A stretch of DNA of 64,000 nt from Patescibacteria group bacterium (lineage in GTDB: Bacteria > Patescibacteriota > Patescibacteriia > UBA2591 > UBA4787), in contig JAQUSN010000001.1 of assembly GCA_028715115.1 (NCBI GenBank), positions 3,314-67,313 of the forward strand, in the 5' to 3' direction. Positions 1-64,000 of the stretch are shown piece by piece. A model generated the notes under the pieces. The model had not been told where the DNA came from, did not search any database, and worked only from the letters and a program-made list of their open reading frames with translations. Position 1 is the stretch's first letter. The number at the start of each line of letters is the position of its first letter. Position numbers and translations under genes: made by a program.

Positions 1-217
1 CAACCTGGGTTTGCGGGCGAAGCGGACTAACAACTCTAATCTTCTCTAATTTATTTTTAGGAGTTTTTATAGCCAGTGTTTCTTGAGCGGCAAACTCTCC
101 AGGCTGCGAAAGATCTCTTAATTTATTCAATTTATAGTTCACGCCAAATAGTTTTTCCAGGTCATGCTGTGACAAATGAACGTGCCGGGCGGAACTTTCA
201 ATAATAATTTTGGTCAT
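1..217 (-). CDS. PduL-like phosphate acyltransferase, N-terminal fragment (gene continues past window start)
   Basis: Minus-strand translation from the ATG at 215-217 gives MTKIIIESSARHVHLSQHDLEKLFG...SQPGEFAAQETLAIKTP...VRVVSPLRPQTQV. This matches the PduL N-terminal signature. It is truncated by the window edge and so is absent from the ORF track. Confidence 0.5.
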   Translation of the reverse strand, partial: MTKIIIESSARHVHLSQHDLEKLFGVNYKLNKLRDLSQPGEFAAQETLAIKTPKNKLEKIRVVSPLRPQTQV

Positions 218-221
218 TTTG

Positions 222-2642
222 TTAAAAATTTCTTAATTTAGCATTAAATTTATCAAATAATAATTTTACCAAATCATTAATAACCTTATCTATTTCCTGT
301 GAATTTAATGTTCTTTCAAATGATTGAAAAGTTAAATGAAAGGCGACATTAAGCACGTCAGCGCCTAATTTGTCTGACTCAAAAACATCAAATGCTTCTA
401 CTCCAGAAATTAAGGGATGAAAGTCCTTGATTGTTTTTAATAAGTCAGCTAAAACCGTCGACCTAGCCACAATAAAAGACAAATCTCTTAAAATCGGAGG
501 GTAATTGGAAATAGTTTTAAACATTGGCGTGGGCCTTTCGATTACCTTGAGGTTTTCTATATTAATTTCAAATAAACCAGCGCCGGAATTTATCTTTAAT
601 GAGTTTTTTAGAGCATCATCTAATTCTCCTGTGACGCCAATCAATTTTTTATCAACAAAAATGCCGATTATATTTTTAAGATATTGATACTGATGATTCT
701 TGCCAACTTGAAAAGAGATTCGTTCCGTACCAAAACCGGCTTTCGACAAAACCGTTTCGATTATTGATTTAATCGAATAAAATAATTTTTTATTCTTTTC
801 GATGATAATGCCCGAGCAATATTTTTCTTCTTTTACCAGCATTTCCTGATCCGGTTGATAGATTTTACCAACCTCAAAAATCCTAAACTGACCAAAAATT
901 GGAATATTCTTTAGGGCATTCTCCAATAAATAAGGAATTAAACTTATTCTTAAATATTTCAATTGCGGACTTAAGGGGTTGGCTAGGGACAAATGATCCT
1001 CGATCTTCAGCTTTAGCTGATTAATTAATCTATCTCCGTAAAATGAATAATTATAAGTCTCATCAAAACCACTGGCAACTAGGGTTAATTTAATATTTTG
1101 CTCAAGTTTAAAATCGTCATTATAAGAAACCGGCGTAATTTGACCCGTTAGCGGTTGCGGCATCAAATCGTCTAAACCATAAATACGCACAATATCTTCT
1201 ATTAGGTCTTCCGGCTGCTCCACGTCAGGCCTATACAAAGGAACGCTTACTGATATTTTTTTCTGGCTTATTTTTTTCACCCCAAAACCCAATGACTTTA
1301 AAATGCTTATTATTTTAGTTAAATTAATCGGAGCGCCAACTAAATCATGGACTCTTTTTACGTCTAAGGCGATGATTTTTTTGTTTTTTATTAAATTACT
1401 AATCTTAACACTCCGTAAATCATAAATCTGGCTGACTATCTTCCCGCCGGCTAATTCTTCTATTAATTCAACGGCTCTGGCGAGTCCTTGCTCGGAAAAA
1501 GTTACAGGTAAACCTTTTTCAAAACGCAAAACCGCCTCGGTTCGCAAGCCGGTTCGCCAAGAAGTACGACGAATAGCGGCTGGTTCAAAAAGCGCCGATT
1601 CGATTATGACAGTCTTGGTCTTGCTATCAATAGCTGAGTACTGGCCGCCGATAATGCCGGCCAAGGCTATTGGACCGCGGTTATCAGCAATAACCAAGTC
1701 GCCTTCCTGGCATTCGTAGGTTTTGGCATCAAGCGCTAAAATACGTTCGCTTTTTTTAGCCAAACGAACAAAAATATTTTTATTTTTTTCTGACGATACC
1801 TTGTCTAGCTTATCAAAATCAAAAGCATGAAGCGGCTGACCTCTTTCTAGTAAAACATAATTAGTAATGTCTACGACATTATTGATCGGTTTAATGCCCA
1901 AATTTCTCAATCTATTTTGAAGCCAAAGCGGCGAAGGGCCAATCTTAATAGAATCCATAATCACCGCCATATAGCGTGGACAGAGTTTATCGTTGCTAAT
2001 TTTAATGTTAACTTTTAGTAAACCGCTTTTTGTTTTTGGTAGTTTAAGCGGTATTTCTTTTATTTGCTGTCCTTTGATGGCTGCGATTTCTTTGGCAAAA
2101 CCTTCAACCGAGAATAAGTCAGGCCGATGAGTTAATGATTTATTTTCCACGTCTAAAATAGTATCGTCAAGCTCTAAAAGTTTAGTAATTGGTTCGCCGA
2201 CCCTTGATTTTTCGGGCAAAACTAAAATGCCGGTATGATCATCGCCCAAACATAATTCATCTTCGGCGCAAAGCATACCGATCGATTTTACACCCCTAAT
2301 AACAGCCTCTTTTATCTCCGCACCATTAGGCAATCGCGCACCGGGCAAGGCTAACGGAACTATCTGACCGGACTTGATATTAGGCGCGCCGCAAACAATT
2401 TCTAAGCGCTGATCTTGCCTGGTTTTTTTGTCGGGGAAAATAATGGTCGCGATTTTTAATTTATCTGCGTTAGGGTGCGGCTTAACTTCAACAATTTTGA
2501 CGGCAATAATCCGATCTAAATTTTTATTCAAAGATACCGTGCCCTCAACCTGCGCTACGCGCGTAGTCAAAAGTTTAGCCAAATTTTCTGGCGATTCGTT
2601 GAATTTTACTAACTTCTTGAGCCACTGATAAGATAATTTCAT
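222..2642 (-). CDS. pheT: phenylalanine--tRNA ligase beta subunit
   Basis: 806-aa product beginning MKLSYQWLKKLV (internal Met of the 826-aa ORF). PheT-like throughout, with B3/4 and FDX-ACB-like regions. Confidence 0.9.
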   Translation of the reverse strand: MKLSYQWLKKLVKFNESPENLAKLLTTRVAQVEGTVSLNKNLDRIIAVKIVEVKPHPNADKLKIATIIFPDKKTRQDQRLEIVCGAPNIKSGQIVPLALPGARLPNGAEIKEAVIRGVKSIGMLCAEDELCLGDDHTGILVLPEKSRVGEPITKLLELDDTILDVENKSLTHRPDLFSVEGFAKEIAAIKGQQIKEIPLKLPKTKSGLLKVNIKISNDKLCPRYMAVIMDSIKIGPSPLWLQNRLRNLGIKPINNVVDITNYVLLERGQPLHAFDFDKLDKVSSEKNKNIFVRLAKKSERILALDAKTYECQEGDLVIADNRGPIALAGIIGGQYSAIDSKTKTVIIESALFEPAAIRRTSWRTGLRTEAVLRFEKGLPVTFSEQGLARAVELIEELAGGKIVSQIYDLRSVKISNLIKNKKIIALDVKRVHDLVGAPINLTKIISILKSLGFGVKKISQKKISVSVPLYRPDVEQPEDLIEDIVRIYGLDDLMPQPLTGQITPVSYNDDFKLEQNIKLTLVASGFDETYNYSFYGDRLINQLKLKIEDHLSLANPLSPQLKYLRISLIPYLLENALKNIPIFGQFRIFEVGKIYQPDQEMLVKEEKYCSGIIIEKNKKLFYSIKSIIETVLSKAGFGTERISFQVGKNHQYQYLKNIIGIFVDKKLIGVTGELDDALKNSLKINSGAGLFEINIENLKVIERPTPMFKTISNYPPILRDLSFIVARSTVLADLLKTIKDFHPLISGVEAFDVFESDKLGADVLNVAFHLTFQSFERTLNSQEIDKVINDLVKLLFDKFNAKLRNF

Positions 2643-2689
2643 GCCAAAATTATTAAAAAATTTAGAGTGGAGCGAATAAATTTTTTGCC

Positions 2690-2850
2690 TGCCTGCCGGC
2701 AACTAAAATTTTGCCTGCCCGCCATAAGCCAGTCGAAATATTTTTGCCGTTTATTATTAGCAAGGTATGTCTAAATTTTATTTGCTATAACATCTGACAG
2801 GCGATGGCAGGCGGGTGCATCCCGTGAGTCCGACTATAGTCGGACTTTTA
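2690..2850 (-). promoter_or_regulatory. pheT leader containing a GC-rich inverted-repeat pair bracketing a 77-nt AT-rich segment, plus the 18-bp palindrome GTCCGACTATAGTCGGAC
   Basis: gcctgcccgccataagcc at 2713-2730 and ggcgatggcaggcggg at 2800-2815 can pair as a long-range stem with a 2-nt bulge. Palindrome at 2828-2845. Confidence 0.3.
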
Positions 2851-2921
2851 CGGGATAACCAAAAATTTATTACTAAAATTTTAGATTCGCCATCTGGCGA
2901 AGACAAAGAGAGATAACCCAA

Positions 2922-5348
2922 TCAACAATTATTATTATTATTGTGACTAGAATTAATATTGTTAACTGGTTTTTCTTTTTCGATTAACCTAACCCTCGCT
3001 TTAGCCACGTCTGACTTAGAAGGATCGTTAATTGAAGTGACCTGGATTGGGAATTCGTAAAATCTATTTTCTATAGCCTCTTCATTTTTGACGGAAATTT
3101 CTAATCTAACTTCTTTGGTTAAACCGCTGGCCAAGTTGCCGCTTTCCCAACCGGTTCCCAAAATTTGTGAAGTAATTTCATTTCCATCTTCTAGAATATT
3201 GAAAAATCTAATATTCCAATTTTTATCCGGATAAGCCTGAACTAAGAATTTATCCACGCCTCGCCCGTCGTTTTGAACTTTCAGGTGGAAAACCGCAGTT
3301 TGTTCAGCAGCAATTTCTTGTTCTTTGCTTTGACCTAGGCCATCTAAATTATAAATTGTATCTCCCAAGTATCGATCATCTGTTTCGTCGCCATTTTTAA
3401 TCTGCGCATCCGGTTGATAGGCTAGAATCTCTTGCTTGTAGAAAGCATCTTTCAGCTTCCAAATTAAAGCCACCAAGATGATAAAACCTATTAAGCCTAA
3501 AACCCAATATAAAACAATCAGCCACGCCGGCGTCTTTAATCCTAATAAAATATCTATTTTATTACCATCTTTACTTAAAGTAAAAATTGGAGACGCGTAT
3601 GGATTGAAATTCTCTTGATTAACTTTCAACCGATATGATCCGGCAGGTAGCATGAATTCATCATATACCCCGTTCTCGTCGGTTATGGTTGAAGCCATAA
3701 ATTGGCAACAGCCCTCGCCACATCGATATAAGTTAACCGTCACATTAGCCATAGGCTCATGATTTTTTTTCTTATAAACATGTCCGTATGGACTGACGAA
3801 AAATTGATTTTCCTGAAAAACCTTGCCATTGCCGATGGTTTGCAAATTATAACCACCAGGCTGAATTATCAAATCTTTATTGATTTGGAAAGTCAGCATG
3901 CCGTCTTTATTGGCCTGATAATTAAAAGGACTTTTATTGTCGGTGGCATTAATTAAATTAAAATTAATAGTTTGCTCTGGTAAAATAGTTCCAATAATGC
4001 TTTTCACCGGACCAGCAATAACAAAGTGGTCAGATTTTAATCCCGGCAAAATAAGTTTTGTATTTTCAACTATTGCTCCATCCCACAGCCCATCACCGTC
4101 AGTATCTTTTTCTTTAGGATTAGTCCCTAAAGTACACTCTTCCTTATTAATCACAAAGTCACCATCTAAGTCTAATTGAGCGTCACTTGGATCCTTTGGA
4201 TTAAGTCCATATTTAACCTCGCAAAGATCAGACATACCATCTTTGTCTAAGTCTGTATCAATATTTACTCTAACCTTAGCTGCATCTATCTTATTAACCG
4301 GATCATTGAGAGAATGGGTGGCAATACCAAATTCAGCGAAATCACCGGTCTGGACTGATTCGGGCACGCTAATTTCCATCTTAAATTCTAAGTTTTTATT
4401 GGGCTGTAAGCCGAATCGATAACCATTTAACATTTGCAGACTAATGTTGTCCCATTTATCACTATTTTTAACAAAATAACTAACCTGCCAATCCTTGGTT
4501 TCACTGCCCGCTTTAAGCACAAACGTATCAGCTTGGCTGCCGACATTAGTCACTCCCAGGTTAACGACCGCCGGATTAAAGGCGGCACTAGAAACTATGA
4601 TTTTAGATTGGATAACCACTGCGTCTGGTTTTTCATAAACTCCCAATCCGATATAATTTTGCTCGCCTGCTGTCTTAATTTCTAAATCAGGCTGTTGAGC
4701 AGTTGTCGGCGTAGTTGAACCGCCTCCACCGCCTTGGTTACCACCGCCAGGCTGACCCGGCTGACCAGGAGTAACACCACCGCCTTGGTTACCACCGCCG
4801 GCATTAGCACTATTGAAGCGTATGGTAATGACACCCCTAACTAAATCTTGATTACCGCTGGTAGCTGAACGAGCTCGAACGAAAAAGACGCTTTCCTGGC
4901 CGTAAAAAACATTTTCCGTCGGCGTCACATACATAAAAAATTCTTCCTGGCGATTATGCGGCAAAGAAGCCGTGCTCCAACCGCTTCCGGTGATGTTGCC
5001 GGTAATATCTCGGCCTGTAACGTCCTTATAAAGTATAGTCCAATAGCTATCAGTTGATGAACCAGTAATCACAAATTTATCTACTGGGTCACCGTCATTT
5101 TCTACTCTCAGACGATAACCAACCTGTTTATGCGCATCAATAATCTGATAAATAGTTTGATTAAAAGCAGTGTTGTTATAAATCCCACCGCCAGCATAAT
5201 TAGCCGTAGTGTCATAGCCGATCATTAAATCAGGCTGATAGTCCGGCGCCTGAGCTTTAACCACCGAAGAATCAAATGTTGGCAATAAAACAAAACTTAC
5301 TAAAATCAAACCGACTAAAAACATTTTTCTGATCGATGTTTTATTCAT
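2922..5348 (-). CDS. secreted/surface protein with signal peptide, Gly-rich low-complexity region, thrombospondin-type-3-like Ca-binding repeats, a CarbopepD_reg-like Cys-containing domain, a C-terminal TM helix and a poly-Asn tail
   Basis: 808-aa ORF. N-terminal hydrophobic signal. Repeated DxDxDG motifs (DTDLDKDGMSD, DLDGDFV, DTDGDGLWDG). TM segment AWLIVLYWVLGLIGFIILVALIW. Confidence 0.7.
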   Translation of the reverse strand: MNKTSIRKMFLVGLILVSFVLLPTFDSSVVKAQAPDYQPDLMIGYDTTANYAGGGIYNNTAFNQTIYQIIDAHKQVGYRLRVENDGDPVDKFVITGSSTDSYWTILYKDVTGRDITGNITGSGWSTASLPHNRQEEFFMYVTPTENVFYGQESVFFVRARSATSGNQDLVRGVITIRFNSANAGGGNQGGGVTPGQPGQPGGGNQGGGGGSTTPTTAQQPDLEIKTAGEQNYIGLGVYEKPDAVVIQSKIIVSSAAFNPAVVNLGVTNVGSQADTFVLKAGSETKDWQVSYFVKNSDKWDNISLQMLNGYRFGLQPNKNLEFKMEISVPESVQTGDFAEFGIATHSLNDPVNKIDAAKVRVNIDTDLDKDGMSDLCEVKYGLNPKDPSDAQLDLDGDFVINKEECTLGTNPKEKDTDGDGLWDGAIVENTKLILPGLKSDHFVIAGPVKSIIGTILPEQTINFNLINATDNKSPFNYQANKDGMLTFQINKDLIIQPGGYNLQTIGNGKVFQENQFFVSPYGHVYKKKNHEPMANVTVNLYRCGEGCCQFMASTITDENGVYDEFMLPAGSYRLKVNQENFNPYASPIFTLSKDGNKIDILLGLKTPAWLIVLYWVLGLIGFIILVALIWKLKDAFYKQEILAYQPDAQIKNGDETDDRYLGDTIYNLDGLGQSKEQEIAAEQTAVFHLKVQNDGRGVDKFLVQAYPDKNWNIRFFNILEDGNEITSQILGTGWESGNLASGLTKEVRLEISVKNEEAIENRFYEFPIQVTSINDPSKSDVAKARVRLIEKEKPVNNINSSHNNNNNC

Positions 5349-5375
5349 AATCCTTTAAATATATAATTTAAATAT

Positions 5376-6431
5376 TTAAAATTGTCTTAAAAACCTTAAA
5401 TCACCGCCATTAAACCATCTAATGTCATCAACTTTATGACGCATCATCACCAACCGATCTAAACCGATGCCAAAAGCAAAACCAGTATATTGAGGCTGGA
5501 CCTGCCTGCCGGCAGGCAGGTAGCCAGCAGCACGCAAAACATTGGGATGAATCATGCCACAACCGAGCATTTCGACCCAACCGCTTTGACCGCAAACAGG
5601 ACAACCCTGGCCACCACATCTAAGACAAGAAAAATCTAATTCAAAACTTGGTTCAGTAAAAGGAAAATAGCTTGGTCTAAGCCTAACTTCGACGTCGCGA
5701 CCAAATAAATAATGCAAAAAAGTCTTTAAAGTATGAAGTAGGTTAGCTACGGAAACGTTTTTATCAACCACAAATCCTTCAATTTGGTATAAACTATGTT
5801 CGTGTCTAGCATCCGTCGCTTCGTGACGATAGCATTTGCCGATAACGCAAACCTTGAGTGGCGGTTTTTGTTTCTCCATTACCCTAACCTGCATCGCCGA
5901 AGTATGCGCCCTTAAAAGCAATCTGCCATTTTTTGATGGTTGATGATTGAGCCAAAATGTATCCCACATGTCGCGCGCCGGATGATTAGCGGGAATATTT
6001 AAAACATCAAAATGATAATGTTCGTTCTCGACCTCTGGCCCCTCTAGCACCTGCCAACCCATGGAGTGAAAAATGTCAGCTACTCGCATCTTCATTTGCG
6101 TGTGTGGGTGTAAATGACCGAGCTTAATCGTCTGATCAGTTAAATTTAAATTCAAGTCCGGCAAATCGTCGACTTGTCGAGAATCAGCCACTGATAAATC
6201 ATTTTTTCTATTATTTATAGTTGACTCTAAAATATTTTTTACCTCATTGATAAGTCGTCCCATTTCTGCCTTCTCTTGTGGAGTCATATCTTTTATCTTT
6301 ATGCTAAAATTCCGCAATTGCCCGTTGCGTCCTAAATATTTGCGCCACAATTCTTCTAATGAATTAAAGCCGCCCGCCGTTCTAATTTCTTGCAGCGCTG
6401 AATTTTTTAAATTTTCCAAAGACTCTTTCAT
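5376..6431 (-). CDS. pheS: phenylalanine--tRNA ligase alpha subunit
   Basis: 351 aa with class II aaRS motifs (FTEPSFELDF, GCGMIHPNVL, GFAFGIGLDR). Confidence 0.9.
   Translation of the reverse strand: MKESLENLKNSALQEIRTAGGFNSLEELWRKYLGRNGQLRNFSIKIKDMTPQEKAEMGRLINEVKNILESTINNRKNDLSVADSRQVDDLPDLNLNLTDQTIKLGHLHPHTQMKMRVADIFHSMGWQVLEGPEVENEHYHFDVLNIPANHPARDMWDTFWLNHQPSKNGRLLLRAHTSAMQVRVMEKQKPPLKVCVIGKCYRHEATDARHEHSLYQIEGFVVDKNVSVANLLHTLKTFLHYLFGRDVEVRLRPSYFPFTEPSFELDFSCLRCGGQGCPVCGQSGWVEMLGCGMIHPNVLRAAGYLPAGRQVQPQYTGFAFGIGLDRLVMMRHKVDDIRWFNGGDLRFLRQF
5502..5521. repeat. perfect 20-nt GC-rich palindrome CCTGCCTGCCGGCAGGCAGG inserted in frame in pheS
   Basis: Encodes the extra residues (LPAGRQ) relative to the conserved PheS C-terminal alignment. 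Same GCCTGCC/GGCAGGC core as the other GC mini-elements. Confidence 0.6.
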
Positions 6432-6433
6432 GG

Positions 6434-6823
6434 TTATTCTAAATTTTTAATCGGGCGACGATTGGTTAAAATTAAAACCTCAATAATAATGACGAGCAGG
6501 GCAAACAAGGCGACATTCCACCAACGTAATAAGCGAAAACTTTGAAGCAATAAAGCAAAAATAATTATTAAAGCAATCCAAATTCCCTGACGGAAAGCAA
6601 TGCTGACTTGGGCAAAAATAGGGGTTTTGCCCAAACGAGCACGAATTAAAAATCCCACCAAGGCAGTACTGCCCAAAATCGCCAAAAATAAACTAAGATA
6701 AAATAAAACAAACCCTAATATGCCGGCGTTTTGCGGGTTGACCAGGAAGATCGATAAAACCCAAACGCCCCAACAAATTAAGGTGCAAATAAACATTAAA
6801 TTGAGATATTGTTTTAACGTCAT
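6434..6823 (-). CDS. small integral membrane protein (4 predicted TM), unknown function
   Basis: 129-aa hydrophobic ORF immediately upstream of pheS on the same strand. Confidence 0.5.
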   Translation of the reverse strand: MTLKQYLNLMFICTLICWGVWVLSIFLVNPQNAGILGFVLFYLSLFLAILGSTALVGFLIRARLGKTPIFAQVSIAFRQGIWIALIIIFALLLQSFRLLRWWNVALFALLVIIIEVLILTNRRPIKNLE

Positions 6824-6929
6824 AGATGTTAGTTATTTTAACAAAATTTAATAAAAAATCAAGCCCAGTTAGAACAACTTTACTAATGCCTTAGCCCCGC
6901 TAAGCGGGGCGTAAAGTTTAAGGGTAAGT

Positions 6930-9900
6930 CTATATTTTACGGTACTCACAAATATCCTTAAAATCGCAATACTTGCAAAGCATACTCGGCTTGGCCGGAA
7001 AATTACTGTGATGAATTTCGTCAAAAATTTTGGCGATTTTTTGTTTCATATCATCCAGCTCGCCCTCCGTCCCTAAAAAAGACAACTGGGAATTATCTTC
7101 TAAAAAAATATAAGTTAATTTTTTAATTTCTTTTTTGAACAAACCGGCCGCGGCTAATTGATAAATCAGTAATTGCTCTTTATCTTCGGCTGATAATTTT
7201 CCGTCTTTAACGGTACCGGTTTTATAATCAATAATTTCTAAACCGTCTCCCAAATCGTCTACCCGGTCAATTTTTCCCTTAATCGTGCAGTCGCCGACCT
7301 TAAAATTAAAATCTAACTCCACATATTGAACGTCTGGTTTCGAGGTGCTGAATTCCTGATAAAATTTCTTTAAACTCTTCTCTCCCTTTTGCCGATATTC
7401 TTCCCGCAACTTATCGTCCGGATACCATTCATCAATCCAGCACTCATCATAAATCTTCATTATCAAATCCTGGTTTGGCACGACAGGCTCTTCCTTTTTC
7501 GGCGTTTCAAATAATTTGCTTTGTACGACTTTCTTCTGCAATAAAACTTGCGACAAAAACTTTTGGAGCGTTAGATGCATAGTCTGGCCAAAACTAAATA
7601 CATAACGGCCGCGAACTGGAATACGCAAAATAAAACCGAATTTATATTGCAACGGGCAATTTTCAAAAGCGCGCAGTTGGCTAAAACTAATTTTGGCCGG
7701 CAAATTAAATTGAGTGATTACTTTTTTTTCTTCCTCTTTAAAAATCGGCAATTTTAAGACTTTTGTTTTTTTACCTATAGCCTCTTCTTTTATTAAACCT
7801 AATTCATATAAAAATCTTGAGGCCTTTTTCTTGCGGGCGCCACCGTAATCATCGGCTAAAGTTAAAAATAAATTATCTTTGGCGCGAGTTAGTGCCACGT
7901 AAAATAATCGCCGTTCTTCTTGTAAATGAATATCGCCTTCGGGAATTATCTCGCGAGTCAAGGCATCGGGCAATTCAACGCCTTCTTTGCGCTCTGAAGT
8001 AGGAAAACGGCGATCAACTAAATTAACTAAAAAAACCGTTTTAAATTCCAGGCCTTTAGCGCCATGAACGGTCATAATTTTTACCGTCTCCGGACCAACT
8101 TCAATAATATCAGTCGGCAACGAGCCCTCATCGCCAGCTTCAATAATAATATCGATCGTCTCAATAAAATTCTTTAATGATTTATCGGTATTGGTTAATT
8201 CGAATTCTTCTATTTTTTTGAAAAATTGGCTAACCCAGGCAACATTCTCTATATTTTCTAGGCCGCCTTTTTCAGCCTGCCGGGAAATACTTTTCAAATA
8301 ACCAGAATCTTCCAAGAAAGAATAAACTATTTTACCCGCGCCCTGCTGTCTGGCCATCTGGCTATGTTTTTCAATCCAGCCCAAAAGCTGATCAATGGCC
8401 GACGCGCCATCTTTGGAAATTTCTTGCAAAGAATGAATTGTTTTTAGTGTTTGATAAAGAGATTTTCCTTTGCGGCGCGCCGCATTTATTATGTTGACTA
8501 AGTCTTCGTTAGTTATTTTTCCGCCCGAGGCGTGAACCCTAGGCTCATCAGCCTTGGGCTGAGATCGGCCTGCCTGTCCGCTAGGCAGGCCCTGGGCCGA
8601 AAAAATCGGCGACGTTAAAATCCGATAAAGCGCTGTGCTTTCGTGATAATTAACTAATAATTTTAAATAGGCCAAAATGTCTAAAATAATCGGCTTAGAA
8701 AATAATCCGCTGTGGGCTAAAAATTGATAAGGCACATTGCGCCAACGCAAAGCCTGGCAAAATATTTCCGCCTGATTATTAGCCCGCACTAAAATGGCAA
8801 AATCGTTCCAACTGGCTTCCGGGTTTTTTTCTTTCATCTCGATAATTTTATCGACTACGGCTTTGGCCTCTTCGTCTTGAGTGGCACTTTGCAGTAAATC
8901 AATGTTTGCGCCATTACCGCGCGTAGCTTCAAGTTTTTTGCAAATTACGTTTTTGGGCAAATCGCCCACTCCGTCAAGCTGAGAAACCTGCGCCTCCAGA
9001 CGATTGGGATTATTAAGCTGAATAAAACGATAGGCCATATCTAATATCTCTTGTCTGGAACGATAATTTTTCACCAAAACAACTTCTTTGGTTTTGGGGT
9101 AATCTCTTTTAAACTGAATAACATTGTTATATGAAGCGCCACGGAATTTATAAATACTCTGGTCATCATCGGCCACTACGGTTAAATTATTCTTTGGAGC
9201 GCCTAATAATTTTAATAATTCATATTGCGACCAATTAGTATCTTGAAATTCATCAACCAAAACATATTTAAACTGTTCCCTGTATTTAGCTAAAACGTTT
9301 GGCCGATCTTTGAAAAGCTTGATCGTATAATTAATCAAATCACCAAAATCAAGCGCCGAATTTTCTAATAATAGTTGCTGGTAAGTTTGATAAGCCTCGG
9401 CGATTTCTTTGAGCCGGCCGGCTTCCTGATCTAAAAGTTTATGGCTGGTTACCGTATCCTGATCTAGGGCAATTTTCTCCGCGTAATTTAAATATTCTTC
9501 GGGTGTAATAAATTCGTCTTTAGCCCGAGAAAAATGCTTGATCAAATCTTGAATGAATTTAAACGGCGTACCGAGCGGCCGATAATAGTTTAGATTAAAA
9601 CGGCTAAAATTCTGGCGGACCAAAAGAGCCTGTTGGGCAGAATTAATGATTTTAAAATTAAGCGGGAGTCCAATTTCAATGGCGTGCTGGCGTAAAATTC
9701 TTTCGCAAAAAGAATGAAAAGTCGAAGCCCAAAGGTCAACATAACCATAAGGTAATAATTTATCAATGCGCTCTTCCATTTCTTCGGCCGCCTTATCAGT
9801 AAAAGTCAAAGCTAAAATTTCTTCGGGTTTGGCCTTTCCGGACAAAATCAGCCAGGCGATGCGCCGGGTAATAACCGTGGTTTTGCCCGTACCCGCTCCG

Positions 9901-9992
9901 GCGATAATTAAAAATGGACCGTCGCCGTGAATGACCGCCTGTTGTTGCTCTTGGTTTAAATCGCTGGTTATTTCTTCTAAAATCATAAGCAT
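6930..9992 (-). CDS. UvrD/PcrA-family ATP-dependent DNA helicase fused to a C-terminal RecB/Cas4-like PD-(D/E)XK nuclease with a Cys cluster
   Basis: Walker A GAGTGKT. UvrD motifs (LVDEFQDTN, VGDDDQSIY-like, TVHGAKGLEF). C-terminal nuclease motifs (DRVDDLGDGLEIIDYKTG) and CKYCDFKDIC. Confidence 0.85.
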   Translation of the reverse strand: MLMILEEITSDLNQEQQQAVIHGDGPFLIIAGAGTGKTTVITRRIAWLILSGKAKPEEILALTFTDKAAEEMEERIDKLLPYGYVDLWASTFHSFCERILRQHAIEIGLPLNFKIINSAQQALLVRQNFSRFNLNYYRPLGTPFKFIQDLIKHFSRAKDEFITPEEYLNYAEKIALDQDTVTSHKLLDQEAGRLKEIAEAYQTYQQLLLENSALDFGDLINYTIKLFKDRPNVLAKYREQFKYVLVDEFQDTNWSQYELLKLLGAPKNNLTVVADDDQSIYKFRGASYNNVIQFKRDYPKTKEVVLVKNYRSRQEILDMAYRFIQLNNPNRLEAQVSQLDGVGDLPKNVICKKLEATRGNGANIDLLQSATQDEEAKAVVDKIIEMKEKNPEASWNDFAILVRANNQAEIFCQALRWRNVPYQFLAHSGLFSKPIILDILAYLKLLVNYHESTALYRILTSPIFSAQGLPSGQAGRSQPKADEPRVHASGGKITNEDLVNIINAARRKGKSLYQTLKTIHSLQEISKDGASAIDQLLGWIEKHSQMARQQGAGKIVYSFLEDSGYLKSISRQAEKGGLENIENVAWVSQFFKKIEEFELTNTDKSLKNFIETIDIIIEAGDEGSLPTDIIEVGPETVKIMTVHGAKGLEFKTVFLVNLVDRRFPTSERKEGVELPDALTREIIPEGDIHLQEERRLFYVALTRAKDNLFLTLADDYGGARKKKASRFLYELGLIKEEAIGKKTKVLKLPIFKEEEKKVITQFNLPAKISFSQLRAFENCPLQYKFGFILRIPVRGRYVFSFGQTMHLTLQKFLSQVLLQKKVVQSKLFETPKKEEPVVPNQDLIMKIYDECWIDEWYPDDKLREEYRQKGEKSLKKFYQEFSTSKPDVQYVELDFNFKVGDCTIKGKIDRVDDLGDGLEIIDYKTGTVKDGKLSAEDKEQLLIYQLAAAGLFKKEIKKLTYIFLEDNSQLSFLGTEGELDDMKQKIAKIFDEIHHSNFPAKPSMLCKYCDFKDICEYRKI
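8577..8601. repeat. GC-rich inverted repeat GGCCTGCC-N9-GGCAGGCC inside the helicase ORF, within a roughly 100-nt GC-rich in-frame insertion
   Basis: Encodes the low-complexity insert SGQAGRSQPKADEPRVHASGG. Sharp local GC rise at 8520-8625. Confidence 0.5.
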
Positions 9993-10024
9993 ATTCTAGC
10001 AAATTTAATTTAAAAAGCCAACCC

Positions 10025-10053
10025 TTGACAAAAGAGAGAAAATATGATAACAT
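10025..10053 (+). promoter_or_regulatory. sigma70-like promoter TTGACA-17-TAACAT of GC-rich cassette 1
   Basis: TTGACA at 10025-10030, TAACAT at 10048-10053. AAGGAGG at 10086-10092 precedes the GTG start. Confidence 0.4.
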
Positions 10054-10098
10054 ATGGGTACTTAGCACAAAGGGCACTAATGCCCAAGGAGGTTCTAC

Positions 10099-10797
10099 GT
10101 GAAAGTTCGCAATCTCTGGCACCTGACATGGATCGTGCCTGTGACCGTAACGGCTGTGATTGGGCTCGGGACAGCAATCAAGCCCATCACCCACGGCATC
10201 AAGCAGGCGTACGCCAAAATGGGCCGAGTGGCCGGCGATTTCGCCGACAACACAGCCTGTGCAGCTATAAACCAGCTCAATGACGACACGCTCGACGCGA
10301 AGCGGCTGTCCAGGCGGCAACTACTCGACTCCCTCTACTACCTAAGAATGCGGGTCCAGGAACAGGAGTATGAGCTGACAGACCTGTACAACCAGCTCAA
10401 CACCAACCTGTACTACCAGACCGGCATCTTCCGGGTCGAGGCGGCGGAAATACAAAACGTCCAAATCAACGGCCTCTACGAAGAAGCCGATGGCCTGATC
10501 AACAGACTGATCCATACCTGTTACCTCGGTCGAAACGTCATGTCCGACTACCTGACAGCACCCAAGGGCGCCCAGGCAGACACCAAAGTCATGCTTGAGC
10601 ATGCGTTTTACCAGGTCATTCGACCTGCGTCGCGACGCATCATCCAGTACCTGCAGATCAAGCACTACAGGGACGGATGGACCAACAACCTGGGAATCGG
10701 ATGGCCGGAACTGAACGGGGAAGATCTGCGATGCCTTAACTGGGCAGTCGCGGTCAACCTAGACCAGCCAACAACCTGGCTCTACAGCGAACCGTAA
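10099..10797 (+). CDS. hypothetical secreted/membrane-anchored protein encoded in a high-GC island (GTG start)
   Basis: 232 aa. Strong GC3 codon bias (about 55-58% GC against a 38% background). AAGGAGG RBS 6 nt upstream. N-terminal hydrophobic segment. Confidence 0.6.
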   Translation: MKVRNLWHLTWIVPVTVTAVIGLGTAIKPITHGIKQAYAKMGRVAGDFADNTACAAINQLNDDTLDAKRLSRRQLLDSLYYLRMRVQEQEYELTDLYNQLNTNLYYQTGIFRVEAAEIQNVQINGLYEEADGLINRLIHTCYLGRNVMSDYLTAPKGAQADTKVMLEHAFYQVIRPASRRIIQYLQIKHYRDGWTNNLGIGWPELNGEDLRCLNWAVAVNLDQPTTWLYSEP

Positions 10798-10808
10798 CCG
10801 TTCCGAAA

Positions 10809-10850
10809 AAGGCCGGGCCCCGCAAGGAGCCCGGCCTTGACTTTTATCTA
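10809..10850 (+). terminator. intrinsic terminator with a GNRA-capped GC stem (AAGGCCGGGCCCCGCAAGGAGCCCGGCCTT) and a T tract
   Basis: 10-bp GC stem followed by GACTTTTATC. Overlaps the -35 box of the next promoter. Confidence 0.6.
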
Positions 10851-10864
10851 AAATATGCTATTAT
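10837..10864 (+). promoter_or_regulatory. sigma70-like promoter TTGACT-16-TATTAT, near-identical to the promoter at 32551
   Basis: ttgacttttatctaaaatatgctattat versus ttgacttttaaccaaaatatgctataat at 32551-32578. Confidence 0.45.
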
Positions 10865-10941
10865 ATAAAAGCAATCGTAGAAATACGAAGGCAAGAACGT
10901 CGCTGGACACAAGTCTAGCGGCACAAACTAAGGAGACAAGA

Positions 10942-11397
10942 ATGAAGACGCTTATTCCCTTAACGATAGTTATCCTGCTGCTCGGCTTCGGGGGCTGCAC
11001 CAAAACTGGCGCAATTCCCGAGGACAATCTGGTAGCAACCAGCATAACGGCCCCGCACGATTCCCTGGATGAACTCTCAACATCAGCGAAACAGCTGATA
11101 CGGGACGTCAAGGACGCCATAACAGACAATGACAACCCGCGCGACTTCTGGTTCTGGACGATCGGCAGGTCGTTGGCCAAGATGGCTGTGGCACTGCAAC
11201 GTGCCCCGACCGAACGACAGACGTTCTATCTGCCTATCCTGAAGAAGGAACTCGAAGTCTACAACCAGAAGTTCTGCCCTTGTGCCCGTTCCTACCGAGA
11301 AGACCAGGCAGTCCTGACCTGGGTAAAGCAATTCCAGGCGGAAGACTCGACTACCTGGACACCACCCGAAGTGCTCCTGCGCGGAGCACTCGAATAA
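10942..11397 (+). CDS. hypothetical lipoprotein (high-GC island)
   Basis: 151 aa. MKTLIPLTIVILLLGFGGC is a lipobox-like signal. AAGGAG RBS at 10930-10935. A 5' UTR hairpin CGCTGGAC-ACAA-GTCTAGCG precedes it. Confidence 0.6.
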   Translation: MKTLIPLTIVILLLGFGGCTKTGAIPEDNLVATSITAPHDSLDELSTSAKQLIRDVKDAITDNDNPRDFWFWTIGRSLAKMAVALQRAPTERQTFYLPILKKELEVYNQKFCPCARSYREDQAVLTWVKQFQAEDSTTWTPPEVLLRGALE

Positions 11398-11410
11398 CCT
11401 CCGCTGGAAC

Positions 11411-11450
11411 CAAAACCGGCCGCCTTCGGGCAGCCGGTTTTCCTTTTGCG
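11411..11450 (+). terminator. intrinsic terminator AAAACCGGCCGCC-TTCG-GGCAGCCGGTTTT plus CCTTTTG
   Basis: GC stem with a UUCG-type loop and flanking A/T tracts. Confidence 0.6.
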
Positions 11451-11460
11451 CAACAATCTA

Positions 11461-12330
11461 TTAAATACCAAATAATTTTTCGCTGTTTTCCATCGTCGCC
11501 TGTTCTACTTCTTCAAAAGAAGTATTTTTTATTTGCGCGATTTTTTCGATAATATATCTGACATGCCAAGGTTCACAACGCTGGCGCCGCACTGGCTGTG
11601 GCGATAAATACGGACAATCGGTTTCAACCAAAATTCTATCCAAGGGTGTTTTTGCCACCACCTCAAGTAAATTGTTCATAGCGACCCTCCTTCGTTCGTC
11701 TGACGAACGACGGGTTCTCGATTTTTCATCTTTGCTTTCAGCAAAGGAAAAATCGGAAGGATATGTAATGATTCCGGTAAAACCAAGATAAAATCCGCAG
11801 CTTAAAAATTTATGCGCGGTTTGCCAATCAGCTGAAAAGCAGTGCAATTCGCCTCGCGGCGCATAACCAAAATTATCTATTATTAACAATAGATCTTCAT
11901 AAGCCTGAAGCGGTCTATCTTTACCGCCCCGACAATGTAAAATAACCGGTAAATCAACCTCTTTGGCTAACTCTAAATGTCTTAAAAAAACTTCTTTCTG
12001 CCTATCATAATTCATAATTCCTGATTCATTATTCTGATGTTGATCCAAGCCTGTTTCGCCAATGGCTTTAATAAAATCATAATTATTTTTTACCAATTGG
12101 CAATATTGTTTTAAATCAAAACTCTCGTCTTTGACATGAATCGGATGAAGGCCAACGGCTGCAAAAACTCCGTCAAATTGCCGAGCAATCTGAATGGCCT
12201 TTTGACTAGTTAAGAAATTTGAACCGATATTAATAATTTTAGCCACGCCTTTGGCTTGGCTATTTTTTATTACCTCGGCATAATCGTCTTTGAACGCCTG
12301 AAAATTTAGATGGCTATGAACGTCGAACAT
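11461..12330 (-). CDS. TatD-family metal-dependent hydrolase (DNase) with an internal roughly 33-aa insertion
   Basis: MFDVHSHLNF, GLHP and ETD motifs. Insert TYPSDFSFAESKDEKSRTRRSSDERRRVAMNNL is encoded by DNA containing the hairpins CGTTCGTCTGACGAACG and TTTGCTTTCAGCAAA. Confidence 0.8.
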   Translation of the reverse strand: MFDVHSHLNFQAFKDDYAEVIKNSQAKGVAKIINIGSNFLTSQKAIQIARQFDGVFAAVGLHPIHVKDESFDLKQYCQLVKNNYDFIKAIGETGLDQHQNNESGIMNYDRQKEVFLRHLELAKEVDLPVILHCRGGKDRPLQAYEDLLLIIDNFGYAPRGELHCFSADWQTAHKFLSCGFYLGFTGIITYPSDFSFAESKDEKSRTRRSSDERRRVAMNNLLEVVAKTPLDRILVETDCPYLSPQPVRRQRCEPWHVRYIIEKIAQIKNTSFEEVEQATMENSEKLFGI

Positions 12331-12363
12331 GAAAAATAAAATATGAGAGATAAAAACTCGGTC

Positions 12364-13146
12364 TTATCTTTTTAATAAATATTTTAGCCAACTGGACGCG
12401 TGAATCCAGGTTATTTTTTTAAATAGGCCCAGCGGTTCAGCTGATAAACGCTGGTGATAATGATAAAACGGCGCTTCGGCTACGTACCAAACCTGCCAAT
12501 TATTTTTTTTCACCCGGCGGCATAATTCCACGTCCTCAAAATAAAGAAAGAATCTTTCATCCAGCCCGCCAATTTGCTCAACCGCCAACCGGTTTAACAT
12601 CATAGCTCCGCCCAAAACCCAATCAACTTCCCTATTTTCTTGATGATCCCAGTCTTTCATTAAATAATAATCAATTTGTTTTTTACCCCAGCCAAATCGG
12701 CCCAAAAAAGTACGCCGCAAAATTGGCATATACCACTTAGGAAAACGATAGGCCGAAAACTGAAGGGTTTTATCCGGATTTAAAAGTTTTGGCGCAGCAA
12801 TAGCGCAACGACCATGGCTCTTTATAAATTGATGCAGTTTTTCAACCGACCCGGGCAAAATAATAATATCTGGATTTAAAACTAAAACATATTGGCCAAT
12901 AGATTGTTTAAGACCTTGATTTACGGCCTTAGCAAAACCAAGATTAACAGCATTTAAAATTATTTGCGGTTTAATAGCGGGCTCGTTTTTAATGTCACTT
13001 AATAAGTCCCTCGTGCCGTCGGAAGAATTATTGTCGACAACAATCAATTCAAAATTTAATTTTATCTGTGCATTAATAATGTTCTGCCAGCATTGTTTGA
13101 GCAGATTTTTTTGATTGTAATTAACAATGATAATCGACAGGTCCAT
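12364..13146 (-). CDS. family 2 glycosyltransferase
   Basis: LSIIIVNYNQ...VVDNNSSDGT GT-A fold motifs. Confidence 0.8.
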   Translation of the reverse strand: MDLSIIIVNYNQKNLLKQCWQNIINAQIKLNFELIVVDNNSSDGTRDLLSDIKNEPAIKPQIILNAVNLGFAKAVNQGLKQSIGQYVLVLNPDIIILPGSVEKLHQFIKSHGRCAIAAPKLLNPDKTLQFSAYRFPKWYMPILRRTFLGRFGWGKKQIDYYLMKDWDHQENREVDWVLGGAMMLNRLAVEQIGGLDERFFLYFEDVELCRRVKKNNWQVWYVAEAPFYHYHQRLSAEPLGLFKKITWIHASSWLKYLLKR

Positions 13147-13147
13147 T

Positions 13148-14254
13148 TTAATTAATATATTTTCTTATTTTATCGCTCTTGATTTTAGCCCGAGAAAAAA
13201 TCTGCGCGCGTTTTTTAAACATTAAAATCTGCTTAGCATAAAATGATTTTTCGGCTTTTAATAAAACCCCTGGTTGAGTAAATAATAAATATAAAATTTT
13301 GATTGATTGGTAAAAGAAAATATGAAAAATATCTTTTAAAAAATTGGCGATGGGCTCATTTTTAATAAGCAACCACAAATGATTGCGATAGGATAAAAAA
13401 TTAACCCAGCTCGACTTGTTGAATCTTTTCATTGCCGACACTTGCCGAACATGATATGCTATCGCCTCTGGCACATATAAAGCACCCCAATTGCGCCACT
13501 TTAGTCGCCACGCCAAATCAATGTCTTCTTGGTAAGAATGAAAATCTTCGTCAAAATATTCATTTCTAAAAGCCGACTTGCGTCGCTCTCCCATAGAAAA
13601 ACGTGAAGCACTTGGTGCAGACGAATAATGAGAAAAAATTTTTAATTTTATATCATCTAAAGCCTTCCGTCTATACAAGACGCAAGCACCAGAAACGCCA
13701 AAAATATCAAATAATTTATCGTATTGTTTTTTATCGACTTCCCCTTCGCCGCGATCAACTACCCGCCTAGTTCTTCTAATAGCAAGGCCTGTGCTATCTA
13801 AAATATCGGTTTTAGTCACGCACCAGTCGGGGTTGATGGCTGCGCCAGCGCCTTGTTGCTCCTGGTGCTCGCCGTGATCAATATGAGAGAATTTCATCTT
13901 TAATAATTTTGGCGCAAAGCTGCCAATCTTCTTTTGTTTGTCAACTTCATTAATTATTTTTTCTAAAAAATCCGGCTCTAAAATAACGTCCGGATTTAAA
14001 ACCAAAACATATTCGCTATCTGTAGCCAAAATCCCCTGGTTGTGGGCTCTGGCATATCCGCAGTTGCGGGAATTTTTTAAAATTTTAACTTGCGGCCAAT
14101 TCCTAATTAAATAGCCGACCGAATGGTCAGAGGAGGCGTTATCGATAATTAAAATCGAAAAATCCCGAAAGGTTTGGTTAAATATCGACTCCAAACAATC
14201 AGGCAAAAACCTTAAAGAATTCCAAGTGACGATTTGTATTGAAACCTTGACCAT
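13148..14254 (-). CDS. family 2 glycosyltransferase
   Basis: VSIQIVTWNSLRFL...IIDNASSDHS. DxD-like motifs. Confidence 0.8.
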   Translation of the reverse strand: MVKVSIQIVTWNSLRFLPDCLESIFNQTFRDFSILIIDNASSDHSVGYLIRNWPQVKILKNSRNCGYARAHNQGILATDSEYVLVLNPDVILEPDFLEKIINEVDKQKKIGSFAPKLLKMKFSHIDHGEHQEQQGAGAAINPDWCVTKTDILDSTGLAIRRTRRVVDRGEGEVDKKQYDKLFDIFGVSGACVLYRRKALDDIKLKIFSHYSSAPSASRFSMGERRKSAFRNEYFDEDFHSYQEDIDLAWRLKWRNWGALYVPEAIAYHVRQVSAMKRFNKSSWVNFLSYRNHLWLLIKNEPIANFLKDIFHIFFYQSIKILYLLFTQPGVLLKAEKSFYAKQILMFKKRAQIFSRAKIKSDKIRKYIN

Positions 14255-14312
14255 CCTACCTACTAATTACGAATTAAAACTAATTGCGAATAATTTCTAT
14301 CTCCGATCAATA

Positions 14313-15713
14313 TTAAATAAAACTAATCATTAAAACTTGATAAAAAATTCCTAAAGGATGAAATAAAAATGGGCCGGTTAAATTAGCCACCATTAAAGAA
14401 ACAAAACCAACCGCTAAGCCGACGGAAAGATCTCGGGAAAAACGTGAAGCACCTTTAAGATAAGAAAAAATTAATTTGCCCGAAAAAGCCAGATAAACCA
14501 TTAGGCCCAACAAACCAAGCTCCAGCCACATCTCTAACCATCCCCAATCAGGATTCGAAGTTTTCGTGATTAAATTATTAAGCGGATTTAAAAAACTGAC
14601 CATAGAGCCCAGGCCAGGGCCAAAAATTGGATTCTGCTTTATTTGAAACAATAAATTGGGCAGAATTCTCAATCGCGTCAAAGAGCTTAATTCTTCTTCT
14701 GGTTGAGTAATAGTCCCCAAGCGTCCAGACAGAAACGTCAAACCAGCCAGCTTCCCGGTAGTTAGAAAATAAATCAAATTAAATTCTACTACAAAAACCA
14801 ATAAAATCAAGATGAAAGCTATTAACCAACGACGCCAAGATAAATTGAGCTTTAAAAGCATAAGTCCAGCTAAGATGCCTAAAAAATAACCGCGCGAAAA
14901 ATTAATCATTAAACTCAAACTAATGGCCACGGCTAAAATAATAAGATTCTTTCGTTCTCCACGGGAAACATTTCGGCCCAAGACAAGACTTAAAAGAACT
15001 AGAAGCAACGGCAACATCCATAAATGAGCCGGAAAAACAATGCGATAAAATCCGCTTCCCAAGTCAGTCACCTTGCCCACGGCTATTTGCCTCAACCACC
15101 AATAATAATTATCATGAACTTGGCTTAGGCCAGCTGAATAAATAAATAAGTTAGCCAAGGTAAGGATGCTTACGCCGATTACAGCCACGGCCAAAATTCT
15201 CGTCAGCCACGGCCAATAACTTTCTTTTCTAAAAAATTCGCTGAGCGGAAAAACTAACAAGAAAAAACCATAAGCCATGGCGTCTTGAATCACCAAAAGA
15301 GACTCATGGTTATTCCAAAATCCTCGCCCCACAGCCAGTAGAACCATTAGGGCTAAAACTAGCCAATAAACAGAAATAGATTGTTGAAAAAAAAGTATTT
15401 TTTCTTGCTTCACTATCTTTCTTGTTAACCAACCAATCAACAAAATTATCATCAAGGCTGAACGCAAAGAAATGTTTTGCCATTCGAGAAAATGCCCAGC
15501 CTGACCAAATAATAATTCTCCCAAAAATAATAAAATGGCGAAATCAAATCGCCAAATAACCAAACAGATCATTAAAAATACCAGCAACCAAAAGAAAACA
15601 ACCTGAACAATAAGGACATGAAAGCCTAAAAATGAAATTAAATTAAAAGCAAAAAAAATGGCCAAGCACAGCCAAAATCTTCGGTCAAACAAATTAGTAA
15701 CGGCGAGAGACAT
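14313..15713 (-). CDS. polytopic membrane protein, O-antigen ligase/Wzy-like polymerase family
   Basis: 466 aa with more than 10 predicted TM helices. Embedded in a glycosyltransferase cluster. Confidence 0.6.
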   Translation of the reverse strand: MSLAVTNLFDRRFWLCLAIFFAFNLISFLGFHVLIVQVVFFWLLVFLMICLVIWRFDFAILLFLGELLFGQAGHFLEWQNISLRSALMIILLIGWLTRKIVKQEKILFFQQSISVYWLVLALMVLLAVGRGFWNNHESLLVIQDAMAYGFFLLVFPLSEFFRKESYWPWLTRILAVAVIGVSILTLANLFIYSAGLSQVHDNYYWWLRQIAVGKVTDLGSGFYRIVFPAHLWMLPLLLVLLSLVLGRNVSRGERKNLIILAVAISLSLMINFSRGYFLGILAGLMLLKLNLSWRRWLIAFILILLVFVVEFNLIYFLTTGKLAGLTFLSGRLGTITQPEEELSSLTRLRILPNLLFQIKQNPIFGPGLGSMVSFLNPLNNLITKTSNPDWGWLEMWLELGLLGLMVYLAFSGKLIFSYLKGASRFSRDLSVGLAVGFVSLMVANLTGPFLFHPLGIFYQVLMISFI

Positions 15714-16581
15714 AATAATTCTTTAGCCAAGGATAAAACAATTGAACAAAAAACGACATTAATAAGCTTAGTGGCGTTAAGCAGGCTAGAAATATCGCCT
15801 GCCAAAACGGATGGTGCTTACGAAAATAATAAATCAAACTGCGATTATAAATTTTTTGTTTTTTTAAAGGTGAAATTTTGAAAAAACTTTGATGCCCTAA
15901 ATGCTTCACTTTTATTTCCGGATCATAAACAACCTGATAATTTAATTTTTTAGCTCGATAGCACAAATCAACTTCTTCAAACCACAAAAAGAATTTTTCG
16001 TCAAAACCATGCAATTTTTCCATTAACTCCCGCTTGATTAAAAGGCACGCTCCCATCACCTGATCCACGGCTTGTTGTTTTTGATAGTCAAAATCGGACA
16101 AAAAATATTTTTTAAAAACTTTAGTGCGCGGAAAAAGATTGTGTAGTTTCAATAAAATTAAGGCCTGTGAGAAAACGTCGGGAAAACTCCGTACCGAGGC
16201 CTGGGTTTCTTTTTCTTCGTCGATAATCTGTCCGCCCAAAATGCCAGCTGATGAATCTTTTTTAAGATGATCGATAGCAATATCTAATGAATTTAATAAA
16301 ATTTCGGTGTCAGGATTAAGGAAAAGTATTATTTCGCCTTTTGATTTTTTAAACCCCTGATTGCAGGCTCTGGCAAAACCAAGGTTTTGATTATTAAAAA
16401 TAATCTTAAGATTATCGAATTTTTTACTAATACTTTCTAAAAAATCCTGACTGCCATCGCGTGAATTATTATCAATAATAATAACTTCATATGGCATTGA
16501 CGGCTGGTTTTGCCAGATAGAATTCAAGCATCGCTCCAATAGCGATCTGACGTTCCAGTTAACAATGATAATAGACAGCAT
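15694..16581 (-). CDS. family 2 glycosyltransferase
   Basis: MLSIIIVNWNVRSLL...IIIDNNSRDGS. Confidence 0.8.
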   Translation of the reverse strand: MLSIIIVNWNVRSLLERCLNSIWQNQPSMPYEVIIIDNNSRDGSQDFLESISKKFDNLKIIFNNQNLGFARACNQGFKKSKGEIILFLNPDTEILLNSLDIAIDHLKKDSSAGILGGQIIDEEKETQASVRSFPDVFSQALILLKLHNLFPRTKVFKKYFLSDFDYQKQQAVDQVMGACLLIKRELMEKLHGFDEKFFLWFEEVDLCYRAKKLNYQVVYDPEIKVKHLGHQSFFKISPLKKQKIYNRSLIYYFRKHHPFWQAIFLACLTPLSLLMSFFVQLFYPWLKNYYVSRRY

Positions 16582-16620
16582 ATGGTAATATTATTGATAT
16601 ATCTGATATTTTATCATTTC

Positions 16621-16648
16621 TTGACAAAATGTCAAAAAATATTATAAT
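16621..16648 (+). promoter_or_regulatory. consensus sigma70 promoter TTGACA-16-TATAAT of GC-rich cassette 2
   Basis: ttgacaaaatgtcaaaaaatattataat. GGAGGTG RBS at 16668-16674. Confidence 0.5.
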
Positions 16649-16677
16649 TAAATCAAGCAACCTGTTTGGAGGTGTTG

Positions 16678-16914
16678 ATGACTAGAGAGCAAAGTGATTG
16701 GCTCGTAATAGGAATAGGGTTTGTACTTACCTACACGCTCTCCCTGTTCTTGCCCTACACGCCATTCTTCGTCCACGCCATCAAGATGTTCATCGTCAAC
16801 TTACTGTGGTGGGGAGTCGTCATGGGGCTGGCCGCTTCAGAAGGTCGACGCTTCGACGAAGAAACGAAGCAACGAGCCATACGACTGAGCATAACAAACG
16901 CCGGTCGCGCCTAA
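16678..16914 (+). CDS. small two-TM membrane protein (78 aa) encoded by high-GC DNA
   Basis: MTREQSDWLVIGIGFVLTYTLSLFLPYTPFFVHAIKMFIVNLLWWGVVMGLAAS... GC3-rich codons. The ORF track starts earlier at a TTG. Confidence 0.55.
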   Translation: MTREQSDWLVIGIGFVLTYTLSLFLPYTPFFVHAIKMFIVNLLWWGVVMGLAASEGRRFDEETKQRAIRLSITNAGRA

Positions 16915-16935
16915 GCGCGACCGGCTTCTATTTAT
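16892..16935 (+). terminator. intrinsic terminator CCGGTCGCGC-CTAA-GCGCGACCGG plus T-rich tail
   Basis: 10-bp GC stem that contains the stop codon in its loop, followed by CTTCTATTTATATT. Confidence 0.6.
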
Positions 16936-16956
16936 ATTATAAGTTTATTATAAAAA

Positions 16957-18594
16957 TTATTGCATCACTTGTCCATCCGGATACCATTCAGCGTCAGGAA
17001 TGGTATTAATGTTTGATTGTTTGTATTCCAGACGATTAAAAACATCCATACTGGGAATGGCGCGTTTAGTGCCGCCATCAATCACATAAATAGCCGGACT
17101 TGAAGCGTATTTAATTAAACTTCCGTCAGGTCGATTACCGCGGTATTTTCCGGCCGGCATATTTTCCGCCGATTGATTGCCTAAAAAATTAAAACTCTTA
17201 ATCATCATCTTAAAAGTTGTTTTAAAGTTCGCCTCTTGCGCCAAACCTAAATTATAAGTCAAGATATACATTTTATTATCCTTGCCCACATAAACATTTA
17301 AATGATCTGGGCTCCAAACTCCCGGCTGGCCGCTGACCACCGCGTCAGCCACCTGATCAGAGGCAACGTCGGTTGATTTTTTTAAATACCACTCGCGCGG
17401 CGTCAAGCGATCAAAATTATCTTCCACGGAAACTTCAAAAAATTCATCGGTGTTGGTAACGACCATCACTTGACTGTCGTCGGTTTCCGGCAAAGATTTA
17501 ACCAACCAATTACCCGGATAAAAAATCGTATAAGACCAAATCGAATTGGTAAAAACCTTTGTCAGGCCAGACATGGCTAGGGTGCCGTCGGTATGCAACG
17601 GATCTGACAGGCTGGCCACTTCTAAACCATCTTGTTGACCATCACCATCAGTGTCGGGATTATTTATGTTGGTTTGATAAATCGCTTCTTCGGTATCAGT
17701 TAACCCATCATTATCTTGATCGACAGTTGAAAAAATCTGCGGAGCCACCTGTACATCATTGGTAGCTGGTTGTATCTTATTTTTTTCTACAACCAAAGCA
17801 AAAGTATCGGCAGGAATAATATCTAAATTGATAGTTAAAACATTTGTAATCGTATCTGGTTGAGCCGATAAGGGCGTCCAAACTCCATCTTTAAGATAGG
17901 CCAACTTAATGTCTGCTTCCCAAGCTTTATCAACCGCTGAATCATGATAAGAGAAGGTTAAAATGGCAGCTTTTTTAAGCGCCGGAATAACCGATAATTT
18001 AAAAGCTTCGGGCGCTCTCGGCAATATTTGATAAGTATTATCGGTAATAGTCGAGGGCTCTGGAACAAGCACAATCGTCTGTCCTTGATCTAGAGCACCA
18101 GCGGGAAAATCAAATTCAGCTGTAATAATTTTAGGTTGCGGGTTCTGTGAACTAGCTAGATCGGTAATATCAGCGGTTAACTTTAACTCCGCCGATTGAT
18201 TTAAATTAGCCCTAGTTTGTGTGTTTGTTTGCGTATTAATATCCTTGGGCGCTTGCAGATAGTTCTTTGCCCAAAATAAAAAATAAAATAAACCGCCGAA
18301 GACAACCACTATCGTCAAGCCTATCGCGCCAATGGTAATTATTTTATTTTTTTTCTTTTTCGCCGTTAAAATCTCTTGGCTGTCAACGTTAAGACTGGCC
18401 GAACCTGACAAAATTGACGGCGCCGGCTTATTTTTTTTATAACGATTGGGCATCACTGAAATAAACTCCTCGTCTGACTCTACTGGCGGTTTCGTCGGAG
18501 TCGGTTGAGTAGAAGCTGATTGGGCTTGAGACGGTTGGACCGGAGTCGAGGATTGTGGCTGCGAAGATTGTGGAGTTGATAAATTATCAAACAT
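16957..18594 (-). CDS. secreted/anchored protein with an N-terminal Q/S/P-rich low-complexity region, one TM helix and thrombospondin-type-3-like Ca-binding repeats
   Basis: 545 aa. DQDNDGLTDTEEAIYQTNINNPDTDGDGQQDGLE. Confidence 0.6.
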   Translation of the reverse strand: MFDNLSTPQSSQPQSSTPVQPSQAQSASTQPTPTKPPVESDEEFISVMPNRYKKNKPAPSILSGSASLNVDSQEILTAKKKKNKIITIGAIGLTIVVVFGGLFYFLFWAKNYLQAPKDINTQTNTQTRANLNQSAELKLTADITDLASSQNPQPKIITAEFDFPAGALDQGQTIVLVPEPSTITDNTYQILPRAPEAFKLSVIPALKKAAILTFSYHDSAVDKAWEADIKLAYLKDGVWTPLSAQPDTITNVLTINLDIIPADTFALVVEKNKIQPATNDVQVAPQIFSTVDQDNDGLTDTEEAIYQTNINNPDTDGDGQQDGLEVASLSDPLHTDGTLAMSGLTKVFTNSIWSYTIFYPGNWLVKSLPETDDSQVMVVTNTDEFFEVSVEDNFDRLTPREWYLKKSTDVASDQVADAVVSGQPGVWSPDHLNVYVGKDNKMYILTYNLGLAQEANFKTTFKMMIKSFNFLGNQSAENMPAGKYRGNRPDGSLIKYASSPAIYVIDGGTKRAIPSMDVFNRLEYKQSNINTIPDAEWYPDGQVMQ

Positions 18595-18602
18595 AAAAAA
18601 CG

Positions 18603-19181
18603 TTAAAAATTATTAATGGCTTTTTGTAGATCAAATTGCGCGCCCGTAACCGGATCAATGCCGCGGCGGACCGAATCGCCATCGGAAATACCGTCATTGT
18701 TGGAATCGCCGCTTAAAGGATTGCTTTTATAAATTTTTACCTCTTCGTTATCTAATAGCCCGTCGTTATCGCTATCGGCTTTATTCGGATCAGTGGCTAA
18801 GCTTTGTTCTTCTTGATCGCTCAATCCGTCTTTATCCGAATCTAGAATCGTCGAAGGCTGTGAGGTGTCGTTATTGATTTTATTATTAACCACTTCTTGG
18901 ACTGGAGTTGGCTTGGTCGACTTCACTTCGGCTAATTTTGATTTTATAATCGGCCCAAATTTTCCATAAGCGTAATAACCGCCATAACCAACCAAAGCAA
19001 TAATAATAATAATTAAAATTATTTTTAAAAACTTGGTTGCTTGTCGCGGAGAGCCTTGACGTTTAACGGTCCGAGATAATGGATCGGTTTTGCCGGGTAC
19101 GGCTGCGACAGATTTGTTTGACTCGCCAGAAGCAAAAATATCCTCCGGTTCCTGGTTTAAGTTTGATTCATTAGCAAACAT
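18603..19181 (-). CDS. membrane-anchored protein with thrombospondin-type-3-like Ca-binding repeats
   Basis: 192 aa. TM helix LKIILIIIIIALVGYGGYYAYG. DSDKDGLSDQEE, DSDNDGLLDNEE, DSNNDGISDGDS. Confidence 0.6.
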   Translation of the reverse strand: MFANESNLNQEPEDIFASGESNKSVAAVPGKTDPLSRTVKRQGSPRQATKFLKIILIIIIIALVGYGGYYAYGKFGPIIKSKLAEVKSTKPTPVQEVVNNKINNDTSQPSTILDSDKDGLSDQEEQSLATDPNKADSDNDGLLDNEEVKIYKSNPLSGDSNNDGISDGDSVRRGIDPVTGAQFDLQKAINNF

Positions 19182-19239
19182 ATAAAATTATTTATTTACC
19201 ATTTTAAAATACTACCCACCCTCCTCCTAGAATCTATTT

Positions 19240-22200
19240 CTACTTTTGTGACTCTTGCTGTTGCTGCCCCCATTCTTGTTGATAATAATAAGTTTCTAAG
19301 TATTGCATGTTAAAACAGCTACAAGATGACGGACTACTGCAAGCATTACCGGTAAAGTTTAAGTCTTTTGCCTTACAGCTGCCATTAATCCAGGCGCACC
19401 AATTATGCTTGCTGCAGGTGCTTGTTTGATTATAGCTCGCGCAATTGTGTTGCCAATTATTCGGCTCTCTATACTCAAAATTACTATAAAGAGCATAGCC
19501 TTTATTGCCTTGGAAAAACTTATACATATATTGATAAACATGGGATCCGGCAACACACTCGTATTTTAATTTGTCTGGCGCAGAATTATAGCATCTGCCT
19601 TGGCATTGCGGATCGTTCACCGGACAATCAGCGCAACAGCTATAAGGTTTTTGGCCAGAACAATTATTTCTGTTAGCAAAAGTGTTAATCGGATCAATAG
19701 GCAAAGCTGAACCTAAGCTGTCTCCTAAAGTATCTTGCCAGGAGCTCCAGCGGCTAGTCGTCATGCCGGGCACATAAATACCAGAAATTAATTTTGGAAA
19801 ATCATTGTTGGCCGCGCGATATTGAGATAGCAACTGATTTAATTGATTAAAATTAACCAAACGGCTTAAGTCGTGAACCAAGCTCATTTTATCGCCACGC
19901 ACATTAATATTAAACGTCCAATATTTTATCAAATCATTGACGATTTTAATCGTCTCCTGACTGGCATTATCATTATAAGACAATAAGAAAATATTACTAT
20001 ACAACTTCGGCTGGCCGCCACCAATTAAACCAAAATCAACATTGGTAGCGCCGACATAAGTGGTTCGCCCGTCTTTTATCGCCTGATAGTCATCAACGCT
20101 AGGCGCGGCAGAAGGATTAGATTGCGAGTTAATTTTCACCTTATACCATTCGGCTGGCGTTAAGTGGTCAAAATTATCGTAAATCCTTAAGCCTATTACG
20201 TCCGAAGTGTTTGGTACATTAAATAGCCAACTAACCTTTAATTCGCTATCGGCCTTAGCCGCATTAACCGGATCGGGTAAGGCCGGCAAAAGCGGACTGC
20301 CATCGCGACAATAATTTAACTGGAAATTATAAAAATTAGTATCATTGGGCCGCGGATAAACCCATGGGTTTTCACAAATAAAAACCCTGACTGCTGCCGA
20401 GTTGGTGAACGACTGATTAAGAGAATCAACTGCTTCGGCAGTTAAAACCGTATCGCCATTTGTACTGCCAGCCACAGCCGCACCCCTAGAAGGATTGTCT
20501 TGATCTCCGGTAACCGTAATTAAATTATCCTTAACGGTCCACGCCCATGTCCAAGTATAGACGCCTGTGATCGGCGAAATCGGCTGGTTGTCTCTGGCAT
20601 AAGCTGTAGCAAAAAAATCATGACCCTTCCTAGCTTGGCTGAAAATATAACTTTGTGGAGTAATTTGAACTCTTTGAATTTGACAAATCTTGTTGCCGGT
20701 CGTAAACTGCCACGACTGATCTTGGGCCATCGACACCCCATATTTACTTTTTACTCCGTTGGGCCCGCCGACAATACGTATTTCATAGAGCCGCTGGCTG
20801 TCCAAGGCTGAACTAGGAACAAATCGCACTAATGTTTGTTTTTGCTGCGAATCCGAATCAATGCCGCCAATACTAATTACTTGGCTTTTGACTTCTCCGG
20901 CTATTTGAGTCCACTCTGATTTTGGTGGCCCTTGTGGTGCGGCCTGAGAAACGTTGATTAAATTATCTCTTAATTTTAAAACTAAATTCTTGAAAAGGTT
21001 CCACAAACTGCTGGTTGGACTGCCTTGATCCTGATTTTTGCCCCATAAAGTTACCGTAGTTGTAGTGGCCATGCTGGTATTAATAGTATTGAGATCCATC
21101 TCTTGGTCAAAAGTGAACAGAACAAATGCATTGCGACATATGTTAGTTGAATTTGGTGCCGGAAAACGGCTACTTGAGATTATAGTGGGCGCCGGAGAAA
21201 CCACTAAATACGCTTGATTGCTTTTGCCGCTAGTAGCAGCGGTAATGTTTGTTTCCCCCAACCCCTTAGCCGTAGCAGTTGTGGAATTATTCGGACCGGT
21301 CGGGCTAACAGTAGCTATTTTAGTATCACCAGAACTCCACTGCCAAGTATAGCTGCCGGTTAACATTTGACAGGCTTCTCCTAAAGCCTCTGAGTCAAAT
21401 TTTTGCGTATCATTAATATTTAAAAGCTGTGTTCTGATTGGCAAAACCGCCACTGATTCAACCGGACAGACCGAATCGTTTTTAGTTTTAAATTGCCAAA
21501 CATAATCCTGAGCCATGCTTGATCCATCTTCACCAATAACGCCCGCCTCTCCGCCAGGCACAATAACTTCATAATAAGTATCAGCTGATAAGTTTTGCGT
21601 GGGTTCAAAAACAAAAGCTTCTTTTTCTAAAGTAACCGGATAAACATATACGTCTTTTGCGCCTACTTCGGTTGGATGAGAACAGGTTTGATCCGAACCG
21701 CAATTATAAACTTTAATTAAATTGGTACCGTTAATGCGGCCATCATCCACATTTTTATTAAACCGGGCGCCAACTTTTATATTAAGACATGCTTGCTGAT
21801 AATTGGGTCGTGGATTTGGTGTAGAATAAATTTGGCTCGGAGGCTCACAAGTTGAATCTTCTTCAACGGCTAAATCAGTTAATTTGACAGTCAAAACGCC
21901 TAAACCAGTAATCTTTCGGCGTTGACCTAATTTACCGGGTATCTCTATCCAGGTTGAAGCAGAAATATTTGTTTGTCCTTGGCTTAAAGCGCTGGCCGTA
22001 GTTTCTAGCCCGGCAATTGGCTCTACGGTCGCCACCACCGGCGCGCTAGAGTCCCAATCAAAGCTAGCAACACAAACTGGTTGTTGATCATCATAAGCAT
22101 TAGCCGTATATCTTTGTTGAGCGCCGACCTTAACCATTTTATTGGCCGGATTAACATCTATTCTATCAATTTGGCAAAGCTCGTCGCCCGTCTGAAACAC

Positions 22201-25047
22201 CCAGCTATTCACGCCTAACATGGAAACGCCTTTATCTGAACGAACTCCATCGCCGGGTTGACCGTCTAATTTTTTACCGGTAACCATTATGCGATACCAT
22301 CTATTGGCTTCTAAGAGCGGATTGGTTAAACAGGGATTAATCGTAAAACCAGTCTTAGTAACCAGATCATTAATGGTTAATGTGGCAGGCACAGAGGTTC
22401 CGTTGGCACAATTATTATCGTCGCAAATTTCAAACTTTATATTATTCCAATTTAAGCTCGCTTCATCCATTTTTTGATTGAAAACCGCGACTAAAGCCGC
22501 ATTACGGCAAACTCCTATTTGGTTGTCATCTGGATTTTTTGACTCAATAATTGGCTGAGCATGACAACATTTATTTGTATCTAAAATGCCACAACCCATG
22601 CCGGTGCCACACTGCTCGTCTGTTTGACAGCCGCAACAAAGCCCTCGGCTACCGCCCGTACAAGGCGACTGATTGGCCATACATTGCAAACTGCCGGGAC
22701 AAGTATTTTGTTCGGTCGGGTTACAGCAACATCGGCAATCGGTATTGTTAACTCGACAAGTATAAGTCGGTTCGCCTTGGCATCGAGTTGATCCATTCGG
22801 ACAAACGTTTCCATCCGAACACACCTCGCCCGGACCGGGTAATTGTTCTAAAACCGTAAATGGCAAAGCATTGCTATTGCCGTTATTATTACTAACATAA
22901 ACGTCTCCTGTTCCCGCTAAGCTAGGCACTTTAAAATTATTTATTTTCGTATCACTCCAATTACAACCAGTACCAGGGCAGTTGCTCACCGCCGCTTCAT
23001 TATAAAATTTAACCGCATCCTTTTCGCCACCGCCATTGCCCAAACGAATACCATTTAATTCAATATTGGTTTTATCTCGATAGCCAGAACTGGGGTTAAT
23101 TACCCACAAGCACGGACCCTGGGCTGAACCGGATCGATCGATTGTGTAAGTCACGTCACTATTACTAGTTTCTTCTTCGCCGCTCGAACTATAAACGATC
23201 GTCAATCTTACCTTAGCTGCCACTGGCAAGTCTTCGCCGGTATCGGGTACAGTAGTGGTTAAATAATTATCACTGACATATTCTACTGGCGAATTAACTA
23301 CTGAGGGCCCGATTAAAAAACTGATTTGATTATTTTTGGGCGCAGCCGAATGGCTGGGCGTGCCGGTAAAACATTCTCCGAAAACGGTTATGCATTGACC
23401 ACTTGGGCCTTGAGCTGGACTCACGCGATTAATCCACGGCGCACACAAACAATTAGCCGCCGTAGTTGTTTTAAATGACCAAGTTTTTCCTAAGGTATCA
23501 CCCTTTTGATTTATAACCAGATCGCTTGTCATCTCGATTTGATAAGTTAGGTTGGGCGTCAAATCAACGCGCGGGTTTATGATAAAAACTTTAGTCTGGA
23601 GATCAGGGATCGTTAAATCGGCATATTGGTTACTGATAACTACCGGCCCTTTAATGTTTGGATTTTTATTAATCTCAAAAATCAAATTGTCGCCCTGCTT
23701 TACCCTAAAGAGGACTAAATTATTTTCCATCGAAGTGCCAAAAGTCAGACCAATATTGGTGCTGGAGCAAACTTTTTCGCCGGTTGGATAATATGAAGAG
23801 ATTCCCGGAGCATGATCGTTGGTCTGAAACTCCCATTCTACATTATCCGGATCCATGATATTGGAGCACAAATCTTTAATACCGGAAACATGAATGCGAT
23901 ACCAAGTAAATGGTTTTAACTGAACCGTATCGCGCAAATATATTTTAAAACCGGTGTCTTCTATGTCTACCAGCCAATCGGTCGCCGGAATTTGCTCAAC
24001 CACTAAACCGCCGCGGCCATCTAGGCGTGAGACCCAGATATTTGCAGCGATTGGATTATTATTACTATCCATTACCGTCGTAGCGTCAACTGGTTCGGAA
24101 AAATTAACGTCAATAAGCGGCGTTAAATCAACATTACGATCAGGATAGTTGGGGTCGTTCTGTTTTGAAATCGGATAACTACTGGTAATGTATGGTTTGG
24201 ACGTATCAGTGTGAATCCCGGTAGTAAAGCGCCAAGTAAAATCAGTGTCTGTTTCCGTACAGCCATTGCTGGCTTCACATTTTTTCAATGTCTTACCGCC
24301 ATTATCGCCAATTTGTTTTGGCAAATGCACGGTATAATCTGTCTCTGAAGCGAAGAGCGAATCGTGCTTAAAGACCAAGGCATTGCCTAAGACCTGCCAA
24401 GTGCCGGTAAATGTACCGCCGCTTTCTACTTTTAATAAATTATCCTGAACTAATTGTTGGATGTTGTCCGGCTTAACGCGATGATTAAAAATCGGCTGAA
24501 CGGCTGAACACAAATAAACGCTTTGATGATAGTTTTGCGGTGGACCTTCATGGGTAGTTAAAATTCTGCTTACCTTAAAATCATCTGGCAAGATTCCCGG
24601 ACCGCCAGGTTCTCCGCCATTACCAGCAATACCACTAATTATTTGACTAATGGCATTGATAATAAAAGAGGCAAAAGCATAAGCTAGAATAATAATAAGT
24701 AAACCAATAATACCAGCGGCCATTAATTTTTTAGCTCGAGTAATCTTTTCTTCGTTACCGCCCGAAGTCATCCAAATAAATCCGCCATAAACGACGATAA
24801 CCACGGCGATTAATCCCAAGAATCCCAAAATAAAACGAACTATACGGCCGATAATAATAGGCAATGGCGTAGATGGTAGTTCGGTAGTATTAGAAAACTG
24901 TTCCAGTCCTTCGTTCATCGGCGGCTGAGCATGAGCAACAGAAAATTGGCCGACTAAAATCAATAAAATAAAAAAGAGAAACGCTAGAGAAAAGAGTTTC
25001 TTAGTTCTTGCGCTAAAAAATAACTCTCCAAACTTTAGGTTTCTCAT
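19240..25047 (-). CDS. giant (1935 aa) surface protein: N-terminal signal plus double-TM pilin-like anchor, Big_2-type Ig-like domains, and internal and C-terminal Cys-rich modules
   Basis: Single uninterrupted ORF. Cys-rich stretch CRVNNTDCRCCCNPTEQNTCPGSLQCMANQSPCTGGSRGLCCGCQTDEQCGTGMGCG. Big_2-like ATVSPTG...ITAATSG. Probable adhesin. Confidence 0.8.
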   Translation of the reverse strand: MRNLKFGELFFSARTKKLFSLAFLFFILLILVGQFSVAHAQPPMNEGLEQFSNTTELPSTPLPIIIGRIVRFILGFLGLIAVVIVVYGGFIWMTSGGNEEKITRAKKLMAAGIIGLLIIILAYAFASFIINAISQIISGIAGNGGEPGGPGILPDDFKVSRILTTHEGPPQNYHQSVYLCSAVQPIFNHRVKPDNIQQLVQDNLLKVESGGTFTGTWQVLGNALVFKHDSLFASETDYTVHLPKQIGDNGGKTLKKCEASNGCTETDTDFTWRFTTGIHTDTSKPYITSSYPISKQNDPNYPDRNVDLTPLIDVNFSEPVDATTVMDSNNNPIAANIWVSRLDGRGGLVVEQIPATDWLVDIEDTGFKIYLRDTVQLKPFTWYRIHVSGIKDLCSNIMDPDNVEWEFQTNDHAPGISSYYPTGEKVCSSTNIGLTFGTSMENNLVLFRVKQGDNLIFEINKNPNIKGPVVISNQYADLTIPDLQTKVFIINPRVDLTPNLTYQIEMTSDLVINQKGDTLGKTWSFKTTTAANCLCAPWINRVSPAQGPSGQCITVFGECFTGTPSHSAAPKNNQISFLIGPSVVNSPVEYVSDNYLTTTVPDTGEDLPVAAKVRLTIVYSSSGEEETSNSDVTYTIDRSGSAQGPCLWVINPSSGYRDKTNIELNGIRLGNGGGEKDAVKFYNEAAVSNCPGTGCNWSDTKINNFKVPSLAGTGDVYVSNNNGNSNALPFTVLEQLPGPGEVCSDGNVCPNGSTRCQGEPTYTCRVNNTDCRCCCNPTEQNTCPGSLQCMANQSPCTGGSRGLCCGCQTDEQCGTGMGCGILDTNKCCHAQPIIESKNPDDNQIGVCRNAALVAVFNQKMDEASLNWNNIKFEICDDNNCANGTSVPATLTINDLVTKTGFTINPCLTNPLLEANRWYRIMVTGKKLDGQPGDGVRSDKGVSMLGVNSWVFQTGDELCQIDRIDVNPANKMVKVGAQQRYTANAYDDQQPVCVASFDWDSSAPVVATVEPIAGLETTASALSQGQTNISASTWIEIPGKLGQRRKITGLGVLTVKLTDLAVEEDSTCEPPSQIYSTPNPRPNYQQACLNIKVGARFNKNVDDGRINGTNLIKVYNCGSDQTCSHPTEVGAKDVYVYPVTLEKEAFVFEPTQNLSADTYYEVIVPGGEAGVIGEDGSSMAQDYVWQFKTKNDSVCPVESVAVLPIRTQLLNINDTQKFDSEALGEACQMLTGSYTWQWSSGDTKIATVSPTGPNNSTTATAKGLGETNITAATSGKSNQAYLVVSPAPTIISSSRFPAPNSTNICRNAFVLFTFDQEMDLNTINTSMATTTTVTLWGKNQDQGSPTSSLWNLFKNLVLKLRDNLINVSQAAPQGPPKSEWTQIAGEVKSQVISIGGIDSDSQQKQTLVRFVPSSALDSQRLYEIRIVGGPNGVKSKYGVSMAQDQSWQFTTGNKICQIQRVQITPQSYIFSQARKGHDFFATAYARDNQPISPITGVYTWTWAWTVKDNLITVTGDQDNPSRGAAVAGSTNGDTVLTAEAVDSLNQSFTNSAAVRVFICENPWVYPRPNDTNFYNFQLNYCRDGSPLLPALPDPVNAAKADSELKVSWLFNVPNTSDVIGLRIYDNFDHLTPAEWYKVKINSQSNPSAAPSVDDYQAIKDGRTTYVGATNVDFGLIGGGQPKLYSNIFLLSYNDNASQETIKIVNDLIKYWTFNINVRGDKMSLVHDLSRLVNFNQLNQLLSQYRAANNDFPKLISGIYVPGMTTSRWSSWQDTLGDSLGSALPIDPINTFANRNNCSGQKPYSCCADCPVNDPQCQGRCYNSAPDKLKYECVAGSHVYQYMYKFFQGNKGYALYSNFEYREPNNWQHNCASYNQTSTCSKHNWCAWINGSCKAKDLNFTGNACSSPSSCSCFNMQYLETYYYQQEWGQQQQESQK

Positions 25048-25067
25048 ACAAAATAATTTTACTTATT

Positions 25068-25523
25068 TTATTTGCTCAATTCTTCTTTGACTAAAGCGCT
25101 GACCTTGTTGCCGTCGGCTTTTCCTTTAGTTTCCTTAGAAACGGCGCCCATCACCTTGCCGAAGTCCTGCGGGCCAGCCGCGCTTAATTCTTTTATCTTG
25201 CTTTGAATTATAACTCTTAATTTTTCTTCTGACAATTGTTCGGGTAAATAAACAGATAAAATTTCTAATTCTTTTTTTTCTTTTTGAGCTAAATCCTGAC
25301 GGCCGCCTTTATCAAAAGCTTCTATAGATTCTTTGCGGCGTTTAGTTTCACAGCTGACGATTTCTATCGTCAATTCGTCGGTCAATTCTTTTTTCTTAGC
25401 CTTTAGTTCGATTTCAAGATTTTGTAAAGAAGCCTTCAGCATTCTCAAGGCCGAAACTTTTATTTCATCTTTCTTGATCATCGCCTGCTTTAAATCTTCT
25501 AAAATTTTCTCAAACAAAGTCAT
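25068..25523 (-). CDS. yqeY: GatB/YqeY domain protein
   Basis: 151 aa, YqeY-like throughout. Conserved neighbour of rpsU. Confidence 0.8.
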   Translation of the reverse strand: MTLFEKILEDLKQAMIKKDEIKVSALRMLKASLQNLEIELKAKKKELTDELTIEIVSCETKRRKESIEAFDKGGRQDLAQKEKKELEILSVYLPEQLSEEKLRVIIQSKIKELSAAGPQDFGKVMGAVSKETKGKADGNKVSALVKEELSK

Positions 25524-25543
25524 AAAAATTATTTTAATAATTT

Positions 25544-25765
25544 CTAGCTCTTCAAGGCGCCAGTTTTAATCAAAAACTCGCGCTTAGCCTGATCGCTCTT
25601 GCGTCGTAAAGCGCTAATTTTTCTCGCTCGCGAAGTAGTTGTTCGAGAACGAAAACGGCGGCCTTTCACTTCTTTGACTAGGCCACTGCGCACTACGCTT
25701 TGATTGAAGCGTCGAATCATTCCCTCGGTCGATTCGCCAGCTTTTTTCTTAACTTCGATTGTCAT
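25544..25765 (-). CDS. rpsU: 30S ribosomal protein S21
   Basis: MTIEVKKKAGESTEGMIRRFNQSVVRSGLVKEVKGRRF... -35/-10 TTTACA-17-TATAAT and an AGAGGTGA RBS upstream on the minus strand. Confidence 0.85.
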   Translation of the reverse strand: MTIEVKKKAGESTEGMIRRFNQSVVRSGLVKEVKGRRFRSRTTTSRARKISALRRKSDQAKREFLIKTGALKS

Positions 25766-25832
25766 AAAATTCACCTCTTATAGAAATTATAACGTAAAAT
25801 ATAAGAATGTAAATACATTATCCCCAGTTAAT

Positions 25833-25925
25833 AAAGAAAAACAGGTCCCAGCCGAAGCCGGGACCCGTAGGGGGTCAAAACCGCTCTCAGGACGAAAGCG
25901 GAGACCGAAAACTCGCCGCCTCCAC
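25833..25925 (-). ncRNA. candidate small RNA (about 90 nt, GC-rich) with its own promoter and an intrinsic terminator, divergent from glyA
   Basis: Minus-strand TTGACA (25954-25959)-16-TAAGAT (25932-25937). Terminator GGTCCCGGC-TTCG-GCTGGGACC (25844-25865) followed by TGTTTTTCTTT. No SD and no credible ORF. Confidence 0.25.
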
Positions 25926-25944
25926 CACAACATCTTAATATATT

Positions 25945-25973
25945 TTGACTTTTTGTCAATGGTGTGCTATAGT
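25945..25973 (+). promoter_or_regulatory. sigma70-like promoter TTGACT-17-TATAGT for glyA. Its -35 is part of the palindrome TTGACTTTTTGTCAA shared with the divergent minus-strand promoter.
   Basis: ttgactttttgtcaatggtgtgctatagt immediately upstream of the glyA ATG at 25981. Confidence 0.4.
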
Positions 25974-25980
25974 ACGTTCT

Positions 25981-27258
25981 ATGTTAAAAAACCTCAAAAA
26001 ATCAGACCCGATTATTGCCAAAATAATCCAAAATGAAATCAAACGCCAGCAAGACGGCCTGGTTTTGATTGCCTCGGAAAATTATGCTTCACCGGCAGTT
26101 TTAGAAGCACTCGGCTCGGCCTTGACCAATAAATATTCCGAAGGTTATCCGGGCAAGCGTTATTACGGCGGCAATCAATTCATCGATCAGACAGAAAATC
26201 TGGCCATTGAACGGGCTAAAAAATTGTTTTTGCCCAAAAATCAATGGACAAACTGGCAAGTTAACGTCCAACCCTATTCCGGTTCGCCGGCTAACTTGGC
26301 TGTTTATTTTGCCCTACTTCAACCCGGGGCCCTTGCCAAAGGGAATAAGGCAAGCAAAATCATGGGCATGAGTCTGGCCCAAGGCGGCCATTTGACTCAC
26401 GGCCATCCGGTTAACCTTTCCGGCAAAATATTTAAAATAATTCCTTACGGCGTTGACCAGAAAACAAATTTATTAAATTATAAAGAAATCGAAAAAATCG
26501 CACTAAAGAATAAGCCGCAACTTATCGTTTGCGGCGCTACGGCTTATTCCCGGGAAATAGATTTCAACGCTTTTAGAAAAATCGCCGACAAAGTCGGCGC
26601 GATTCTCATGGCTGATATTTCCCATATTGCCGGGCTTATTGCCGCTAAAAAACACTTGAGTCCCTTTCCTTATTGTGACGTTATTACAACCACGACCCAT
26701 AAAACCTTACGCGGCCCGCGCGGCGCTATGATTTTTGCCAAAAACGAATTGGCTGAACCGATTCAAAAAATGATTTTTCCCGGCACGCAAGGCGGACCGC
26801 ACGACAATAACGTCGCCGGTATTGCTGTGGCCTTGCAAGAAGCACTAAAACCTTCTTTTAAAAAATACGGGGCACAAATTTGTCTTAACGCCAAGATCCT
26901 AGCTCAAACTTTAAAACAAAATGGACTAAACATAATTACTGGCGGCACTGATAACCACTTGATTTTAGTTGACGTACGTAACGCCGAATTAAATGGCAAG
27001 GAAGCAGAAAAATTATTGGAAAAAGTCGGTATTTACGTTAACCGCAACACTATTCCTTTTGATCCTAATCCTCCCTTTAAGCCGTCTGGTCTACGACTCG
27101 GCACACCGGCTTTAACCACGCGCGGCATGAAAGAGAAAGAAATGAAAATTATCGGCCAATTAATCGCTAAGATAATTTTTGCGCCGCAGAATGAAGCAAT
27201 AAAAAAAACGGTGCGGCAAACCGTTAAAAAACTAACAAAAAAGTTTAAAATTTACTAA
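25981..27258 (+). CDS. glyA: serine hydroxymethyltransferase
   Basis: MLKNLKKSDPIIAKIIQNEIKRQQDGLVLIASENYASPAVLEALGS... PLP-lysine region TTTTHKTLRGPRG. Confidence 0.9.
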   Translation: MLKNLKKSDPIIAKIIQNEIKRQQDGLVLIASENYASPAVLEALGSALTNKYSEGYPGKRYYGGNQFIDQTENLAIERAKKLFLPKNQWTNWQVNVQPYSGSPANLAVYFALLQPGALAKGNKASKIMGMSLAQGGHLTHGHPVNLSGKIFKIIPYGVDQKTNLLNYKEIEKIALKNKPQLIVCGATAYSREIDFNAFRKIADKVGAILMADISHIAGLIAAKKHLSPFPYCDVITTTTHKTLRGPRGAMIFAKNELAEPIQKMIFPGTQGGPHDNNVAGIAVALQEALKPSFKKYGAQICLNAKILAQTLKQNGLNIITGGTDNHLILVDVRNAELNGKEAEKLLEKVGIYVNRNTIPFDPNPPFKPSGLRLGTPALTTRGMKEKEMKIIGQLIAKIIFAPQNEAIKKTVRQTVKKLTKKFKIY

Positions 27259-27263
27259 TCTTA

Positions 27264-27881
27264 TTATTCCGCTACAATATCATCAAAAATTATCGGAATT
27301 CTTTTTTTAAATTCAGCCAGAAGCGGAATGATAATTTCTCTCATTTGTGGGTGAGCCGCGGCAGACGTTCTTAGTTTGAAAAAATGCCGCCATTCACGTA
27401 AATTGAAGGTGGTGACGATTTCAGTTTTCAAGGAGTTCGGCAAAACACTGCGCGCTTCTTGCGGCGTCGCCCCCAGCTCGATCAATTTATTGTAGGCTTG
27501 TTCTGTATCTTCCATGGCCTTCTGCCAAGCTGCGTACTTCTCAGGGTTGCCAGCGAAGAAAAACGGCTCGATAACCTGAATGCTGCCTTTTTTATGGTAA
27601 TCACAATAGCGAGTTGACTCCTGAGAATAAGAAGCGAGGCGATGGCGGACTAATTCATGCGTCACGCCGCGATCGCAGATCAATCGCACCGTAACTTTCT
27701 CGTGCTCAATCACGCTCTCGTGCCCGCGTTTCAAAATATTAGCAATTAATTTTTCGGCCGACCCTTCGCAGATTTTGTCTTCGCTTTTATAACAGGTTCT
27801 AGCGTATTTTTCTAAATTTTTAAGAATTTTTTTACCATCAACTTCGTCTTCTATTATAAAGCTCGGCTTAATAACTTGCAT
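27264..27881 (-). CDS. thyX: flavin-dependent thymidylate synthase
   Basis: ThyX motif RHRLASYSQESTRY. 205 aa. Confidence 0.85.
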   Translation of the reverse strand: MQVIKPSFIIEDEVDGKKILKNLEKYARTCYKSEDKICEGSAEKLIANILKRGHESVIEHEKVTVRLICDRGVTHELVRHRLASYSQESTRYCDYHKKGSIQVIEPFFFAGNPEKYAAWQKAMEDTEQAYNKLIELGATPQEARSVLPNSLKTEIVTTFNLREWRHFFKLRTSAAAHPQMREIIIPLLAEFKKRIPIIFDDIVAE

Positions 27882-27895
27882 AAATTTTATTTAAA

Positions 27896-28702
27896 ATGGT
27901 TAAATTACTTCTCGGAAAACCCGGCGCTGACAAAGTCCTCTCTTCTGTTAAGAGAAAGATTTCTCATAACCGGAAACGACCATGCCTAAGCGCGATTTTG
28001 GTCGGCCACGACAAGGCCTCTCTCACTTATGTTAGAATAAAAGAAAGAGCTTGTCAAAGGGTGGGTATTGATTTTAAAAAATATTTATTGCCCGAAAATA
28101 TCTCGGAAAGTAAAATTGCCAAATTGATTAAAAAAATCAATAATGATAAGCGTATTAACGGCCTCATTATTCAATTGCCTCTACCGCGGCACCTTAATCA
28201 AGAAAAAATTACCAGACTGGTTTCGCCGGAAAAAGATGTTGATGGCTTTGTTGTTGGTACCCAATTTGTTTCACCGGTTTACCAGGGTATAATTTTTCTA
28301 ATTAAACAATCCGGATTAAAATTAAAAAACAAAAAGGCAGTTATTCTGTCTAATAGTTATACTTTCGCCGACCCGCTGGCTAAAATTCTTTTGAAGAAAA
28401 AAGTTTCAACCGATATCATTGTCGTTAAAAAACTAAATCCTGGTGATAAAAAAATTATCAAAAAAGCTGACATTATTATTAGCGCCTTGGGCAGGTCCCA
28501 TTTTATAAAACCAAATTTAATTAAAAATAAATCTTTAATCATCGACATAGGCTTTAGTCACTCGCACGGTAAGCTCTGTGGCGACGCCAGTCCGTTCTGC
28601 CAAATGAAAGCCGGTTTTGTCTCGCCCGTTCCCGGCGGCATTGGTCCGCTAACCGTGGCGTTTTTATTAAAAAATTTAACGACGCCCTCTAAAACTAAAT
28701 AA
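27896..28702 (+). CDS. folD: bifunctional methylenetetrahydrofolate dehydrogenase/cyclohydrolase
   Basis: FolD-like throughout (LSAILVGHDKASLTYVRIKERAC, GGIGPLTVAFLLKNL). Confidence 0.85.
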   Translation: MVKLLLGKPGADKVLSSVKRKISHNRKRPCLSAILVGHDKASLTYVRIKERACQRVGIDFKKYLLPENISESKIAKLIKKINNDKRINGLIIQLPLPRHLNQEKITRLVSPEKDVDGFVVGTQFVSPVYQGIIFLIKQSGLKLKNKKAVILSNSYTFADPLAKILLKKKVSTDIIVVKKLNPGDKKIIKKADIIISALGRSHFIKPNLIKNKSLIIDIGFSHSHGKLCGDASPFCQMKAGFVSPVPGGIGPLTVAFLLKNLTTPSKTK

Positions 28703-28822
28703 AGGGCGGGGTCCTTCGAAGCTCTTATATTTAAAAAATAATTAATAAAACTCTCTTTGCTGGATACCTAAATTTAAATCCATAAAATCATCCAGCGAAG
28801 GAGGATTTCTTAAAATTTTTTT

Positions 28823-29698
28823 ATGAACAATATCGAATCTAGCCTTGATCCATCTTCATCCGTACCAACAAACAATCCAGAGTCGGAACAAAAAAAGCAG
28901 ACAAAAGAATACGAACAAGAATCCCGGCCAGATAATAGTTTTTTGATGGTTTTTGAACAACGATTTAACCTTTCAGAAAAAGTTTTAAAATTAATTCCTC
29001 CCTTTATCACCAACCGTACCCTGATGCATACTGGCTTTATTGCCGCATGTTTAACGGGTCTTTCTTTTTTTCTAACCACTTTTAACAAAACCTGGTTTCT
29101 ATCTGCGGCTTTCTTTTTACTAGTATTTCTTTTTTGCGATCGTTATGACGGACGAATTGCCCGCGCCAAAGGGGTTATTAGTAAGCGCGGCTACTTTGCT
29201 GACCATATGTTTGACGGTCTCTCCTTGTTTATTTTTTTCGTCGGCTTGGGTTTTTCGCCAGGTATGCGCTTATCAATAGCCCTCGGTATTGTTTTGTTTT
29301 ATTATATTTTGGCTATTAATACTTTTTTGATGACCTATATTACCGGAACGTTTGCCACTACTTATTATCGGTTCAGCCCGGCTGAAGCAATTTTAATTTT
29401 AGTTATAGTTTGCGTTATCAGCTTCCTTTTGCCCTACCCCTACATAGTTTTTCAAACAAATATCCGCGGATTAGAAGAAGTAACCCTCTTGGACTTGTTG
29501 GGAACTATTTTTATGATACTTTTTGCCGCCTTGGCGATCAGCGCTACGATAAAAAACTTTTTCTTCGTGGAAAGGTTTGAAAAGCGTTATCCAGCTGACA
29601 CGATTTGGATGTATTTGCGCAAAAGACAATTAGTAAAAAACGAATATGTTGATCAAATTCTCGACGATTTAGATAAACTATTCAATAATAAAAAATAA
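28823..29698 (+). CDS. CDP-alcohol phosphatidyltransferase family membrane protein with an N-terminal polar extension
   Basis: Motif DRYDGRIARAKGVISKRGYFADHMFDGLS (D-G-x2-A-R-x8-G-x3-D-x3-D). Multiple TM helices. Confidence 0.7.
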   Translation: MNNIESSLDPSSSVPTNNPESEQKKQTKEYEQESRPDNSFLMVFEQRFNLSEKVLKLIPPFITNRTLMHTGFIAACLTGLSFFLTTFNKTWFLSAAFFLLVFLFCDRYDGRIARAKGVISKRGYFADHMFDGLSLFIFFVGLGFSPGMRLSIALGIVLFYYILAINTFLMTYITGTFATTYYRFSPAEAILILVIVCVISFLLPYPYIVFQTNIRGLEEVTLLDLLGTIFMILFAALAISATIKNFFFVERFEKRYPADTIWMYLRKRQLVKNEYVDQILDDLDKLFNNKK

Positions 29699-29699
29699 T

Positions 29700-30584
29700 A
29701 TGGCTTATGGCGACGCTAATTTAGAAAAACCAAAAGAAGAAATTATTATATCCGATCCGGAAAGATTAGCTGAATTAGAGCAAGCGCTAATAAAAGGCGG
29801 GCCACAAAACCTGCACATTCTTTCTGACTTTGACAGAACCTTAACAAAGGCTTTTATTGATGGGCAATATATTCCATCGTTAATTTCTGTTTTACGAGAC
29901 CATGGCTATCTAACTCCTGATTATCCGGAACAAGCCCATGCGCTCTTTAATAAATATCATGCCATTGAGCTTGATCCCAAGGTTTCTTTAGCTGATAAAA
30001 AAAGAGCTATGCTTGAATGGTGGACGGCTCATTTTGATTTGTTGATTAGATCGGGATTAAACAAAAAAGACCTAAGCGACGTAGTCGAATCTAACCAAAT
30101 TGTTTTGCGGGATGGATTTAAGGAATTTAGCGAACTTCTAAAAGCGCAAAATATTCCATTAGTCGTGCTCTCTTCGAGCGGATTGGGCGGTGAAATTATT
30201 GCTATGCTTTTGGCTAAAGCCGGAGCATTATCAAGCAACGTGCACATTGTTTCCAATGAATTTGAATGGGATGCCGAGGGCAAGGCGATTGGCGTTAAAA
30301 AGCCCATAATCCACTCGATGAATAAAGATGAAGCTGCACTTAAAGATTTCTCGTTTTTTAAAGATATAAAAGACAGAAAAAACGTACTGCTAATGGGTGA
30401 CAATTTGGAAGATACGGCTATGATCACCGGCTTTAGTTATGATAATTTAGTCAGAATCGGATTTATGAACGAAAGAACTAAAGAAAATTTAGAACATTAT
30501 CAACAAAAATATGAGGTGGTAGTTTTAAATGACGGCTCGCTGGCTTATGTGAATGATTTGCTGAAAAAAATTAATCAGAGTTAA
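29700..30584 (+). CDS. HAD-superfamily hydrolase, pyrimidine 5'-nucleotidase (UMPH-1)-like
   Basis: Motif I DFDRTLT. 294 aa. Confidence 0.55.
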   Translation: MAYGDANLEKPKEEIIISDPERLAELEQALIKGGPQNLHILSDFDRTLTKAFIDGQYIPSLISVLRDHGYLTPDYPEQAHALFNKYHAIELDPKVSLADKKRAMLEWWTAHFDLLIRSGLNKKDLSDVVESNQIVLRDGFKEFSELLKAQNIPLVVLSSSGLGGEIIAMLLAKAGALSSNVHIVSNEFEWDAEGKAIGVKKPIIHSMNKDEAALKDFSFFKDIKDRKNVLLMGDNLEDTAMITGFSYDNLVRIGFMNERTKENLEHYQQKYEVVVLNDGSLAYVNDLLKKINQS

Positions 30585-30597
30585 AAAAAACAAAAAA

Positions 30598-30636
30598 TCG
30601 CGAAGCTAAAACTCGCGATTTTTTTATTTTAGTTTA
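30598..30636. terminator. bidirectional intrinsic terminator between convergent genes
   Basis: AAAAAATCGCGAAG-CTAAAA-CTCGCGATTTTTTTATTTT. A tract before and T tract after. Confidence 0.5.
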
Positions 30637-30733
30637 CCCCATCAGAGATTTAAGCAAATGAGATTTAAGAAATAAAAAATATGATAAAATTTGTCTAACA
30701 TTTCTTTATTCTAATTAAGATAATCTCTAAGGG
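30621..30733. repeat. 19-bp imperfect inverted repeat (AGTTTACCCCATCAGAGATT / AATCTCTAAGGGGTAAACT) flanking about 70 nt of AT-rich DNA
   Basis: Arms at 30621-30640 and 30711-30733. MITE-like, or a long stem-loop. Confidence 0.35.
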
Positions 30734-30738
30734 GTAAA

Positions 30739-31206
30739 CTATCTTGATTCGATTATTTTATACAGCGCGATAGCCGCAGCCGTAGAAACATTAAGCGATT
30801 CTTTAATACCAGCCATGGGTAATTCGATTATTTTATCAGCGCGTTTTAATAAACCCTTAGAAACACCATTAACTTCGTTGCCAATAATCAGGGCCAGAGG
30901 AAATTTTGGTTTAAATTTTAAATAAGAAATGCTTTTGGGTGTCTGCTCCAGAGCTACAATTTGATAGCCCTGTTTTTTTAATTTATCGACTTCGCGCCAA
31001 ATCGACCAATAATGTTCGAAAGGCACGCTTTTTTCCGCCCCCAAAGAAACCTTATCGATTTTGGGCTGCGGCGGCCTGCCAGTAATGCCACCCAAATAAA
31101 TCTCATCTACTCCGGCACCGTCAGCTAAGCGAAACATCGAGCCGACGTTAAACAAACTTCTGATATTATCCAAGATTAAAACTAATTTTTTATCTTTCTT
31201 CGCCAC
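30739..31206 (-). CDS. SpoU/TrmH-family RNA 2'-O-methyltransferase (TrmL-like)
   Basis: 155 aa. LVLILDNIRSLFNVGSMFRLADGAGV. Confidence 0.8.
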   Translation of the reverse strand: MAKKDKKLVLILDNIRSLFNVGSMFRLADGAGVDEIYLGGITGRPPQPKIDKVSLGAEKSVPFEHYWSIWREVDKLKKQGYQIVALEQTPKSISYLKFKPKFPLALIIGNEVNGVSKGLLKRADKIIELPMAGIKESLNVSTAAAIALYKIIESR

Positions 31207-31224
31207 TATCTTTAAATAAAATAT

Positions 31225-31521
31225 TTAATGTATCATCTGCTTAAGTCTCTCGGCTTCTTGCTCGACCACTGCACCGCTATATTCTCCATTGTGGGCATGC
31301 GCGCCGTCATAAGACGGTTTTTTTTGGTCTAAATGTAGATTATAAATTATCTGATCGGCCTTCTGTTCGATATAAATATGAAATCGCGGATAAAAAAATC
31401 CGCGCAGACGACGAACAAAACTGGTTTGGTGGCTTATCGGATCTTTAAATTCAGCATAACCGCAGCGCTTCAATTTAACTATCGCTTCGGCCAAACTTAG
31501 ATTTTTAAAAATAATTTTCAT
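31225..31521 (-). CDS. hypothetical protein
   Basis: About 98 aa from the internal Met MKIIFKN. The longer ORF overlaps the upstream gene. Confidence 0.4.
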   Translation of the reverse strand: MKIIFKNLSLAEAIVKLKRCGYAEFKDPISHQTSFVRRLRGFFYPRFHIYIEQKADQIIYNLHLDQKKPSYDGAHAHNGEYSGAVVEQEAERLKQMIH

Positions 31522-31523
31522 GA

Positions 31524-32480
31524 TTATTTTTTTGCTTTTTTGAATCGTTCGACGCGAATCAAGCCGGAACAAGAAATGATTTTTATGCCTTGTTTAGCTA
31601 ATTCATCTAAGAATAAATTCATGCCCAAGGAATCCGAAGCCATATGGCCAGCCACCACCACGTTAATATGCGCTTTTTCCGCTTCCTTACGGTGCTCTTC
31701 GCTCATGTGCATGGCTACTACCGTGCCAATGCCGACTTGGGCTAACTTTTCAAATATTAGCGGTGAGCCCTCGGTACCACCGGTTAATTCAGTTAAGGCT
31801 ATTTTACCGCAATGATTTTCCGGACGGCCGGAAAAAAGACGCGGACCAGCATTAAGTTTAATCGCCTCTTTGTACTCGGGAATGCTTTTCAAGAGTTTTA
31901 ATAAATCTTCGACATATTCTGGCTTTTCTTTTTTAATCATCTTATCTAAAAATGAAGCGACGAAATTGTCGGCCGGAGTATGTACGCACATTAAATTCAT
32001 TTTCAATAACTTAGCTGCATCAACCACTTCGTTATGATTAGCCGGAGACAGCTTACGGCTCACCTCGTCAATTCTAATTTTGACTAAATTTTCGGCGATA
32101 TTAATCGGCACACCATACATACTTAAAACATCGGCCTGTAAATGCATCACATCGTCTAATCCGGCTAAGCCAATCCCCTCAGGGTGATGGGCTAAAACTA
32201 AATCAACACCACCCAATTTATCGGCTAATAATAATTCTCCCACGCCAATATCCACACCAGTAAGAATCTTTTTTATTTGTTTTTTATCGTCAACCAAAAC
32301 CCGAGTATCAGAAAAAGGATTAATCAATCTTTCTTTGTCGAACTCCTCTTTTTGATCTTTTGATAACTCTTCATATTTTTTCTTTAAATGGGTCAACATT
32401 TTGCTAACCGTGGCTTTTCCGCGTAAGTCGGCTTCAGTGCCTAGTTTAATGGCTAATTGATAAATTTGTTGCGCGTTCAT
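31524..32480 (-). CDS. Nif3-like dinuclear metal centre protein (putative)
   Basis: 318 aa. HHP and GH...E-type motifs (VLAHHPEG, VVAGHMASDSLG). Confidence 0.5.
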   Translation of the reverse strand: MNAQQIYQLAIKLGTEADLRGKATVSKMLTHLKKKYEELSKDQKEEFDKERLINPFSDTRVLVDDKKQIKKILTGVDIGVGELLLADKLGGVDLVLAHHPEGIGLAGLDDVMHLQADVLSMYGVPINIAENLVKIRIDEVSRKLSPANHNEVVDAAKLLKMNLMCVHTPADNFVASFLDKMIKKEKPEYVEDLLKLLKSIPEYKEAIKLNAGPRLFSGRPENHCGKIALTELTGGTEGSPLIFEKLAQVGIGTVVAMHMSEEHRKEAEKAHINVVVAGHMASDSLGMNLFLDELAKQGIKIISCSGLIRVERFKKAKK

Positions 32481-32550
32481 AGGGTTATAATTATGGAGTT
32501 AATTTCTCTAGTTTAACAAAATATAGATAAAAATCAAGACTTTCTAGGGG

Positions 32551-32578
32551 TTGACTTTTAACCAAAATATGCTATAAT
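32551..32578 (+). promoter_or_regulatory. consensus-like promoter TTGACT-16-TATAAT of GC-rich cassette 3
   Basis: ttgacttttaaccaaaatatgctataat. AAGGAGG at 32593-32599. Confidence 0.5.
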
Positions 32579-32603
32579 TTAAAAACAAACTAAGGAGGAA
32601 ATC

Positions 32604-32966
32604 ATGCTGATTGTGATTGTGATCTGGGCCGTCCTGATGCTGGCCTATCCCGTCCTTCCCGTTGTTCTTTCGGGAATCTTACCGCCCCTGGTCTTTCTGA
32701 TCCTGTCCCTGATCTCAAACGAGGACTCTGTGTTCTCGACTCTGTGGACGGTCTTCATCATCTGCGGTATAGTCGGCGCCATCCTGAGCATCTTCTTCGT
32801 CCCGCAAGAGATCTTTTCGGCCAAAGACCCTGTGGTGCTGTATTTCCGGTTCACGAGGATGTGTGGCCTAATCGCCGCCTACGCAGTCACGATTGTCGTG
32901 GCTATTGTGAAAGTCATCAACTTAATCGAGACAAGGGCAAGAGCAAGGGCCGCAACAACCGTCTGA
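32604..32966 (+). CDS. small polytopic membrane protein (120 aa) encoded by high-GC DNA
   Basis: MLIVIVIWAVLMLAYPVLPVVLSGILPPLVFLILSLI... GC3-rich. About 4 TM helices. Confidence 0.55.
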   Translation: MLIVIVIWAVLMLAYPVLPVVLSGILPPLVFLILSLISNEDSVFSTLWTVFIICGIVGAILSIFFVPQEIFSAKDPVVLYFRFTRMCGLIAAYAVTIVVAIVKVINLIETRARARAATTV

Positions 32967-32974
32967 TCAGCAAC

Positions 32975-33012
32975 TGGGGCGCTCGCACATCGCGGGCGCC
33001 TCTGACCGTTTT
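32975..33012 (+). terminator. GC-rich hairpin (GGGCGCTCGCACATCGCGGGCGCC) plus T tract
   Basis: Follows the stop of the 32604 ORF. Followed by TCTGACCGTTTTAG. Confidence 0.45.
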
Positions 33013-33940
33013 AGAAAAATTCTACCAAAAATTCTATATTCTTATCTTGATATTTTTGGTTCATATATTTTTTAATCAGGCCTTCGGCCAATTTGATTAA
33101 TTCATTTTTAACGGCCCGATCAAGCGTCTTCTTGAAACGAATTAAAACTGTCGGGCCGGCCACATTGTCGGGCTCAACTAAAATATCTTTGGTTCGGCTT
33201 ATTTTTTTTAATTGCTGATTTTCTTTATGATTACGGCCGACTACACACAAGACATCTTCATGCCAAAAATTACGGCCCACTTTTAATAATTCCATATCTT
33301 CAATGTCGGCCTGCGGCCATTTATTAAACATTTCTTTGAGCCGCTGACCAAATGCCGGATCAGTTAACAGACATCCGCCGGCTGGCGTCGGATAATCCTC
33401 AAGATTATATTGCTGCGCTAAAGCCATTTGTTTCTGTCGCGAGCGACCGCTGATATCCATTAATTTATCTCTACCAACAATACTCCTGTTTTCGGCAATG
33501 GTCGACGCTAATAATTTAGCCGATAAGGGCCTTAGCAAATAACCTTCGAGGCTCGATTTTTTTTCTAATAATTTTAGAGCGGATTCATTTTGCGAAAACG
33601 GCCGTTCACCTAAAACCTCGCCGGTAGCGACGAAATCAAAGCCCTCCCGCCGCATCATCTCGCCAGCTTTTTTAAGCATCATTAAATGGCAATCAAGGCA
33701 CGGATTCATATTCTTGCCATAACCATATCGCGGATCTTTTACTATTGTTAGATGTTCTGAAGAAATATCAACTACTCGTAAAGGTAAGGAAATTTTAGCG
33801 GCCATTTTTTCTGGTATTGTAGCGTTAAAAAAACAACTGACAAACGTCAGTCCGGTCACCTTTATCGCTTGCTCTTGTAAGAGTTTAACCGCTAAAATCG
33901 AATCAAGCCCGCCAGAAAATAAACAAAGGGCTTTAGCCAT
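33011..33940 (-). CDS. PP-loop (adenine nucleotide alpha hydrolase) ATPase, ThiI/TtuA-like tRNA thiolation enzyme (putative)
   Basis: SGGLDS PP-loop at the N-terminus. Cys motif NPCLDCH. ATGEVLGERPFSQ. Confidence 0.5.
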   Translation of the reverse strand: MAKALCLFSGGLDSILAVKLLQEQAIKVTGLTFVSCFFNATIPEKMAAKISLPLRVVDISSEHLTIVKDPRYGYGKNMNPCLDCHLMMLKKAGEMMRREGFDFVATGEVLGERPFSQNESALKLLEKKSSLEGYLLRPLSAKLLASTIAENRSIVGRDKLMDISGRSRQKQMALAQQYNLEDYPTPAGGCLLTDPAFGQRLKEMFNKWPQADIEDMELLKVGRNFWHEDVLCVVGRNHKENQQLKKISRTKDILVEPDNVAGPTVLIRFKKTLDRAVKNELIKLAEGLIKKYMNQKYQDKNIEFLVEFF

Positions 33941-33960
33941 GAAAATTATTTAATCTTTAT

Positions 33961-34191
33961 TTAATAGTAATATTTTAAAACTAAAGCCATGCTAATTGCG
34001 CCCCAAAATAGAGATAAAATCATCAACCATTTTCCGTCATTTTTAAGTCCTGGTTCCCGCCACAAAGCATAGCCATAAATTAATCCGGCAAAAAATGGAT
34101 TAAGAATAGTAACCAAAAGGCCAACAATTATCCATTTTTGTTTTGACACAACAATCTTGTCCGAGTCTTTATTTCTTACCTCGGTTATCAT
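33961..34191 (-). CDS. small membrane protein
   Basis: Two hydrophobic helices. Start moved to an internal Met to avoid overlap. Confidence 0.4.
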   Translation of the reverse strand: MITEVRNKDSDKIVVSKQKWIIVGLLVTILNPFFAGLIYGYALWREPGLKNDGKWLMILSLFWGAISMALVLKYYY

Positions 34192-34210
34192 AAAAAATAA
34201 TCTACTCAAA

Positions 34211-34468
34211 TTATCCTTCCACTTTAAAAACAATGTCGCCGGGCTTGACCATTTGGTCAACCTTCATGCCTACAGCATCGCCAGCTTTAGCTTCTTCGAT
34301 AGTTTGATGTTCGACCTGCATTGAATCCACAATTTGAGTAAAATCTCGACCACCGCCAACGATGTGAATGGTTTCGCCGGCTTTTAAACTGTCGGTTAAT
34401 TCTAAAACGGCTACGCTGATTTTGGCAAAATAATGCGTTATTTTGCCGATTTGTTTTTCTTCGGCCAT
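34211..34468 (-). CDS. small beta-barrel protein resembling EF-Tu domain 2
   Basis: 85 aa. GKITHYFAKISVAVLELTD...GDAVGMKV pattern. Confidence 0.45.
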   Translation of the reverse strand: MAEEKQIGKITHYFAKISVAVLELTDSLKAGETIHIVGGGRDFTQIVDSMQVEHQTIEEAKAGDAVGMKVDQMVKPGDIVFKVEG

Positions 34469-34580
34469 AAATTTATAACAAACTAATTAATATATAAATT
34501 ATAAAGGGTATCTTGATTCAAAGCAAGCTTTGAAATTATTTGCTTTCCTGATTAAAAAATCGGTTATTATCTGTAGATAA

Positions 34581-35264
34581 TTAAATAACGTATCGACCGC
34601 CCTTGATTTGATCGCCGATAACCATGCCGTGATCTAAGGTAATTACTCGACGTTTTAATAAATTAACAATTTCTCGATTATGACTCACCAGTAAAATAGT
34701 CGTACCGAATTTATTAATTTTTAAAAGCAAATCAATTATATCTCTGGTATTAATGGAGTCGAGATTGCCAGTCGGCTCATCGGCAATTAAAATTTTTGGC
34801 TTATTGGCAATGGCTCGGGCAATAGCTACGCGCTGCGCCTCGCCAGCCGATAATTGATGAGGCCAACGATTGGCCTTACTTTCTACGCCAACAATGCGTA
34901 AAATTTGCGGAACCATAGCTTTTATTTTTTTTTCCGGAGTACCGACTACTTCAAGGGCAAAAGCAACGTTTTCGTAAACGTTTTTTTTGGGCAATAATTT
35001 AAAATCCTGAAAGACCACACCCACCTGACGGCGTAAATATGGTATTTCTTGACTATTAATATCAGTGATATCCCAGCCGCCAATGATGATTTTGCCCTGG
35101 GTGGCCTTTTCTTCGGCAATAAGCAATTTTATAACCGTGGTTTTGCCGGCACCTGATTGGCCAACCAGGGAAACAAACTCGCCCGCCTCAACACTAAAAG
35201 AAACATTACGCAAAGCATGCGTATTTGGCGGATAGAATTTACTAATGTTGATTAATTTAATCAT
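34581..35264 (-). CDS. ABC transporter ATP-binding protein (FtsE/LolD-like)
   Basis: Walker A GQSGAGKTT, signature LSAGEAQRVAIARA, Walker B ILIADEPT. Confidence 0.8.
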   Translation of the reverse strand: MIKLINISKFYPPNTHALRNVSFSVEAGEFVSLVGQSGAGKTTVIKLLIAEEKATQGKIIIGGWDITDINSQEIPYLRRQVGVVFQDFKLLPKKNVYENVAFALEVVGTPEKKIKAMVPQILRIVGVESKANRWPHQLSAGEAQRVAIARAIANKPKILIADEPTGNLDSINTRDIIDLLLKINKFGTTILLVSHNREIVNLLKRRVITLDHGMVIGDQIKGGRYVI

Positions 35265-35276
35265 TTAATTTTTTTC

Positions 35277-35332
35277 TGGAGCCGAGGGTGAGGATCGAAC
35301 TCACGACCTATGGTTTACGATACCGTTGCCCC
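35277..35332 (-). pseudogene. 3' remnant of a tRNA-Thr-like gene (D-stem 3' side through CCA, anticodon CGU)
   Basis: rc = GGGGCAACGGTATCGTAAACCATAGGTCGTGAGTTCGATCCTCACCCTCGGCTCCA. Its acceptor 3' strand CCTCGGC matches the isolated 5' fragment GCCGAGGTAGCTC at 35625-35637. Confidence 0.5.
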
Positions 35333-35347
35333 GCCTGCCATCGCCCT

Positions 35348-35420
35348 AGCCCGCGGTCGGAATCGAACCGACAACCTACGGTTTACGATACCGTTGCTCT
35401 ACCAGTTGAGCTACACGGGC
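35348..35420 (-). tRNA. tRNA-Thr (anticodon CGU)
   Basis: rc = GCCCGTGTAGCTCAACTGGTAGAGCAACGGTATCGTAAACCGTAGGTTGTCGGTTCGATTCCGACCGCGGGCT. 7-bp acceptor, loop ATCGTAA. Flanked by GGCGATGGCAGGCGGGG (35329-35346) and CCTGCCCGCCATAG (35426-35439). Confidence 0.85.
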
Positions 35421-35444
35421 TCAGGCTATGGCGGGCAGGTCTAC

Positions 35445-35528
35445 CCTACTTCGAGCTTATTAATTAAGCTCGAACGGGCCGTCCAGTTTTTTTCAAAAAC
35501 TGGAATAGGCCAATTGAGCTATCTGGGC
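35445..35528. repeat. conserved double-hairpin repeat (TTCGAGCTTA-N-TAAGCTCGAA, CGGGCCGT, CCAGTTTTT-N3-AAAAACTGG, AATAGG) fused to a 19-nt tRNA 5' fragment (GCCCAGATAGCTCAATTGG on the minus strand)
   Basis: About 80% identical to 41280-41358. The hairpin core is also at 40671-40690. Confidence 0.7.
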
Positions 35529-35624
35529 AAAAGTGGCGGGGCAAGGCTGCCCCGACGTTTTAGTCGGTCCGATGACTCCGACGAGTATCGGACTCCGTCG
35601 GAGGACTCCGACTGTAACGTCGGA

Positions 35625-35637
35625 GAGCTACCTCGGC
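35625..35637 (-). pseudogene. isolated tRNA 5' fragment GCCGAGGTAGCTC (identical to nt 1-13 of tRNA-Thr(UGU) at 40605-40617, plus 2 nt of its upstream flank)
   Basis: rc of gagctacctcggc. Followed on the minus strand by hairpin-rich sequence homologous to 40690-40760. Confidence 0.5.
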
Positions 35638-35820
35638 ATTAACACTCAGTCAGCCTATTAATATAATACACTAGGCTGAAAATTTTTCAATTGGAGCGGG
35701 TAACGGCCTGCCTGCCCTGACTGCCGTCAGGCGGGCGGTAGGCAGGGAATTGAATCTTTACTTGGGAAGTCCTAAAAGTTTTTGCAATCCGCCAAATTGC
35801 GGAGAAGTAGTGAATTTTTG

Positions 35821-35895
35821 TGGAGCGGGCGACCGGATTCGAACCGGCGACCTTCTGCTTGGGAAGCAGACATTCTACCACTGAACTACGCCCGC
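35821..35895 (-). tRNA. tRNA-Gly (anticodon CCC), CCA encoded
   Basis: rc = GCGGGCGTAGTTCAGTGGTAGAATGTCTGCTTCCCAAGCAGAAGGTCGCCGGTTCGAATCCGGTCGCCCGCTCCA. Confidence 0.85.
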
Positions 35896-35936
35896 TTAAT
35901 CAAAAGGGATATATCTTGGCTCGCAAAAAACCGGAT

Positions 35937-35968
35937 CCTCGAAAAAGATATTCACTGCCAACTGGCAG
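35937..35968 (-). terminator. putative intrinsic terminator downstream of def (CTGCCAGTTGGCAG plus TCTTTTTCG)
   Basis: 14-nt perfect palindrome at 35955-35968 followed by a U-rich tract on the minus strand. Confidence 0.35.
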
Positions 35969-36020
35969 ATCATTCTTTTCCGGGAGACGCATTCTGCCGT
36001 TGAACCATACCCGCCTAAAA

Positions 36021-36635
36021 TTATTTTTTAGAGCTATTCTTAATTTTTTTTAATTGTCCTCTTAATTTGGCTTTTTGATAAAAACTTAGTCTATCAATCA
36101 ATAATTTACCGACTAAATGATCCATCTCGTGTAAAATTACTCTAGCTAAAAGATCTTCAGCCCTAATAATGGTTTTTTGTCCGCTAGAAAAATCTATATT
36201 TTCAATTTCTATTTTTTCCGGCCGTTTGACTAATACGGATACTCCTGGCACGCTTAAACATCCTTCTTCTAATTTTTTGCATTTTTTTGACTTCTTAATT
36301 ATTTTGGGATTAATTAAAATAATCGGTCCTTCGCCAATATCAACGATGGCGATTTTTTTAGCCACTCCCACTTGATTAGCGGCTAGACCAACTCCATCAG
36401 CATCGCCTAAAGTCGCCAGCATATTGGCAATTAGTTTTCTCGCCTCATCGTCAATAGCTAAAACCGACTTAGCCGTCTGACGCAAAACTGGATGCCCATA
36501 AGCTACAATATCTAAAATTTGCGAGGTAAAATTTTTTATCTCGCTATTAATTATCGGTATAGCATTGATTCTCTTGCCTTTTGAGGATAAAGTCATAAGT
36601 AAATAATATATTAGCAAAATCTGCCGATTTGTCAA
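36021..36635 (-). CDS. def: peptide deformylase
   Basis: GLAANQVGV, EGCLSVPG and HEMDHL motifs. Confidence 0.85.
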   Translation of the reverse strand: MTNRQILLIYYLLMTLSSKGKRINAIPIINSEIKNFTSQILDIVAYGHPVLRQTAKSVLAIDDEARKLIANMLATLGDADGVGLAANQVGVAKKIAIVDIGEGPIILINPKIIKKSKKCKKLEEGCLSVPGVSVLVKRPEKIEIENIDFSSGQKTIIRAEDLLARVILHEMDHLVGKLLIDRLSFYQKAKLRGQLKKIKNSSKK

Positions 36636-36699
36636 AATTAGTTAGACAATTATCGACGTTGGGTATATACTTAAACTATTAAATAGTAATATAGATTTT

Positions 36700-37260
36700 A
36701 TGATTCTCTTTTGGGTCATTTTAATTGTCGTTGTTTTGTTTATTCTTTGGCTGATTGGCGTTTTTAATTCGTTGGTTATGGCTAAAAACCGAACCAATGA
36801 AGCTTGGGCTGACATAGAAGTACAATTAAAACGCCGCTATGATTTAATCCCCAATTTAGTTGAAACCGTCAAAGGCTATGCGACGCACGAACGTGAACTT
36901 TTTGAAAAGGTTACCTTGGCCCGCACTAAAGCTATGGGCGCACAAACCCTTAAAGAGCATGGCGAAGCGGAAAATATGCTAACCGGCACGCTGAAATCTT
37001 TATTCGCCGTAGCGGAAAATTATCCAGACCTTAAGGCCAACCAAAACTTTTTAGAATTACAAAGAGAATTAGTTGACGCTGAAGATAAAATCCAGGCTGC
37101 TCGCCGATTTTATAACAGCAACGTCAGAGACTTTAACACAAAAATAGAAATCTTCCCGAATCGCATTGTGGCTGGTTGGTTAAAATTCACTTCTCGCGAC
37201 TTCTTTGAACTGGGCGAAAATGACGCAGCCGCCAAAGAACCGGTTAAAGTAAAATTTTAA
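36700..37260 (+). CDS. lemA: LemA family protein
   Basis: N-terminal TM. NEAWADIEVQLKRRYDLIPNLVETVKGYATHERELFEKV. Confidence 0.8.
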   Translation: MILFWVILIVVVLFILWLIGVFNSLVMAKNRTNEAWADIEVQLKRRYDLIPNLVETVKGYATHERELFEKVTLARTKAMGAQTLKEHGEAENMLTGTLKSLFAVAENYPDLKANQNFLELQRELVDAEDKIQAARRFYNSNVRDFNTKIEIFPNRIVAGWLKFTSRDFFELGENDAAAKEPVKVKF

Positions 37261-37264
37261 TCAC

Positions 37265-38173
37265 ATGAATCTCTATAACAATATTTCTTCCAATATTCGC
37301 AAGACATGGTTGCTTATGACAATTTTTTTGATTTTGATTATCGGTATCGGCTATTGGTTGTCCTATGTTTATAATTCTTATGATATTTTGATTATTGCCG
37401 TTATTTTTAGCGTAGGTACCAGCTTTCTTTCCTATTGGTATTCTGATAAAATCGTGTTGGGCTTAAATAAAGCGCAGGAAATAAAAAAACAAGACGCACC
37501 CGAGCTTTATCGCTTGATTGAAAATCTCTGTATTACTGCCGGTTTGCCGACGCCAAAAGTATATGTTCTTGAAGAACCAGCTATGAATGCTTTTGCCACC
37601 GGACGAAATGCCCAACACGCGGTTATTGCGGTTACTCGCGGCCTATTAGAAAAGCTAGACAAAACCGAATTAGAAGGGGTTATTGCTCATGAATTATCAC
37701 ATATTGGCAATCGCGACATGTTACTGCAAACTGTAGTGGTAATTCTGGTTGGCATGCTTACTATGGCTTGTAATTTATTTTTTAGATTGAGTTTTTATGG
37801 GGGCCGACGGCGCTCTGACAATAACGAAGGTGGCGCGGCCGGCGCGATATTTTTAGTCTTGGGTTTGATTGCTATTATTCTAGCGCCGATTTTAGCCAGA
37901 TTGCTTAGTTTAGCTATTTCGCGCAAGAGAGAGTTTTTGGCTGACAGCTCCGGCGCCATGCTTACTCGCTATCCTGACGGCTTAGCCAGCGCTCTAGAAA
38001 AAATAGGCCAAGATCAAGCGCCGCTTAAAGTCGCTAATCCAGCTATGGCCCATCTTTACATCGACAATCCGTTTCACAATCAGCAAAAAATAAATTGGTT
38101 TAACAAGCTATTCCTGACTCACCCGCCGATGGAAGATCGAATCAGGGTTTTAAGGCAAATGAATATTCAATAA
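37265..38173 (+). CDS. htpX: M48 zinc metalloprotease HtpX
   Basis: HELSHIGNRDM (HExxH). Four TM helices. Confidence 0.85.
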   Translation: MNLYNNISSNIRKTWLLMTIFLILIIGIGYWLSYVYNSYDILIIAVIFSVGTSFLSYWYSDKIVLGLNKAQEIKKQDAPELYRLIENLCITAGLPTPKVYVLEEPAMNAFATGRNAQHAVIAVTRGLLEKLDKTELEGVIAHELSHIGNRDMLLQTVVVILVGMLTMACNLFFRLSFYGGRRRSDNNEGGAAGAIFLVLGLIAIILAPILARLLSLAISRKREFLADSSGAMLTRYPDGLASALEKIGQDQAPLKVANPAMAHLYIDNPFHNQQKINWFNKLFLTHPPMEDRIRVLRQMNIQ

Positions 38174-38265
38174 GGTGACCCTCCGACTCGCAAACTCGCT
38201 CCGGGTTATTTTAGCTCCGCTTAATACCCGCTGACTTGGCATTGAAGCTAAAATAAAAAATATAA

Positions 38266-38306
38266 AGTAAAACAAAAATCCTGAGTTAATCGGGATTTTT
38301 TGTTTA
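38266..38306 (+). terminator. intrinsic terminator after htpX
   Basis: AAATCCTGA-GTTAA-TCGGGATTT followed by TTTTGTTT. Confidence 0.45.
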
Positions 38307-38527
38307 GAAAATTTCTGGCGGGATAAACTTCGTTTCACTACACTTATCTCATCTTTCTGCTGTTAAACTTCACCAACACCTCATTAAGCGAAGTGTTAGC
38401 GGAGTTTAATGGCGAGACGTTCGGGTTAAGCGCCCCGATAGCAAAACTTTATAAGGGTATTTTAACGTTATTTTTGCTGAGATCCTAATGTTTACGGGTC
38501 GCAGCTAAAACAGAAAGAATATAAATA

Positions 38528-39256
38528 TTATAAGTTATCTTGAAATAATCCCGTTTTAAGTTGCATAATATATCTTTCCACAAGATCTATATTTTCCTTT
38601 GTCGCGATTATACTAGTGGGTGAGAACTTATAAATCTGGGATCTATTACTTAAAAGCTGGTTGAATAAATTTGACAGCTCTCTCGGTATGTTGTTATTTT
38701 TAGCTTCAATATTGACTAAAGATTGGGTGGCGCCGTGAGTTTTCGCACCTTTTATATTATTACCTTGTAGAGGATTTTTAAAAAGTGTAGCATGTAAAGC
38801 CTGTTCGAGAGCTTGAAATAAATTATATGCTTTAACCTTTTCGGTACTTACGGCCTTAGCGGACTTGATAAAATCTTCGGCTAATCTTATCTTTTCACAT
38901 GCATTTTTTTTGTTCGGGATAAAGTTAAAATAAATTGTCCAGTATTTGTTTATGGTGACCACAGCAATAAAACCAAAGTTGTCAAAAATTTCTTCAGGAA
39001 CCGATATATTCTTTATTTTATGTTTTGCTAGTTCTTGAGCGGTAATAGGAGCGCCGGGCACTAAAGGGCCACCCACCGAGGGATCAATAGTGATTTTAAG
39101 TTCGGTTTCTCCATTCAGGCGAATTTCTGTTTTTTCCGGTCTAAATATTATTAAAATTGCGTAAATAGGATCGGTAAAGTTGCGACGAGCAACTTCAGGC
39201 ATAATCCACAATTCATGGATTTGTCTGATTAAATTTTGAGTAGCGATAGTGTTCAT
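38528..39256 (-). CDS. hypothetical protein
   Basis: 242-aa ORF with host-like AT-rich composition. No recognisable motifs. Confidence 0.5.
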   Translation of the reverse strand: MNTIATQNLIRQIHELWIMPEVARRNFTDPIYAILIIFRPEKTEIRLNGETELKITIDPSVGGPLVPGAPITAQELAKHKIKNISVPEEIFDNFGFIAVVTINKYWTIYFNFIPNKKNACEKIRLAEDFIKSAKAVSTEKVKAYNLFQALEQALHATLFKNPLQGNNIKGAKTHGATQSLVNIEAKNNNIPRELSNLFNQLLSNRSQIYKFSPTSIIATKENIDLVERYIMQLKTGLFQDNL

Positions 39257-39335
39257 GTCCTAATTAACTACTGCGCCATGGAAAAAAATAATATTTAAAA
39301 ATAAAGATTCGGGTCATGCCGATAAAAAATTTTAA

Positions 39336-39409
39336 TGGCGGGGGTGGCAGGAATCGGACCCGCATTATCGGTTTTGGAGACCGGTGTTCTACCACTGAAC
39401 TACACCCCC
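39336..39409 (-). tRNA. tRNA-Trp (anticodon CCA), CCA encoded. Atypical T-loop TCCGATT and one C-A mismatch in the anticodon stem.
   Basis: rc = GGGGGTGTAGTTCAGTGGTAGAACACCGGTCTCCAAAACCGATAATGCGGGTCCGATTCCTGCCACCCCCGCCA. Confidence 0.7.
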
Positions 39410-39805
39410 GTATTTGATGGTTTTGCCTACCTGCCGCAGGAGACTAGTGCTCTGCTTCACCCCACCTAAACAAGCCGGGCAAATTTAACTACGCCCCCAG
39501 GCTGGTAGTACACTGTTTATTTAGTTTCCTTGTGAACAATATGCTTTCGGCAAGAACGGCAATATTTTTTCAATTGCAAACGCTCTTTGACGTTTTTTTT
39601 ATTTTTCGTGGAAAAATAATTAAGCCGATGGCATCCCGTACATTCTAATTTTATCAAATTTTCTTGACTCATAGAAAAATGGTTATGTATTAATAATATT
39701 TTCTAAAACTAAACCGTCCCCCTTAATTAAAGTAAAGCTCCGGAAAAATCATCTCGAGATTACTCGCTCGACCACCTCTCTTGAATTTTAGGACAAGTAA
39801 TATTC

Positions 39806-40459
39806 TTATTCTTTCTCGGGGTTAAAAATTTCTTGCGAGCCAGCTTCTATTTGGTTGTCCGGAGGGAAAGATCGAGAAAATTCAATTTGCTTACCAAGAA
39901 TATTGGCGAGCCTTTGTTTCCCATCTTCTGTAAAACTGCCCGTAAACCCCACCTTCCCTTTGTCCGCCTCTATTCCACGCAGTTCACCGAGATCACCGAA
40001 TTCGTAAACCTCCTTTAGCTTTTCCTCGGGTATGCCCAAAAGGAGAAACAGCTTCTCTACTTGCATTGTTTTAATCTTACCGGGGCCACCTGATGGTATA
40101 TGCACGGAATTGTATTCTGGAAAAACAAAAGCTCTACAAGGAACGCCAACCTTGGCGCTAGCCCGAAGATCGTCTAGAAACTTCTGGTCTTTCGCTTCTT
40201 CTTTTGCAATCCACTCTTCAGCAGCTTCATAATCTCTTTTTGTCGGCTGAGCGTCTTTATTTAGCGAGCCAATCGTTTTGTAATCAAACACTTTTCCGCT
40301 TGCTTCAACCTCCATTCTAACTGCCGCGAACGATCTTGCTATGGTTTCTACCCTCTTTTCTCTCGGCACTTTATACCATGGTACTATATTGGGTTCAGGC
40401 CTTCTGACCGTGTTCTCTGGTGATGATACCGCCTCATGTTTTCTAAAAGGATTAAACAT
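39806..40459 (-). CDS. hypothetical protein with intermediate GC (about 46%), located between tRNA genes
   Basis: 217-aa ORF. Composition differs from both the AT-rich host genes and the 55% GC cassettes. Confidence 0.5.
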   Translation of the reverse strand: MFNPFRKHEAVSSPENTVRRPEPNIVPWYKVPREKRVETIARSFAAVRMEVEASGKVFDYKTIGSLNKDAQPTKRDYEAAEEWIAKEEAKDQKFLDDLRASAKVGVPCRAFVFPEYNSVHIPSGGPGKIKTMQVEKLFLLLGIPEEKLKEVYEFGDLGELRGIEADKGKVGFTGSFTEDGKQRLANILGKQIEFSRSFPPDNQIEAGSQEIFNPEKE

Positions 40460-40544
40460 AGATTTAATAGTTTGATATTAATTTATAACTTCAACCTGGT
40501 CTATCTTATATTTCGACCTTTAAAATTAACATGCCCTTCCCATT

Positions 40545-40617
40545 AGCCGAGGGTCGGAATCGAACCGACAACCTATGGTTTACAAAACCATTGCTCTGCC
40601 TATTGAGCTACCTCGGC
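40545..40617 (-). tRNA. tRNA-Thr (anticodon UGU)
   Basis: rc = GCCGAGGTAGCTCAATAGGCAGAGCAATGGTTTTGTAAACCATAGGTTGTCGGTTCGATTCCGACCCTCGGCT. Confidence 0.85.
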
Positions 40618-40639
40618 ATAGTCAGCTCAGACTAAGGCG

Positions 40640-40760
40640 GACGGGCAGAGCCACTACCGCCCAGTTTTAAGAAAAACTGGAATAGGCTGTTGTCCCGACG
40701 TTTCAGTAGAAAAGTCGGGTCTCCGACCGAAAGCGTCGGAGAGCTAGGGCGGCATGCTCG
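40640..40760. repeat. copy B of the tRNA-associated repeat: hairpin CCAGTTTTAAGAAAAACTGG, hairpin-rich CCCGACG/GTCGGAG segment, and a tRNA-like 5' fragment GCCGCCCTAGCTC
   Basis: Homologous to 35483-35637 (shared CCCGACGTTT, GTCGGAGAGCTA, GGCAT). Degenerate CCTGCCCG-CCGCC motif directly upstream of the tRNA. Confidence 0.55.
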
Positions 40761-40832
40761 CGGTTACAAATCGCGTAACTATTTTTTTCTAGCCAATTTT
40801 CTTGTTTCCTGAATTATACCCATATAAATTCT

Positions 40833-40918
40833 GGTGGGCGGGGCAGGATTTGCACCTGCGAAGGCCGGAGGCCAACAGATTTACAGTCTGCTGCATTTGA
40901 CTACTTTGCTACCCGCCC
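40833..40918 (-). tRNA. tRNA-Tyr (anticodon GUA), class II with a long variable arm, CCA encoded
   Basis: rc = GGGCGGGTAGCAAAGTAGTCAAATGCAGCAGACTGTAAATCTGTTGGCCTCCGGCCTTCGCAGGTGCAAATCCTGCCCCGCCCACCA. Confidence 0.8.
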
Positions 40919-40931
40919 CAATTAACATCTA

Positions 40932-41004
40932 AGCCCGAGGTCGGATTTGAACCGACGACCTACTCCTTACCATGGAGTTGCTCTACCAGCTGAGCTACCC
41001 GGGC
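40932..41004 (-). tRNA. tRNA-Thr (anticodon GGU)
   Basis: rc = GCCCGGGTAGCTCAGCTGGTAGAGCAACTCCATGGTAAGGAGTAGGTCGTCGGTTCAAATCCGACCTCGGGCT. Confidence 0.85.
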
Positions 41005-41256
41005 ATGTTGTAAATATTGTTTTAAAATTTTCTGCTTTAATTTGGCGCTATATAAACTTTTAAAGTATTTTTCTTGTTCCATCGCTTCAACTCGTGTATC
41101 AAATGATTCTTGATGAATAACAATAAACGGCCTTCTATTTTTTGTCGATATTACCTGCCCACTATTATGTTTTTTAACTCTCGCCACTAGGTCATCAGTT
41201 TGCCCAACATATAATTTTTTATCTTTCAGGCTATATAAGATATAAACAAAATACAT
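40960..41256 (-). CDS. GIY-YIG domain endonuclease (small, URI-type). The 3' end of the ORF runs into the tRNA-Thr(GGU) gene.
   Basis: FVYILYSLKDKKLYVGQTDDLVARVKKHN...E matches GIY / YIG / R / H-N / E spacing. The last roughly 15 codons are tRNA sequence. Confidence 0.65.
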   Translation of the reverse strand: MYFVYILYSLKDKKLYVGQTDDLVARVKKHNSGQVISTKNRRPFIVIHQESFDTRVEAMEQEKYFKSLYSAKLKQKILKQYLQHARVAQLVEQLHGKE

Positions 41257-41279
41257 ATTTTGCTACTTGCTTTACCCTA

Positions 41280-41358
41280 ATTCGAGCTTATTAGATAAGC
41301 TCGAACGGGCCGTCCAGTTTTAAGAAAAACTGGAATAGGCCAGCTGAGCTACCCGGGC
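41280..41358. repeat. copy C of the tRNA-associated repeat plus an exact 19-nt duplicate of the tRNA-Thr(GGU) 5' end (GCCCGGGTAGCTCAGCTGG, with 2 nt of upstream flank)
   Basis: ttcgagcttattagataagctcgaacgggccgtccagttttaagaaaaactggaataggccagctgagctacccgggc. Confidence 0.7.
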
Positions 41359-41401
41359 ATAAAAACATGATTAAAAATTATAGCAGATATTCGTTAAAAA
41401 A

Positions 41402-41668
41402 TCAAGAGGTTTTCTTAGAAAAAACTTTCTTACAAAAAGCAGCAAATTTTGAACAACCGACTCTTGTATCCTTAAAAAATTTTTGCCACCAAGCTGCCCA
41501 CTCGCGCATAAACCTTTGCTGCATTAAATTCTTTTTAATTTCCGCTTGTAGTTCTGATCTGGTATCTAGCGGGATAGAGGCAACTAAAGGCAGTTTTTTG
41601 AAAATTATTGCCCAAATAATAATTAGCGCTCCAACTAAAATTATTAATAATAGAATATTGAAAATCAT
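41402..41668 (-). CDS. small membrane protein (N-terminal TM, basic C-terminus), co-directional with tpiA
   Basis: 88 aa. The overlapping antisense ORF 41367-41672 is judged spurious. Confidence 0.45.
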   Translation of the reverse strand: MIFNILLLIILVGALIIIWAIIFKKLPLVASIPLDTRSELQAEIKKNLMQQRFMREWAAWWQKFFKDTRVGCSKFAAFCKKVFSKKTS

Positions 41669-41678
41669 ATAATAATTA

Positions 41679-42461
41679 TTAAGAAATTATTCGGCACAAA
41701 CGAATGAATTCAGTGGGGTTCAGGCTGGCCGCTCCAACTAAAATTCCATCAATAGTGTCTTGTTCTAAAAACTTTTTAATGTTGTTGTGATTGATATTCC
41801 CACCGTAAACAAAATTGATATTATTGCGAACTATCGGCAAAGGATATAAATCAATCATCTTCTGCTTAATAACTCGATTAACGTATTCTGCTTCGTCGGC
41901 CAGAATGGTTTGCCCTGAACCGCTAACCCAAACCGGCTCATAGGCTAAAATTAATTTTTGGTGAACTTTTAATTTTACTCCATCCAACGCTTGGCCGACC
42001 TGCTCCATTATCTTATAATCACGAGCCCCGCTTTGTCTTTCGGTAAAGGTTTCGCCCACACAGACAATCGGTGTTAAGTCGTTATTAAGGGCGATTTTTA
42101 TTTTTTTATTAATCATTTCGCTCGTCTCTCCTAAATATTCCCGACGTTCAGAATGACCTACTAACACATACTGACAACCGATCTGTTTTAAAAATAACGG
42201 CGAAGTTTCACCGGTATACGATCCTCGTTCTTCCCAAAAACAATTTTGTGCGCCCAAAGCGATATTTAAACCGCCAATTTTGTTCTTTTTTATAATATTT
42301 TGCGCGCTAATTAAAGAAATAAGGTCGGGACAAAAAACTAAATCAAAATTTTTAATACTTTTGTTCTTTTTTAATTCTTTTAAAATATCGGCCAGTAAAA
42401 AATCCGTTTCCTTTGAAGAAATGTTCATCTTCCAATTCGCAATAATTATGGGTTGTTTCAT
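41679..42461 (-). CDS. tpiA: triosephosphate isomerase
   Basis: IIANWKMN, VGHSERR, GGASL-like motifs. Confidence 0.9.
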   Translation of the reverse strand: MKQPIIIANWKMNISSKETDFLLADILKELKKNKSIKNFDLVFCPDLISLISAQNIIKKNKIGGLNIALGAQNCFWEERGSYTGETSPLFLKQIGCQYVLVGHSERREYLGETSEMINKKIKIALNNDLTPIVCVGETFTERQSGARDYKIMEQVGQALDGVKLKVHQKLILAYEPVWVSGSGQTILADEAEYVNRVIKQKMIDLYPLPIVRNNINFVYGGNINHNNIKKFLEQDTIDGILVGAASLNPTEFIRLCRIIS

Positions 42462-42471
42462 AATAAATTAA

Positions 42472-43371
42472 TTATTTATTCTCAGCCGCCCAAACAGTCA
42501 AACCCTTAACCTCCTGAGCTCTATCTTGCTCGCTATTGGCGCCCAATAAAATAACTATAAAATCATTTTTTTGATATTCAGTAATGCCGGCAAAACAATA
42601 GCCCGCTTCTTCGAGATAACCAGTCTTACCCAAATTAACCGTTAAAAAACTATTCAAAAGCTTATTAGTATTTTTAACCTGATATGATTTGGTCCCTCCG
42701 CTGAGCGTAGTTTTAAAACTATATATTTTATTAGCTAAAGCTTCGGTTATCTCTTTTTTATCTTTTACTTCCATAATCAATTTGGCTAAATCTTGCGCGC
42801 TGGATAAATTGCCGGAATTAAGACCGGTTGGTTCGATAAAAATAGTTTGTTTCATTCCTAATCCTCCGGCCTTCTGATTCATCTGCCCGACAAAATTATT
42901 ACCGCAGCAAAATGGCGTTTGGCGAACTATGGTTTTAATAACATTATTGGCTGATTTAACCAGGGCGGCAGTAAACAAATCCTTTAAATTTATTTTCTCT
43001 CCGTCACTAAAAGCAATTTGCGACGGTTCCAAAGATTTGCCTTTTTGCTCTGAATCAGTATTATCTTCTTTTTTGTATTCTATCTGTAACGACCAATCGG
43101 GATTAGTCCCTAAAAAAATATCGGCAGTCATCAGTTTAGTTAAACTGGCAATCGGCAAAGGTTGTTCGATATTCTTGGCAAATAAAACTTTATTGGAAGA
43201 TAAGTCGATAACCAAAGCGCTTTTAGCAGTCAAATCAATGCCCAAACTCACGGGCTTATCTTCTATTTTATCAAAGCTGATGACTTGATTGACGAGCGTC
43301 GGTTGCGGCAATTGAGTCGATAAGTTCAGGGTTAGTAAACTGGCTAAAAAAAATAACAACATAATTAACAA
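42472..43371 (-). CDS. D-alanyl-D-alanine carboxypeptidase (S11 serine peptidase, PBP5/6-like)
   Basis: Signal peptide. SLTKLM (SxxK), KSANN (SxN), KTG-like motif. Confidence 0.8.
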   Translation of the reverse strand: MLIMLLFFLASLLTLNLSTQLPQPTLVNQVISFDKIEDKPVSLGIDLTAKSALVIDLSSNKVLFAKNIEQPLPIASLTKLMTADIFLGTNPDWSLQIEYKKEDNTDSEQKGKSLEPSQIAFSDGEKINLKDLFTAALVKSANNVIKTIVRQTPFCCGNNFVGQMNQKAGGLGMKQTIFIEPTGLNSGNLSSAQDLAKLIMEVKDKKEITEALANKIYSFKTTLSGGTKSYQVKNTNKLLNSFLTVNLGKTGYLEEAGYCFAGITEYQKNDFIVILLGANSEQDRAQEVKGLTVWAAENK

Positions 43372-44765
43372 ACAGATAAATGCTTTTCGAAATAAACTTT
43401 TAATTCGTCAGCTTTAATTAATTCCTGCTTCATACTATCTCTGTCGCGAATCGTGACCGTGCCTTTTTCTAAGGTATCGAAGTCAACGGTAACGCAATAC
43501 GGCGTGCCGATTTCATCTTGGCGGCGATAGCGCTTACCGATATTGCCATTGTCGTCGAACTCGCACATATATCGTTTTTTTAAATCTTCATAAATGGAGC
43601 GAGCTTTGGCTACTAATTCCGGCTTATTTTTCAGAAGCGGAAAAACAGCAATTCTAATCGGGGCTATCTTTTTATCAAATTTCAAAACTATGCGCGTTTC
43701 ATCTTTTACTTTTTCTTCATGATAAGCGGCATCAACAAACATTAAAAATAACCTAGTTAAGCCAACCGACGTTTCAACCACGTGTGGAATGAATTTTTCT
43801 TTTGTTTCTGAATCAAAATAGGTCAAATCAACTCCGGAAAACTCAGAATGCCTGGATAAGTCCCAATCGCCGCGAGCATGCACCCCCTCAACCTCTTTAA
43901 AGTCGCCTAGCGCCTTAAAATCATATTCAATATCACAGGCTTTAGAAGCATAATGCGCTAGTTTCTCATGCTCGTGCCAACGAATTTGTTTTTTGTCTAT
44001 ACCGTTTTCTAAATACCAATTCCAGCGAATTTCTCGCCACATTTCATAAGCTTTTTTTACGTCTTTGGGATTTAAAAAATATTGCATTTCCATTTGCTCA
44101 AATTCTCTGGTGCGGAAAATAAATTGCCGGGCCACTATTTCGTTGCGAAAAGCTTTGCCGACCTGGGCTATGCCAAATGGCAATTTAGGGTGTAGGGAAT
44201 CAAGCGTATTTTTATATTCCAAATAAATACCACCGCAAGTTTCTGGACGCAAATAAACGACATTCTCTTCGGTCAGCGCTTCAGTTGGCGAACCGAGGTT
44301 TGATTTAACCATTAAAGAAAATTGTTTGGCTTCGGTTAAATCCGTACTGCCGCAAACCGGACATTTTAATTTGCCCTTGGCTCTTAATTTGTTTATTTCT
44401 TTATTGATGAAGTCGAGCGACTCCTTGTCAGTCTTAACTCCCAGCGGTTCAAGTAAATCTTCGGCAGTGGTGCGATTCTTACATTTACGGCAATCAATCA
44501 TCGGATCGCTAAAGCTCGCCACATGCCCTGAGGCAACCCAGGTTTTTGGATGCATGAAAATAGCGCTATCTAGACCCAAGACATCGTCGCGCCGCTCAAC
44601 CATCGCCTTCCACCAGGAATCGCGAATATTATTTTTAAGCATTACACCATAATGACCGTAGTCGTAAATGGCCGACAATCCCCCATAAATTTCCGAAGAA
44701 GGAAAAACAAAACCGCGGCGTTTACAAAGCGAAACTATTTTGTCCATTATTTCCTGATTTGCCAT
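43365..44765 (-). CDS. glyQS: glycine--tRNA ligase (dimeric class II type)
   Basis: 466 aa, GlyRS alpha2-type throughout (MANQEIMDKIVSLCKRRGFVFPSSEIYGG...). Confidence 0.9.
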   Translation of the reverse strand: MANQEIMDKIVSLCKRRGFVFPSSEIYGGLSAIYDYGHYGVMLKNNIRDSWWKAMVERRDDVLGLDSAIFMHPKTWVASGHVASFSDPMIDCRKCKNRTTAEDLLEPLGVKTDKESLDFINKEINKLRAKGKLKCPVCGSTDLTEAKQFSLMVKSNLGSPTEALTEENVVYLRPETCGGIYLEYKNTLDSLHPKLPFGIAQVGKAFRNEIVARQFIFRTREFEQMEMQYFLNPKDVKKAYEMWREIRWNWYLENGIDKKQIRWHEHEKLAHYASKACDIEYDFKALGDFKEVEGVHARGDWDLSRHSEFSGVDLTYFDSETKEKFIPHVVETSVGLTRLFLMFVDAAYHEEKVKDETRIVLKFDKKIAPIRIAVFPLLKNKPELVAKARSIYEDLKKRYMCEFDDNGNIGKRYRRQDEIGTPYCVTVDFDTLEKGTVTIRDRDSMKQELIKADELKVYFEKHLSVC

Positions 44766-44799
44766 AGATAATATAAAAAATTAAATAATATAGTATTGC

Positions 44800-44915
44800 C
44801 AAGGGAGCGACCTGCCCGCCTATTGCCTATCCAAGAGTTAATCTAAACAAGAATTAAAGAAACAATATTCTTTCTAGGTTTTAACTCCATGGGACGGCGT
44901 TGGCAGGCGGGGCGA
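44800..44915 (-). promoter_or_regulatory. glyQS leader carrying the same GC-rich inverted-repeat pair as the pheT leader (CCTGCCCGCC-TAT ... GGCG-TT-GGCAGGCGGGG) around a 75-nt AT-rich segment. Upstream -10 TATAAT abuts the palindrome GGATGTTATACATCC.
   Basis: Arms at 44808-44820 and 44896-44912. Palindromes at 44973-44987 and CCGCCAGCCGGCGG at 44945-44958. Confidence 0.3.
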
Positions 44916-45059
44916 TAAAGAAAAATTAATTTTTCTTTTCCGATCCGCCAGCCGGCGGAGTTGGCAACAATAGGATGTTATACATCCTATTATAATATAA
45001 ATAATAAAAAAGAAAAGCCAAAAACCTGGCTTAAAAGCGGTAAAGTATTGAGTTGGTTT

Positions 45060-45665
45060 TTAAATATCCTGGGCTCGTTTGATCACGATAATGCCCATGG
45101 CCTGAGCCAAAACCGACAATGATTTATCACGGGTTAATAAATATATTTTATCATTTTCCGTCCTTTTTAAGGATAAACAAGAAGCAATAATACGCAGGTC
45201 TGTCGTGCCGATTAAGTCGCGTAAAGCGGTGGCGTGTGGATCAGAAATCGGGGCTAAGTTTATTTTTTCTCGTTTTAAATTCCACTCTCGTTTATTTTTA
45301 CGGAAAATATTTCTTAACTGCTCGGCGGTGTTAGTGTCAAATTCGGCCAAAGTTTTGTTCTCGATTGATTGTAAAAGTCCGGAGCGAGACGAGCCGGCCA
45401 CGTGCCATTTCCTGTTTAATATCTTCTGCAAAATAATAATCTGGATAATGAAAAATATATTATAGTGCATATTTTCGTCCTCTTCTTTCTCCTTTTGCAA
45501 CCCCATACGCAGCACTTGTTCTAAAACGGCGCGAGGGATATAAATATTTTTCAAATATTTTAATCGTTCGCGATCCTGACCGCTCAATAAAACACAGGTG
45601 TCAACCACCACGTTTTTTTTCTTTCGGCTTAACCCCCAAAAATATAGTCGTATCTTTTTAAACAT
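45060..45665 (-). CDS. PIN-domain nuclease (putative)
   Basis: VVVDTCVLLSG N-terminal PIN motif. Acidic residues in the C-terminal half (TDLRIIAS..TRDKS). Confidence 0.5.
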   Translation of the reverse strand: MFKKIRLYFWGLSRKKKNVVVDTCVLLSGQDRERLKYLKNIYIPRAVLEQVLRMGLQKEKEEDENMHYNIFFIIQIIILQKILNRKWHVAGSSRSGLLQSIENKTLAEFDTNTAEQLRNIFRKNKREWNLKREKINLAPISDPHATALRDLIGTTDLRIIASCLSLKRTENDKIYLLTRDKSLSVLAQAMGIIVIKRAQDI

Positions 45666-45708
45666 GTAGATATTATAATCAAAATCAAATAAAAAGTCAA
45701 TTCTTCTG

Positions 45709-46836
<1,128 letters not shown>

Positions 46837-47547
46837 TTATCCTAAATGCCATTTAAAGAAGCGATTTATAACTACTTTGGCACGACGAAAATCAGCTTTT
46901 ATGAATTTACTTCGCTCTAATTGATCAAAACGACGATACAATAATTGACGCAAAACTTCGGCCACGGCCGGACTAATTGAGATGGCCGCGGCATGTTTTT
47001 TTACCAAACATTTTTCACACACCAAACCGCCATGAGACACATCAAAAAATATTTTTTCACCCGCCTTGGGCTGCCGATGGCAAAACAAGCATTTTTTTAT
47101 TTCCGGCTGATAACCCAATAAAGACAAAAACTTTAGTAAAAAGGCGTAAAAAAATATTTCTTTATCGATTAAGGTGCGCCGGTTCAGGCTTTCTAAAAAT
47201 TTTACTATTAAATCGAAAACTTGACGATTAATTTTTTCCGGTTTGATGATTTCATCCAGCGTTTTAAATAAGCGCGCCAAGAGCCAAGTCTTGTCGTAAC
47301 TAGATAAAATATTTTTGAAATACTTTTTTATTTCACCGCCGATTAAATGATAATGATTTCTGCCTGATTCAAGTGAAAGACTTAGTATAGCATAAAATCC
47401 GCTGGTCAGCGGAGCTAATTTGCTATTTGATTTTTGAGCGCTGCGAACCAAAATATCAACCTTACCGAGTTCACGGGTATAACAAGTAATTATCCGGTCG
47501 TGTTCTTTATGCACTCTCGACCGTAAAACTATGGCATTAAGAACCAT
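46837..47547 (-). CDS. recO: DNA repair protein RecO
   Basis: N-terminal OB fold. C-terminal zinc finger CLFCHRQ...CEKC. Confidence 0.8.
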   Translation of the reverse strand: MVLNAIVLRSRVHKEHDRIITCYTRELGKVDILVRSAQKSNSKLAPLTSGFYAILSLSLESGRNHYHLIGGEIKKYFKNILSSYDKTWLLARLFKTLDEIIKPEKINRQVFDLIVKFLESLNRRTLIDKEIFFYAFLLKFLSLLGYQPEIKKCLFCHRQPKAGEKIFFDVSHGGLVCEKCLVKKHAAAISISPAVAEVLRQLLYRRFDQLERSKFIKADFRRAKVVINRFFKWHLG

Positions 47548-47553
47548 ATTGAA

Positions 47554-50406
47554 TTATATAAACAATATTATTTCTGCTCCATCAATATCGGCTTCTTTAG
47601 AAAACTTCGCTTCTTTGGGTTGGCCAAGAATAAAATTATTGCTTAATGTTTCGGTTTTAATCTTATCAGAAAAATTATCGATAACGCCTCTTAAGCCTTC
47701 GTCGCCGGTGCCATAATATAAATCGATTTTATCTTTAATGGTCAATTTAGCTTCCTTGCGGAACGAATTTATTTGACGAACCAACTCACGCACCTGTCCC
47801 TCGGCTTTTAATTCAGGAGTAATGATCGTATTAAGAGCAACTCTGTCTTCGGCGCTCACCCAGCCGTCGCCGCTCGATAATTTTTCGACAATCGTCGTCT
47901 CTTTAACGTTTAATTCTTCTCTGATGATTCCCAGAAGTTCTACCGGAACCTGACATGATTTGGCAATTTCTAAACGGCCAAGCGGTTGGCGGACTTTAAC
48001 GCCACTCGAAGCTCGCAAACTGTGAGCCAAAGCGCAGATATCAACGACTGCCTTCATCTGGCTAAGTAATTTCTCGTCAATTAGAGATTTATCGGCTATC
48101 GGCCAATCGGATAAATGAACCGAATCGGCTTTATTGGTTAGTTGCTGATAAATTTCATCGCTGATAAACGGCGTAAATGGCGCTAATAATTTAGCTATGC
48201 CTAATAAAACATAACCTAAAACCTGGCTTTCGTTAGGATTTTTTTTGAAACGATCGCGTGAACGGCGAATATACCATTGCGACAATTCGGTGATAAAAGC
48301 TTCGATGTCGCGGCCGGCAGTCGTTATATCATACTTATCTAATCTTTCGGTAACGTTTTTGACCAAAAAATTATATTTTGCCAAAAGCCATTTATCTAAA
48401 ACATTTGATGATTTATTTGCTTCAATATTAGACGGCAAAGAATGACCGGTTAATTTATAAAACTCCAAGCAATTCCAAAGTGTCAGAAGCATGCGTTGCA
48501 CGACTTTTTTCACACCTTCAGTATCAAACAGTTTGCTTTCGCCAGGCTGATTGACGGTATACAAATACCAACGCAGGGCATCAACGCCGTATTCGTTGAT
48601 CACGCTCATCGGCGCGATGACATTACCCACGTGCTTGGACATCTTCTGTCCCTTTTTATCTAAAATATGACCCAAACAGATCGCGTTTTTATAGCAAGCG
48701 CCTTGATCTAAGAGCGTCGAAATACCGAGCAAAGTATAAAACCAGCCACGCGTCTGATCAATGGCCTCGGAAATATATTCAGCCGGATAGTTTATGCCTT
48801 TATCGATTCTCTCTTTATTCTCAAAAGGATAATGCCACTGGGCAAAGGGCATGGCGCCGGAATCAAACCAACAATCCATCACTTCGGCTACGCGGGTCAT
48901 TTTTTTGCCACACCCAGGGCAGTTCCAGGTGTAATCATCAATATATGGTTTATGCGGATCAAAAGGCTCAGGTAATTGTTTACCGGCTTTCTCTGATAAT
49001 TCTTTATAAGAGCCTAAACATTCTCTGTGTTGGCAGCCCTTACATTCCCAGATCGGAATCGGTGTACCCCAATAACGTTCACGCGAGATCGCCCAGTCTT
49101 TAATGCCGCTTAACCATTCACCGAAACGTCCTTCTTTGATGTGGGCCGGCACCCAATTTATTTCCTTGGCATTATCCAATAATTGTTTTTGCAGTTCGGT
49201 CATTCTGATAAACCAGGATTTTCTCGAATAATATAAAAGCGGTGAATCGCAGCGCCAGCAAAAAGGATAATCGTGCGCGTATAATTCCGTACCAAAAAGA
49301 ATGCCTCGTTTTTTCAAATCTTCCATAATGTCCGCATCAGCATCTTTGGCAAATTTCCCCTTGCCCGGCACATCAACTACCAGCTTGCCCTCCAAATCAA
49401 GTGTCAGCATTTCCGGAATTGGCAGTTTATCTTGAATAAATAATTGATAATCTTCTTCGCCGTAATGAGGCGCGATATGAACCATGCCCGTGCCGTCTTT
49501 AATAGAAACGAAATCAGCCGCGTAAACTTTAAAATAAGTTGGATCATCGTAAATCTTGTACATCGGTTCATAGCGCCAGCCAATTATCTTATCGCCCTTA
49601 AATTCTTCGACAATTTCATAGCCATGCGCGCCCAAAACTTTATCTACTAAATTTTTAGCTAAAATATAAAAATCTTGGCCTGACTTAGCTTTGACATATT
49701 CTATTCGTTCACCGGCGGCTACGGCCAAATTTGACGGTAAAGTCCAGGGCGTAGTCGTCCAAACTAATAAATAGGTATTTTCCTGACCGACAACTTTTAA
49801 TTTCAAATAAACTGATTGCTCTTTGACGTTTTTATAACCCTGGGCCACTTCATGCGAAGACAAGGCCGTGCCACAACGCGGACAATATGGCACCACTTTA
49901 TAGGCTTGATAAATCAAACCCTTGTCCCAAACTTGTTTAAAAATCCACCATAGAGTTTCAATATATTCTTTCTCATATGTGATGTAGGGATGTTCGAGGT
50001 CCAACCAGAAACCGATGCGCCGAGTCATATCTTCCCACTCTTTTTTATATTTCCAAACGTTTTCCTTACATTTTTCATTGAATTTGGCCACGCCGTATTT
50101 CTCAATGTCCGGCTTGCCGGAAACGCCGATTTGTTTTTCAACTTCAAGCTCAACCGGCAATCCTTGCGTATCCCAACCAGCCTTACGTTCAACAAAATAT
50201 CCCTGCATGGTCTTATAGCGCAAAATGATATCTTTAAAAATTCGGGCTAAAACATGATGAATGCCGGGCAGACCGTTGGCGGTCGGCGGACCTTCAAAAA
50301 ACACAAAATTGCCCTTGGGCGATTTTTTCGCCAAAGATTTGGCAAAAGTTTTGTCCTTATCCCAAAAAGCCAGGATCTTTTCTTCAATTTTAGAAAAATT
50401 TATCAT
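47554..50406 (-). CDS. ileS: isoleucine--tRNA ligase
   Basis: HIGH-like PGIHHVLARI, KMSKHVGN, IleRS signature WTTTPWTLPSN. 950 aa. Confidence 0.9.
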   Translation of the reverse strand: MINFSKIEEKILAFWDKDKTFAKSLAKKSPKGNFVFFEGPPTANGLPGIHHVLARIFKDIILRYKTMQGYFVERKAGWDTQGLPVELEVEKQIGVSGKPDIEKYGVAKFNEKCKENVWKYKKEWEDMTRRIGFWLDLEHPYITYEKEYIETLWWIFKQVWDKGLIYQAYKVVPYCPRCGTALSSHEVAQGYKNVKEQSVYLKLKVVGQENTYLLVWTTTPWTLPSNLAVAAGERIEYVKAKSGQDFYILAKNLVDKVLGAHGYEIVEEFKGDKIIGWRYEPMYKIYDDPTYFKVYAADFVSIKDGTGMVHIAPHYGEEDYQLFIQDKLPIPEMLTLDLEGKLVVDVPGKGKFAKDADADIMEDLKKRGILFGTELYAHDYPFCWRCDSPLLYYSRKSWFIRMTELQKQLLDNAKEINWVPAHIKEGRFGEWLSGIKDWAISRERYWGTPIPIWECKGCQHRECLGSYKELSEKAGKQLPEPFDPHKPYIDDYTWNCPGCGKKMTRVAEVMDCWFDSGAMPFAQWHYPFENKERIDKGINYPAEYISEAIDQTRGWFYTLLGISTLLDQGACYKNAICLGHILDKKGQKMSKHVGNVIAPMSVINEYGVDALRWYLYTVNQPGESKLFDTEGVKKVVQRMLLTLWNCLEFYKLTGHSLPSNIEANKSSNVLDKWLLAKYNFLVKNVTERLDKYDITTAGRDIEAFITELSQWYIRRSRDRFKKNPNESQVLGYVLLGIAKLLAPFTPFISDEIYQQLTNKADSVHLSDWPIADKSLIDEKLLSQMKAVVDICALAHSLRASSGVKVRQPLGRLEIAKSCQVPVELLGIIREELNVKETTIVEKLSSGDGWVSAEDRVALNTIITPELKAEGQVRELVRQINSFRKEAKLTIKDKIDLYYGTGDEGLRGVIDNFSDKIKTETLSNNFILGQPKEAKFSKEADIDGAEIILFI

Positions 50407-50469
50407 ACCAAATTTGTCGAAATCAAGGTTGGTTAATAGAAAAATAATACCACAAAATTAATCGTTGTC

Positions 50470-50502
50470 AACAAAAAACGCCTAAATCAGGCGTTAATCG
50501 GA
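50470..50502 (-). terminator. hairpin AACGCCTGATTTAGGCGTT followed by TTTTTGTT on the minus strand (terminator or ileS-leader attenuator)
   Basis: Lies between the GT1 gene end and the ileS start. Confidence 0.35.
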
Positions 50503-50537
50503 GCTTATGGCGTTGTTATTAACAATTATTTAATATC

Positions 50538-50566
50538 TTGACATTTTCTTAAAAACGTGCTATAGT
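50538..50566 (+). promoter_or_regulatory. promoter TTGACA-17-TATAGT of GC-rich cassette 4
   Basis: cttgacattttcttaaaaacgtgctatagt. AAGGAGG at 50583-50589. Confidence 0.45.
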
Positions 50567-50594
50567 ATAATTACCAATTAATAAGGAGGCTCCG

Positions 50595-50765
50595 GTGAGC
50601 GATTTCTTGAAGATATTGATCGGCTTAGTAATGCTGATCGGAGGCGGACTACTGAGCTATACGGCGTTCTGCCCCATCGTCCTGTGCATTGCCGGAGCAG
50701 GCGCCATCATAGCGCTTTGGTCCGCTTATGTCATGGCTTGCCGGTCTTGTCACATAGCAGGCTGA
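50595..50765 (+). CDS. small (56 aa) Cys-containing hydrophobic protein, GTG start, high GC. Absent from the ORF track.
   Basis: VSDFLKILIGLVMLIGGGLLSYTAFCPIVLCIAGAGAIIALWSAYVMACRSCHIAG. GC3-rich. Perfect SD spacing. Confidence 0.5.
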   Translation: MSDFLKILIGLVMLIGGGLLSYTAFCPIVLCIAGAGAIIALWSAYVMACRSCHIAG

Positions 50766-50795
50766 CTTCGGTCAGCCTGCTTCTGCTTTTATTTA
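50756..50795 (+). terminator. intrinsic terminator GCAGGCTGAC-TTCG-GTCAGCCTGC plus TTCTGCTTTTATTT
   Basis: 10-bp perfect stem with a UUCG loop that overlaps the stop codon. Confidence 0.65.
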
Positions 50796-51985
50796 ATTTT
50801 TTCTTTTATTTTTAATATTATTTCGTCAACCTTGCTTTGCCAAGAATTTTCTCGGGCCGCTTCGATTCGCAGTCTTTCCCGTTCAGCGTCATTTTCGGCC
50901 AGAGCTTTTTCTATATTTTGCTGAAAACCGGCATAATCCTGGGCAAAATAAATCAAATGTGAAAATTTGCCCAAGGCCGGCATCGGCGTACTGACTACCG
51001 GCTTACCACAAGCCAGATAGTCATAAAGTTTCATCGGGTTCATCGACATAACAAACTCATTGACTTGATGGGGAATAATGGCTACATCAAATTGATGAAT
51101 ATAATTTGGCGCCGCATCATAACCCTTACGGCCCAAAAAATAAACGTTTTTATACTTTTTTAATTGGCGAATTTCTGAGGGCGCCTTTCTGAAGGAACGG
51201 AAAAATTGCGGCCAAATCGGCCCAACTAAAACCAGGGATTTGTCCGGATTTTTTTCGGCCACATATTCTAATAAATTAAAATCTAAACGATCTTGAATAA
51301 TGCCCAAATATCCGATAATCGGATGTTTTATTTTTTTCATATCAAACGGCACTTTATCGGCGCCGATAAAGTGCGACGCATCAACGCCGTTAGGCAGCCA
51401 ATAAATGTCCTTGTTCCGCCCCAGCTGCCGAAACAAATCAACCAACGAATTGGCAACGGTAAAAATTAAATCGGCCTTTTGGCTGATAATTTGATAATTT
51501 CTTTTTAAAATTTCTTGATATTTAATATAAGAGGGGTGGGCCAACCAATTATCCACGGCCTCAAAAACATTTAAATCCTCGTTTAACCGACCAAAATATT
51601 CAATAAACATCGGGAAATAGGAAATCACCACTCGCTTCATTTGTTTTGGTCCGTCGTTTAATTTTTCTAAAATAGAATTTAATTTTTTTATTACCAATTT
51701 TTTTGAAAAAAAAGAATCAATGGTGGAAAAAACTATTAATTTTTCATTAATTTGCCTAACTCGCGTGGTCGGATCGCTATAAATCAACTCTTGCTGGGGA
51801 GCGCCGATAATATTTTCTATCCAATTTCGAATCGCTCGATGAAATGTAAAAGGCAAAAAATCAACAACTACAATTCTTTTAATTTCGGGGCTGGCCAATA
51901 ATGAATTTAAAATATGAAAATTACGATTATTGGTGCCGCGCTGCCACTCTGAATACGAAGACATGTTAAACATTATCAGCTCCAT
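50789..51985 (-). CDS. family 1 (GT4-like) glycosyltransferase
   Basis: C-terminal GT-B motif region (KLYDYLACGKPVVSTP). Confidence 0.8.
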   Translation of the reverse strand: MELIMFNMSSYSEWQRGTNNRNFHILNSLLASPEIKRIVVVDFLPFTFHRAIRNWIENIIGAPQQELIYSDPTTRVRQINEKLIVFSTIDSFFSKKLVIKKLNSILEKLNDGPKQMKRVVISYFPMFIEYFGRLNEDLNVFEAVDNWLAHPSYIKYQEILKRNYQIISQKADLIFTVANSLVDLFRQLGRNKDIYWLPNGVDASHFIGADKVPFDMKKIKHPIIGYLGIIQDRLDFNLLEYVAEKNPDKSLVLVGPIWPQFFRSFRKAPSEIRQLKKYKNVYFLGRKGYDAAPNYIHQFDVAIIPHQVNEFVMSMNPMKLYDYLACGKPVVSTPMPALGKFSHLIYFAQDYAGFQQNIEKALAENDAERERLRIEAARENSWQSKVDEIILKIKEKIK

Positions 51986-51990
51986 ATCTT

Positions 51991-53433
51991 TTAGCGATTA
52001 GTTTTAAAAAATTTGGTCAAGTTTTTTAAATATTGAATATCGGCTGCATTAATAAGTCCCATAATCCAAACGCCTAAAGCATAAATACCAACGCCAATGA
52101 TGGCCACCACCCACCAAGGAAAAAGCGAATTTAATAAAACCATAATTAAGCCCATGACTACGCTGATAACTAAAACCTGGACGAATTTACTTAAAAGCGA
52201 ACGAAGTGGAATAAAAATTACTTTCTGCGTTCCGAGCCAACCCAAAACAACCAGCAAAATAAAACTTAAAACAAAGGCAATAGAAGAACCTATCTGTTGT
52301 AGTAAAGGAATTAAAAGCAAGTTAAAAATAATTATTACTATCATGGCTACGGCTCGATTAAAAACATTGCGTTTTTCTTGGCCGATGGCGTTTAAAACGG
52401 TAAAAAATACATAATCCAAGAAAACAAACAACATACTCCAGCTTAAAATTTTTAAAGCCGGCACGGCCGATAAGAATTTATCACCGAAAAGAATTAGAAT
52501 CGCCGGTTCGGCTAAAACCCATAAGCCCACCGCCAGCGGTACGGTAAATAAAATAATATAGAAAATAATTTGTTCTAAAATTCTTTTTAATTCTTCTTTA
52601 TTGTTTATAAAATAAAAACAAGCCGCCGGATAAAGCGCCGAAACCAGAGCAATCGGGAACATCCTCAGCCCTGCCGGAATCTTGCCGGCCGCCGAATAAA
52701 ATCCAACTGCCTGATCATTAGCCAAGCGCGACAAAAGCACAACATCAATATAAGAAAAAACCGTGCCGAATAAACCAGACCAAAAAAATGGCAAAGAGAC
52801 TTTAATCATTCCTCGAATAGTCGCCTTGTCTAGTTTTAGGCTTATCTTAATTGATCTTTTTTTGCGCAAAAAAAACATTCCGTTTAAAAAATTAAAGATT
52901 GAAGCTAAAATTAACGGAATGATTAAATATGGCAAAGGTAAATGGGCGAATAAAATCACCAAACCAGTTGCTAAAACGATTACTTGATAAATTCCCAAAC
53001 CCAGACCTTCATATTTTAAGTTTTGCCAACCGCGCAACACCGAATAGTTGGTATTGGCAAGATTCTCTAAAACAATAACCAAGCCGGCCAAATAAACTAA
53101 TTGTCGAGTAATCTCCGGATAAGGTAGAAGCTTAACCGCGATAACTATTAAAAGATAAATAATCGCCGAGGTGATCAGCTTAACCGAAATAATATTGTAA
53201 AAATAACCTCTAGCCTTTTCTTCGTCACGAGCGGCTTCGCGTATTAAAAATTGGTTTAAGCCCAAGTCGATAAAAATAGAAAAAATCGCCGCAAAAGAAA
53301 TGGCGAAAGTGTATTTACCGACTGAGTCAGGCCCTAAAAATCTGGCTAAAAAAATAAAATAGACAAAGGCCAGTATTTTCTGAACAACCGACCCGCTAAG
53401 TAAATAAATACTATTGCGAGATATACTGGCCAT
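51991..53433 (-). CDS. polysaccharide biosynthesis protein / Wzx-like oligosaccharide flippase (MOP superfamily)
   Basis: 480 aa with about 12-14 TM helices. Adjacent to the GT1 gene. Confidence 0.7.
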   Translation of the reverse strand: MASISRNSIYLLSGSVVQKILAFVYFIFLARFLGPDSVGKYTFAISFAAIFSIFIDLGLNQFLIREAARDEEKARGYFYNIISVKLITSAIIYLLIVIAVKLLPYPEITRQLVYLAGLVIVLENLANTNYSVLRGWQNLKYEGLGLGIYQVIVLATGLVILFAHLPLPYLIIPLILASIFNFLNGMFFLRKKRSIKISLKLDKATIRGMIKVSLPFFWSGLFGTVFSYIDVVLLSRLANDQAVGFYSAAGKIPAGLRMFPIALVSALYPAACFYFINNKEELKRILEQIIFYIILFTVPLAVGLWVLAEPAILILFGDKFLSAVPALKILSWSMLFVFLDYVFFTVLNAIGQEKRNVFNRAVAMIVIIIFNLLLIPLLQQIGSSIAFVLSFILLVVLGWLGTQKVIFIPLRSLLSKFVQVLVISVVMGLIMVLLNSLFPWWVVAIIGVGIYALGVWIMGLINAADIQYLKNLTKFFKTNR

Positions 53434-53457
53434 ATGACTATTAATTTATATAGCTCT

Positions 53458-54000
53458 TTAGCGTTTAGTCCATTGTGGAGCGCGTCGAGCTCGCTTTAAA
53501 CCTGGTTTCTTTCTCTCTTTCTTTCGAGAATCACGGCTTAACAATCCTAATGGTTTTAAGGTTTTTCTAACTTCAGCATTAAAAATCACCAAAGCACGGG
53601 CAATACCAAGACTAACCGCTTCGGCTTGCCCCATGATGCCACCGCCATTAACTTTAACATCAAAAGTTCCTTTCTTGTCCCATCCGGCCGCGGAAATTGG
53701 TCTTTCAACTGTTTTTTGCCAGTCAAAATATGAAAAATATTTACTAATTGGTTTGCCGTTAACCGAAATCTCCCCTTGGCCATCGGTAAAAAACTTTACA
53801 CGAGCCACTGAGGTTTTTCGTTTGCCGGTCGCTAAAATGAATTTATTTTCGGCCGCATGGCGAACCGGCGCGGTTTTAACAACCGGTTTCTCTATTTTGT
53901 GTTCGATCGCTTTGTGTTCTAAATGAACTGCGGCTGGTTTTTTAACGGCCGTTTTTTTGATAGTTTTTTTAGTAGCTGGTTTTTTAATTTTAGTGGGCAT
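53458..54000 (-). CDS. rpsI: 30S ribosomal protein S9 with a roughly 50-aa Lys-rich N-terminal extension
   Basis: ATGKRKTSVARVKFF...RDSRKKERKKPGLKRARRAPQWTKR. Confidence 0.85.
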   Translation of the reverse strand: MPTKIKKPATKKTIKKTAVKKPAAVHLEHKAIEHKIEKPVVKTAPVRHAAENKFILATGKRKTSVARVKFFTDGQGEISVNGKPISKYFSYFDWQKTVERPISAAGWDKKGTFDVKVNGGGIMGQAEAVSLGIARALVIFNAEVRKTLKPLGLLSRDSRKKERKKPGLKRARRAPQWTKR

Positions 54001-54001
54001 A

Positions 54002-54367
54002 TTACTTCTTTATTTCAAAGGCTAATCGCTTAAGCATTGGTTTTCTTAATTTATTTTTGGGCAACATGTGAGATACGGCTCTTAAAAGAACTTTTTGCGG
54101 TTCTTTAATAAAAACTTCTCCCATTAGCTTGGATTTCATGCCACCAGGATAATTACTATAATGGAAATATTTTTTTTGGGTTAATTTATTGGGCCAAATC
54201 TTCATTTTATCAACATTTGAAACGATCACACGATCGCCGCATTCTTTATAAGGAACATAACTGGCTTTATGCTTGCCAATTAAAAGGGTGCTGATTTTAG
54301 TCGCCAATCGGCCCGGAGTTTCACCACTAGCGTCAAGATGATGTGTTTTGATTTTATTTTCTGCCAT
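54002..54367 (-). CDS. rplM: 50S ribosomal protein L13
   Basis: MAENKIKTHHLDASGETPGRLATKISTLLIGKHK. Confidence 0.9.
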   Translation of the reverse strand: MAENKIKTHHLDASGETPGRLATKISTLLIGKHKASYVPYKECGDRVIVSNVDKMKIWPNKLTQKKYFHYSNYPGGMKSKLMGEVFIKEPQKVLLRAVSHMLPKNKLRKPMLKRLAFEIKK

Positions 54368-54413
54368 AATTTTTTAAAATGCGAGCATCCCGTCTCGGTG
54401 GGACAACCCATAA

Positions 54414-54764
54414 TTAGATAAATTCGAGCACGGCAACCTTGGCCGCATCGCCCTTTCTTTGTTTTAATTTTACTACGCGAGTATAACCACCCGGCCTGCT
54501 GTTATAGCGAGGACCAAGTGTCTCTAGTAATTTTTTGGTGGCTGTCTGATTATTTAAGTAAGATAAAATTTTTCGACGGCTTGATAAATCATTTTTTTTA
54601 GCCATAGTCACTAATCTTTCGGCTAAAGACTTAACGGTTTTAGCTTTAACTTCGGTAGTTTTAATCTTTTCAGCTAAAATAAAATTAATAGCCAAGCCCC
54701 TTAACAAGGCCCTGTGTGGACTGCTCTTTCTATCAAGGGTTTTTTTATTTTTTCTATGTCGCAT
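54414..54764 (-). CDS. rplQ: 50S ribosomal protein L17
   Basis: MRHRKNKKTLDRKSSPHRALLRGLAINFI. Confidence 0.9.
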   Translation of the reverse strand: MRHRKNKKTLDRKSSPHRALLRGLAINFILAEKIKTTEVKAKTVKSLAERLVTMAKKNDLSSRRKILSYLNNQTATKKLLETLGPRYNSRPGGYTRVVKLKQRKGDAAKVAVLEFI

Positions 54765-54766
54765 AA

Positions 54767-55588
54767 CTACTTCTTTGATTTAGCTTTAACAACTTTCTTC
54801 TTAATGACCTTTTTAACCGTTTTAACTTTTGCCTTGGCTTTCTTAGCCTTAACCGTCTTTTCTTCAGATTTAATATCCATTCCTTGGGCAATGGTTCTTG
54901 CCTGGCCGGTTAAAAAGGCAAATTGACTATTTAACAAATCGGCTGCTTCGACAAAAGCTGCATAAGGAGTAATAGTGCCATCGGTTTCGATGGTTAATTT
55001 TAGTCTGTCATAATCAGTACGCTTACCAACGCGCATGTCTTCAACGTCAGAGGCAATCTTAACGATTGGGCTAAAAATTGAATCCAGAACAATAGTACCA
55101 AGGTCTAAGCCAGTACGATCTTTTTCTTCTGATGGAATATAGCCGAAACCCTTGCTAATATTAATTTCAATTTCTAATTCTGCCTTTTTGTCGGTTAAGG
55201 TTGCCAAATGCAAATCAGGGTTAACTATTTCCACGTCGGCTGATTTTTCGATATCTTTGGCGGTGACTTCTTTTTCTCCTTTTACCGATAATTTAAGCTG
55301 GATCGGCTCTTCTCTAAAAACCTTAAATCTTAGTTGTTTAAAATTTAAAACTAAATGCAAAATATCTTCTTCAACGTGGGGTAAAGTTGAAAATTCGTGG
55401 CGACCGCCTTTAATTTTGATCGAATCAACGGCTGCCCCGGGCAAAGACGATAGAAGAACTCTTCGTAAAGCATTGCCCCAAGTAATGCCGTAGCCCGGAT
55501 AACATGGCTCGATAGTAAAATAACCCTTATTTTTGTTTTCGGGATCGGCCTGGTATTCAATTTTATTCGGTAAAATTATTTGCTCCAT
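54767..55588 (-). CDS. rpoA: DNA-directed RNA polymerase alpha subunit, N-terminal domain only. The alpha-CTD is replaced by a Lys-rich tail.
   Basis: NALRRVLLSSLPGAAVDSIKI. 273 aa ending KAKKAKAKVKTVKKVIKKKVVKAKSKK. No HhH/alpha-CTD sequence. Confidence 0.85.
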   Translation of the reverse strand: MEQIILPNKIEYQADPENKNKGYFTIEPCYPGYGITWGNALRRVLLSSLPGAAVDSIKIKGGRHEFSTLPHVEEDILHLVLNFKQLRFKVFREEPIQLKLSVKGEKEVTAKDIEKSADVEIVNPDLHLATLTDKKAELEIEINISKGFGYIPSEEKDRTGLDLGTIVLDSIFSPIVKIASDVEDMRVGKRTDYDRLKLTIETDGTITPYAAFVEAADLLNSQFAFLTGQARTIAQGMDIKSEEKTVKAKKAKAKVKTVKKVIKKKVVKAKSKK

Positions 55589-55613
55589 AAAATATGTTTT
55601 ATTTTTTAATATT

Positions 55614-56249
55614 TTATCGACTATAAAATTCGACGACTAATTTGGTATTAAAATCTTTCGGCAAATCTTCGGCGCCCGGCAATTTGATGACTTTAATCTC
55701 CGGCTTGGTTTCATCAATCAACAGCCAAGGAACACACCTTTCTCGGCGCTCTTTAGAGGCAACGGAACCGGTTAAAGCTTCCTGAACTTTTTTTGTTAAT
55801 TTTGTGTTTGATTTTAAAGCAATCACGTTATTAACCCTTACTTTAAAAGAAGGAATACTGACTTTACGTTTATTAACCGTAACATGGCCGTGATTAATCA
55901 TTTGCCTGACACCATAGCGAGACGTGCCGAATCCGGCATTAAATACTACGCTATCTAATCTGGTTTCAAGCATTCTGATTAAATCAATTTCGGTATTACC
56001 AGTTTTCTTTTTAGCCTTATTAAAATAATTTTTTAATTGCCGCTCGGAAATATTATAAAATCTTTTAATTTTTTGTTTTTCGCGCAATTGAATGCCATAA
56101 CCGGTCATTTTTGGATAGCCCTTTTGACCATGGATTCCTGGCGGATATTTTCTTTTAACTATTTCGCATTTAGTCGTATAACAACGATCGCCTTTTAGAA
56201 AAAGTTTGGTTCCTTCGCGGCGACAAATTCTGCATTTTGGACCTAACAT
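55614..56249 (-). CDS. rpsD: 30S ribosomal protein S4
   Basis: MLGPKCRICRREGTKLFLKGDRCYTTKC zinc-ribbon N-terminus. Confidence 0.9.
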   Translation of the reverse strand: MLGPKCRICRREGTKLFLKGDRCYTTKCEIVKRKYPPGIHGQKGYPKMTGYGIQLREKQKIKRFYNISERQLKNYFNKAKKKTGNTEIDLIRMLETRLDSVVFNAGFGTSRYGVRQMINHGHVTVNKRKVSIPSFKVRVNNVIALKSNTKLTKKVQEALTGSVASKERRERCVPWLLIDETKPEIKVIKLPGAEDLPKDFNTKLVVEFYSR

Positions 56250-56264
56250 AGATGTTTTAAAAAA

Positions 56265-56675
56265 TTAGACTCGTCTGACTTTTGCCGGCCGACAACCGTT
56301 ATGCGGTACCGGAGTCAAATCTTGAATCGATAAAATATTTAAGCCATTGGCATGGAAAGCTCGAACCGCGCCTTCACGTCCAGCACCAACGCCTCGAATA
56401 AAAACTTGAACTTCTCTCACGCCATATTTGGCGATTTTATCCAATAAATCTTTAACCACTATTCCGGCGGCATAAGGAGTAGCCTTTTTCGGTCCACTAA
56501 ATCCCATTTTGCCCGCTGCTGACCAGCCCAAAACATTACCTTGCAAATCGGTCACATTAATAATGGTATTATTATAAGTAGCATGAACATAAGCCCGCCC
56601 GCGCGGGACCTGAGTCACCACTTTATTGGACTTTCTCACTTTTTTTACTTTTTCGGCTTTTATTGCTTCGGCCAT
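56265..56675 (-). CDS. rpsK: 30S ribosomal protein S11
   Basis: GRAYVHATYNNTIINVTDLQGNVLGWSAAG. Confidence 0.9.
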   Translation of the reverse strand: MAEAIKAEKVKKVRKSNKVVTQVPRGRAYVHATYNNTIINVTDLQGNVLGWSAAGKMGFSGPKKATPYAAGIVVKDLLDKIAKYGVREVQVFIRGVGAGREGAVRAFHANGLNILSIQDLTPVPHNGCRPAKVRRV

Positions 56676-56692
56676 ATTAATTTAAATTAAGA

Positions 56693-57079
56693 TTAACCTT
56701 TAGTGACGGCGCGACGACCGCTACCCATGGTATGGCGAACATTGCCGCGGACTGTGCGCGAATTAGTTTTGGTTCGTTGTCCGCGAACCGGCAAATGTTT
56801 GGCATGTCGAGATCCACGATAAGAACTGATTTCTTTCAATCGTTTAATATTCGCGGAAACATCGCGGCGCAAATCGCCTTCTACGCGATAAGTATTCTCA
56901 ATATGAGATTTTAGACTATCGATTTCTTTATCGCTTAAATCTTTAACTCTTTTTTCTCCGTCAACGTTAGTTTTGTTTAAAATTTTTTTAACCGTAGTTG
57001 GGCCAATGCCAAAAATATAGGTTAAACCTATTTTAACCTTTTTCTGCGGGGGAAGATTGATACCGGCAATTCTAGCCAT
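56693..57079 (-). CDS. rpsM: 30S ribosomal protein S13
   Basis: MARIAGINLPPQKKVKIGLTYIFGIG. Confidence 0.9.
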   Translation of the reverse strand: MARIAGINLPPQKKVKIGLTYIFGIGPTTVKKILNKTNVDGEKRVKDLSDKEIDSLKSHIENTYRVEGDLRRDVSANIKRLKEISSYRGSRHAKHLPVRGQRTKTNSRTVRGNVRHTMGSGRRAVTKG

Positions 57080-57098
57080 AAAAATTAAAAATTAATCG

Positions 57099-57215
57099 TT
57101 ATCCCTGTCTTTGTTTATGCTTGGGGGTAACTTTACAAATAACATAAACTCGCTTGCCCCGACGGACAAGTTTACAATGTCGACAAATTGGTTTTACAGA
57201 TGTTCGAACCTTCAT
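57099..57215 (-). CDS. rpmJ: 50S ribosomal protein L36 (38 aa). Absent from the ORF track.
   Basis: Minus-strand translation [38 protein letters not shown]. Canonical infA-rpmJ-rpsM order. Confidence 0.85.
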
Positions 57216-57298
57216 CAAACCTACGAATTACGAATAATGAGTGAATTCTTTAAGAATTATAATTTGTATTCGGCAACTGGCGGAAATTTATCTATAGC

Positions 57299-57517
57299 TC
57301 AGAACCTATAAGTTACTCTGCCCTTGGTTAAATCGTATGGACTCATCTCTATTCTCACTCTATCTCCCAATAAAATCCTAATCTGATTCATTCTTAAACG
57401 CCCAGACAAATAAGCCAGAATTTCTCGGCTATCGTCTAGTTTGACTTTAAAAGTCGTGGACGGCAGCACTTCTTCGACTACACCCTCGACTTCTAAAAAA
57501 TCTTGTTTTTTTCCCAT
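57299..57517 (-). CDS. infA: translation initiation factor IF-1
   Basis: 72-aa S1-like protein ([35 protein letters not shown]). Confidence 0.9.
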
Positions 57518-57559
57518 ACGTAGTAAAAGAAAACAATGTTTAATTATTATAATGGAAAG

Positions 57560-58225
57560 CTAAATTATGTCAAGTCTAATTTTAATTCTTTCCCCAGAGG
57601 CTGGCAACCTGGCCTTCTGGCTCCAGGAGTTGATTATTTTTGAGCTTTGTAAGTTGGGTAGAGTTCGCAAATAATCCTTTGCTTCGTCAACCGTCTTGTT
57701 CACTAATTGATTTTTTATTTTCGCAAAATCATAAACGGGAATTACCTCATTAGTGACAAAAAATGTTACTATCGCCGTCTCTTTCACTGGATCAAAGGCC
57801 GTAACCTGAGAACTATAAATAACGAATTTATCCTTTAACGGCGCCCGATCTCCATATGTGGTGTCGATTAGCTTCTGTTTGAATAAGGCATCCAAATCAG
57901 ACAAACGGCAGGTTAAAAGTCGATTAGTCTGCGGGTCAAATAGCTTGTCACTCAAAAAATATCTTCTAGTATTAATCTTTTGACCGCGGACAACTATACC
58001 GGGGACAGTGTCCAGCTGATAAATACCTTCTTTTATAGAAGAGTCTATTCTAACTAATTGTTCCGCACCATACGGCTCTCTGTTCACCCGTAAAATAACC
58101 TGCGCTGAAGGTAAAAAAAATAAACCCGCCACTATTAAAAGGATAACAAATAATCCCAAAAAAACAAGGGCGATAAAACGATGGTGCTGAAATTGCGTTT
58201 CCGATTTAATGGCCTTATTAAGCAT
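57560..58225 (-). CDS. membrane-anchored hypothetical protein (FtsQ/DivIB-like by position downstream of murB, not by sequence)
   Basis: Single N-terminal TM helix. 221 aa. Confidence 0.4.
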   Translation of the reverse strand: MLNKAIKSETQFQHHRFIALVFLGLFVILLIVAGLFFLPSAQVILRVNREPYGAEQLVRIDSSIKEGIYQLDTVPGIVVRGQKINTRRYFLSDKLFDPQTNRLLTCRLSDLDALFKQKLIDTTYGDRAPLKDKFVIYSSQVTAFDPVKETAIVTFFVTNEVIPVYDFAKIKNQLVNKTVDEAKDYLRTLPNLQSSKIINSWSQKARLPASGERIKIRLDII

Positions 58226-58227
58226 AA

Positions 58228-59151
58228 TTAGATTATCTCCACCTCTTCTTTTATTTTAATTTTAAATTTTTTAAAAACCGCTAATTTGGCCAGCTTAATC
58301 ATCCTCAAAACATCCCTAGCCTTGCCTTGACCTAAATTTACTATGAAATTGGCATGCTTGGGACTAATCTGGATTTGCCCGATTTTTTTACCCTTAAGAC
58401 CAGATTTATCTATTAGCCAAGCCGCGGGAATGAGACCAGTTTTAGTGATATTAACAAGCTCTGGATATTTTTTAAGTAAGGGCTGATGTTTTCTCGAAAA
58501 GGTAATATTTTTAAAAATACAACCGGCGCTGGGCTCGCAAGGCTGGCCAGATCTTTTGAATAAAATTTCGTGAATTTGTTTTTTGATTAAATTCTTATCG
58601 CCCCCTTTAAGCTCTATCTCTACCTCTAAAACAATAAGCAAACGATTTTGTTTAAAAATACTATCTCGATAAGAAAACCTGCACTCTTTATTGGAAAAAT
58701 TTTTTTTCGCTAATTTAGGATCAATAATTAAAACTCTTTTTACCACGTCGGCCATCGAACCGCCAAAAGCGCCAGCATTACCGCGAATCGCTCCGCCCAC
58801 CGTGCCCGGGATCCCGGCCGCCCACTCTAAACCGCTTAATCCGTTTTTAGCCGCCAAGCTTACTAATTGCGCCAAAGGCATATTAGCGCCAACTGATAAT
58901 TTTTTGCCCGATATTTTATTTTCGTTTAATTTAATCTTAATTACCAAGCCGTTAAATCCTTTATCAGGAACCAATAAATTGCTTCCACCGCCCAAAATAA
59001 AATGTTTTAATTTGTTTTTCTTGGCCCATTTAAGGGCGTTAATCAGTTCATTGGCTGATTTTGCCAGAAAAAAATATTTGGCCGGTCCGCCAATTTTAAA
59101 AGTAGTATAATGTTTTAAATCGACGTTTTGATTAATCTTTAGATTGGCCAT
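58228..59151 (-). CDS. murB: UDP-N-acetylenolpyruvoylglucosamine reductase
   Basis: FAD-binding N-terminus FKIGGPAKYF...ILGGGSNLLV. Confidence 0.85.
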   Translation of the reverse strand: MANLKINQNVDLKHYTTFKIGGPAKYFFLAKSANELINALKWAKKNKLKHFILGGGSNLLVPDKGFNGLVIKIKLNENKISGKKLSVGANMPLAQLVSLAAKNGLSGLEWAAGIPGTVGGAIRGNAGAFGGSMADVVKRVLIIDPKLAKKNFSNKECRFSYRDSIFKQNRLLIVLEVEIELKGGDKNLIKKQIHEILFKRSGQPCEPSAGCIFKNITFSRKHQPLLKKYPELVNITKTGLIPAAWLIDKSGLKGKKIGQIQISPKHANFIVNLGQGKARDVLRMIKLAKLAVFKKFKIKIKEEVEII

Positions 59152-59295
59152 TCAAACAAAAAATTGTTTAGTTATTAAATTATAGCGAAAATTTTTAAAA
59201 AATCAAATCCTTTATCCACAAGAAATTGGGACTATTGGCAAAATTAAAATTTAGCATATAATCAAGAAGGATACTTAACATTAAAAACCATATTT

Positions 59296-60228
59296 ATGGA
59301 CCATCCTTCAACCGTTCAAAAAATCGAGGGAAACGGCATTAGCTGGATTAACGTCTCTAAGATCGGTTCAGAAGAAATGAAGTATTTGGAAAAAACTTTT
59401 AATTTCCGTCCACTTCATTTAGCTGATTGTTTTTCACCGCTACAACGCCCTAAGGTTAATCTTCAAAATGATTACTTGTTTATGGTGTTGCTTTTCCCTG
59501 TTTATCGGCGCAAGACCAGGGAAATTATCACGGCCGAATTAGACGTTTTTATTGGTAAAGATTACTTGGTCACAGCTCATAATAATGACTTGTCTCCGTT
59601 GATTAATTTGTTTAACCTCTGCCAAATCAACGAAAACCAACGGCAAAAATATTTTAAAAATAATCCAACCTTCCTAATTTACGAAGTCCTTAATCGCCTT
59701 TGCTGTTATTGCCAACCGATTTTAGATGACATGCAACTGGCCACGGCCAGTATTGAAGAGCATATTTTCCGCGGCTATGAACGCCGCATGGTCAGGGAAA
59801 TTCTAATCGTTAAAAGAAACATAATTAATTTAAGACAAATCACGCGAGTTCATGAATCTGTTTTAAGCCAATTCGTCACTAAAGGAGAAAAGTTCTTGGA
59901 TTTTAGCGGTATTAAAGCTAATTTTTTAGAACTTATCGAAAGTACCGGCGACATGTGGAATCTTCTAGAAAACCTTTATCAAAATATCGAAGCCTTAGAA
60001 GAAACCAACAACTCTCTCGTTTCTTTTCGGCTTAACGATATCGTAAAAATTTTAACCACCATTTCCGTTCTAGCCCTGCCAATTACAATCGTTACCAGCC
60101 TTTTCAGCATGAATATCCATCATAGTCCGCTTATCGATTATCCGGCCGCTTTCTGGATCTTAATCAGCGGCATGATTATACTTTTCGCCTTCTTGCTTTT
60201 TTACGTTAAAAGAAAAAAATGGATTTAA
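59296..60228 (+). CDS. corA: CorA-family Mg2+/Co2+ transporter
   Basis: Two C-terminal TM helices with an SMN (GMN-variant) motif FSMNIHHSP. Confidence 0.75.
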
Positions 60229-60229
60229 T

Positions 60230-61615
60230 ATGCAACTATTTAATACTTTAACTAGAAAAAAAGAAGAATTTACTCCCATCAAACCGCCTTACGTCGGTAT
60301 GTATACTTGCGGACCGACGGTTTATAATTTTGCTCACATCGGCAATTTACGCGCCTATCTTTTTGAAGACTTATTGAAAAAAACCTTATCTTACAACGGC
60401 TATCAAGTTCACCATGTAATGAATATTACCGACGTTGGCCACCTGATCTCTGATTCAGATGCTGGCGAAGACAAAATCGAAAAAGCCGCGAGCGAAAAAA
60501 AACAAAGCCCACAAGCAATTGCCGAATTTTACACCAAGGCTTTTCAAAAAAATCTGTGCGACTTAAACATTGCCGACCCCGATATTTGGTGTAAGGCTAC
60601 CGAACACATCCAAGAGCAAGTCGAATTAATAAAAAGACTAGAAAAAAATGATTATACTTATATTGGATTAAGCGGAAATGTTTATTTCAATGCCTGCAAA
60701 TTTAAAAATTACGGCGACTTGGCTAAATTAAATCTGGAAGAACAGAAAGCTGGCGCGCGAACGGAGATAGATTCAGAAAAAAAACATCCACACGATTTTG
60801 TCTTGTGGTTTTCGGTCAACGGTTCAAAGTTTAAAAACCACTTATTAAAATGGCCATCGCCCTGGGGTGAAGGTTGGCCCGGTTGGCACATTGAATGTAG
60901 TGCCATGAGCATGAAATATTTAGGTGAACAGTTTGACATCCACTGCGGCGGGATTGATCATATACCCGTTCATCATACTAATGAAATAGCGCAGAGCGAA
61001 GCGGCTACTGGCAAAAAATGGGTTAATTATTGGCTACATAACGAATTTCTTTTGCTAGATAAAGAAAAAATGGCCAAATCAGCCGGCGGATTTATTACCC
61101 TGGAAAACCTAATAAACAAGGGCTTTAATCCACTGGCGTATCGTTATTTATGTTTAACTGCTCATTATCGTTCACAGCTAAATTTTTCTTGGCAATCTTT
61201 GGAAGGAGCGCAAAATGCCTTGAACAAACTTTACCAAACTATCGCCAATTTTGATAAGGCCAATGGCGTTGATCCGGAATATAAAAAAGAATTTGTGGAA
61301 GCGATTAGCGACGATCTTGATTCGCCCAAAGCCGTGGCCCTGGCCTGGGAATTACTGAAAAGCGATTTGCCCGAAGAGATTAAACTGGGCACATTATTTG
61401 ATTTTGATAAAGTTTTAAGTTTAGATTTAGAAAAAAAATGGCGCGAAACTAAAAACATTCCTCAAGAAATAAAAGATTTAGCCAAAGAACGAGAAAACGC
61501 TCGCGCAAATAAAGACTGGGCTAGGTCTGATGACTTGCGAAAAAAAATACAAGAACTCGGTTACTCGGTTGAAGACACGCCTGACGGCAACTTGGTCAAA
61601 AAGATGAACCAATAA
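60230..61615 (+). CDS. cysS: cysteine--tRNA ligase
   Basis: [17 protein letters not shown] (HIGH), KMAKS, Zn ligand Cys. Confidence 0.9.
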
Positions 61616-61617
61616 AA

Positions 61618-61649
61618 ACGCATATTTTCTCGGCCGAGAAAATATGCGT
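61618..61649. repeat. 32-nt perfect palindrome ACGCATATTTTCTCGG|CCGAGAAAATATGCGT immediately after the cysS stop
   Basis: 16-bp perfect arms. Followed by a separate canonical terminator. Confidence 0.5.
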
Positions 61650-61660
61650 CATAATATAAA

Positions 61661-61697
61661 AACAGCTCTCAGAATTACGGGAGCTGTTTTTTATATT
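61661..61697. terminator. bidirectional intrinsic terminator AACAGCTC-N12-GAGCTGTT plus TTTTTTATATTTT
   Basis: Lies between the convergent cysS and HD-domain genes. Confidence 0.55.
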
Positions 61698-61705
61698 TTA
61701 AAAAA

Positions 61706-62271
61706 TTATTTAGAAATAGCCTGAAAAACCAGGTTTTTTATTTTCTTATTTTTGAATTTCATTTTTTTGACAATATTTTGGCCCTTTTTTGATAACCGAA
61801 AGTACATAAAAGCGATCTTCTTTAATGCTCTTTCTTGCCCGTTTCTTTTTAAAACCGACGGAATATTGTAAGCAAAAAAGGCTAAACTATCGGCATTTTT
61901 TAAAATGTCGGTGTTTCGATCTCCTCCAACTTCATGTTTCTTAATCAAAGCTACAGCATCTTTAATCAAAAATGATTGATAATGATGTTTTTTAATAAAT
62001 CAGCGGTAATTTTGGCTGATCGCAGGGCATGAGCCTTTTTGAATTGATTAATCTTTGAATAATCTTTAAGATCCCTCTCTGTAATTCCCGTAACCGCTCG
62101 CTCGATATCGTGTGTAATGGCCGCTATTTTAAGTGCGTCATTGGCTTTCGGGTTTAATTTTAAAACATATTTTAAAACCAAACGAGAATGCATAACCTCA
62201 AAATCAATTGGTGATTTAACTAAATTTTTTTCTACTTCTTTTCTAAATGAATTAAATTTTTTAATATCCAT
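61706..62271 (-). pseudogene. HD-domain phosphohydrolase split into two overlapping frames (61966-62271 and 61706-61969). This is either a frameshift/pseudogene or a TTG-initiated coupled pair.
   Basis: N-terminal piece has the H...HD motif (ITHDIERAV). The C-terminal piece begins at TTG overlapping the upstream TGA (TTTTTGATTAAAG). Combined length about 188 aa is typical of HD hydrolases. Confidence 0.4.
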
Positions 62272-62274
62272 AAT

Positions 62275-62499
62275 CTATTTTTTATTTAGAATCAACGCAA
62301 ATACAGCGGCGAGTAAAGCCAATAAATTCAGCGAAGCAATCATACTAATACCAGTGCGATAACCGTCAACAACAAGTAAGAGCACCCCCAAAGCATAACC
62401 AGCCACGAATAAATTTTGTAGATTATGATTTTTCTTTAAAAGCATTACTAATTGATAAAGCCAGGCCAAAACAATGATCACTAAACCAATAGTTGTCAT
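62275..62499 (-). CDS. small two-TM membrane protein
   Basis: 74-aa hydrophobic ORF. Confidence 0.4.
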   Translation of the reverse strand: MTTIGLVIIVLAWLYQLVMLLKKNHNLQNLFVAGYALGVLLLVVDGYRTGISMIASLNLLALLAAVFALILNKK

Positions 62500-62560
62500 A
62501 AATTTAAAATTAACTAATTAGATACCGACAATTTTAGCAAATCCAAAAATTTATTCAAGT

Positions 62561-64000
62561 TTAAAATTTAGCCAAGCGATACCAACGCATTGATAGAGCG
62601 TTTAGAACCACGCTTACCGAAGAAAAAGCCATAGCTGCCGCGGCCAGAGCTGGATTTAAAAGCCAGCCGGTTATAGGGTATAATATGCCAGCGGCCACGG
62701 GTATAGTAATCGTATTATAAAACATAGCCCAAAACAAATTTTGTTTAATTTTTCTAAGCGTATAGCGCGATAAACTCATAGCTCTCAACACGTCTTTCAA
62801 GTCATCCTTAATTAAAACTATCTCGCCCGTTTCTAGCGCTACGTCCGTACCAGAACCCAGGGCAATGCCCAAGTCTGCTTGCGCTAAGGCCGGCGCATCG
62901 TTTATCCCATCGCCGACCATGGCAACGACAAATCCTTGATCTTGAAGCTTTTTTATTTCTAAAGATTTATCTTGCGGTAAAACTTCGGCCAATATATTAT
63001 CAATGCCTAATTTTTGGCCAATTGCCCCAGCTGTTAATTGGTTGTCTCCGGTAATCATCGCTATCTTTATGTTTTGTTTTTTTAAAGCAGCGACTACATT
63101 ATTGGCGCTCGGTTTTAATTCGTCAGCCAACAAAATAACTCCTACTATGCCTTGTTCTTGCGTTACAAATAAATACGTGCCTATGGAATTTAACTTGTTA
63201 ACAAAAGAATTATCTAGCCCAACTAATAATTTCTTATTACCAAGCATGATTTTTTTATTTTTATTATCAAAGCCAATAATTCCTTGCCCTTCGATTTCTT
63301 GAAAATCTTTCACGGGGAATGTCTCTATCTTTTTTTCTTGAGAGTAAAGAGCAACAGCTTGCGATAACGGGTGATTAGAATTTTTCGCTAAAGAAGCAGC
63401 TATTTGAATAATTTCTTTCTCATTAAAACCAAGCGACGGATTAATGACAACTTCCTGCACTTCGGGCTCGCCTTTAGTTAAGGTTCCTGTTTTATCAAAA
63501 ACAACAAAATTAACTCTGCGACTAATTTCCAGCGCCTTGGCGCTTTTAATTAAAATGCCATTTTTCGCCGCCAAGCCTGTCCCCATCATTACAGCCGTCG
63601 GCGTAGCCAGGCCTAGGGCGCAAGGGCAGGCAATAACCAAAACTGCGACAAAAACCGTTAAAGCAAAAGACAAAGGATAACCTATAATTAGCCAAATAAA
63701 TAAGGCTAATAATGCAACTCCAATAACTGCTGGCACAAAATAAAAAGAAATTTTATCGGCCAAAAGCTGAATGGGCGCCTTAGAGCCCATGGCTTGTTCG
63801 ACAACTTTAATAATCTGGGCCAACATTGTGTCTTGACCTATCTTAGTAGCCCGAAATTTTAAAATGCCATTTTTATTAATCGTGGCGCCAATAATAGTGT
63901 CTCCTGCTTTTTTTTCTACTGGCAAACTTTCGCCAGTAATCATTTTTTCGTCGACACTCGAAGCTCCTTCGATAATTATCCCATCAGCCGGAACCCTTTC
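62561..64000 (-). CDS. heavy-metal-translocating P1B-type ATPase (CopA/ZntA-like), C-terminal part. The gene continues past the window end.
   Basis: CPCALGLATP (CPC), DKTGTLT phosphorylation site, GDGINDAPAL hinge. Confidence 0.85.
   Translation of the reverse strand, partial: ERVPADGIIIEGASSVDEKMITGESLPVEKKAGDTIIGATINKNGILKFRATKIGQDTMLAQIIKVVEQAMGSKAPIQLLADKISFYFVPAVIGVALLALFIWLIIGYPLSFALTVFVAVLVIACPCALGLATPTAVMMGTGLAAKNGILIKSAKALEISRRVNFVVFDKTGTLTKGEPEVQEVVINPSLGFNEKEIIQIAASLAKNSNHPLSQAVALYSQEKKIETFPVKDFQEIEGQGIIGFDNKNKKIMLGNKKLLVGLDNSFVNKLNSIGTYLFVTQEQGIVGVILLADELKPSANNVVAALKKQNIKIAMITGDNQLTAGAIGQKLGIDNILAEVLPQDKSLEIKKLQDQGFVVAMVGDGINDAPALAQADLGIALGSGTDVALETGEIVLIKDDLKDVLRAMSLSRYTLRKIKQNLFWAMFYNTITIPVAAGILYPITGWLLNPALAAAAMAFSSVSVVLNALSMRWYRLAKF

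What the first reader, a model, noticed from the sequence alone, without database searches (positions are those of the whole stretch)
40620..40760. Third copy of the tRNA-associated repeat upstream of tRNA-Thr(UGU), with a tRNA-like 13-nt 5' fragment GCCGCCCTAGCTC
This copy shares with locus 35483-35637 the hairpin CCAGTTTTAAGAAAAACTGG, the CCCGACGTTT and GTCGGAGAGCTA blocks, and a terminal tRNA-like fragment preceded by AT. So all three tRNA-Thr isoacceptor genes in the window (CGU, UGU, GGU) carry a member of this family immediately 5' of the gene. The family appears to target tRNA-Thr specifically.
Basis: seen in the sequence. Interest (0 to 1): 0.6.

Follow-up and report, generated by a model that had tools for sequence, protein, structure and literature searches.

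The report
Mobile-element scar beside a tRNA-Thr gene
The 140-base repeat is the leftover start of an older tRNA-Thr gene followed by GC-rich hairpin modules, probably left when a small mobile cassette linked to a tiny GIY-YIG nuclease gene broke the old gene and supplied a working copy; related Patescibacteria show the same next to many tRNA and tmRNA genes, not only tRNA-Thr.

Summary
All six tRNAs lie on the minus strand. Window 40618-40755 holds a 13-nt tRNA 5' fragment (GCCGCCCTAGCTC), two GC hairpins, and a CCTATT-hairpin block that matches locus C (41314-41340) at 27 of 27 bases. It aligns with locus A (35422-35637) at 97 of 137 columns.

The Thr-specific reading does not hold. Locus C carries an 85-aa GIY-YIG gene. 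Its relatives fall into 60 clusters, and 39 of them sit directly beside a tRNA (Val, Gln, Glu, Asn, Leu, Ala, Cys, Thr) or a tmRNA. Many of these have a displaced 5' piece of that RNA gene interrupted by hairpin modules.

A syntenic relative (L009) lacks element B and has an intact tRNA-Thr(UGU) starting ATGCCGTCCTAGCTC. So B marks an insertion of about 1 kb that truncated the resident gene and brought a different tRNA-Thr(UGU).

At locus A, joining the 13-nt fragment to the 3' fragment after tRNA-Thr(CGU) rebuilds a tRNA-Thr(CGU). Three related genomes show comparable nesting or remnants at that locus.

Best reading: a decayed, ORF-less relic of a tRNA-gene-invading cassette. The mobility mechanism is inferred, not shown. 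I found no prior description in the searched literature.

The parts
40741..40755 (-). Locus B: AT + GCCGCCCTAGCTC, the 5' remnant (nt 1-13) of the former resident tRNA-Thr(UGU)
   Evidence: Read. It matches 14 of 15 bases of ATGCCGTCCTAGCTC, the start of the intact tRNA-Thr(UGU) at the syntenic position in L009.
40721..40741 (-). Locus B: hairpin module CTCCGAC-GCTTTCG-GTCGGAG
   Evidence: The same module follows TAGCTC in locus A (35625->35606). A related module, TCTCCGACCCTACGGGTCGGAGACCCGGAGGG, lies upstream of GIY-YIG ORFs in L058, L081 and L088.
40694..40719 (-). Locus B: second GC hairpin, CCCGAC-TTTTCTACTGAAA-CGTCGGG
   Evidence: Fold. It aligns with ..CGACTAAAACGTCGGG of locus A.
40661..40686 (-). 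Locus B: CCTATT + hp1 (CCAGTTTT TCTT AAAACTGG). This is a truncated copy of the CCTATT-hp1-ACGGCCC-hp2-TAGG module; ACGGCCC and hp2 are missing.
   Evidence: 27/27 identical to 41340->41314. Module table.
40618..40660 (-). Locus B: GCGGTAGTGG + CTGCCCGTCCGCC (similar to the left arm of the inverted repeat in locus A) + the leader TGAGCTGACTAT of the incoming tRNA
   Evidence: Aligns with GGTAGACCTGCCCGCCATAGCCTGA of locus A. The leader aligns with the L009 leader GTTTGAGCTAAAATG.
40545..40617 (-). Intact tRNA-Thr(UGU) with acceptor GCCGAGG/CCTCGGC and no encoded CCA. This is the working, probably incoming, copy.
   Evidence: Its acceptor stem differs from the remnant and from the L009 orthologue.
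39806..40459 (-). 217-aa ORF of unknown function. It lies inside the ~1 kb present in the window but absent from L009.
   Evidence: no family match; the only hits are an identical MAG protein and one protein at 44% identity. Synteny.
39711..39722 (-). Probable 3' remnant of the resident tRNA-Thr(UGU): GGGGGACGGTTT, against L009 GAGGGACGGCTA
   Evidence: The evidence is weak (20 of 300 shuffles score as well), but the position ~40 nt before rpmG matches L009.
35625..35637 (-). Locus A: outer 5' remnant GCCGAGGTAGCTC of the resident tRNA-Thr(CGU)
   Evidence: It pairs with the 3' remnant in the fold. Joined to the 3' remnant, it is called tRNA-Thr(cgt) by ARAGORN.
35537..35625 (-). Locus A: run of CTCCGAC..GTCGGAG and GC hairpin modules
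35510..35528 (-). Locus A: second, orphan tRNA 5' fragment GCCCAGATAGCTCAATTGG (nt 1-19, ending at the D-loop GG)
35446..35509 (-). Locus A: complete module CCTATT-hp1-ACGGCCC-hp2-GTAG
35428..35445 (-). Locus A: GGTAGA (D-arm 3' piece) + left inverted-repeat arm CCTGCCCGCCAT
   Evidence: By my base-by-base reading of the and 16 sequences, 11 of 12 positions can pair with 35341->35329.
35348..35420 (-). Intact inner tRNA-Thr(CGU), acceptor GCCCGTG/CGCGGGC
35329..35341 (-). Locus A: right inverted-repeat arm ATGGCAGGCGGGG
35277..35328 (-). Locus A: 3' remnant of the outer tRNA-Thr(CGU), covering the anticodon arm, T arm, acceptor 3' strand CCTCGGC and an encoded CCA
   Evidence: 24 nt at 96% and 39 nt at 85% to Thr tRNAs. 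Near-identical to the outer tRNA of L096. Reconstitution.
41340..41360 (-). Locus C: AT + GCCCGGGTAGCTCAGCTGG, a 21-nt perfect direct repeat of the start of tRNA-Thr(GGU)
   Evidence: 21/21.
41277..41339 (-). Locus C: complete CCTATT-hp1-ACGGCCC-hp2-TTAG module, inserted after the D-loop GG of the remnant
41268..41276 (-). Locus C: GGTAAAGCA, the D-arm 3' side of the remnant (L009 has GGTAGAGCA)
40960..41256 (-). GIY-YIG nuclease ORF: an 85-aa core of UPF0213/Slx1 type, read on into the tRNA
   Evidence: Pfam PF01541, E 1e-16. PDB 1ywl E 2e-9 and 1zg2. Homologues at 56-75% identity. It is the only copy in the window.
40932..41004 (-). Intact tRNA-Thr(GGU)
41377..41405 (-). Promoter-like site TTGATT-17-TATAAT (with TG) upstream of the locus C remnant. 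It is the likely tRNA operon promoter, now also driving the ORF.
   Evidence: The same arrangement is seen in L009. A similar site lies before locus A at 35690->35663.
39483..39498 (-). 5' remnant of a tRNA-Trp (GGGGGCGTAGTTAAAT) about 75 nt upstream of the intact tRNA-Trp
   Evidence: 1 of 300 shuffles. L009 has a longer Trp remnant at the same place.

Best explanation
Window 40618-40755 is a non-coding, partly decayed relic of a small mobile cassette that inserted into the resident tRNA-Thr(UGU) gene. It is not a Thr-specific functional element.

Shown:
- The first ~13 nt of the old gene (GCCGCCCTAGCTC) remain at the left junction.
- They are followed by GC-rich palindromic modules. These are a CTCCGAC..GTCGGAG hairpin, a CCCGAC..GTCGGG hairpin, and a truncated CCTATT-hairpin module.
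- Next comes a different, complete tRNA-Thr(UGU) with its own short leader. This is now the working gene.

Shown by comparison:
- The same modules belong to the neighbouring unit at locus C. That unit consists of a tRNA 5' remnant, the CCTATT-hp1-ACGGCCC-hp2 module, an 85-aa GIY-YIG nuclease gene, and an intact tRNA.
- Relatives of that nuclease gene lie directly beside many different tRNA genes and tmRNA genes. Displaced tRNA 5' pieces there usually end near nt 25-27 and are interrupted by hairpin modules.

Inferred mechanism:
- The nuclease (or one acting in trans from another copy) breaks a tRNA gene.
- Repair then installs a cassette that carries either the missing 5' part or a whole tRNA of the same anticodon.
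- The cell keeps an essential single-copy tRNA, and the broken resident pieces stay behind as flanking scars.
- The insert sits between the tRNA promoter and the tRNA, so it is transcribed with the operon.
- The hairpin leader is then presumably trimmed off by normal tRNA 5' processing.

Copies A and B have lost the nuclease gene, if they ever had one, and B has also lost part of the module. I therefore expect B itself to do nothing today beyond being a structured spacer in the Thr-Tyr-Thr precursor.
For: 1. Family membership. B matches C at 27/27, A matches C over 80 nt at 89%, and A matches B at 97/137 columns.

2. The insertion is shown by synteny. L009 is colinear with window 42678-40832 and with rpmG. 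It has only 27 nt between tRNA-Tyr and an intact tRNA-Thr(UGU) beginning ATGCCGTCCTAGCTC, and it lacks both the modules and the 217-aa ORF.

3. Locus A is a tRNA within a tRNA. The 13-nt 5' piece and the 3' piece after tRNA-Thr(CGU) pair in the fold. Joined, they are called tRNA-Thr(cgt) by ARAGORN.

4. The orthologous locus upstream of FtsE in three relatives shows comparable structures.
- L096 has an inner Thr(CGU), bracketed by GCCCCGTTAGA/CTAACGGGGT, inside the D loop of an outer gene. That outer gene shares the window's acceptor stem.
- L095 has the insert in the anticodon loop.
- L097 has a 5' remnant plus the same GACCTGCCCGC repeat arm, and also a tRNA-Gly nested in the anticodon of another tRNA-Gly.

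5. Link to the nuclease gene.
- Of 60 clusters (90% identity) of its relatives, 21 lie just upstream of tmRNA, 15 just upstream of a tRNA on the same strand, and 3 just downstream of one.
- In at least 12 of 37 loci, the first 12-29 nt of the downstream tRNA recur upstream of the ORF.
- In L009 the ORF stops at the TAG of tRNA nt 8-10; relative P0001 has the same C-terminal ..PG ending.

6. The CCTATT..ACGGCCC module is conserved across lineages. It has six unrelated but perfectly paired hp1 stems and a compensatory GGCC/GGCC to GGTC/GACC change. In L010-17 and L078 its second stem encloses the whole ORF.

7. Promoter-like sites lie upstream of the remnants at A and C.

8. T4 SegB is a precedent: a GIY-YIG enzyme that cuts a conserved tRNA-gene motif and spreads itself together with tRNA genes.
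Against: - B contains no ORF.
- The nested loci in L095, L096 and L097 have no GIY-YIG gene called within the fetched flanks. The nuclease link for ORF-less copies therefore rests on shared modules and proximity.
- The protein is a bare 85-aa catalytic domain with no DNA-binding domain. How it could find tRNA genes is unknown, and no activity has been shown.
- Insertion points vary (nt ~11-13, 18-19, 25-27, the anticodon loop, the T loop). This does not fit a classical sequence-specific homing site.
- Only one syntenic relative was available for locus B. It is about 70% identical, so acceptor-stem change by ordinary divergence cannot be fully excluded.
- The proposed 3' remnant of B is statistically weak.
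- A genome-wide census of the hairpin could not be done.
Confidence: 0.6

Rival explanations
1. The hairpins are an independent family of GC-rich palindromic repeats, comparable to REP, Rickettsia palindromic elements, or mitochondrial GC clusters and double-hairpin elements. They accumulate in any dispensable DNA of this AT-rich genome. On this view the tRNA fragments arose separately, by tRNA gene duplication or replacement through ordinary recombination or gene transfer. The GIY-YIG gene is merely another occupant of the same junk.
For: - Similar GC-rich inverted repeats occur away from tRNAs: CCTGCCCGCC..GGCAGGCGGG at 2714-2815 and 44811-44911, a palindrome at 5501-5520, and TCCGAC..GTCGGA at 2829-2844.
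- The nested tRNA loci in L095, L096 and L097 lack a nuclease gene.
- 21 of 60 GIY-YIG clusters have no tRNA or tmRNA next to them.
Against: - The specific CCTATT-hp1 module was found only next to tRNA genes. In most lineages it is next to, or wrapped around, the GIY-YIG ORF.
- 39 of 60 clusters are tRNA- or tmRNA-adjacent. My estimate, from the general size of such genomes, is that a few percent at most would be expected by chance.
- A and B share the same order of several modules, which argues that they were copied as one composite.
Confidence: 0.22
2. The element is a functional structured 5' leader of the tRNA precursor. It could be a processing signal, a stabiliser, or a protein-binding or regulatory RNA, selected for tRNA expression.
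For: - It lies inside the tRNA transcription unit, downstream of promoter-like sites.
- It folds much better than shuffled sequence (z -4.5 and -10.8).
- The hp1 stems covary across lineages.
Against: - It is absent from the syntenic tRNA-Thr(UGU) of L009.
- B has lost a third of the conserved module.
- No Rfam family matches, even at E up to 5.
- The element contains pieces of dead tRNA genes.
- Covariation in a palindrome is equally expected for a structure that acts at the DNA level.
Confidence: 0.08
3. The interrupted outer genes are real split or intron-containing tRNA genes. After the inner tRNA is cut out, the halves are held together by the inverted repeat and are spliced or used as a two-piece tRNA.
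For: - Removing the insert in silico restores a recognisable tRNA in window A, L096 and L097-Gly.
- The inverted repeats bring the two junctions together.
- An archease gene (archease is an RNA-ligase cofactor) sits next to the L097 locus.
Against: - The outer genes are decayed. There is an anticodon-stem mismatch in window A, a 70-nt insert in the T loop of L096, the anticodon is deleted in L095, and nt 14-65 are missing in B.
- An intact tRNA of the same anticodon is always present.
- There is no group I intron match.
- No bacterial splicing endonuclease for such junctions is known.
Confidence: 0.04
4. The fragments are attachment-site scars of integrase-driven genomic islands or prophages that integrated into tRNA genes and were later mostly deleted.
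For: - tRNA and tmRNA genes are the classical integration sites.
- The tRNA-Gly remnant starts in the anticodon loop and lies downstream of the intact gene, as an integrase scar would.
Against: - Most remnants are 5' fragments lying upstream of the intact gene. This is the opposite of the usual 3' duplication.
- The inserts are only 0.15-1 kb.
- No gene in the insert at B (the 217-aa ORF) or in the fetched nested loci matched an integrase family.
- The junctions are bordered by hairpin modules rather than a simple direct repeat.
Confidence: 0.04

Closest known systems
Phage T4 SegB, a free-standing GIY-YIG homing endonuclease in the tRNA gene cluster (PMC2330249)
   Same: A GIY-YIG gene sits among tRNA genes. 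The enzyme recognises a conserved tRNA-gene motif. Its spread carries neighbouring tRNA genes with it and erases the recipient's markers.
   Different: - SegB is a ~220-aa site-specific enzyme with a 27-bp site; here the protein is an 85-aa bare domain of the UPF0213/Slx1 type.
- The host here is a cellular Patescibacteria genome, not a phage.
- The resident gene is left behind as nested 5' and 3' fragments riddled with hairpin modules.
- No activity has been shown.
GIY-YIG-encoding, non-intron insertions in rRNA genes of CPR bacteria (PMC11270868)
   Same: The same bacterial group and the same protein family. The insertions are in structured RNA genes, are not group I or II introns, and are often at the top or base of stem-loops.
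   Different: - Those insertions are in rRNA genes and were described as sparse and probably not spread by homing.
- Here the targets are tRNA and tmRNA genes.
- Here the insert comes with a duplicated 5' part or a whole replacement gene.
Mobile GIY-YIG ORFs of fungal mitochondria that insert at the end of a gene and bring a replacement copy of the displaced gene end (from my own knowledge: Allomyces atp6, Paquin et al. 1994; not checked here)
   Same: A selfish ORF breaks an essential gene and carries the piece needed to keep it functional, leaving the old piece as a pseudo-fragment.
   Different: Those involve protein-coding genes, 3' ends and organelle genomes. No hairpin modules sit inside the remnant.
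Small GC-rich palindromic repeats: REP/BIME, Rickettsia palindromic elements, mitochondrial GC clusters and double-hairpin elements (from my own knowledge)
   Same: They are short, non-coding, multicopy hairpin-forming modules in an AT-rich genome. They can sit inside RNA genes.
   Different: - The module here has conserved single-stranded motifs (CTATT, ACGGCCC).
- It has a fixed position relative to tRNA D loops.
- In several lineages it encloses a nuclease ORF.
Integrase-mediated islands in tRNA/tmRNA genes, and archaeal split or intron-containing tRNA genes (from my own knowledge; reviews listed)
   Same: tRNA genes act as targets, partial tRNA duplicates flank an insert, and gene halves are brought together by complementary flanks.
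   Different: - No integrase is present.
- Mostly 5' rather than 3' duplicates are seen.
- The inserts are tiny.
- The outer halves are decayed and are made redundant by an inner intact gene.

Membership tests
Free-standing GIY-YIG homing-endonuclease cassette (Seg-like) | Encodes a GIY-YIG catalytic domain with the conserved Tyr/Arg/His/Glu positions | tested here: met
   Met for locus C: Pfam PF01541 E 1e-16, with invariant Y16, G18, R26, H30 and E62 in the alignment. Element B itself has no ORF.
Free-standing GIY-YIG homing-endonuclease cassette (Seg-like) | A separate DNA-binding domain that gives a long, specific recognition site | tested here: not met
   The protein and its relatives are 80-90 aa and consist of the catalytic domain only. 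The nearest solved structures are the UPF0213 proteins 1ywl and 1zg2, with a weak match to SLX1.
Free-standing GIY-YIG homing-endonuclease cassette (Seg-like) | Presence/absence polymorphism at the same locus in relatives | tested here: inconclusive
   Element B and the 217-aa ORF are absent from syntenic L009. The GIY-YIG ORF itself is present in both genomes. No empty site for the ORF was recovered.
Free-standing GIY-YIG homing-endonuclease cassette (Seg-like) | The enzyme cleaves the allele that lacks the element | not testable with these tools
   This needs purified protein and tRNA-gene DNA substrates.
Miniature non-autonomous element / palindromic repeat | Short, non-coding and present in several copies per genome | tested here: met
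   Three copies of 65-215 nt in 64 kb. Further inverted-repeat elements lie at 2714-2815 and 44811-44911.
Miniature non-autonomous element / palindromic repeat | Defined terminal inverted repeats and a target-site duplication | tested here: inconclusive
   The complete module starts with CCTATT and ends with (A/T)(A/T)TAGG, and it sits after a GG. B lacks the right end. A 'GG' duplication cannot be told apart from the target sequence.
tRNA intron (group I, or protein-spliced bulge-helix-bulge type) | Interrupts a tRNA gene that is intact once the insert is removed, and has a ribozyme core or splice motif | tested here: not met
   There is no Intron_gpI or other Rfam match, even at E up to 5. 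At B the resident gene lacks nt ~14-65. At A the rebuilt gene has a mismatched anticodon stem.
Integrase-type island scar at a tRNA gene | An integrase gene, and a direct repeat of the tRNA 3' part at the far end of the insert | tested here: not met
   The repeats are 5' parts at A, B, C and Trp. The only ORF in the B insert has no family match.
Any described RNA family (Rfam 15) | Match to a covariance model at or near the gathering score | tested here: not met
   Only the six tRNAs pass. The best other hit is ar35 at 23.6 bits against a cutoff of 45.

The most novel reading that the evidence does not exclude
Patescibacteria may carry a previously undescribed class of selfish cassettes that replace RNA genes.

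The parts:
- A minimal Slx1/UPF0213-like GIY-YIG nuclease.
- Conserved hairpin modules, namely the CCTATT-hp-ACGGCCC type and CCCGCC..GGCGGG-type inverted repeats.

The proposed action:
- The cassette breaks tRNA and tmRNA genes at structural landmarks (D stem or loop, nt 26, the anticodon loop, the T loop).
- The landmarks may be recognised through DNA secondary structure rather than sequence.
- The cassette then installs its own copy of the same gene.
- This makes the cassette indispensable and leaves nested tRNA-in-tRNA wrecks.

Elements A and B in this window would be ORF-less members moved in trans.
Probability: 0.3. Interest if true: 0.8.

Novelty: new variant of a known kind. Interest (0 to 1): 0.62.

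Why it matters
If this is right, single-copy tRNA and tmRNA genes in these very small genomes are repeatedly invaded and replaced by tiny cassettes.

Practical consequences:
- It affects tRNA annotation. Fragments and nested genes confuse gene finders and break assemblies; contigs L090 and L091 end right at this locus.
- It complicates phylogeny based on tRNA genes.

Biological consequences:
- It bears on how selfish DNA persists in reduced genomes. By breaking an essential gene and supplying the substitute, the element makes itself indispensable.
- It suggests a testable role for the very widespread but uncharacterised UPF0213-type bare GIY-YIG proteins.
- It links them to the unexplained GIY-YIG insertions already seen in CPR rRNA genes.

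For this particular 140-nt stretch the practical message is modest. It is a scar, not a Thr-specific device.

Tried and rejected
- **Rfam.** A gathering-score scan of the whole window and a permissive scan of 35200-41500 found only the six tRNAs. A known ribozyme, riboswitch, T-box or intron is rejected.
- **Genome-collection pattern scan.** GGCCTATTMCAG..CTGKACGGCCC gave one chance hit in an Acetobacteraceae MAG.
- **Viral-contig scans.** Two scans, for the CTCCGAC module and for the CCTATT module, found nothing.
- **Exact look-ups.** The window GIY-YIG ORF is not on record. Looking up rpmG and the 217-aa ORF returned only the source MAG and short contigs with the same arrangement, so no population variants were found.
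- **The 217-aa ORF.** It has no Pfam or NCBIfam match. Its one distant homologue has no tRNA context, so it is left as unexplained cargo.
- **Exact inverted repeats bracketing intact tRNAs.** These are clear in L095 and L096 but are not a general property of the 42 tRNAs tested. I dropped the idea that every replacement tRNA is repeat-bracketed.
- **hp1 as a derivative of the tRNA-Thr(UGU) anticodon arm.** A gapped alignment suggested CAGTTTTGTAAACTG against CAGTTTTTCTTAAAACTG. I rejected it as probably coincidental, because hp1 has unrelated sequences in other lineages.
- **Remnant detection.** The automated chaining misses diverged or heavily interrupted remnants, so its counts are lower bounds. 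L094 was unusable at the key site because of masked Ns.
- **Weak GIY-YIG-like match at 2642-2770.** The translation is not convincing.
Full report
**1. What is there**

ARAGORN and Rfam place six tRNA genes in the window, all on the minus strand. They are Thr(CGU) 35347-35421, Gly(CCC), Trp, Thr(UGU) 40545-40617, Tyr, and Thr(GGU) 40932-41004. The finding therefore has to be read on the minus strand.

From 40755 down to 40618 the sequence is:
- AT|GCCGCCCTAGCTC
- the hairpin CTCCGAC-GCTTTCG-GTCGGAG
- the hairpin CCCGAC..GTCGGG
- ACAACAG
- CCTATT plus the hairpin CCAGTTTT-TCTT-AAAACTGG
- GCGGTAGTGGCTCTGCCCGTCCGCCTTAGTCTGAGCTGACTAT
- and then the tRNA.

The similarity to the other two loci is far beyond chance:
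- B against C is 27/27 (E 1e-9).
- A against C is 80 nt at 89% (E 3e-17).
- A against B is 97 of 137 aligned columns.
- The hairpin pattern has 3 matches in 64 kb against 0.09 expected: loci A and B, plus a two-mismatch site at 25560 that is not tRNA-adjacent. Locus C was found by the other searches.

The region is strongly structured, with z = -4.5. No Rfam family other than tRNA matches, even permissively.

**2. The three loci are not equivalent**

*Locus C.* Reading 41360->40932, it consists of:
- a promoter-like TTGATT-17-TATAAT;
- a perfect 21-nt copy of the start of tRNA-Thr(GGU), ending at the D-loop GG;
- a two-hairpin module, CCTATT-hp1-ACGGCCC-hp2-TTAG;
- GGTAAAGCA, the other side of the D arm;
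- a 297-nt ORF;
- and the intact tRNA.

The ORF is a GIY-YIG nuclease domain (Pfam E 1e-16). Its nearest solved structures are the UPF0213 proteins 1ywl and 1zg2, with a faint match to SLX1. The E. coli and B. subtilis members of this family, YhbQ and YazA, are classed with Slx1. It is the only such ORF in the window.

*Locus A.* Reading 35637->35277, it consists of:
- GCCGAGGTAGCTC;
- several CTCCGAC-type hairpins;
- a second tRNA 5' fragment, GCCCAGATAGCTCAATTGG;
- the complete two-hairpin module;
- GGTAGA;
- CCTGCCCGCCAT;
- the intact tRNA-Thr(CGU);
- ATGGCAGGCGGGG;
- and a tRNA 3' portion ending CCTCGGCTCCA.

In the fold, the outermost 5' piece pairs with that 3' portion. Joining the two gives a sequence that ARAGORN calls tRNA-Thr(cgt). 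Locus A is therefore a working tRNA gene nested inside a broken one of the same anticodon.

*Locus B.* It is a shortened version of A. It lacks the second fragment, ACGGCCC and the second hairpin.

**3. B marks an insertion**

L009 comes from a related Patescibacteria contig whose GIY-YIG protein is 78% identical. It is colinear with window 42678-40832 and with rpmG, and it has the same remnant-module-ORF-tRNA-Thr(GGU)-tRNA-Tyr arrangement.

After tRNA-Tyr, however, L009 has only 27 nt and then an intact tRNA-Thr(UGU) beginning ATGCCGTCCTAGCTC, followed directly by rpmG. The window instead has:
- the 14/15-identical fragment ATGCCGCCCTAGCTC;
- the modules;
- a tRNA-Thr(UGU) with a different acceptor stem (GCCGAGG/CCTCGGC);
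- a 217-aa ORF of unknown function;
- and, about 40 nt before rpmG, GGGGGACGGTTT, which resembles the 3' end of the L009 gene (the last point is weak).

The simplest reading is that about 1 kb entered the resident gene after nt ~13, removed its middle, and brought a substitute gene.

**4. The same thing recurs at the orthologous Thr(CGU) locus**

I used FtsE orthologues to fetch the locus from relatives.

- *L096.* The outer gene has the same acceptor stem as the window's outer remnant. It is interrupted in its D loop by GCCCCGTTAGA, a complete tRNA-Thr(CGU), and CTAACGGGGT. It carries a further 70-nt GC-rich insert in its T loop.
- *L095.* An inner tRNA-Thr(CGU), bracketed by GCCCGTTAGAAA/TTTCTAACGGGC, sits in the anticodon loop of an outer gene. 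That outer gene closely resembles the inner gene of L096.
- *L097.* A 5' remnant and the same GACCTGCCCGC repeat arm as in the window precede tRNA-Thr(CGU). In addition, a tRNA-Gly(CCC) is nested inside the anticodon of another tRNA-Gly.

Removing the inserts in silico restores tRNAs that ARAGORN recognises for L096 and L097-Gly. L095 was not restored, because its anticodon is deleted.

The outer genes are decayed and an intact inner gene is always present. I therefore regard the outer genes as dead, not as split genes awaiting splicing.

**5. The link to the nuclease, and the test of Thr specificity**

A metagenome scan with the protein alignment returned 80 loci, which fall into 60 clusters at 90% identity. 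Combining ARAGORN with Rfam gives:
- 21 clusters with the ORF directly upstream of tmRNA, usually in the order smpB-ORF-ssrA;
- 15 directly upstream of a tRNA on the same strand (Glu, Gln, Asn, Val, Ala, Leu, Thr, and one tRNA with an insert);
- 3 directly downstream of a tRNA, with a 3' remnant after the ORF in at least L037;
- 21 with neither. Five of these are truncated contigs that carry the tmRNA-type flank.

Only one cluster is next to tRNA-Thr.

In at least 12 of 37 loci, the first 12-29 nt of the downstream tRNA are repeated before the ORF. By eye, these remnants usually run to nt 25-27 and are interrupted by GC hairpins. Examples:
- L046: TGCGGGATCGTCTAATGG[hairpins]TAGGACA-cattt-ATG.
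- L081: TCGGGGGTAG[TCTCCGAC..GAGACCCGGAGGG]CTCAGTGGCAGAGCA-attcct-ATG.

The L081 module is of the same kind as the one that follows TAGCTC in window loci A and B.

In L009 the ORF stops at the TAG of tRNA nt 8-10, and relative P0001 has the same C-terminal ..PG ending. The ORF and the tRNA start are thus physically overlapped.

Within the window, tRNA-Trp also has a 5' remnant, and tRNA-Gly has a possible 3' remnant. The claim that the family targets tRNA-Thr is not supported.

**6. The conserved module**

The CCTATT-hp1-ACGGCCC-hp2-(A/T)TAGG module occurs in window A and C, L009, L004/L016, L010-15, L017 (twice, in tandem), L018 and L078.

- hp1 has six unrelated stem sequences, all perfectly paired.
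- It is flanked by an invariant CTATT and by ACG(G/A)CCC.
- The short outer helix GGCC/GGCC changes to GGTC/GACC in L017.
- In L010-17 and L078 the second stem, GTTCAAAATTTCTGAGA/TCTCAGAAATTTTGAA, encloses the entire ORF.
- In other loci the ORF is enclosed by CCCGCC..GGCGGG-type inverted repeats with no tRNA nearby.
- Similar repeats without an ORF lie at window 2714-2815 and 44811-44911.

The module is thus part of the framework of the nuclease element. Copies without the ORF look like non-autonomous derivatives. Whether the structure acts in DNA or in RNA cannot be decided from sequence.

**7. Mechanism: what is shown and what is inferred**

Shown:
- insertion relative to a syntenic relative;
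- nesting of an intact tRNA gene in fragments of a same-anticodon gene;
- recurrence at the same locus, with different junctions and different inner genes;
- a strong association of the nuclease gene family with tRNA and tmRNA 5' ends;
- shared modules between the ORF-bearing and ORF-less copies;
- placement downstream of promoter-like sites.

Inferred:
- a nuclease-made break in the resident gene;
- repair that installs the cassette;
- retention because the cassette now supplies the only working copy of a single-copy essential gene;
- expression of the ORF from the tRNA promoter;
- removal of the hairpin leader by ordinary tRNA processing.

The nearest characterised precedent is T4 SegB. It cuts a conserved tRNA-gene motif and drives inheritance of itself plus tRNA genes.

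The main difficulties are these:
- The protein here is a bare catalytic domain.
- The junctions vary (nt 11-13, 18-19, 25-27, the anticodon loop, the T loop).
- The nested loci L095-L097 have no nuclease gene in the fetched flanks.

A structure-guided choice of targets, as for Slx1-type enzymes, would fit the variety of junctions. It would also fit the published remark that CPR rRNA insertions sit at the tops or bases of stem-loops. This is speculation.

**8. Comparison with the literature, and novelty**

Seven full-text searches found three relevant items:
- T4 SegB;
- a study of CPR rRNA-gene insertions that notes GIY-YIG proteins in non-intron insertions (PMC11270868);
- general reviews of disrupted archaeal tRNA genes.

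None described GIY-YIG genes or hairpin modules at tRNA/tmRNA 5' ends in Patescibacteria, or tRNA-in-tRNA nesting. The library is incomplete, so this is absence of evidence only.

I class the finding as a new variant of a known kind: a free-standing nuclease cassette and palindromic non-autonomous elements, with an unusual target and an unusual way of preserving the target's function.

**9. Verdict**

The Thr-specific interpretation is replaced by a broader and more interesting one. The 140-nt stretch itself is a decayed scar with no likely present function.

The window is from MAG GCA_028686935.1, contig JAQUBC010000004.1 (Patescibacteria group bacterium).

Noticed in passing
window 2714-2815 and 44811-44911 (+ strand): Two further elements have the same inverted-repeat arms as those bracketing tRNA-Thr(CGU) (CCTGCCCGCC(A/T)A.. 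and ..GGCG(A/T)TGGCAGGCGGG). Here they enclose about 80 nt of AT-rich sequence with no tRNA and no ORF. The first is followed by a TCCGAC..GTCGGA hairpin at 2829-2844.
   Followed up: partly
window 5501-5520: A perfect 20-nt GC palindrome, CCTGCCTGCCGGCAGGCAGG, related to the repeat arms above. A similar CCTGCCT..GGCAGG cluster lies at 35707-35745, between tRNA-Gly and locus A.
   Followed up: no
window 39806-40459 (- strand): A 217-aa ORF with no Pfam or NCBIfam match. It lies inside the ~1 kb that the syntenic relative L009 lacks. Database hits are only an identical MAG protein (PHV78_00215) and one protein at 44% identity in an unrelated context. It may be cargo of the insert.
   Followed up: partly
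window 40960-41004 (- strand); L009 1750-1770: The GIY-YIG ORF overlaps the tRNA gene. In L009 it stops at the TAG of tRNA nt 8-10 (protein ends ..PG), and relative P0001 has the same ending. In the window the frame differs, and the ORF runs 13-14 codons further into tRNA-Thr(GGU).
   Followed up: partly
window 39483-39498 (- strand); L009 2253-2288: tRNA-Trp also has a displaced 5' fragment upstream: 16 nt in the window and about 36 nt, reaching the anticodon loop, in L009. No nuclease ORF lies between the fragment and the gene.
   Followed up: partly
window 35692-35775 (- strand); L096 1680-1701; L097 1166-1345: tRNA-Gly(CCC) is followed by a decayed 3' portion of another tRNA-Gly (CTTCCCAAG .. 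ATTCAATTCC .. CCCGCTCCA) with a GC hairpin inside it. The window match is weak (25 of 300 shuffles do as well). L096 has a comparable 3' remnant. L097 has a tRNA-Gly nested exactly in the anticodon of an outer tRNA-Gly.
   Followed up: partly
L001, L006, L013, L019-L021, L025-L033, L036, L038-L040, L043, L050, L056, L066, L075, L077: The commonest context of this nuclease family is smpB - GIY-YIG ORF - tmRNA. The conserved flanks are (T)CGCCTAAA(G/A)CATG at the start codon, and GGCTAAAAC-hairpin-TCGCCCGAAC-hairpin-TTTTAGGGG running into the tmRNA 5' end. L001 has a second, different GIY-YIG gene just after the tmRNA.
   Followed up: partly
L053 and L061, 1829-2061 (- strand): A group I intron (Rfam 74.5 bits) lies on the opposite strand immediately after a GIY-YIG ORF that is flanked by CCCGCCAAAATTT/AAATTTAGGCGGG. 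It was not examined further.
   Followed up: no
L076 1747-1865: A tRNA match spans 119 nt, meaning an intact-looking tRNA with an insert of about 45 nt, directly downstream of a GIY-YIG ORF. The upstream remnant there also carries a hairpin in its D loop.
   Followed up: no
window 17908-17925 (+ strand): An 18-nt perfect match to the anticodon arm of tRNA-Gly(CCC) (AATGTCTGCTTCCCAAGC, E 5e-5) lies inside a 545-aa ORF on the opposite strand. It may be chance.
   Followed up: no
window 40759-40775 (+ strand): A terminator-like hairpin (CGCGGTTACAAATCGCG followed by a T run) points antisense to the tRNA operon, directly next to the 5' remnant of locus B. No + strand gene lies nearby.
   Followed up: no
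L097 2191-2595: An archease gene (archease is a cofactor of the RtcB RNA ligase) lies next to FtsE, about 700 nt from the nested tRNA-Gly and tRNA-Thr genes. This is of interest only if the split-tRNA rival were true.
   Followed up: no
L090 and L091 (Logan contigs): Independent assemblies of the same organism break about 140 nt upstream of the 217-aa ORF, which is inside tRNA-Thr(UGU). This fits the repeats here confusing assemblers.
   Followed up: no

Follow-up and report, generated by a model that had tools for sequence, protein, structure and literature searches.

How can a tRNA gene take up a nuclease gene and still be complete, and what kind of element leaves such an arrangement? The question is raised by the tRNA-Thr(GGU) gene of a Patescibacteria group bacterium (GTDB lineage Bacteria; Patescibacteriota; Patescibacteriia; UBA2591; UBA4787), located in a window of 64,000 nt, i.e., the whole stretch of DNA analysed here (GCA_028715115.1, JAQUSN010000001.1, positions 3,314-67,313, forward strand). 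An insert of 354 bp in this gene has no content other than the gene of an 84-residue nuclease and a double-hairpin repeat, hereafter termed double-hairpin element (DHE). The tRNA is still intact despite the insertion because its first 26 nt are present twice. Read along the minus strand, the order is a promoter-like site, tRNA nt 1-19, a 65-nt DHE, a remnant of nt 20-26, an 11-nt leader, a GIY-YIG ORF and the complete tRNA-Thr(GGU):

41377 to 41405, minus strand: sigma-70-like promoter TTGATT-17-TGcTATAAT (10/12 match, extended -10)
41340 to 41360, minus strand: direct repeat copy 1, 2 nt of flank plus native tRNA-Thr(GGU) nt 1-19 (the stub, 41358-41340); exact 21-nt duplicate
41275 to 41339, minus strand: DHE between tRNA G19 and U20, composed of CCTATT, hp1 (41333-41314), ACGGCCCG (41313-41306), hp2 (41305-41281) and TTAGGG
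41268 to 41274, minus strand: TAAAGCA, read from the sequence as the remnant of native tRNA nt 20-26 (TAGAGCA) with one mismatch
41257 to 41267, minus strand: 11-nt leader, which with ATG forms a weak inverted repeat to the QYL codons at the ORF end (12/13 complementary in the related locus L173, about 9/12 here)
40960 to 41256, minus strand: GIY-YIG ORF, assigned to the Slx1/UPF0213 branch; catalytic domain in codons 1-82, last 15 codons and stop from the tRNA
40986 to 41006, minus strand: direct repeat copy 2, AT plus tRNA nt 1-19; exact duplicate
40932 to 41004, minus strand: complete tRNA-Thr(GGU), 100% identical to the tRNA-Thr(GGU) of the orthologous locus L093

A preliminary description had proposed the minus-strand order of tRNA nt 1-19, double hairpin, GIY-YIG ORF and complete tRNA-Thr(GGU), and all of these features were found. 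The exact duplication of the first 19 nt was also borne out: the direct repeat ATGCCCGGGTAGCTCAGCTGG comprises 21 nt including 2 nt of flank, occurs in exactly two copies (41360-41340 and 41006-40986) and brackets the insert, and no match to it was seen in 100 shuffles. ARAGORN and Rfam (67.5 bits) place the complete tRNA at 41004-40932. The GIY-YIG gene covers 84 codons without a stop of its own, and the complete tRNA starts 2 nt further on. As described before, the ORF (41256-40960, 98 codons) reads into the tRNA; it extends 45 nt into it, with tRNA nt 43-45 serving as the stop. The upstream piece, taken earlier as nt 1-19, is indeed present at the native promoter, and the stub keeps its native spacing from TTGATT-17-TATAAT, but the piece really comprises nt 1-26 and is split by the DHE, with TAAAGCA representing nt 20-26. 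Elsewhere this short segment is intact (TAGAGCA in L093, TAGAGCG in the tRNA-Phe locus L173 and TAGGACA in the tRNA-Gln locus L121). The ORF module is positioned at 26/27, the DHE is a separate unit inserted cleanly at G19/U20, and the duplication covers nt 1-26. The same promoter motif is found upstream of tRNA-Thr(GGU) in the orthologous loci L091, L092 and L093; it serves the tRNA locus and, we infer, the entire insert. An assembly artefact as the source of the arrangement was rejected, the same arrangement being recovered in an NCBI MAG, three Logan contigs and one diverged relative.

The Pfam search proposed earlier for the ORF product matched PF01541 with 61.3 bits (cut-off 22.6, E=1.1e-16) over profile positions 1-76 of 78. 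The catalytic residues are present: Y16, G18, R26, H30 and E62 are invariant and Y5 is nearly so among 15 relatives, and the conserved catalytic residues align to 1YWL, 1ZG2 and SLX1. The best solved relatives belong to UPF0213 (1YWL, E=2.5e-13; 1ZG2, E=2.4e-11), with SLX1 at E=0.004 (family profile), and the length and conserved residues agree with those of this group (E. coli YhbQ, B. subtilis YazA). The group I intron endonuclease family TIGR01453 reached 22.9 bits against a cut-off of 56. I-TevI- and Seg-type homing endonucleases combine a catalytic domain with a separate DNA-binding domain and measure about 200-270 aa in total, whereas the relatives of this ORF are 80-90 aa long and consist of the GIY-YIG domain alone, without a separate DNA-binding domain. 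Judged by these sequence comparisons, the predicted 84-aa nuclease consists of nothing but a catalytic domain and belongs to the Slx1/UPF0213 (YhbQ/YazA) branch, not to the I-TevI/Seg type, and its initial classification as a homing or Seg-type enzyme had to be given up. UPF0213 proteins have been assigned to the Slx1 lineage (PMC1564403), and PMC7017083 also bears on this placement. An exact-protein look-up of the 98-aa product gave no record, the phage collection returned only weak matches (<60% identity) to unannotated Listeria and Staphylococcus records, a PADLOC search for defence systems yielded marginal matches only, and the 64-kb window holds a single copy of the ORF. We know of no established function for bacterial UPF0213 members and of no report linking them to tRNA or tmRNA genes or to mobility; in the full-text literature that could be searched, linkage of GIY-YIG or UPF0213 proteins to tRNA/tmRNA genes in bacteria of the candidate phyla radiation (CPR) is not described.

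Such linkage is common in the family, whose members are found beside or inside tRNA and tmRNA genes of many CPR bacteria and also of some other phyla. Of 166 related ORFs, at least 126 have a co-oriented tRNA (50) or tmRNA (76) gene no more than 350 nt away, where 2% would be expected (P about 1e-174), and the tRNA-linked ORFs span at least 12 tRNA species. Extra exact tRNA pieces occur at 35 of the 50 tRNA-linked ORFs with breakpoints clustered at helix junctions, the partial copies usually reaching from a junction (19/20, 26/27, 43/44 or 52-58) as far as whichever end of the gene is closer. The comparison with a mirror image of classical 3'-end integration suits the 5' version seen here, but the family also has 3'-end versions, e.g., a tRNA-Asn with nt 52-73 repeated. 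In some loci disrupted tRNA genes are nested one within another; ORFs use stop codons supplied by the tRNA, and some are located in the loops of hairpins whose borders are 19-nt inverted repeats. At the tmRNA gene, the order smpB-ORF-ssrA is conserved in at least 76 loci. A search for 5' stubs of at least 9 nt upstream of 71 tmRNA-linked ORFs found essentially none, so the stub rule is limited to tRNA-linked copies. In 20 related loci, Rfam detected tmRNA and tRNA genes only.

The locus was recovered by way of TpiA, and it was compared with L091, L092 and L093, whose TpiA identities of 58-65% put them at equal distances from the window. This comparison, suggested in the preliminary description, gave three different pictures: the tRNA-Thr(GGU) site is empty in L092, carries the same arrangement in L093 (ORF 78% identity, versus 63% for TpiA), and in L091 the same D-loop is invaded differently, by an inverted-repeat-flanked tRNA cassette. 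All three states were found only at 58-65% TpiA identity, and no recent (near-identical) filled/empty pair was found. The closest TpiA relative is P0016 (83% identity); the orthologous-site comparison rests on L091-L093. In tRNA-Phe, L173 has a 75%-identical ORF in the same architecture, i.e., a Phe-matched stub, a DHE and nt 20-26. ORF pairs at 80-90% identity share their target in 65 of 65 cases, targets differ in 20% of pairs at 60-70% identity, and 98.9%-identical ORF modules adjoin different cargo tRNAs, Val(GAC) and Val(UAC).

These data support an insertion within the tRNA gene in which one intact tRNA was kept via the duplicated 5' segment. If the 5' region of the tRNA had been tandemly duplicated in place and had then decayed, without mobility and with the ORF as an old resident gene, an arrangement common to two deeply diverged genomes would be explained. 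We rejected simple tandem duplication as very unlikely, in view of the empty site in L092, the tRNA-Phe parallel and the recurrence of the pattern across at least 12 tRNA species and tmRNA. Diverged repeat copies without any presence/absence difference, named beforehand as the outcome that would speak against insertion, were not what we found, L093 having identical repeats and L092 being empty. The earlier idea of a D-loop insertion with a regenerated 5' segment stands as regards the duplicated segment, the empty site and the tRNA-Phe parallel, but the ORF module itself sits at 26/27.

Two other parts of the preliminary description did not hold. It assumed that the element carries its own replacement copy of the tRNA 5' end. 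The repeats are identical in the window, L093 and L173 and diverged only in Val-type loci, and they fit each new target (Thr, Phe, Gln); therefore they look target-derived or homogenised, not carried along. It also treated the displaced 5' piece as a leftover. The stub is identical at 19/19 positions in L093 though synonymous sites are saturated, and hence is no scar in decay; its conservation across this deep split is better explained by gene conversion or a functional role than by a passive scar.

The DHE at 41339-41275 folds as DNA at -23.5 kcal/mol (z=-4.95) and belongs to a family of 85 distinct units with a common motif order. Its stems are almost perfect palindromes, with 1579 Watson-Crick pairs versus 6 G-T pairs across the family, and hp2 differs from that of L093 by two compensatory double changes. 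In the D-loops of tRNA genes their insertion point follows GG; in addition, the 5' G-runs of both tRNA and tmRNA genes are used. The window contains further copies, one full (35509-35444) and one partial (40686-40661), in two other scarred tRNA-Thr loci identified by sequence reading and repeat search:

40636 to 40755, minus strand: second scarred leader, upstream of tRNA-Thr(UGU)
35277 to 35637, minus strand: nested tRNA-Thr(CGU) locus

The tRNA-Thr(UGU) leader starts with AT and the 13-nt tRNA stub GCCGCCCTAGCTC (40753-40741), continues with a TCCGACG-type hairpin unit (40740-40687) and ends in the partial DHE with a diverged tail. The tRNA-Thr(CGU) locus begins with an old stub of nt 1-13 (35637-35625), TCCGACG-type hairpins and CTTGCCCCGCCACTTTT (35545-35529); a second stub of nt 1-19 (35528-35510), the full DHE copy and TAGA (nt 20-23) follow, and the inverted-repeat-flanked current tRNA (35420-35348) and an old 3' part with CCA (35329-35277) complete it. 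The acceptor strand of this old 3' part pairs with the first stub.

DHEs and tRNA cassettes without the ORF, as at 35509-35444, in L091 and within tmRNA genes, could mean that hairpin-bounded modules are mobile via an enzyme encoded elsewhere, or through replication/repair errors at palindromes, with the GIY-YIG gene merely riding along. The near-perfect palindromic stems and the almost identical ORF modules beside Val(GAC) and Val(UAC) would agree with this. We nevertheless regard a passenger role as improbable. The GIY-YIG gene is the sole protein gene consistently present in the elements, and it is under strong purifying selection (dN/dS versus L093 of 0.044, pS 0.72). It is flanked by DHEs on both sides in L001, L018 and L069 and lies inside hp2 in L003, L026 and L174, and two unrelated double-hairpin sequences share the 19/20 site beside related ORFs.

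The direct repeat, reaching from inside the tRNA to its end, has the geometry of tRNA-att integration, and the 21-nt repeat could in principle be the att core of a decayed tyrosine or serine integrase element, now shrunk to 354 bp. The chance of this appears minimal: about 50 tRNA-linked loci contain no integrase or remnant of one, the insert content is equally compact in Thr, Phe and Gln loci, and the ORF is intact and under selection. An integrase att remnant was rejected, the GIY-YIG ORF being the only one between the repeats that matches a protein family; the other ORF of at least 30 aa overlapping the insert (40947-41063, plus strand, 38 aa) runs antisense across the tRNA. The insert resembles tRNA/tmRNA-targeted integrative elements in that the direct repeat equals a terminal tRNA segment, the gene is regenerated and tmRNA genes are targets too, but it has no recombinase, measures 354 bp, shows the unusual 5'-end version and comes with several hairpin modules at helix junctions. 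A group I intron was likewise rejected: Rfam searches around the element, at gathering thresholds and up to E 10, returned tRNAs only and no intron, ribozyme or other family, and the sites are 19/20 and 26/27, not the anticodon loop. Patescibacteria tRNA genes do hold group I introns, some with endonuclease genes; these are ribozymes of 184-894 nt that sit in the anticodon loop and are spliced out (PMC13011429), whereas the insert has a D-arm site and a complete tRNA downstream.

Closer parallels are found among free-standing homing genes and mobile ORFs. The mORFs of fungal mitochondria (Allomyces atp6; Glomus atp6, atp9, cox2 and nad3; PMC3630166) resemble the insert in being free-standing endonuclease ORFs, some of them GIY-YIG, accompanied by a duplicated gene end, thanks to which the invaded gene still functions although its native segment has been displaced; in some cases the ORF continues the reading frame of the host gene. 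As in mORFs, the endonuclease ORF has a complete copy of the gene on one side and a displaced terminal segment on the other (35 of the 50 tRNA-linked loci), and orthologous sites are empty (L092) or filled (L093). Unlike in mORFs, the repeats are identical instead of foreign and diverged, the target is a tRNA gene of which the 5' end is duplicated (some relatives duplicate the 3' end), the stub is interrupted by a hairpin element, a Slx1-type domain of 84 aa makes up the nuclease, and the hosts are CPR bacteria, not organelles. Seg-type enzymes have a separate DNA-binding region. The gene of SegB from phage T4, a GIY-YIG homing endonuclease that is free-standing and cuts tRNA genes (PMC2330249, PMC13096335), likewise lies within a cluster of tRNA genes. 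The site cleaved by SegB takes in the T-psi-C stem-loop, a motif conserved in tRNAs, and the enzyme drives both the inheritance and the segmental amplification of the tRNA genes nearby. SegB differs in its I-TevI/Seg lineage, its 27-bp recognition site and its phage-borne rather than chromosomal location, and it leaves no tRNA stubs or hairpin elements. Among scattered palindromes, REP/RAYT systems (REPtrons) and MITEs are a possible parallel to the DHEs: many short palindromes would also flank or contain a small nuclease gene, with ORF-less versions being commoner. However, the REP/RAYT enzyme is of the HUH/Y1 type, not GIY-YIG, and REPs sit in generic intergenic DNA, not at the tRNA and tmRNA sites used by DHEs.

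On this basis we favour, with some reservation, a selfish, nuclease-only mini-element of the free-standing homing-gene/mobile-ORF kind, with a mechanism deduced as follows. The nuclease would nick or cut tRNA/tmRNA gene DNA, probably recognising its target by shape (extruded cloverleaf, hairpin junctions) and not by a long sequence. Eukaryotic Slx1 cleaves branched and stem-loop DNA by structure and requires Slx4; no partner is seen at the insert. Host repair would then copy in the ORF module together with the duplicated segment, leaving one tRNA functional. The ORF might be transcribed by read-through from the tRNA promoter, the tRNA being released by RNase P, and hairpin elements would later pile up in the dispensable stub. 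By cutting the direct repeat into stretches of at most 26 nt, DHEs should shield the ORF from deletion by homologous recombination. Indirect hints at candidate shape-selective cleavage come from the breakpoints at tRNA helix junctions and from the near-perfect DHE palindromes. Several observations speak against such a mini-element: it is not obvious how a domain of 84 aa would recognise a site, any recognition site wholly within the tRNA persists in the intact tRNA beside the ORF, and the stub has stayed unchanged across a deep split. The single ORF copy in the window, the failure to find a near-identical filled/empty pair and the large distance of the compared orthologous sites (58-65% TpiA identity) weigh on the same side. 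The stub-less tmRNA copies in conserved smpB-ORF-ssrA order could equally reflect a host function.

A host-beneficial RNA enzyme would be such a function: the Slx1-like nuclease might act on tRNA/tmRNA or their precursors in processing, quality control or defence and adjoin its substrates for co-expression, the tRNA fragments being recombination by-products at repeated tRNA sequences. The low dN/dS, an ORF conservation exceeding that of flanking housekeeping genes, the smpB-ORF-tmRNA order without stubs and a stub and DHE conserved as though functional would all be expected from it. COG4123 now counts as a tRNA m6A37 methyltransferase. Fusion or linkage of Slx1/UPF0213 branch proteins to COG4123 and to TrmH (Gm18, D-loop) (PMC1564403) points in the same direction. 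Against it stand the patchy presence among equally distant L091, L092 and L093, near relatives at different tRNAs with target-matched repeats, the nested disrupted tRNA genes, and the ORFs that borrow stop codons or lie in hairpin loops. We consider a host role rather unlikely, albeit mutually compatible with a selfish element.

More speculatively, and with doubt prevailing, the Slx1-type protein may be a structure-guided, transposase-like nuclease that recognises extruded cloverleaf or hairpin DNA instead of a sequence and moves hairpin-bounded modules (DHEs, its own ORF, replacement tRNA cassettes) into tRNA/tmRNA helix junctions, resulting in serial nested ('Russian-doll') tRNA gene replacement in CPR bacteria. 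If true, this would represent a new mobile-element class and the first function for the UPF0213/YhbQ family.

Through this linkage the bacterial Slx1 relatives UPF0213/YhbQ/YazA, which form a very common family, gain a concrete target that can be tested, namely tRNA/tmRNA genes. With about 350 bp and only a nuclease domain, the insert would rank among the smallest autonomous selfish elements, and one has to ask how target fidelity is achieved by a protein that lacks a DNA-binding domain. In reduced CPR genomes, invasion and replacement seem to bring about a turnover of tRNA genes. Annotation is affected by tRNA stubs, tRNA-like pieces with a replaced anticodon arm, ORFs entering tRNAs, and tmRNA genes that ARAGORN misses because of hairpin elements inside them and that Rfam detects. 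As a separate observation, perfect inverted repeats of at least 8 bp flank 7% of tRNAs versus 0.4% in shuffles, a real enrichment that affects a minority of genes.

On the minus strand, the window carries a GIY-YIG nuclease gene inserted within a tRNA-Thr(GGU) gene, together with a target-matched duplication of the tRNA 5' part. In reading order, the locus comprises:

41405-41377, minus strand: promoter-like site TTGATT-17-TATAAT with extended -10
41358-41340, minus strand: stub (partial 5' tRNA copy) GCCCGGGTAGCTCAGCTGG, tRNA nt 1-19
41339-41275, minus strand: double-hairpin element (DHE) of 65 nt, consisting of CCTATT, hairpin hp1, ACGGCCCG, hairpin hp2 and TTAGGG
41274-41268, minus strand: TAAAGCA, then an 11-nt leader
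41256-40960, minus strand: GIY-YIG ORF
41004-40932, minus strand: complete tRNA-Thr(GGU)

The promoter-like site precedes the stub by 18 nt. The order of stub (nt 1-19), double-hairpin repeat, intact ORF and complete tRNA agrees with the preliminary description, as does the exact duplicate of the tRNA 5' end: the 21-mer ATGCCCGGGTAGCTCAGCTGG has two exact occurrences and 0 matches among shuffles. A Pfam search of the ORF returned GIY-YIG with E=1.1e-16. The ORF also runs into the tRNA as described; it lacks its own stop codon, and a frame difference in the window takes translation through to tRNA nt 43-45, where it terminates. The GIY-YIG ORF occurs once in the window; of the DHE there are two full copies and a partial one. 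An assembly artefact was ruled out, because this arrangement recurs in the NCBI MAG GCA_028686935.1 and three Logan contigs.

The TAAAGCA 3' of the DHE corresponds to tRNA nt 20-26 (TAGAGCA) with one change, and this piece is intact and target-specific in related database loci (TAGAGCA for Thr in L093, TAGAGCG for Phe in L173, TAGGACA for Gln in L121). The DHE has therefore inserted cleanly into the native 5' part, with G19 on one side and U20 on the other; the ORF module is located where nt 26 meets nt 27, and nt 1-26 plus 1-2 flanking nt make up the duplication. Thus, the displaced 5' piece proposed earlier holds as an insertion in the tRNA with 5' duplication, but not as nt 1-19 alone, as it is really nt 1-26, split by the DHE at 19/20. 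Such a split of the repeat (21 + 7 nt here) should guard the ORF against deletion by recombination, and expression of the ORF would probably occur via read-through from the tRNA promoter.

The neighbouring housekeeping protein TpiA (63%, 65% and 58% identity) and further neighbours led to three relatives, each roughly as distant from the window as the others. Comparison of orthologous tRNA-Thr(GGU) loci, as the preliminary description had proposed, revealed an empty site, L092, where the same promoter motif is directly followed by tRNA-Thr(GGU) and then tRNA-Tyr. A second relative, L093, shares the window's arrangement with a 78% identical ORF (dN/dS=0.044; synonymous sites saturated, pS=0.72); judged from sequence, the nuclease gene is functional and under selection. 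A shared arrangement with diverged copies and no presence/absence polymorphism had been named as evidence against insertion; the arrangement is indeed the same in L093, but its stub is identical at 19/19 positions, and presence and absence of the insertion are both seen. Stub and DHE are constrained or homogenised and not a decaying scar, because, despite saturated synonymous sites, the stub, the DHE motifs and the hp1 stem are unchanged and hp2 differs by two compensatory double substitutions.

Retargeting between tRNAs is evident from L173, whose protein is 75% identical to that of the window. It resides in tRNA-Phe(GAA) with the same architecture (promoter, Phe nt 1-18, DHE, Phe nt 20-26, leader, ORF, complete tRNA-Phe), and its repeats match Phe, not Thr. 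This argues that the repeats are derived from, or homogenised with, each target, and the earlier proposal of an element carrying its own replacement 5' copy was not upheld. Among the 166 related ORFs, the target was shared in 65/65 pairs at 80-90% identity and differed in 20% of pairs at 60-70% and 87% at 50-60%. In one genome an ORF module adjoins tRNA-Val(GAC); modules 98.9% identical to it adjoin tRNA-Val(UAC) in other genomes.

These ORFs stem from a scan of GTDB genomes and JGI metagenomes, which gave 160 loci and 166 non-redundant ORFs. The family is strongly associated, and co-oriented, with tRNA and tmRNA genes: at least 126 of the 166 are no more than 350 nt away from a tRNA (50) or tmRNA (76) gene, on the same strand in every case, against 2% expected from far flanks of the same loci (binomial P ~1e-174). 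The count is a lower bound because Rfam recovered tmRNA genes in 18/20 loci where ARAGORN gave none. Most hosts belong to the Patescibacteria, and some to the Zixibacteria, Ignavibacteria, Margulisbacteria, Saganbacteria and Bacteroidota. Extra exact pieces (at least 11 nt) of the adjacent tRNA were present at 35/50 tRNA-linked ORFs, being nt 1-18/19 or nt 1-26 + 44-58 when the tRNA lies downstream of the ORF and nt 52/55/57-73 when upstream; breakpoints cluster at the helix junctions (18-19, 25-28, 43-46 and 52-58). In several lineages a short GC hairpin takes the place of the stub's anticodon arm, a replacement recurring in unrelated phyla and different tRNAs. Many ORFs borrow their stop codon from the tRNA, L093 and L173 using U8-A9-G10 (TAG) and others GGTTAG (tRNA-Glu and tRNA-Met, D-loop) or GGTAAG (tRNA-Gln).

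L036, L039, L065, L075, L079, L157, L161: short GC hairpin (e.g. CCCCGCCTCGGCGGGG, CCCATCTGGG) in place of the anticodon arm, nt 1-26 + 44-58 kept
L093 2249-2270; L173 508-523; L063, L070, L075, L086; L030: ORFs without own stop, ending on tRNA bases
L001 3843-4109 and at least 7 other loci (e.g. L010, L014, L021, L038, L040, L054, L069): second GIY-YIG ORF

At 33-52% identity to the first, this second, distant ORF is often located directly downstream of the tmRNA gene, which is then bracketed by both; in L011 and L048 it lies upstream instead.

No tmRNA stub of at least 9 nt was found at tmRNA-linked copies. The tmRNA group, stub-free and syntenic, and the conserved stub favour the main rival explanation, a host function on tRNA or tmRNA. 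We infer that the element spreads as a nuclease-driven selfish gene, in the manner of the mitochondrial mobile ORFs, which carry a duplicate gene end (PMC3630166), and of T4 SegB, which has a tRNA motif in its site (PMC2330249, PMC13096335); cleavage would probably be structure-guided. The selfish-gene and host-function readings are not mutually exclusive. The principle of an endonuclease ORF with a regenerated gene end is already known; a full-text literature search found no account of the GIY-YIG/tRNA-tmRNA association, and what appears to be new is the branch of nuclease, the use of tRNA and tmRNA genes as targets, the geometry at the 5' end, the presence of hairpin elements and the nested replacement of tRNAs.

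A family profile built from 15 relatives matched the UPF0213 structures 1YWL (E=2.5e-13) and 1ZG2, followed weakly by SLX1, and the group I intron endonuclease model scored below its cut-off; the homing/seg-type assignment made initially gives way to the UPF0213/Slx1 branch. 1YWL and 1ZG2 belong to the Slx1 lineage, paralogous to the homing-endonuclease/UvrC lineage, and fusions of this branch to TrmH (Gm18 in the tRNA D-loop) as well as links to COG4123 have been reported (PMC1564403); YhbQ and YazA are listed Slx1 family members (PMC7017083). The protein therefore consists of a catalytic domain and lacks a DNA-binding module.

The window DHE is a member of a single family, GG|C(C)TAWW, hp1, (A/T)CG(G)CCCG, hp2, TTAGGG, whose 85 distinct units have 79 different hp1 and 78 different hp2 sequences (median stem 9 bp). 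Stem positions hold 1579 Watson-Crick pairs, 6 G-T, 2 A-C and 14 other; such near-perfect palindromes with almost no wobble suggest DNA-level rather than RNA structure. Folded as single-stranded DNA, the window's stub and DHE form two hairpins (-23.5 kcal/mol, z=-4.95), with the conserved CCC and GGG as the hp2 base. In tRNA D-loops DHEs follow GG, and in tRNA/tmRNA genes they can follow the first G-run; they also occur in tandem and within tmRNA genes. The four tmRNA genes listed here were found by Rfam but missed by ARAGORN:

L021 3059-3104, L022 3086-3156, L040 3116-3164, L046 3060-3115: DHE units inside tmRNA genes

The ORF lies within hp2, with inverted repeats of ~15-19 nt on both sides, in L003, L026, L094, L096-L102 and L174, and is flanked by DHEs in L001, L018 and L069. 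tRNA-Gln loci bear another double hairpin (CCCCGCC..GGCGGGG, TCCCGC..GCGGGA) at the same 19/20 site. Other hairpin units in the window are:

35546-35624 and 40687-40740, minus strand: second kind, TCCGACG...CGTCGGAG type
6893-6907, minus strand: isolated hairpin CCCCGCTTAGCGGGG, then CTAAGGCA

The former begin immediately downstream of nt 13 in the tRNA stubs ATGCCGAGGTAGCTC and ATGCCGCCCTAGCTC; in L068, L076 and L084, similar repeats of CTCCGAC type are found upstream of ORFs. The latter resembles the GC hairpins and GGTAAGGCA D-arm piece of tRNA-Gln-linked loci; the window itself yielded no tRNA-Gln. A further palindromic unit, CCTCGGCCGTAGCC...GGCTACGGGCGAGG, lies between nt 12/13 of tRNA-Gln and tRNA-Glu stubs already holding a double hairpin at 19/20 (L043, L037, there upstream of the ORF, and L086).

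Nested disruption and replacement of tRNA genes were also observed. In the third relative, L091, the same D-loop has been invaded in a different way, giving the order old nt 1-16, new complete tRNA-Thr(GGU) and old nt 20 onward, with inverted repeats of 13-15 nt (CCCCGCCACC.../...GGTGGCGGGG) around the new gene. These and further remnants are:

L091 6090-6266: complete tRNA-Thr(GGU), bounded by inverted repeats, inside a resident tRNA-Thr(GGU) that goes on beyond
35277-35637, minus strand: tRNA-Thr(CGU) within nested remains of older tRNA-Thr genes
35692-35700, minus strand: possible stub CCCGCTCCA, ~120 nt downstream of tRNA-Gly and matching its 3' end
39487-39498, minus strand: possible tRNA-Trp stub GGGGGCGTAGTT, ~80 nt upstream of tRNA-Trp, 11/12 nt of its 5' end

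In L174, L102 and L003, similar inverted-repeat-flanked tRNA-Val genes interrupt an old tRNA-Val at its anticodon loop. At 35277-35637, the series opens with a 13-nt 5' stub and hairpin units. A second stub, of 19 nt and with a DHE at 19/20, precedes the current tRNA, which lies between inverted repeats CCTGCCCGCCATAGCCT / AGGGCGATGGCAGG; last comes an old 3' part that ends in CCA, its acceptor strand pairing with the first stub. CCCGCTCCA comes after a long GC hairpin, and at the place equivalent to GGGGGCGTAGTT, L093 has a 40-nt tRNA-Trp 5' stub.

Follow-up and report, generated by a model that had tools for sequence, protein, structure and literature searches.

Organization of the locus

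The region under study lies within a 64-kb stretch of DNA from a Patescibacteria group bacterium (GCA_028715115.1, JAQUSN010000001.1:3314-67313; "the window" below denotes this stretch at its full length), between ileS and a gene of the GT1 glycosyltransferase family (Pfam Glyco_trans_1_4, E = 7.6e-9). Both genes are encoded on the minus strand, and the spacer separating them carries a compact unit in the opposite orientation, referred to here as cassette E. The following features were distinguished at the locus:

47554-50406, minus strand: ileS
50477-50495, minus strand: intrinsic terminator, AACGCCTG-ATT-CAGGCGTT followed by T6
50538-50566, plus strand: sigma-70-type promoter, consensus match 11/12
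50583-50589, plus strand: Shine-Dalgarno (SD) sequence AAGGAGG, read from the sequence, 5 nt upstream of the GTG
50595-50765, plus strand: CDS of a 56-aa peptide, 56 codons, GTG start, TGA stop at 50763-50765
50756-50795, plus strand: intrinsic terminator, 11-bp hairpin with a UUCG loop, then a T-tract
50789-51985, minus strand: GT1-family gene

The promoter reads as a -35 hexamer TTGACA (50538-50543) and a -10 hexamer TATAGT (50561-50566) separated by 17 nt, with an extended -10 TG (50558-50559) at the end of this spacer, and transcription would start at about position 50573. The site is of the same design as the host promoter of ileS, and in a scan of an 11-kb region its score (11/12) was tied among the best. 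Promoter-like sites of comparable strength are few (only about 20 were listed for both strands of the whole 64-kb window), and five of them belong to the GC-rich cassettes described below.

The terminator hairpin, AGCAGGCTGAC-TTCG-GTCAGCCTGCT (50756-50781; 11 bp, 7 of them G-C pairs), followed by TCTGCTTTTATTT, headed the list of terminators predicted in the scanned 11-kb region. The TGA stop of the 56-codon ORF falls within the 5' arm of this hairpin, and the T-tract TCTGCTTTTATTT shares its sequence with the final codons and the stop (50789-50791) of GT1, which is encoded convergently. Since the U-run is absent on the minus strand, the terminator scan reported no terminator-like site for that strand at the hairpin; the first minus-strand terminator past the GT1 stop is the one at 50495-50477, which abuts the -35 hexamer of the ileS promoter (50471 to 50444). 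With no terminator for GT1 before this point, read-through from GT1 would be antisense to the whole of cassette E, its promoter included.

The GC content is 0.52-0.58 within the ORF, compared with 0.32-0.33 in both flanks and 0.395 in the window. Thus, the original prediction, which had described a GC-rich unit composed of a promoter, AAGGAGG, a GTG-initiated 56-aa ORF and a UUCG-loop terminator, placed between ileS and a GT1 gene on the opposite strand, was borne out with respect to every element and both neighbours. It had also pointed out that the ORF is missing from the ORF track. This is correct, because a product of 56 aa falls under the 60-aa listing threshold; moreover, an exact-sequence look-up in a public gene collection found no gene call for the ORF.

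Distribution of the cassette and variability of the GT1-ileS spacer

Copies of the locus were collected by means of the neighbouring genes. Two NCBI MAGs contain the locus, as do contigs of four Logan run assemblies, and the copies are 99.98-100% identical. The presence of the same sequence in all of these indicates that cassette E is not an assembly artefact; such a high identity permits no dN/dS estimate.

Among GTDB species representatives the GT1 identity is only 39-43% and the GT1-ileS junction is absent. The nearest distinct relatives (loci L012-L015; GT1 62-63% and IleS 79% identical) have kept the gene order rpoA-L17-L13-S9-flippase-GT1-ileS, and the layout in which a terminator is followed by the ileS promoter is also conserved, e.g. 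in L012. The content of the spacer differs as follows: (i) L012 and L013 carry an unrelated, same-strand ORF of 165 aa with its own TTGACA promoter, AAAGGAGG and terminator, (ii) L014 retains a deletion remnant of this 165-aa unit, and (iii) in L015 the GT1-ileS spacer is only about 70 nt long. These differences identify the spacer as a variable slot and cassette E as an addition specific to this population.

The homology search that the original prediction had called for was performed and returned no homologue of the peptide in any of the collections searched, which comprised about 15 billion proteins as well as metagenome, viral, phage and plasmid collections. There was no match in (i) a word-indexed search of 5.8 billion clusters, (ii) back-translated pattern scans of metagenome and viral contigs, (iii) tblastn comparisons with phage and plasmid records, or (iv) Pfam, NCBIfam, PHROGs, PADLOC and the PDB sequences. 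The only entry of Pfam and NCBIfam reported at E ≤ 1 was DUF3938 (E = 0.28). A full phmmer search of 1.84 billion representatives likewise yielded no true homologue; its sole match, P0001, is a tandem-repeat protein aligned over multiple stretches, and was rejected as spurious.

A set of five GC-rich cassettes

Cassette E had been presented as the smallest of a set of GC-rich cassettes. A scan comparing cassette with host codon usage, which took in all ORFs of at least 30 aa, recovered exactly five such ORFs and thereby upheld both the set and the place of cassette E in it; the top-scoring intergenic ORFs were the five cassettes, plus the antisense shadow of cassette D. Their coding sequences are:

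10099-10797, plus strand: CDS of cassette A
10942-11397, plus strand: CDS of cassette B
16678-16914, plus strand: CDS of cassette C
32604-32966, plus strand: CDS of cassette D
50595-50765, plus strand: CDS of cassette E (the 56-aa peptide)

The GC content at third codon positions (GC3) is 0.57-0.73 across the five cassettes (0.63 in cassette E), compared with 0.37 ± 0.037 in host genes (n = 50). Third-base C accounts for 36-44% in all five, as opposed to 20% in host genes, and the codon usage of the cassettes lies about 7 SD from that of the host genes. Each cassette has a consensus promoter, a strong SD sequence and a GC-rich terminator, and each is oriented against its flanking genes. The products are all envelope-directed, namely a signal-anchored protein of 232 aa, a lipoprotein (lipobox LLGFGGC) and proteins with two, four and two transmembrane (TM) segments, and they are mutually unrelated.

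Most genes of the window lie on the minus strand, and the GC skew keeps one sign almost throughout.

An all-against-all comparison of the five cassettes with their flanks revealed similarity only between cassettes B and D, whose promoters are identical at 30 of 34 positions and which share an identical 13-nt SD block. The same comparison detected no shared terminal repeats, target duplications or insertion scars, no second or tandem copy of cassette E, and no similarity between it and the other cassettes. In homologue searches cassette A proved to be an orphan, and viral scans performed for cassettes A and D were negative. The product of one of the sister cassettes is named in NCBI as hypothetical protein PHV78_00055 (Patescibacteria group bacterium).

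A single homologue was found for cassette B (44% identity), in a different, 40%-GC contig of Patescibacteria, where its neighbours differ. The homologue has a GC3 of 0.68 versus 0.38-0.41, and its promoter and 5' UTR are homologous as well. Within the B pair, 35 of the 67 conserved residues are encoded by different codons; with half of the conserved residues recoded in this way, the high GC3 must have persisted across an old divergence. The pair is better explained by a distinct pool of GC-rich genes, or by selection acting on GC, than by a single recent accident. No donor of the cassettes was identified; the B homologue likewise resides in a low-GC Patescibacteria contig.

Coding capacity of cassette E

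An open frame of this length is weak evidence when taken alone, as 10.6% of dinucleotide shuffles are stop-free. The ORF shows a three-base periodicity (chi2 = 20.3, p = 0.0024), with G-rich first, T-rich second and C-rich third codon positions, i.e. the RNY/T2 pattern of membrane-protein genes. The GRAVY of the peptide (1.56) was matched by none of 20,000 shuffles. A codon model trained solely on the four sister cassettes gave a log-likelihood ratio of +3.8 bits for the annotated frame, compared with -12 to -45 bits for the other five frames; in leave-one-out controls on the sister cassettes the true frame alone was positive.

These data bear on the possibility that no functional protein is made, and that the unit is either a small structured RNA driven by a strong promoter, or a transcription unit in decay or of young age whose ORF is incidental, kept solely through this lineage's tolerance of insertions in the spacer. 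We consider this unlikely. Such an explanation would account for the lack of homologues, for an ORF that no gene caller has reported and that about 11% of shuffles would leave open, for copies so uniform that they offer no sign of purifying selection to be read, and for the decayed cassette that occupies the same slot in L014. The transcript is also more structured than its shuffles (z = -3.9 when the terminator hairpin is included and -2.0 when it is left out). However, the opposite strand folds better than shuffles to about the same extent (z = -3.5), which is expected of GC-rich DNA with a palindromic terminator rather than of a strand-specific RNA structure. Moreover, Rfam 15 gave no match at the gathering score and nothing convincing at E ≤ 10, the best sub-threshold match overlapping the transcribed unit having an E of 1.4. 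A perfect SD sequence precedes the first start by 5 nt and the ORF extends to the terminator, as in the four sister cassettes, while the periodicity, the extreme hydrophobicity and the frame-specific codon usage indicate coding.

Taken as a whole, the sequence favours protein coding over a non-coding RNA, and translation of the 56-codon ORF is, on these statistics, most likely. Cassette E is a real feature and very probably a real small gene, with an orphan product.

Predicted properties of the peptide

The translation quoted in the original prediction was reproduced exactly, with the initial V read as fMet: fMSDFLKILIGLVMLIGGGLLSYTAFCPIVLCIAGAGAIIALWSAYVMACRSCHIAG. The means of 19-residue Kyte-Doolittle windows stay at about 1.6-2.3 from residue 1 to residue 49, the maxima lying at 7-25 and 23-41, and the continuous hydrophobic stretch spans residues 7-49. 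A run of 43 apolar residues is too long for one span, and two helices are therefore the natural reading; a plausible arrangement comprises two spans joined by a tight turn near S21-P27, this boundary being approximate. AlphaFold2, run on the single sequence with no alignment, returned one long helix (pLDDT 78), a result that cannot discriminate between the folds. The earlier description of two TM-like segments thus holds in part: the hydrophobicity is ample and shows two peaks, but the hydropathy is continuous over residues 1-49, which blurs the boundary, and the AlphaFold2 model is a single helix.

The only charged residues are D3, K6 and R50, in addition to H53. According to the positive-inside rule (K6, R50/H53) the peptide would adopt an N-in/C-in topology, and C26 and C31 would accordingly be placed near the outer face, with C49, C52 and H53 at the inner face. 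The cysteines form the arrangement CxxxxC...CxxC noted previously (C26-x4-C31 and C49-x2-C52, followed directly by H53), and comparison with Pfam, NCBIfam and PDB attached no family or function to this pattern.

A Cys-based function, i.e. that of a MerE/MerF-like metal carrier, a heme-binding CXXCH peptide or a double-glycine/disulfide bacteriocin precursor cleaved after GG at 16-18, appears very improbable. The peptide does have two Cys pairs, one by each predicted membrane face, and C49-R-S-C52-H53 matches the CXXCH pattern; a GGG run is present in the sequence at residues 16-18. However, the CXXCH motif is predicted to face the cytoplasm and is followed by only three residues, the putative bacteriocin leader is hydrophobic instead of amphipathic, and there is no adjacent mer, cytochrome-maturation, peptidase-ABC exporter or modification-enzyme gene. 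Apart from DUF3938, mentioned above, neither Pfam nor NCBIfam gave a match at E ≤ 1, and there was none in PDB.

Several specific identities were considered and rejected. Holins have one or more TM segments and a hydrophilic, highly charged C-terminal domain, and are encoded beside an endolysin. Assignment of the peptide to this class was discarded, as it lacks a charged C-terminal tail, its surroundings contain neither lysis nor phage genes, and PHROG and Pfam gave no holin match. MerE, MerF and MerT were dismissed on the basis of the Pfam result (no match at E ≤ 1) and the neighbours (ileS and GT1), the likeness being that of two Cys pairs in a two-TM peptide. In c-type cytochromes the CXXCH is exposed outside the membrane within a heme-binding domain and is served by a maturation system; this identity was dismissed since CRSCH (49-53) is near the C-terminus, is predicted to be cytoplasmic, and is accompanied by no cytochrome domain match. 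Finally, lipoprotein or signal-peptide processing was rejected: no Cys is preceded by a lipobox, and there is no AxA site.

Possible antisense control of cassette E

A further feature, included tentatively, was detected on the minus strand within the ORF:

50706-50734, minus strand: antisense promoter-like site, ATGACA, 17 nt, TATGAT, consensus match 10/12

When the unit was shuffled 20,000 times with its dinucleotides preserved, a site this good arose in 0.66% of cases (p ≈ 0.007), a value that applies to a site picked post hoc. No comparable antisense promoter-like site is present in the other four cassettes. The RNA predicted from it would start near 50699, extend over about 225 nt to the minus-strand terminator, and be complementary to codons 1-35, the SD sequence and the 5' UTR.

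Such an arrangement raises the possibility of a type I toxin-antitoxin-like module, in which the peptide would be a membrane-damaging toxin, held in check by a cis-antisense RNA that neutralises its mRNA. This RNA would originate from the 50734-50706 site and/or from GT1 read-through, ending at 50495-50477, and a long-range helix burying the GUG would provide a second layer of control. Type I toxins have been described as small (<60-70 aa), hydrophobic TM proteins with a C-terminal cluster of polar, charged or bulky residues (Fozo et al. 2010, PMC2887945); other features listed for them are membership of a known toxin family or occurrence in tandem or multiple copies, and toxicity when overproduced that the antisense RNA relieves. 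The peptide, with its 56 aa and window means of 1.6-2.3, fits the first part of this description. The antisense site is unique to cassette E and rare among shuffles, the minus-strand terminator is suitably positioned, and the mRNA is more stable than shuffles even when the hairpin is removed (see the z values above). In addition, a 9-bp helix is predicted in which CCGGUGAGC, holding the start codon, pairs with GCUUGCCGG near the 3' end of the ORF, and the predicted probability that the start codon is unpaired is 0.01.

We nevertheless regard a toxin as rather unlikely. The burial of the start is equalled by 10.7% of shuffles and pairing of the SD sequence is no greater than in shuffles, while the antisense stretch is ordinary in structure (z = -0.5). 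The hydrophobic part of the peptide amounts to about 43 residues, as opposed to a single TM segment followed by a charged or aromatic C-terminal cluster; its last ten residues, MACRSCHIAG, contain Arg, His and Ser once each and form no cluster of either type. The gene is present in a single copy with no tandem repeat, and no known toxin family was matched in Pfam, NCBIfam or PADLOC. The four sister cassettes, built to the same design, clearly do not encode toxins but a lipoprotein and larger envelope proteins. Start-codon occlusion, considered at one stage as a hallmark of a toxin mRNA, was dropped, given its frequency among shuffles and the free SD sequence.

Origin and putative role of cassette E

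The explanation that we prefer, with moderate confidence, takes cassette E for a true small gene with transcription of its own. In this view it is an accessory cassette, moron-like and foreign in composition, placed in reverse orientation in a variable spacer. It would have been inserted between GT1, which closes a string of genes running from the ribosomal-protein/rpoA group through a flippase, and the promoter of ileS. Its 56-aa product would be a cytoplasmic-membrane protein folded as a tight hairpin of two helices, in which the small-residue motifs GGG (16-18) and AGAGA (33-37) would promote helix packing or oligomerisation. The peptide would most likely act by associating with itself or with a larger partner in the membrane, for exclusion, protection or modulation, and not as an enzyme. 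Antisense read-through from GT1 should dampen expression of cassette E, which would then be inversely coupled to GT1 transcription.

Phage morons are defined as DNA that is extra in comparison with relatives, deviates in GC content, has its own promoter and terminator, and resides in a phage (PMC3594210). Their archetypal product is HK97 gp15, a small protein of the inner membrane by which superinfection is blocked (Cumby et al. 2012, PMC3594210). Cassette E displays three of these four features, i.e. extra DNA, deviant GC and, by sequence consensus, a promoter and terminator of its own. It does not reside in a phage or prophage: its flanks are housekeeping genes, and no viral contig, phage record or PHROGs entry was matched. 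For this reason we term it moron-like instead of filing it as a moron. The analogy with HK97 gp15, together with the envelope cargo of the sister cassettes, is the basis for proposing that the peptide is a membrane-resident accessory protein.

Horizontal acquisition is the best reading of the origin of cassette E. Several points count against it: the promoter and SD sequence are host-typical, so that "foreign" applies strictly to the coding part only, the flanks showed no insertion scars or target duplications, and the high GC3 may reflect selection rather than transfer.

A more far-reaching interpretation, which we find distinctly doubtful, is that the cassettes belong to a kind of mobile unit so far overlooked in Patescibacteria, "chromosomal morons" that each run from promoter to terminator, with cassette E as the smallest. 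Under such a scheme orphan envelope genes rich in GC and in C-ending codons would circulate as a pool among CPR genomes of about 40% GC, enter spacers with a preference for the antisense orientation relative to host operons, and retain their high GC3 through long divergence; cassette E would encode an antisense-controlled peptide of the toxin or exclusion type.

Considered alone, the 56-aa peptide is an ordinary, well-supported small-ORF annotation. If real, it adds an unannotated small membrane protein to an ultra-small CPR genome; in such genomes each retained gene is presumed to matter, and membrane and surface proteins of CPR bacteria are thought to mediate their episymbiotic lifestyle. 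The more useful lead is the pattern formed by the five cassettes, with their foreign codons, envelope products and antisense orientation, and with the recurrence of cassette B together with its GC-richness. Taken together, these features point to a separate pool of accessory genes in Patescibacteria, and to a way of gaining genes, that both standard annotation and homology searching overlook.

Comparison with known systems

With type I toxin-antitoxin systems (hok/sok, ldr/rdl, ibs/sib, tisB/istR, fst, txpA) cassette E shares an intergenic location and a hydrophobic peptide of <60 aa, and its mRNA is structured, predicted to be strongly expressed, and may be overlapped in full by antisense transcription. 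It differs from them in that its peptide suggests two spans, has no charged or aromatic tail, occurs in a single copy and shows no homology to toxins; the antitoxin RNA is here only a candidate, and the start occlusion is not significant.

Small membrane modulators such as AcrZ, MgrB, KdpF and CydX resemble the cassette E peptide in their size, their membrane helices and their having been missed by annotation, and cysteines can matter in this group as well (MgrB). These modulators are usually conserved or co-transcribed with their partner or regulon, whereas the cassette E peptide is an orphan, compositionally foreign, encoded antisense to its neighbours, and has no partner that could be proposed.

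The gene 15 moron of HK97 is reportedly credited to Juhala/Hendrix. Cassette E differs from phage morons in its location between ileS and a glycosyltransferase gene beside a ribosomal-protein operon, and not in a prophage. Here at least five units are distributed over 64 kb, all of them on the minority strand; they are GC-rich within an AT-rich genome, and there is no similarity to a known moron product. The likeness to phage morons nevertheless extends from the extra DNA, deviant GC and self-contained transcription signals of cassette E to its small, predicted inner-membrane product, comparable with HK97 gp15, and the lipoprotein and envelope proteins of the sister cassettes are typical moron cargo.

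The GT1-ileS spacer in related genomes

The spacer between ileS and the glycosyltransferase gene GT1, which houses the 56-aa-peptide cassette, is a variable slot within the genus. It was compared in the nearest distinct relatives preserving the GT1→ileS gene order (L012-L015), at the following positions:

L012, 5230-5830, spacer
L014, 1255-1400, spacer
L015, 4340-4410, spacer

In L012 and L013 the spacer carries an orphan ORF of 165 aa (GC3 0.51), located on the same strand and served by a promoter, SD and terminator of its own. The L014 spacer contains an internally deleted remnant of this unit, and that of L015 consists of approximately 70 nt and nothing more.

The ileS promoter, TTGACAACGATTAATTTTGTGGTATTAT, is kept between the window (50444-50471) and both L012 (5835-5862) and L014, and is immediately preceded by a terminator in all three. 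A structured leader with a CCCGCCACGGCGGG hairpin is present in L012 and L014, but not in the window.

Other GC-rich segments of the window

Short GC-rich patches (0.57-0.59 GC in 150-nt windows) were also observed inside long host genes of the minus strand:

4633-4904, gene on minus strand, GC-rich patch
8446-8658, gene on minus strand, GC-rich patch
22551-22758, gene on minus strand, GC-rich patch
58704-58920, gene on minus strand, GC-rich patch

One such patch, in a gene for a 1020-aa helicase-like protein, is located around where the low-complexity stretch ...GLPSGQAGRSQPKADEPRVHASGG... occurs. These patches could represent insertions in frame or linkers of low complexity.

A further GC-rich stretch of approximately 400 nt (35422-35820; up to 0.59 GC) separates tRNA-Thr(CGT) from tRNA-Gly(CCC). 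Within this stretch GACTCCGAC motifs recur and several hairpins occur; no convincing ORF was found in it, and its best Rfam match was no better than E = 0.026. Adjoining tRNA-Thr is a tRNA-Thr-like sequence (35275-35346) with a T-arm, a CCA end and a look-alike of the CGT anticodon loop, which was called by neither ARAGORN nor Rfam.

Similarly built cassettes

Four further plus-strand units of the window (cassettes A-D) are built like the 56-aa-peptide cassette, and their products are orphan envelope proteins:

10025-11450, plus strand, cassettes A (CDS 10099-10797; signal-anchored protein, 232 aa) and B (CDS 10942-11397; lipoprotein, 151 aa)
16621-16930, plus strand, cassette C (CDS 16678-16914; 2-TM protein, 78 aa)
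32551-33012, plus strand, cassette D (CDS 32604-32966; 4-TM protein, 120 aa)

As read from the window sequence, each has a consensus promoter, an AAGGAGG-type SD and a GC-rich terminator; third codon positions are C-rich (GC3 0.57-0.73). The terminator of cassette A overlaps the -35 of cassette B, whose promoter matches that of cassette D at 30 of 34 positions, with an identical 13-nt SD block.

At cassette C, two divergent promoters with a common palindromic -35 region, TTGACAaaaTGTCAA, were observed:

within 16608-16648, plus strand, predicted promoter of cassette C (12/12 match)
within 16608-16648, minus strand, predicted promoter facing the GT2 gene 15694-16581 (11/12 match)

Each of the two units may draw RNA polymerase away from the other.

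The sole homologue found for cassette B (44% identity) is located on another Patescibacteria contig (40% GC), among different neighbour genes:

L036, 582-1136, cassette B homologue (ENA ERZ27248937 k141_784598)
L037, cassette B homologue (JGI Ga0268276_1036539)

It is likewise GC3-rich (0.68), and its promoter and 5' UTR are homologous to those of cassette B; it also has a terminator of its own. The C-termini of the two proteins (YREDQAVL..DSTTW.PPEVLLRGALE) are nearly identical, and the codons differ at half of the conserved residues.
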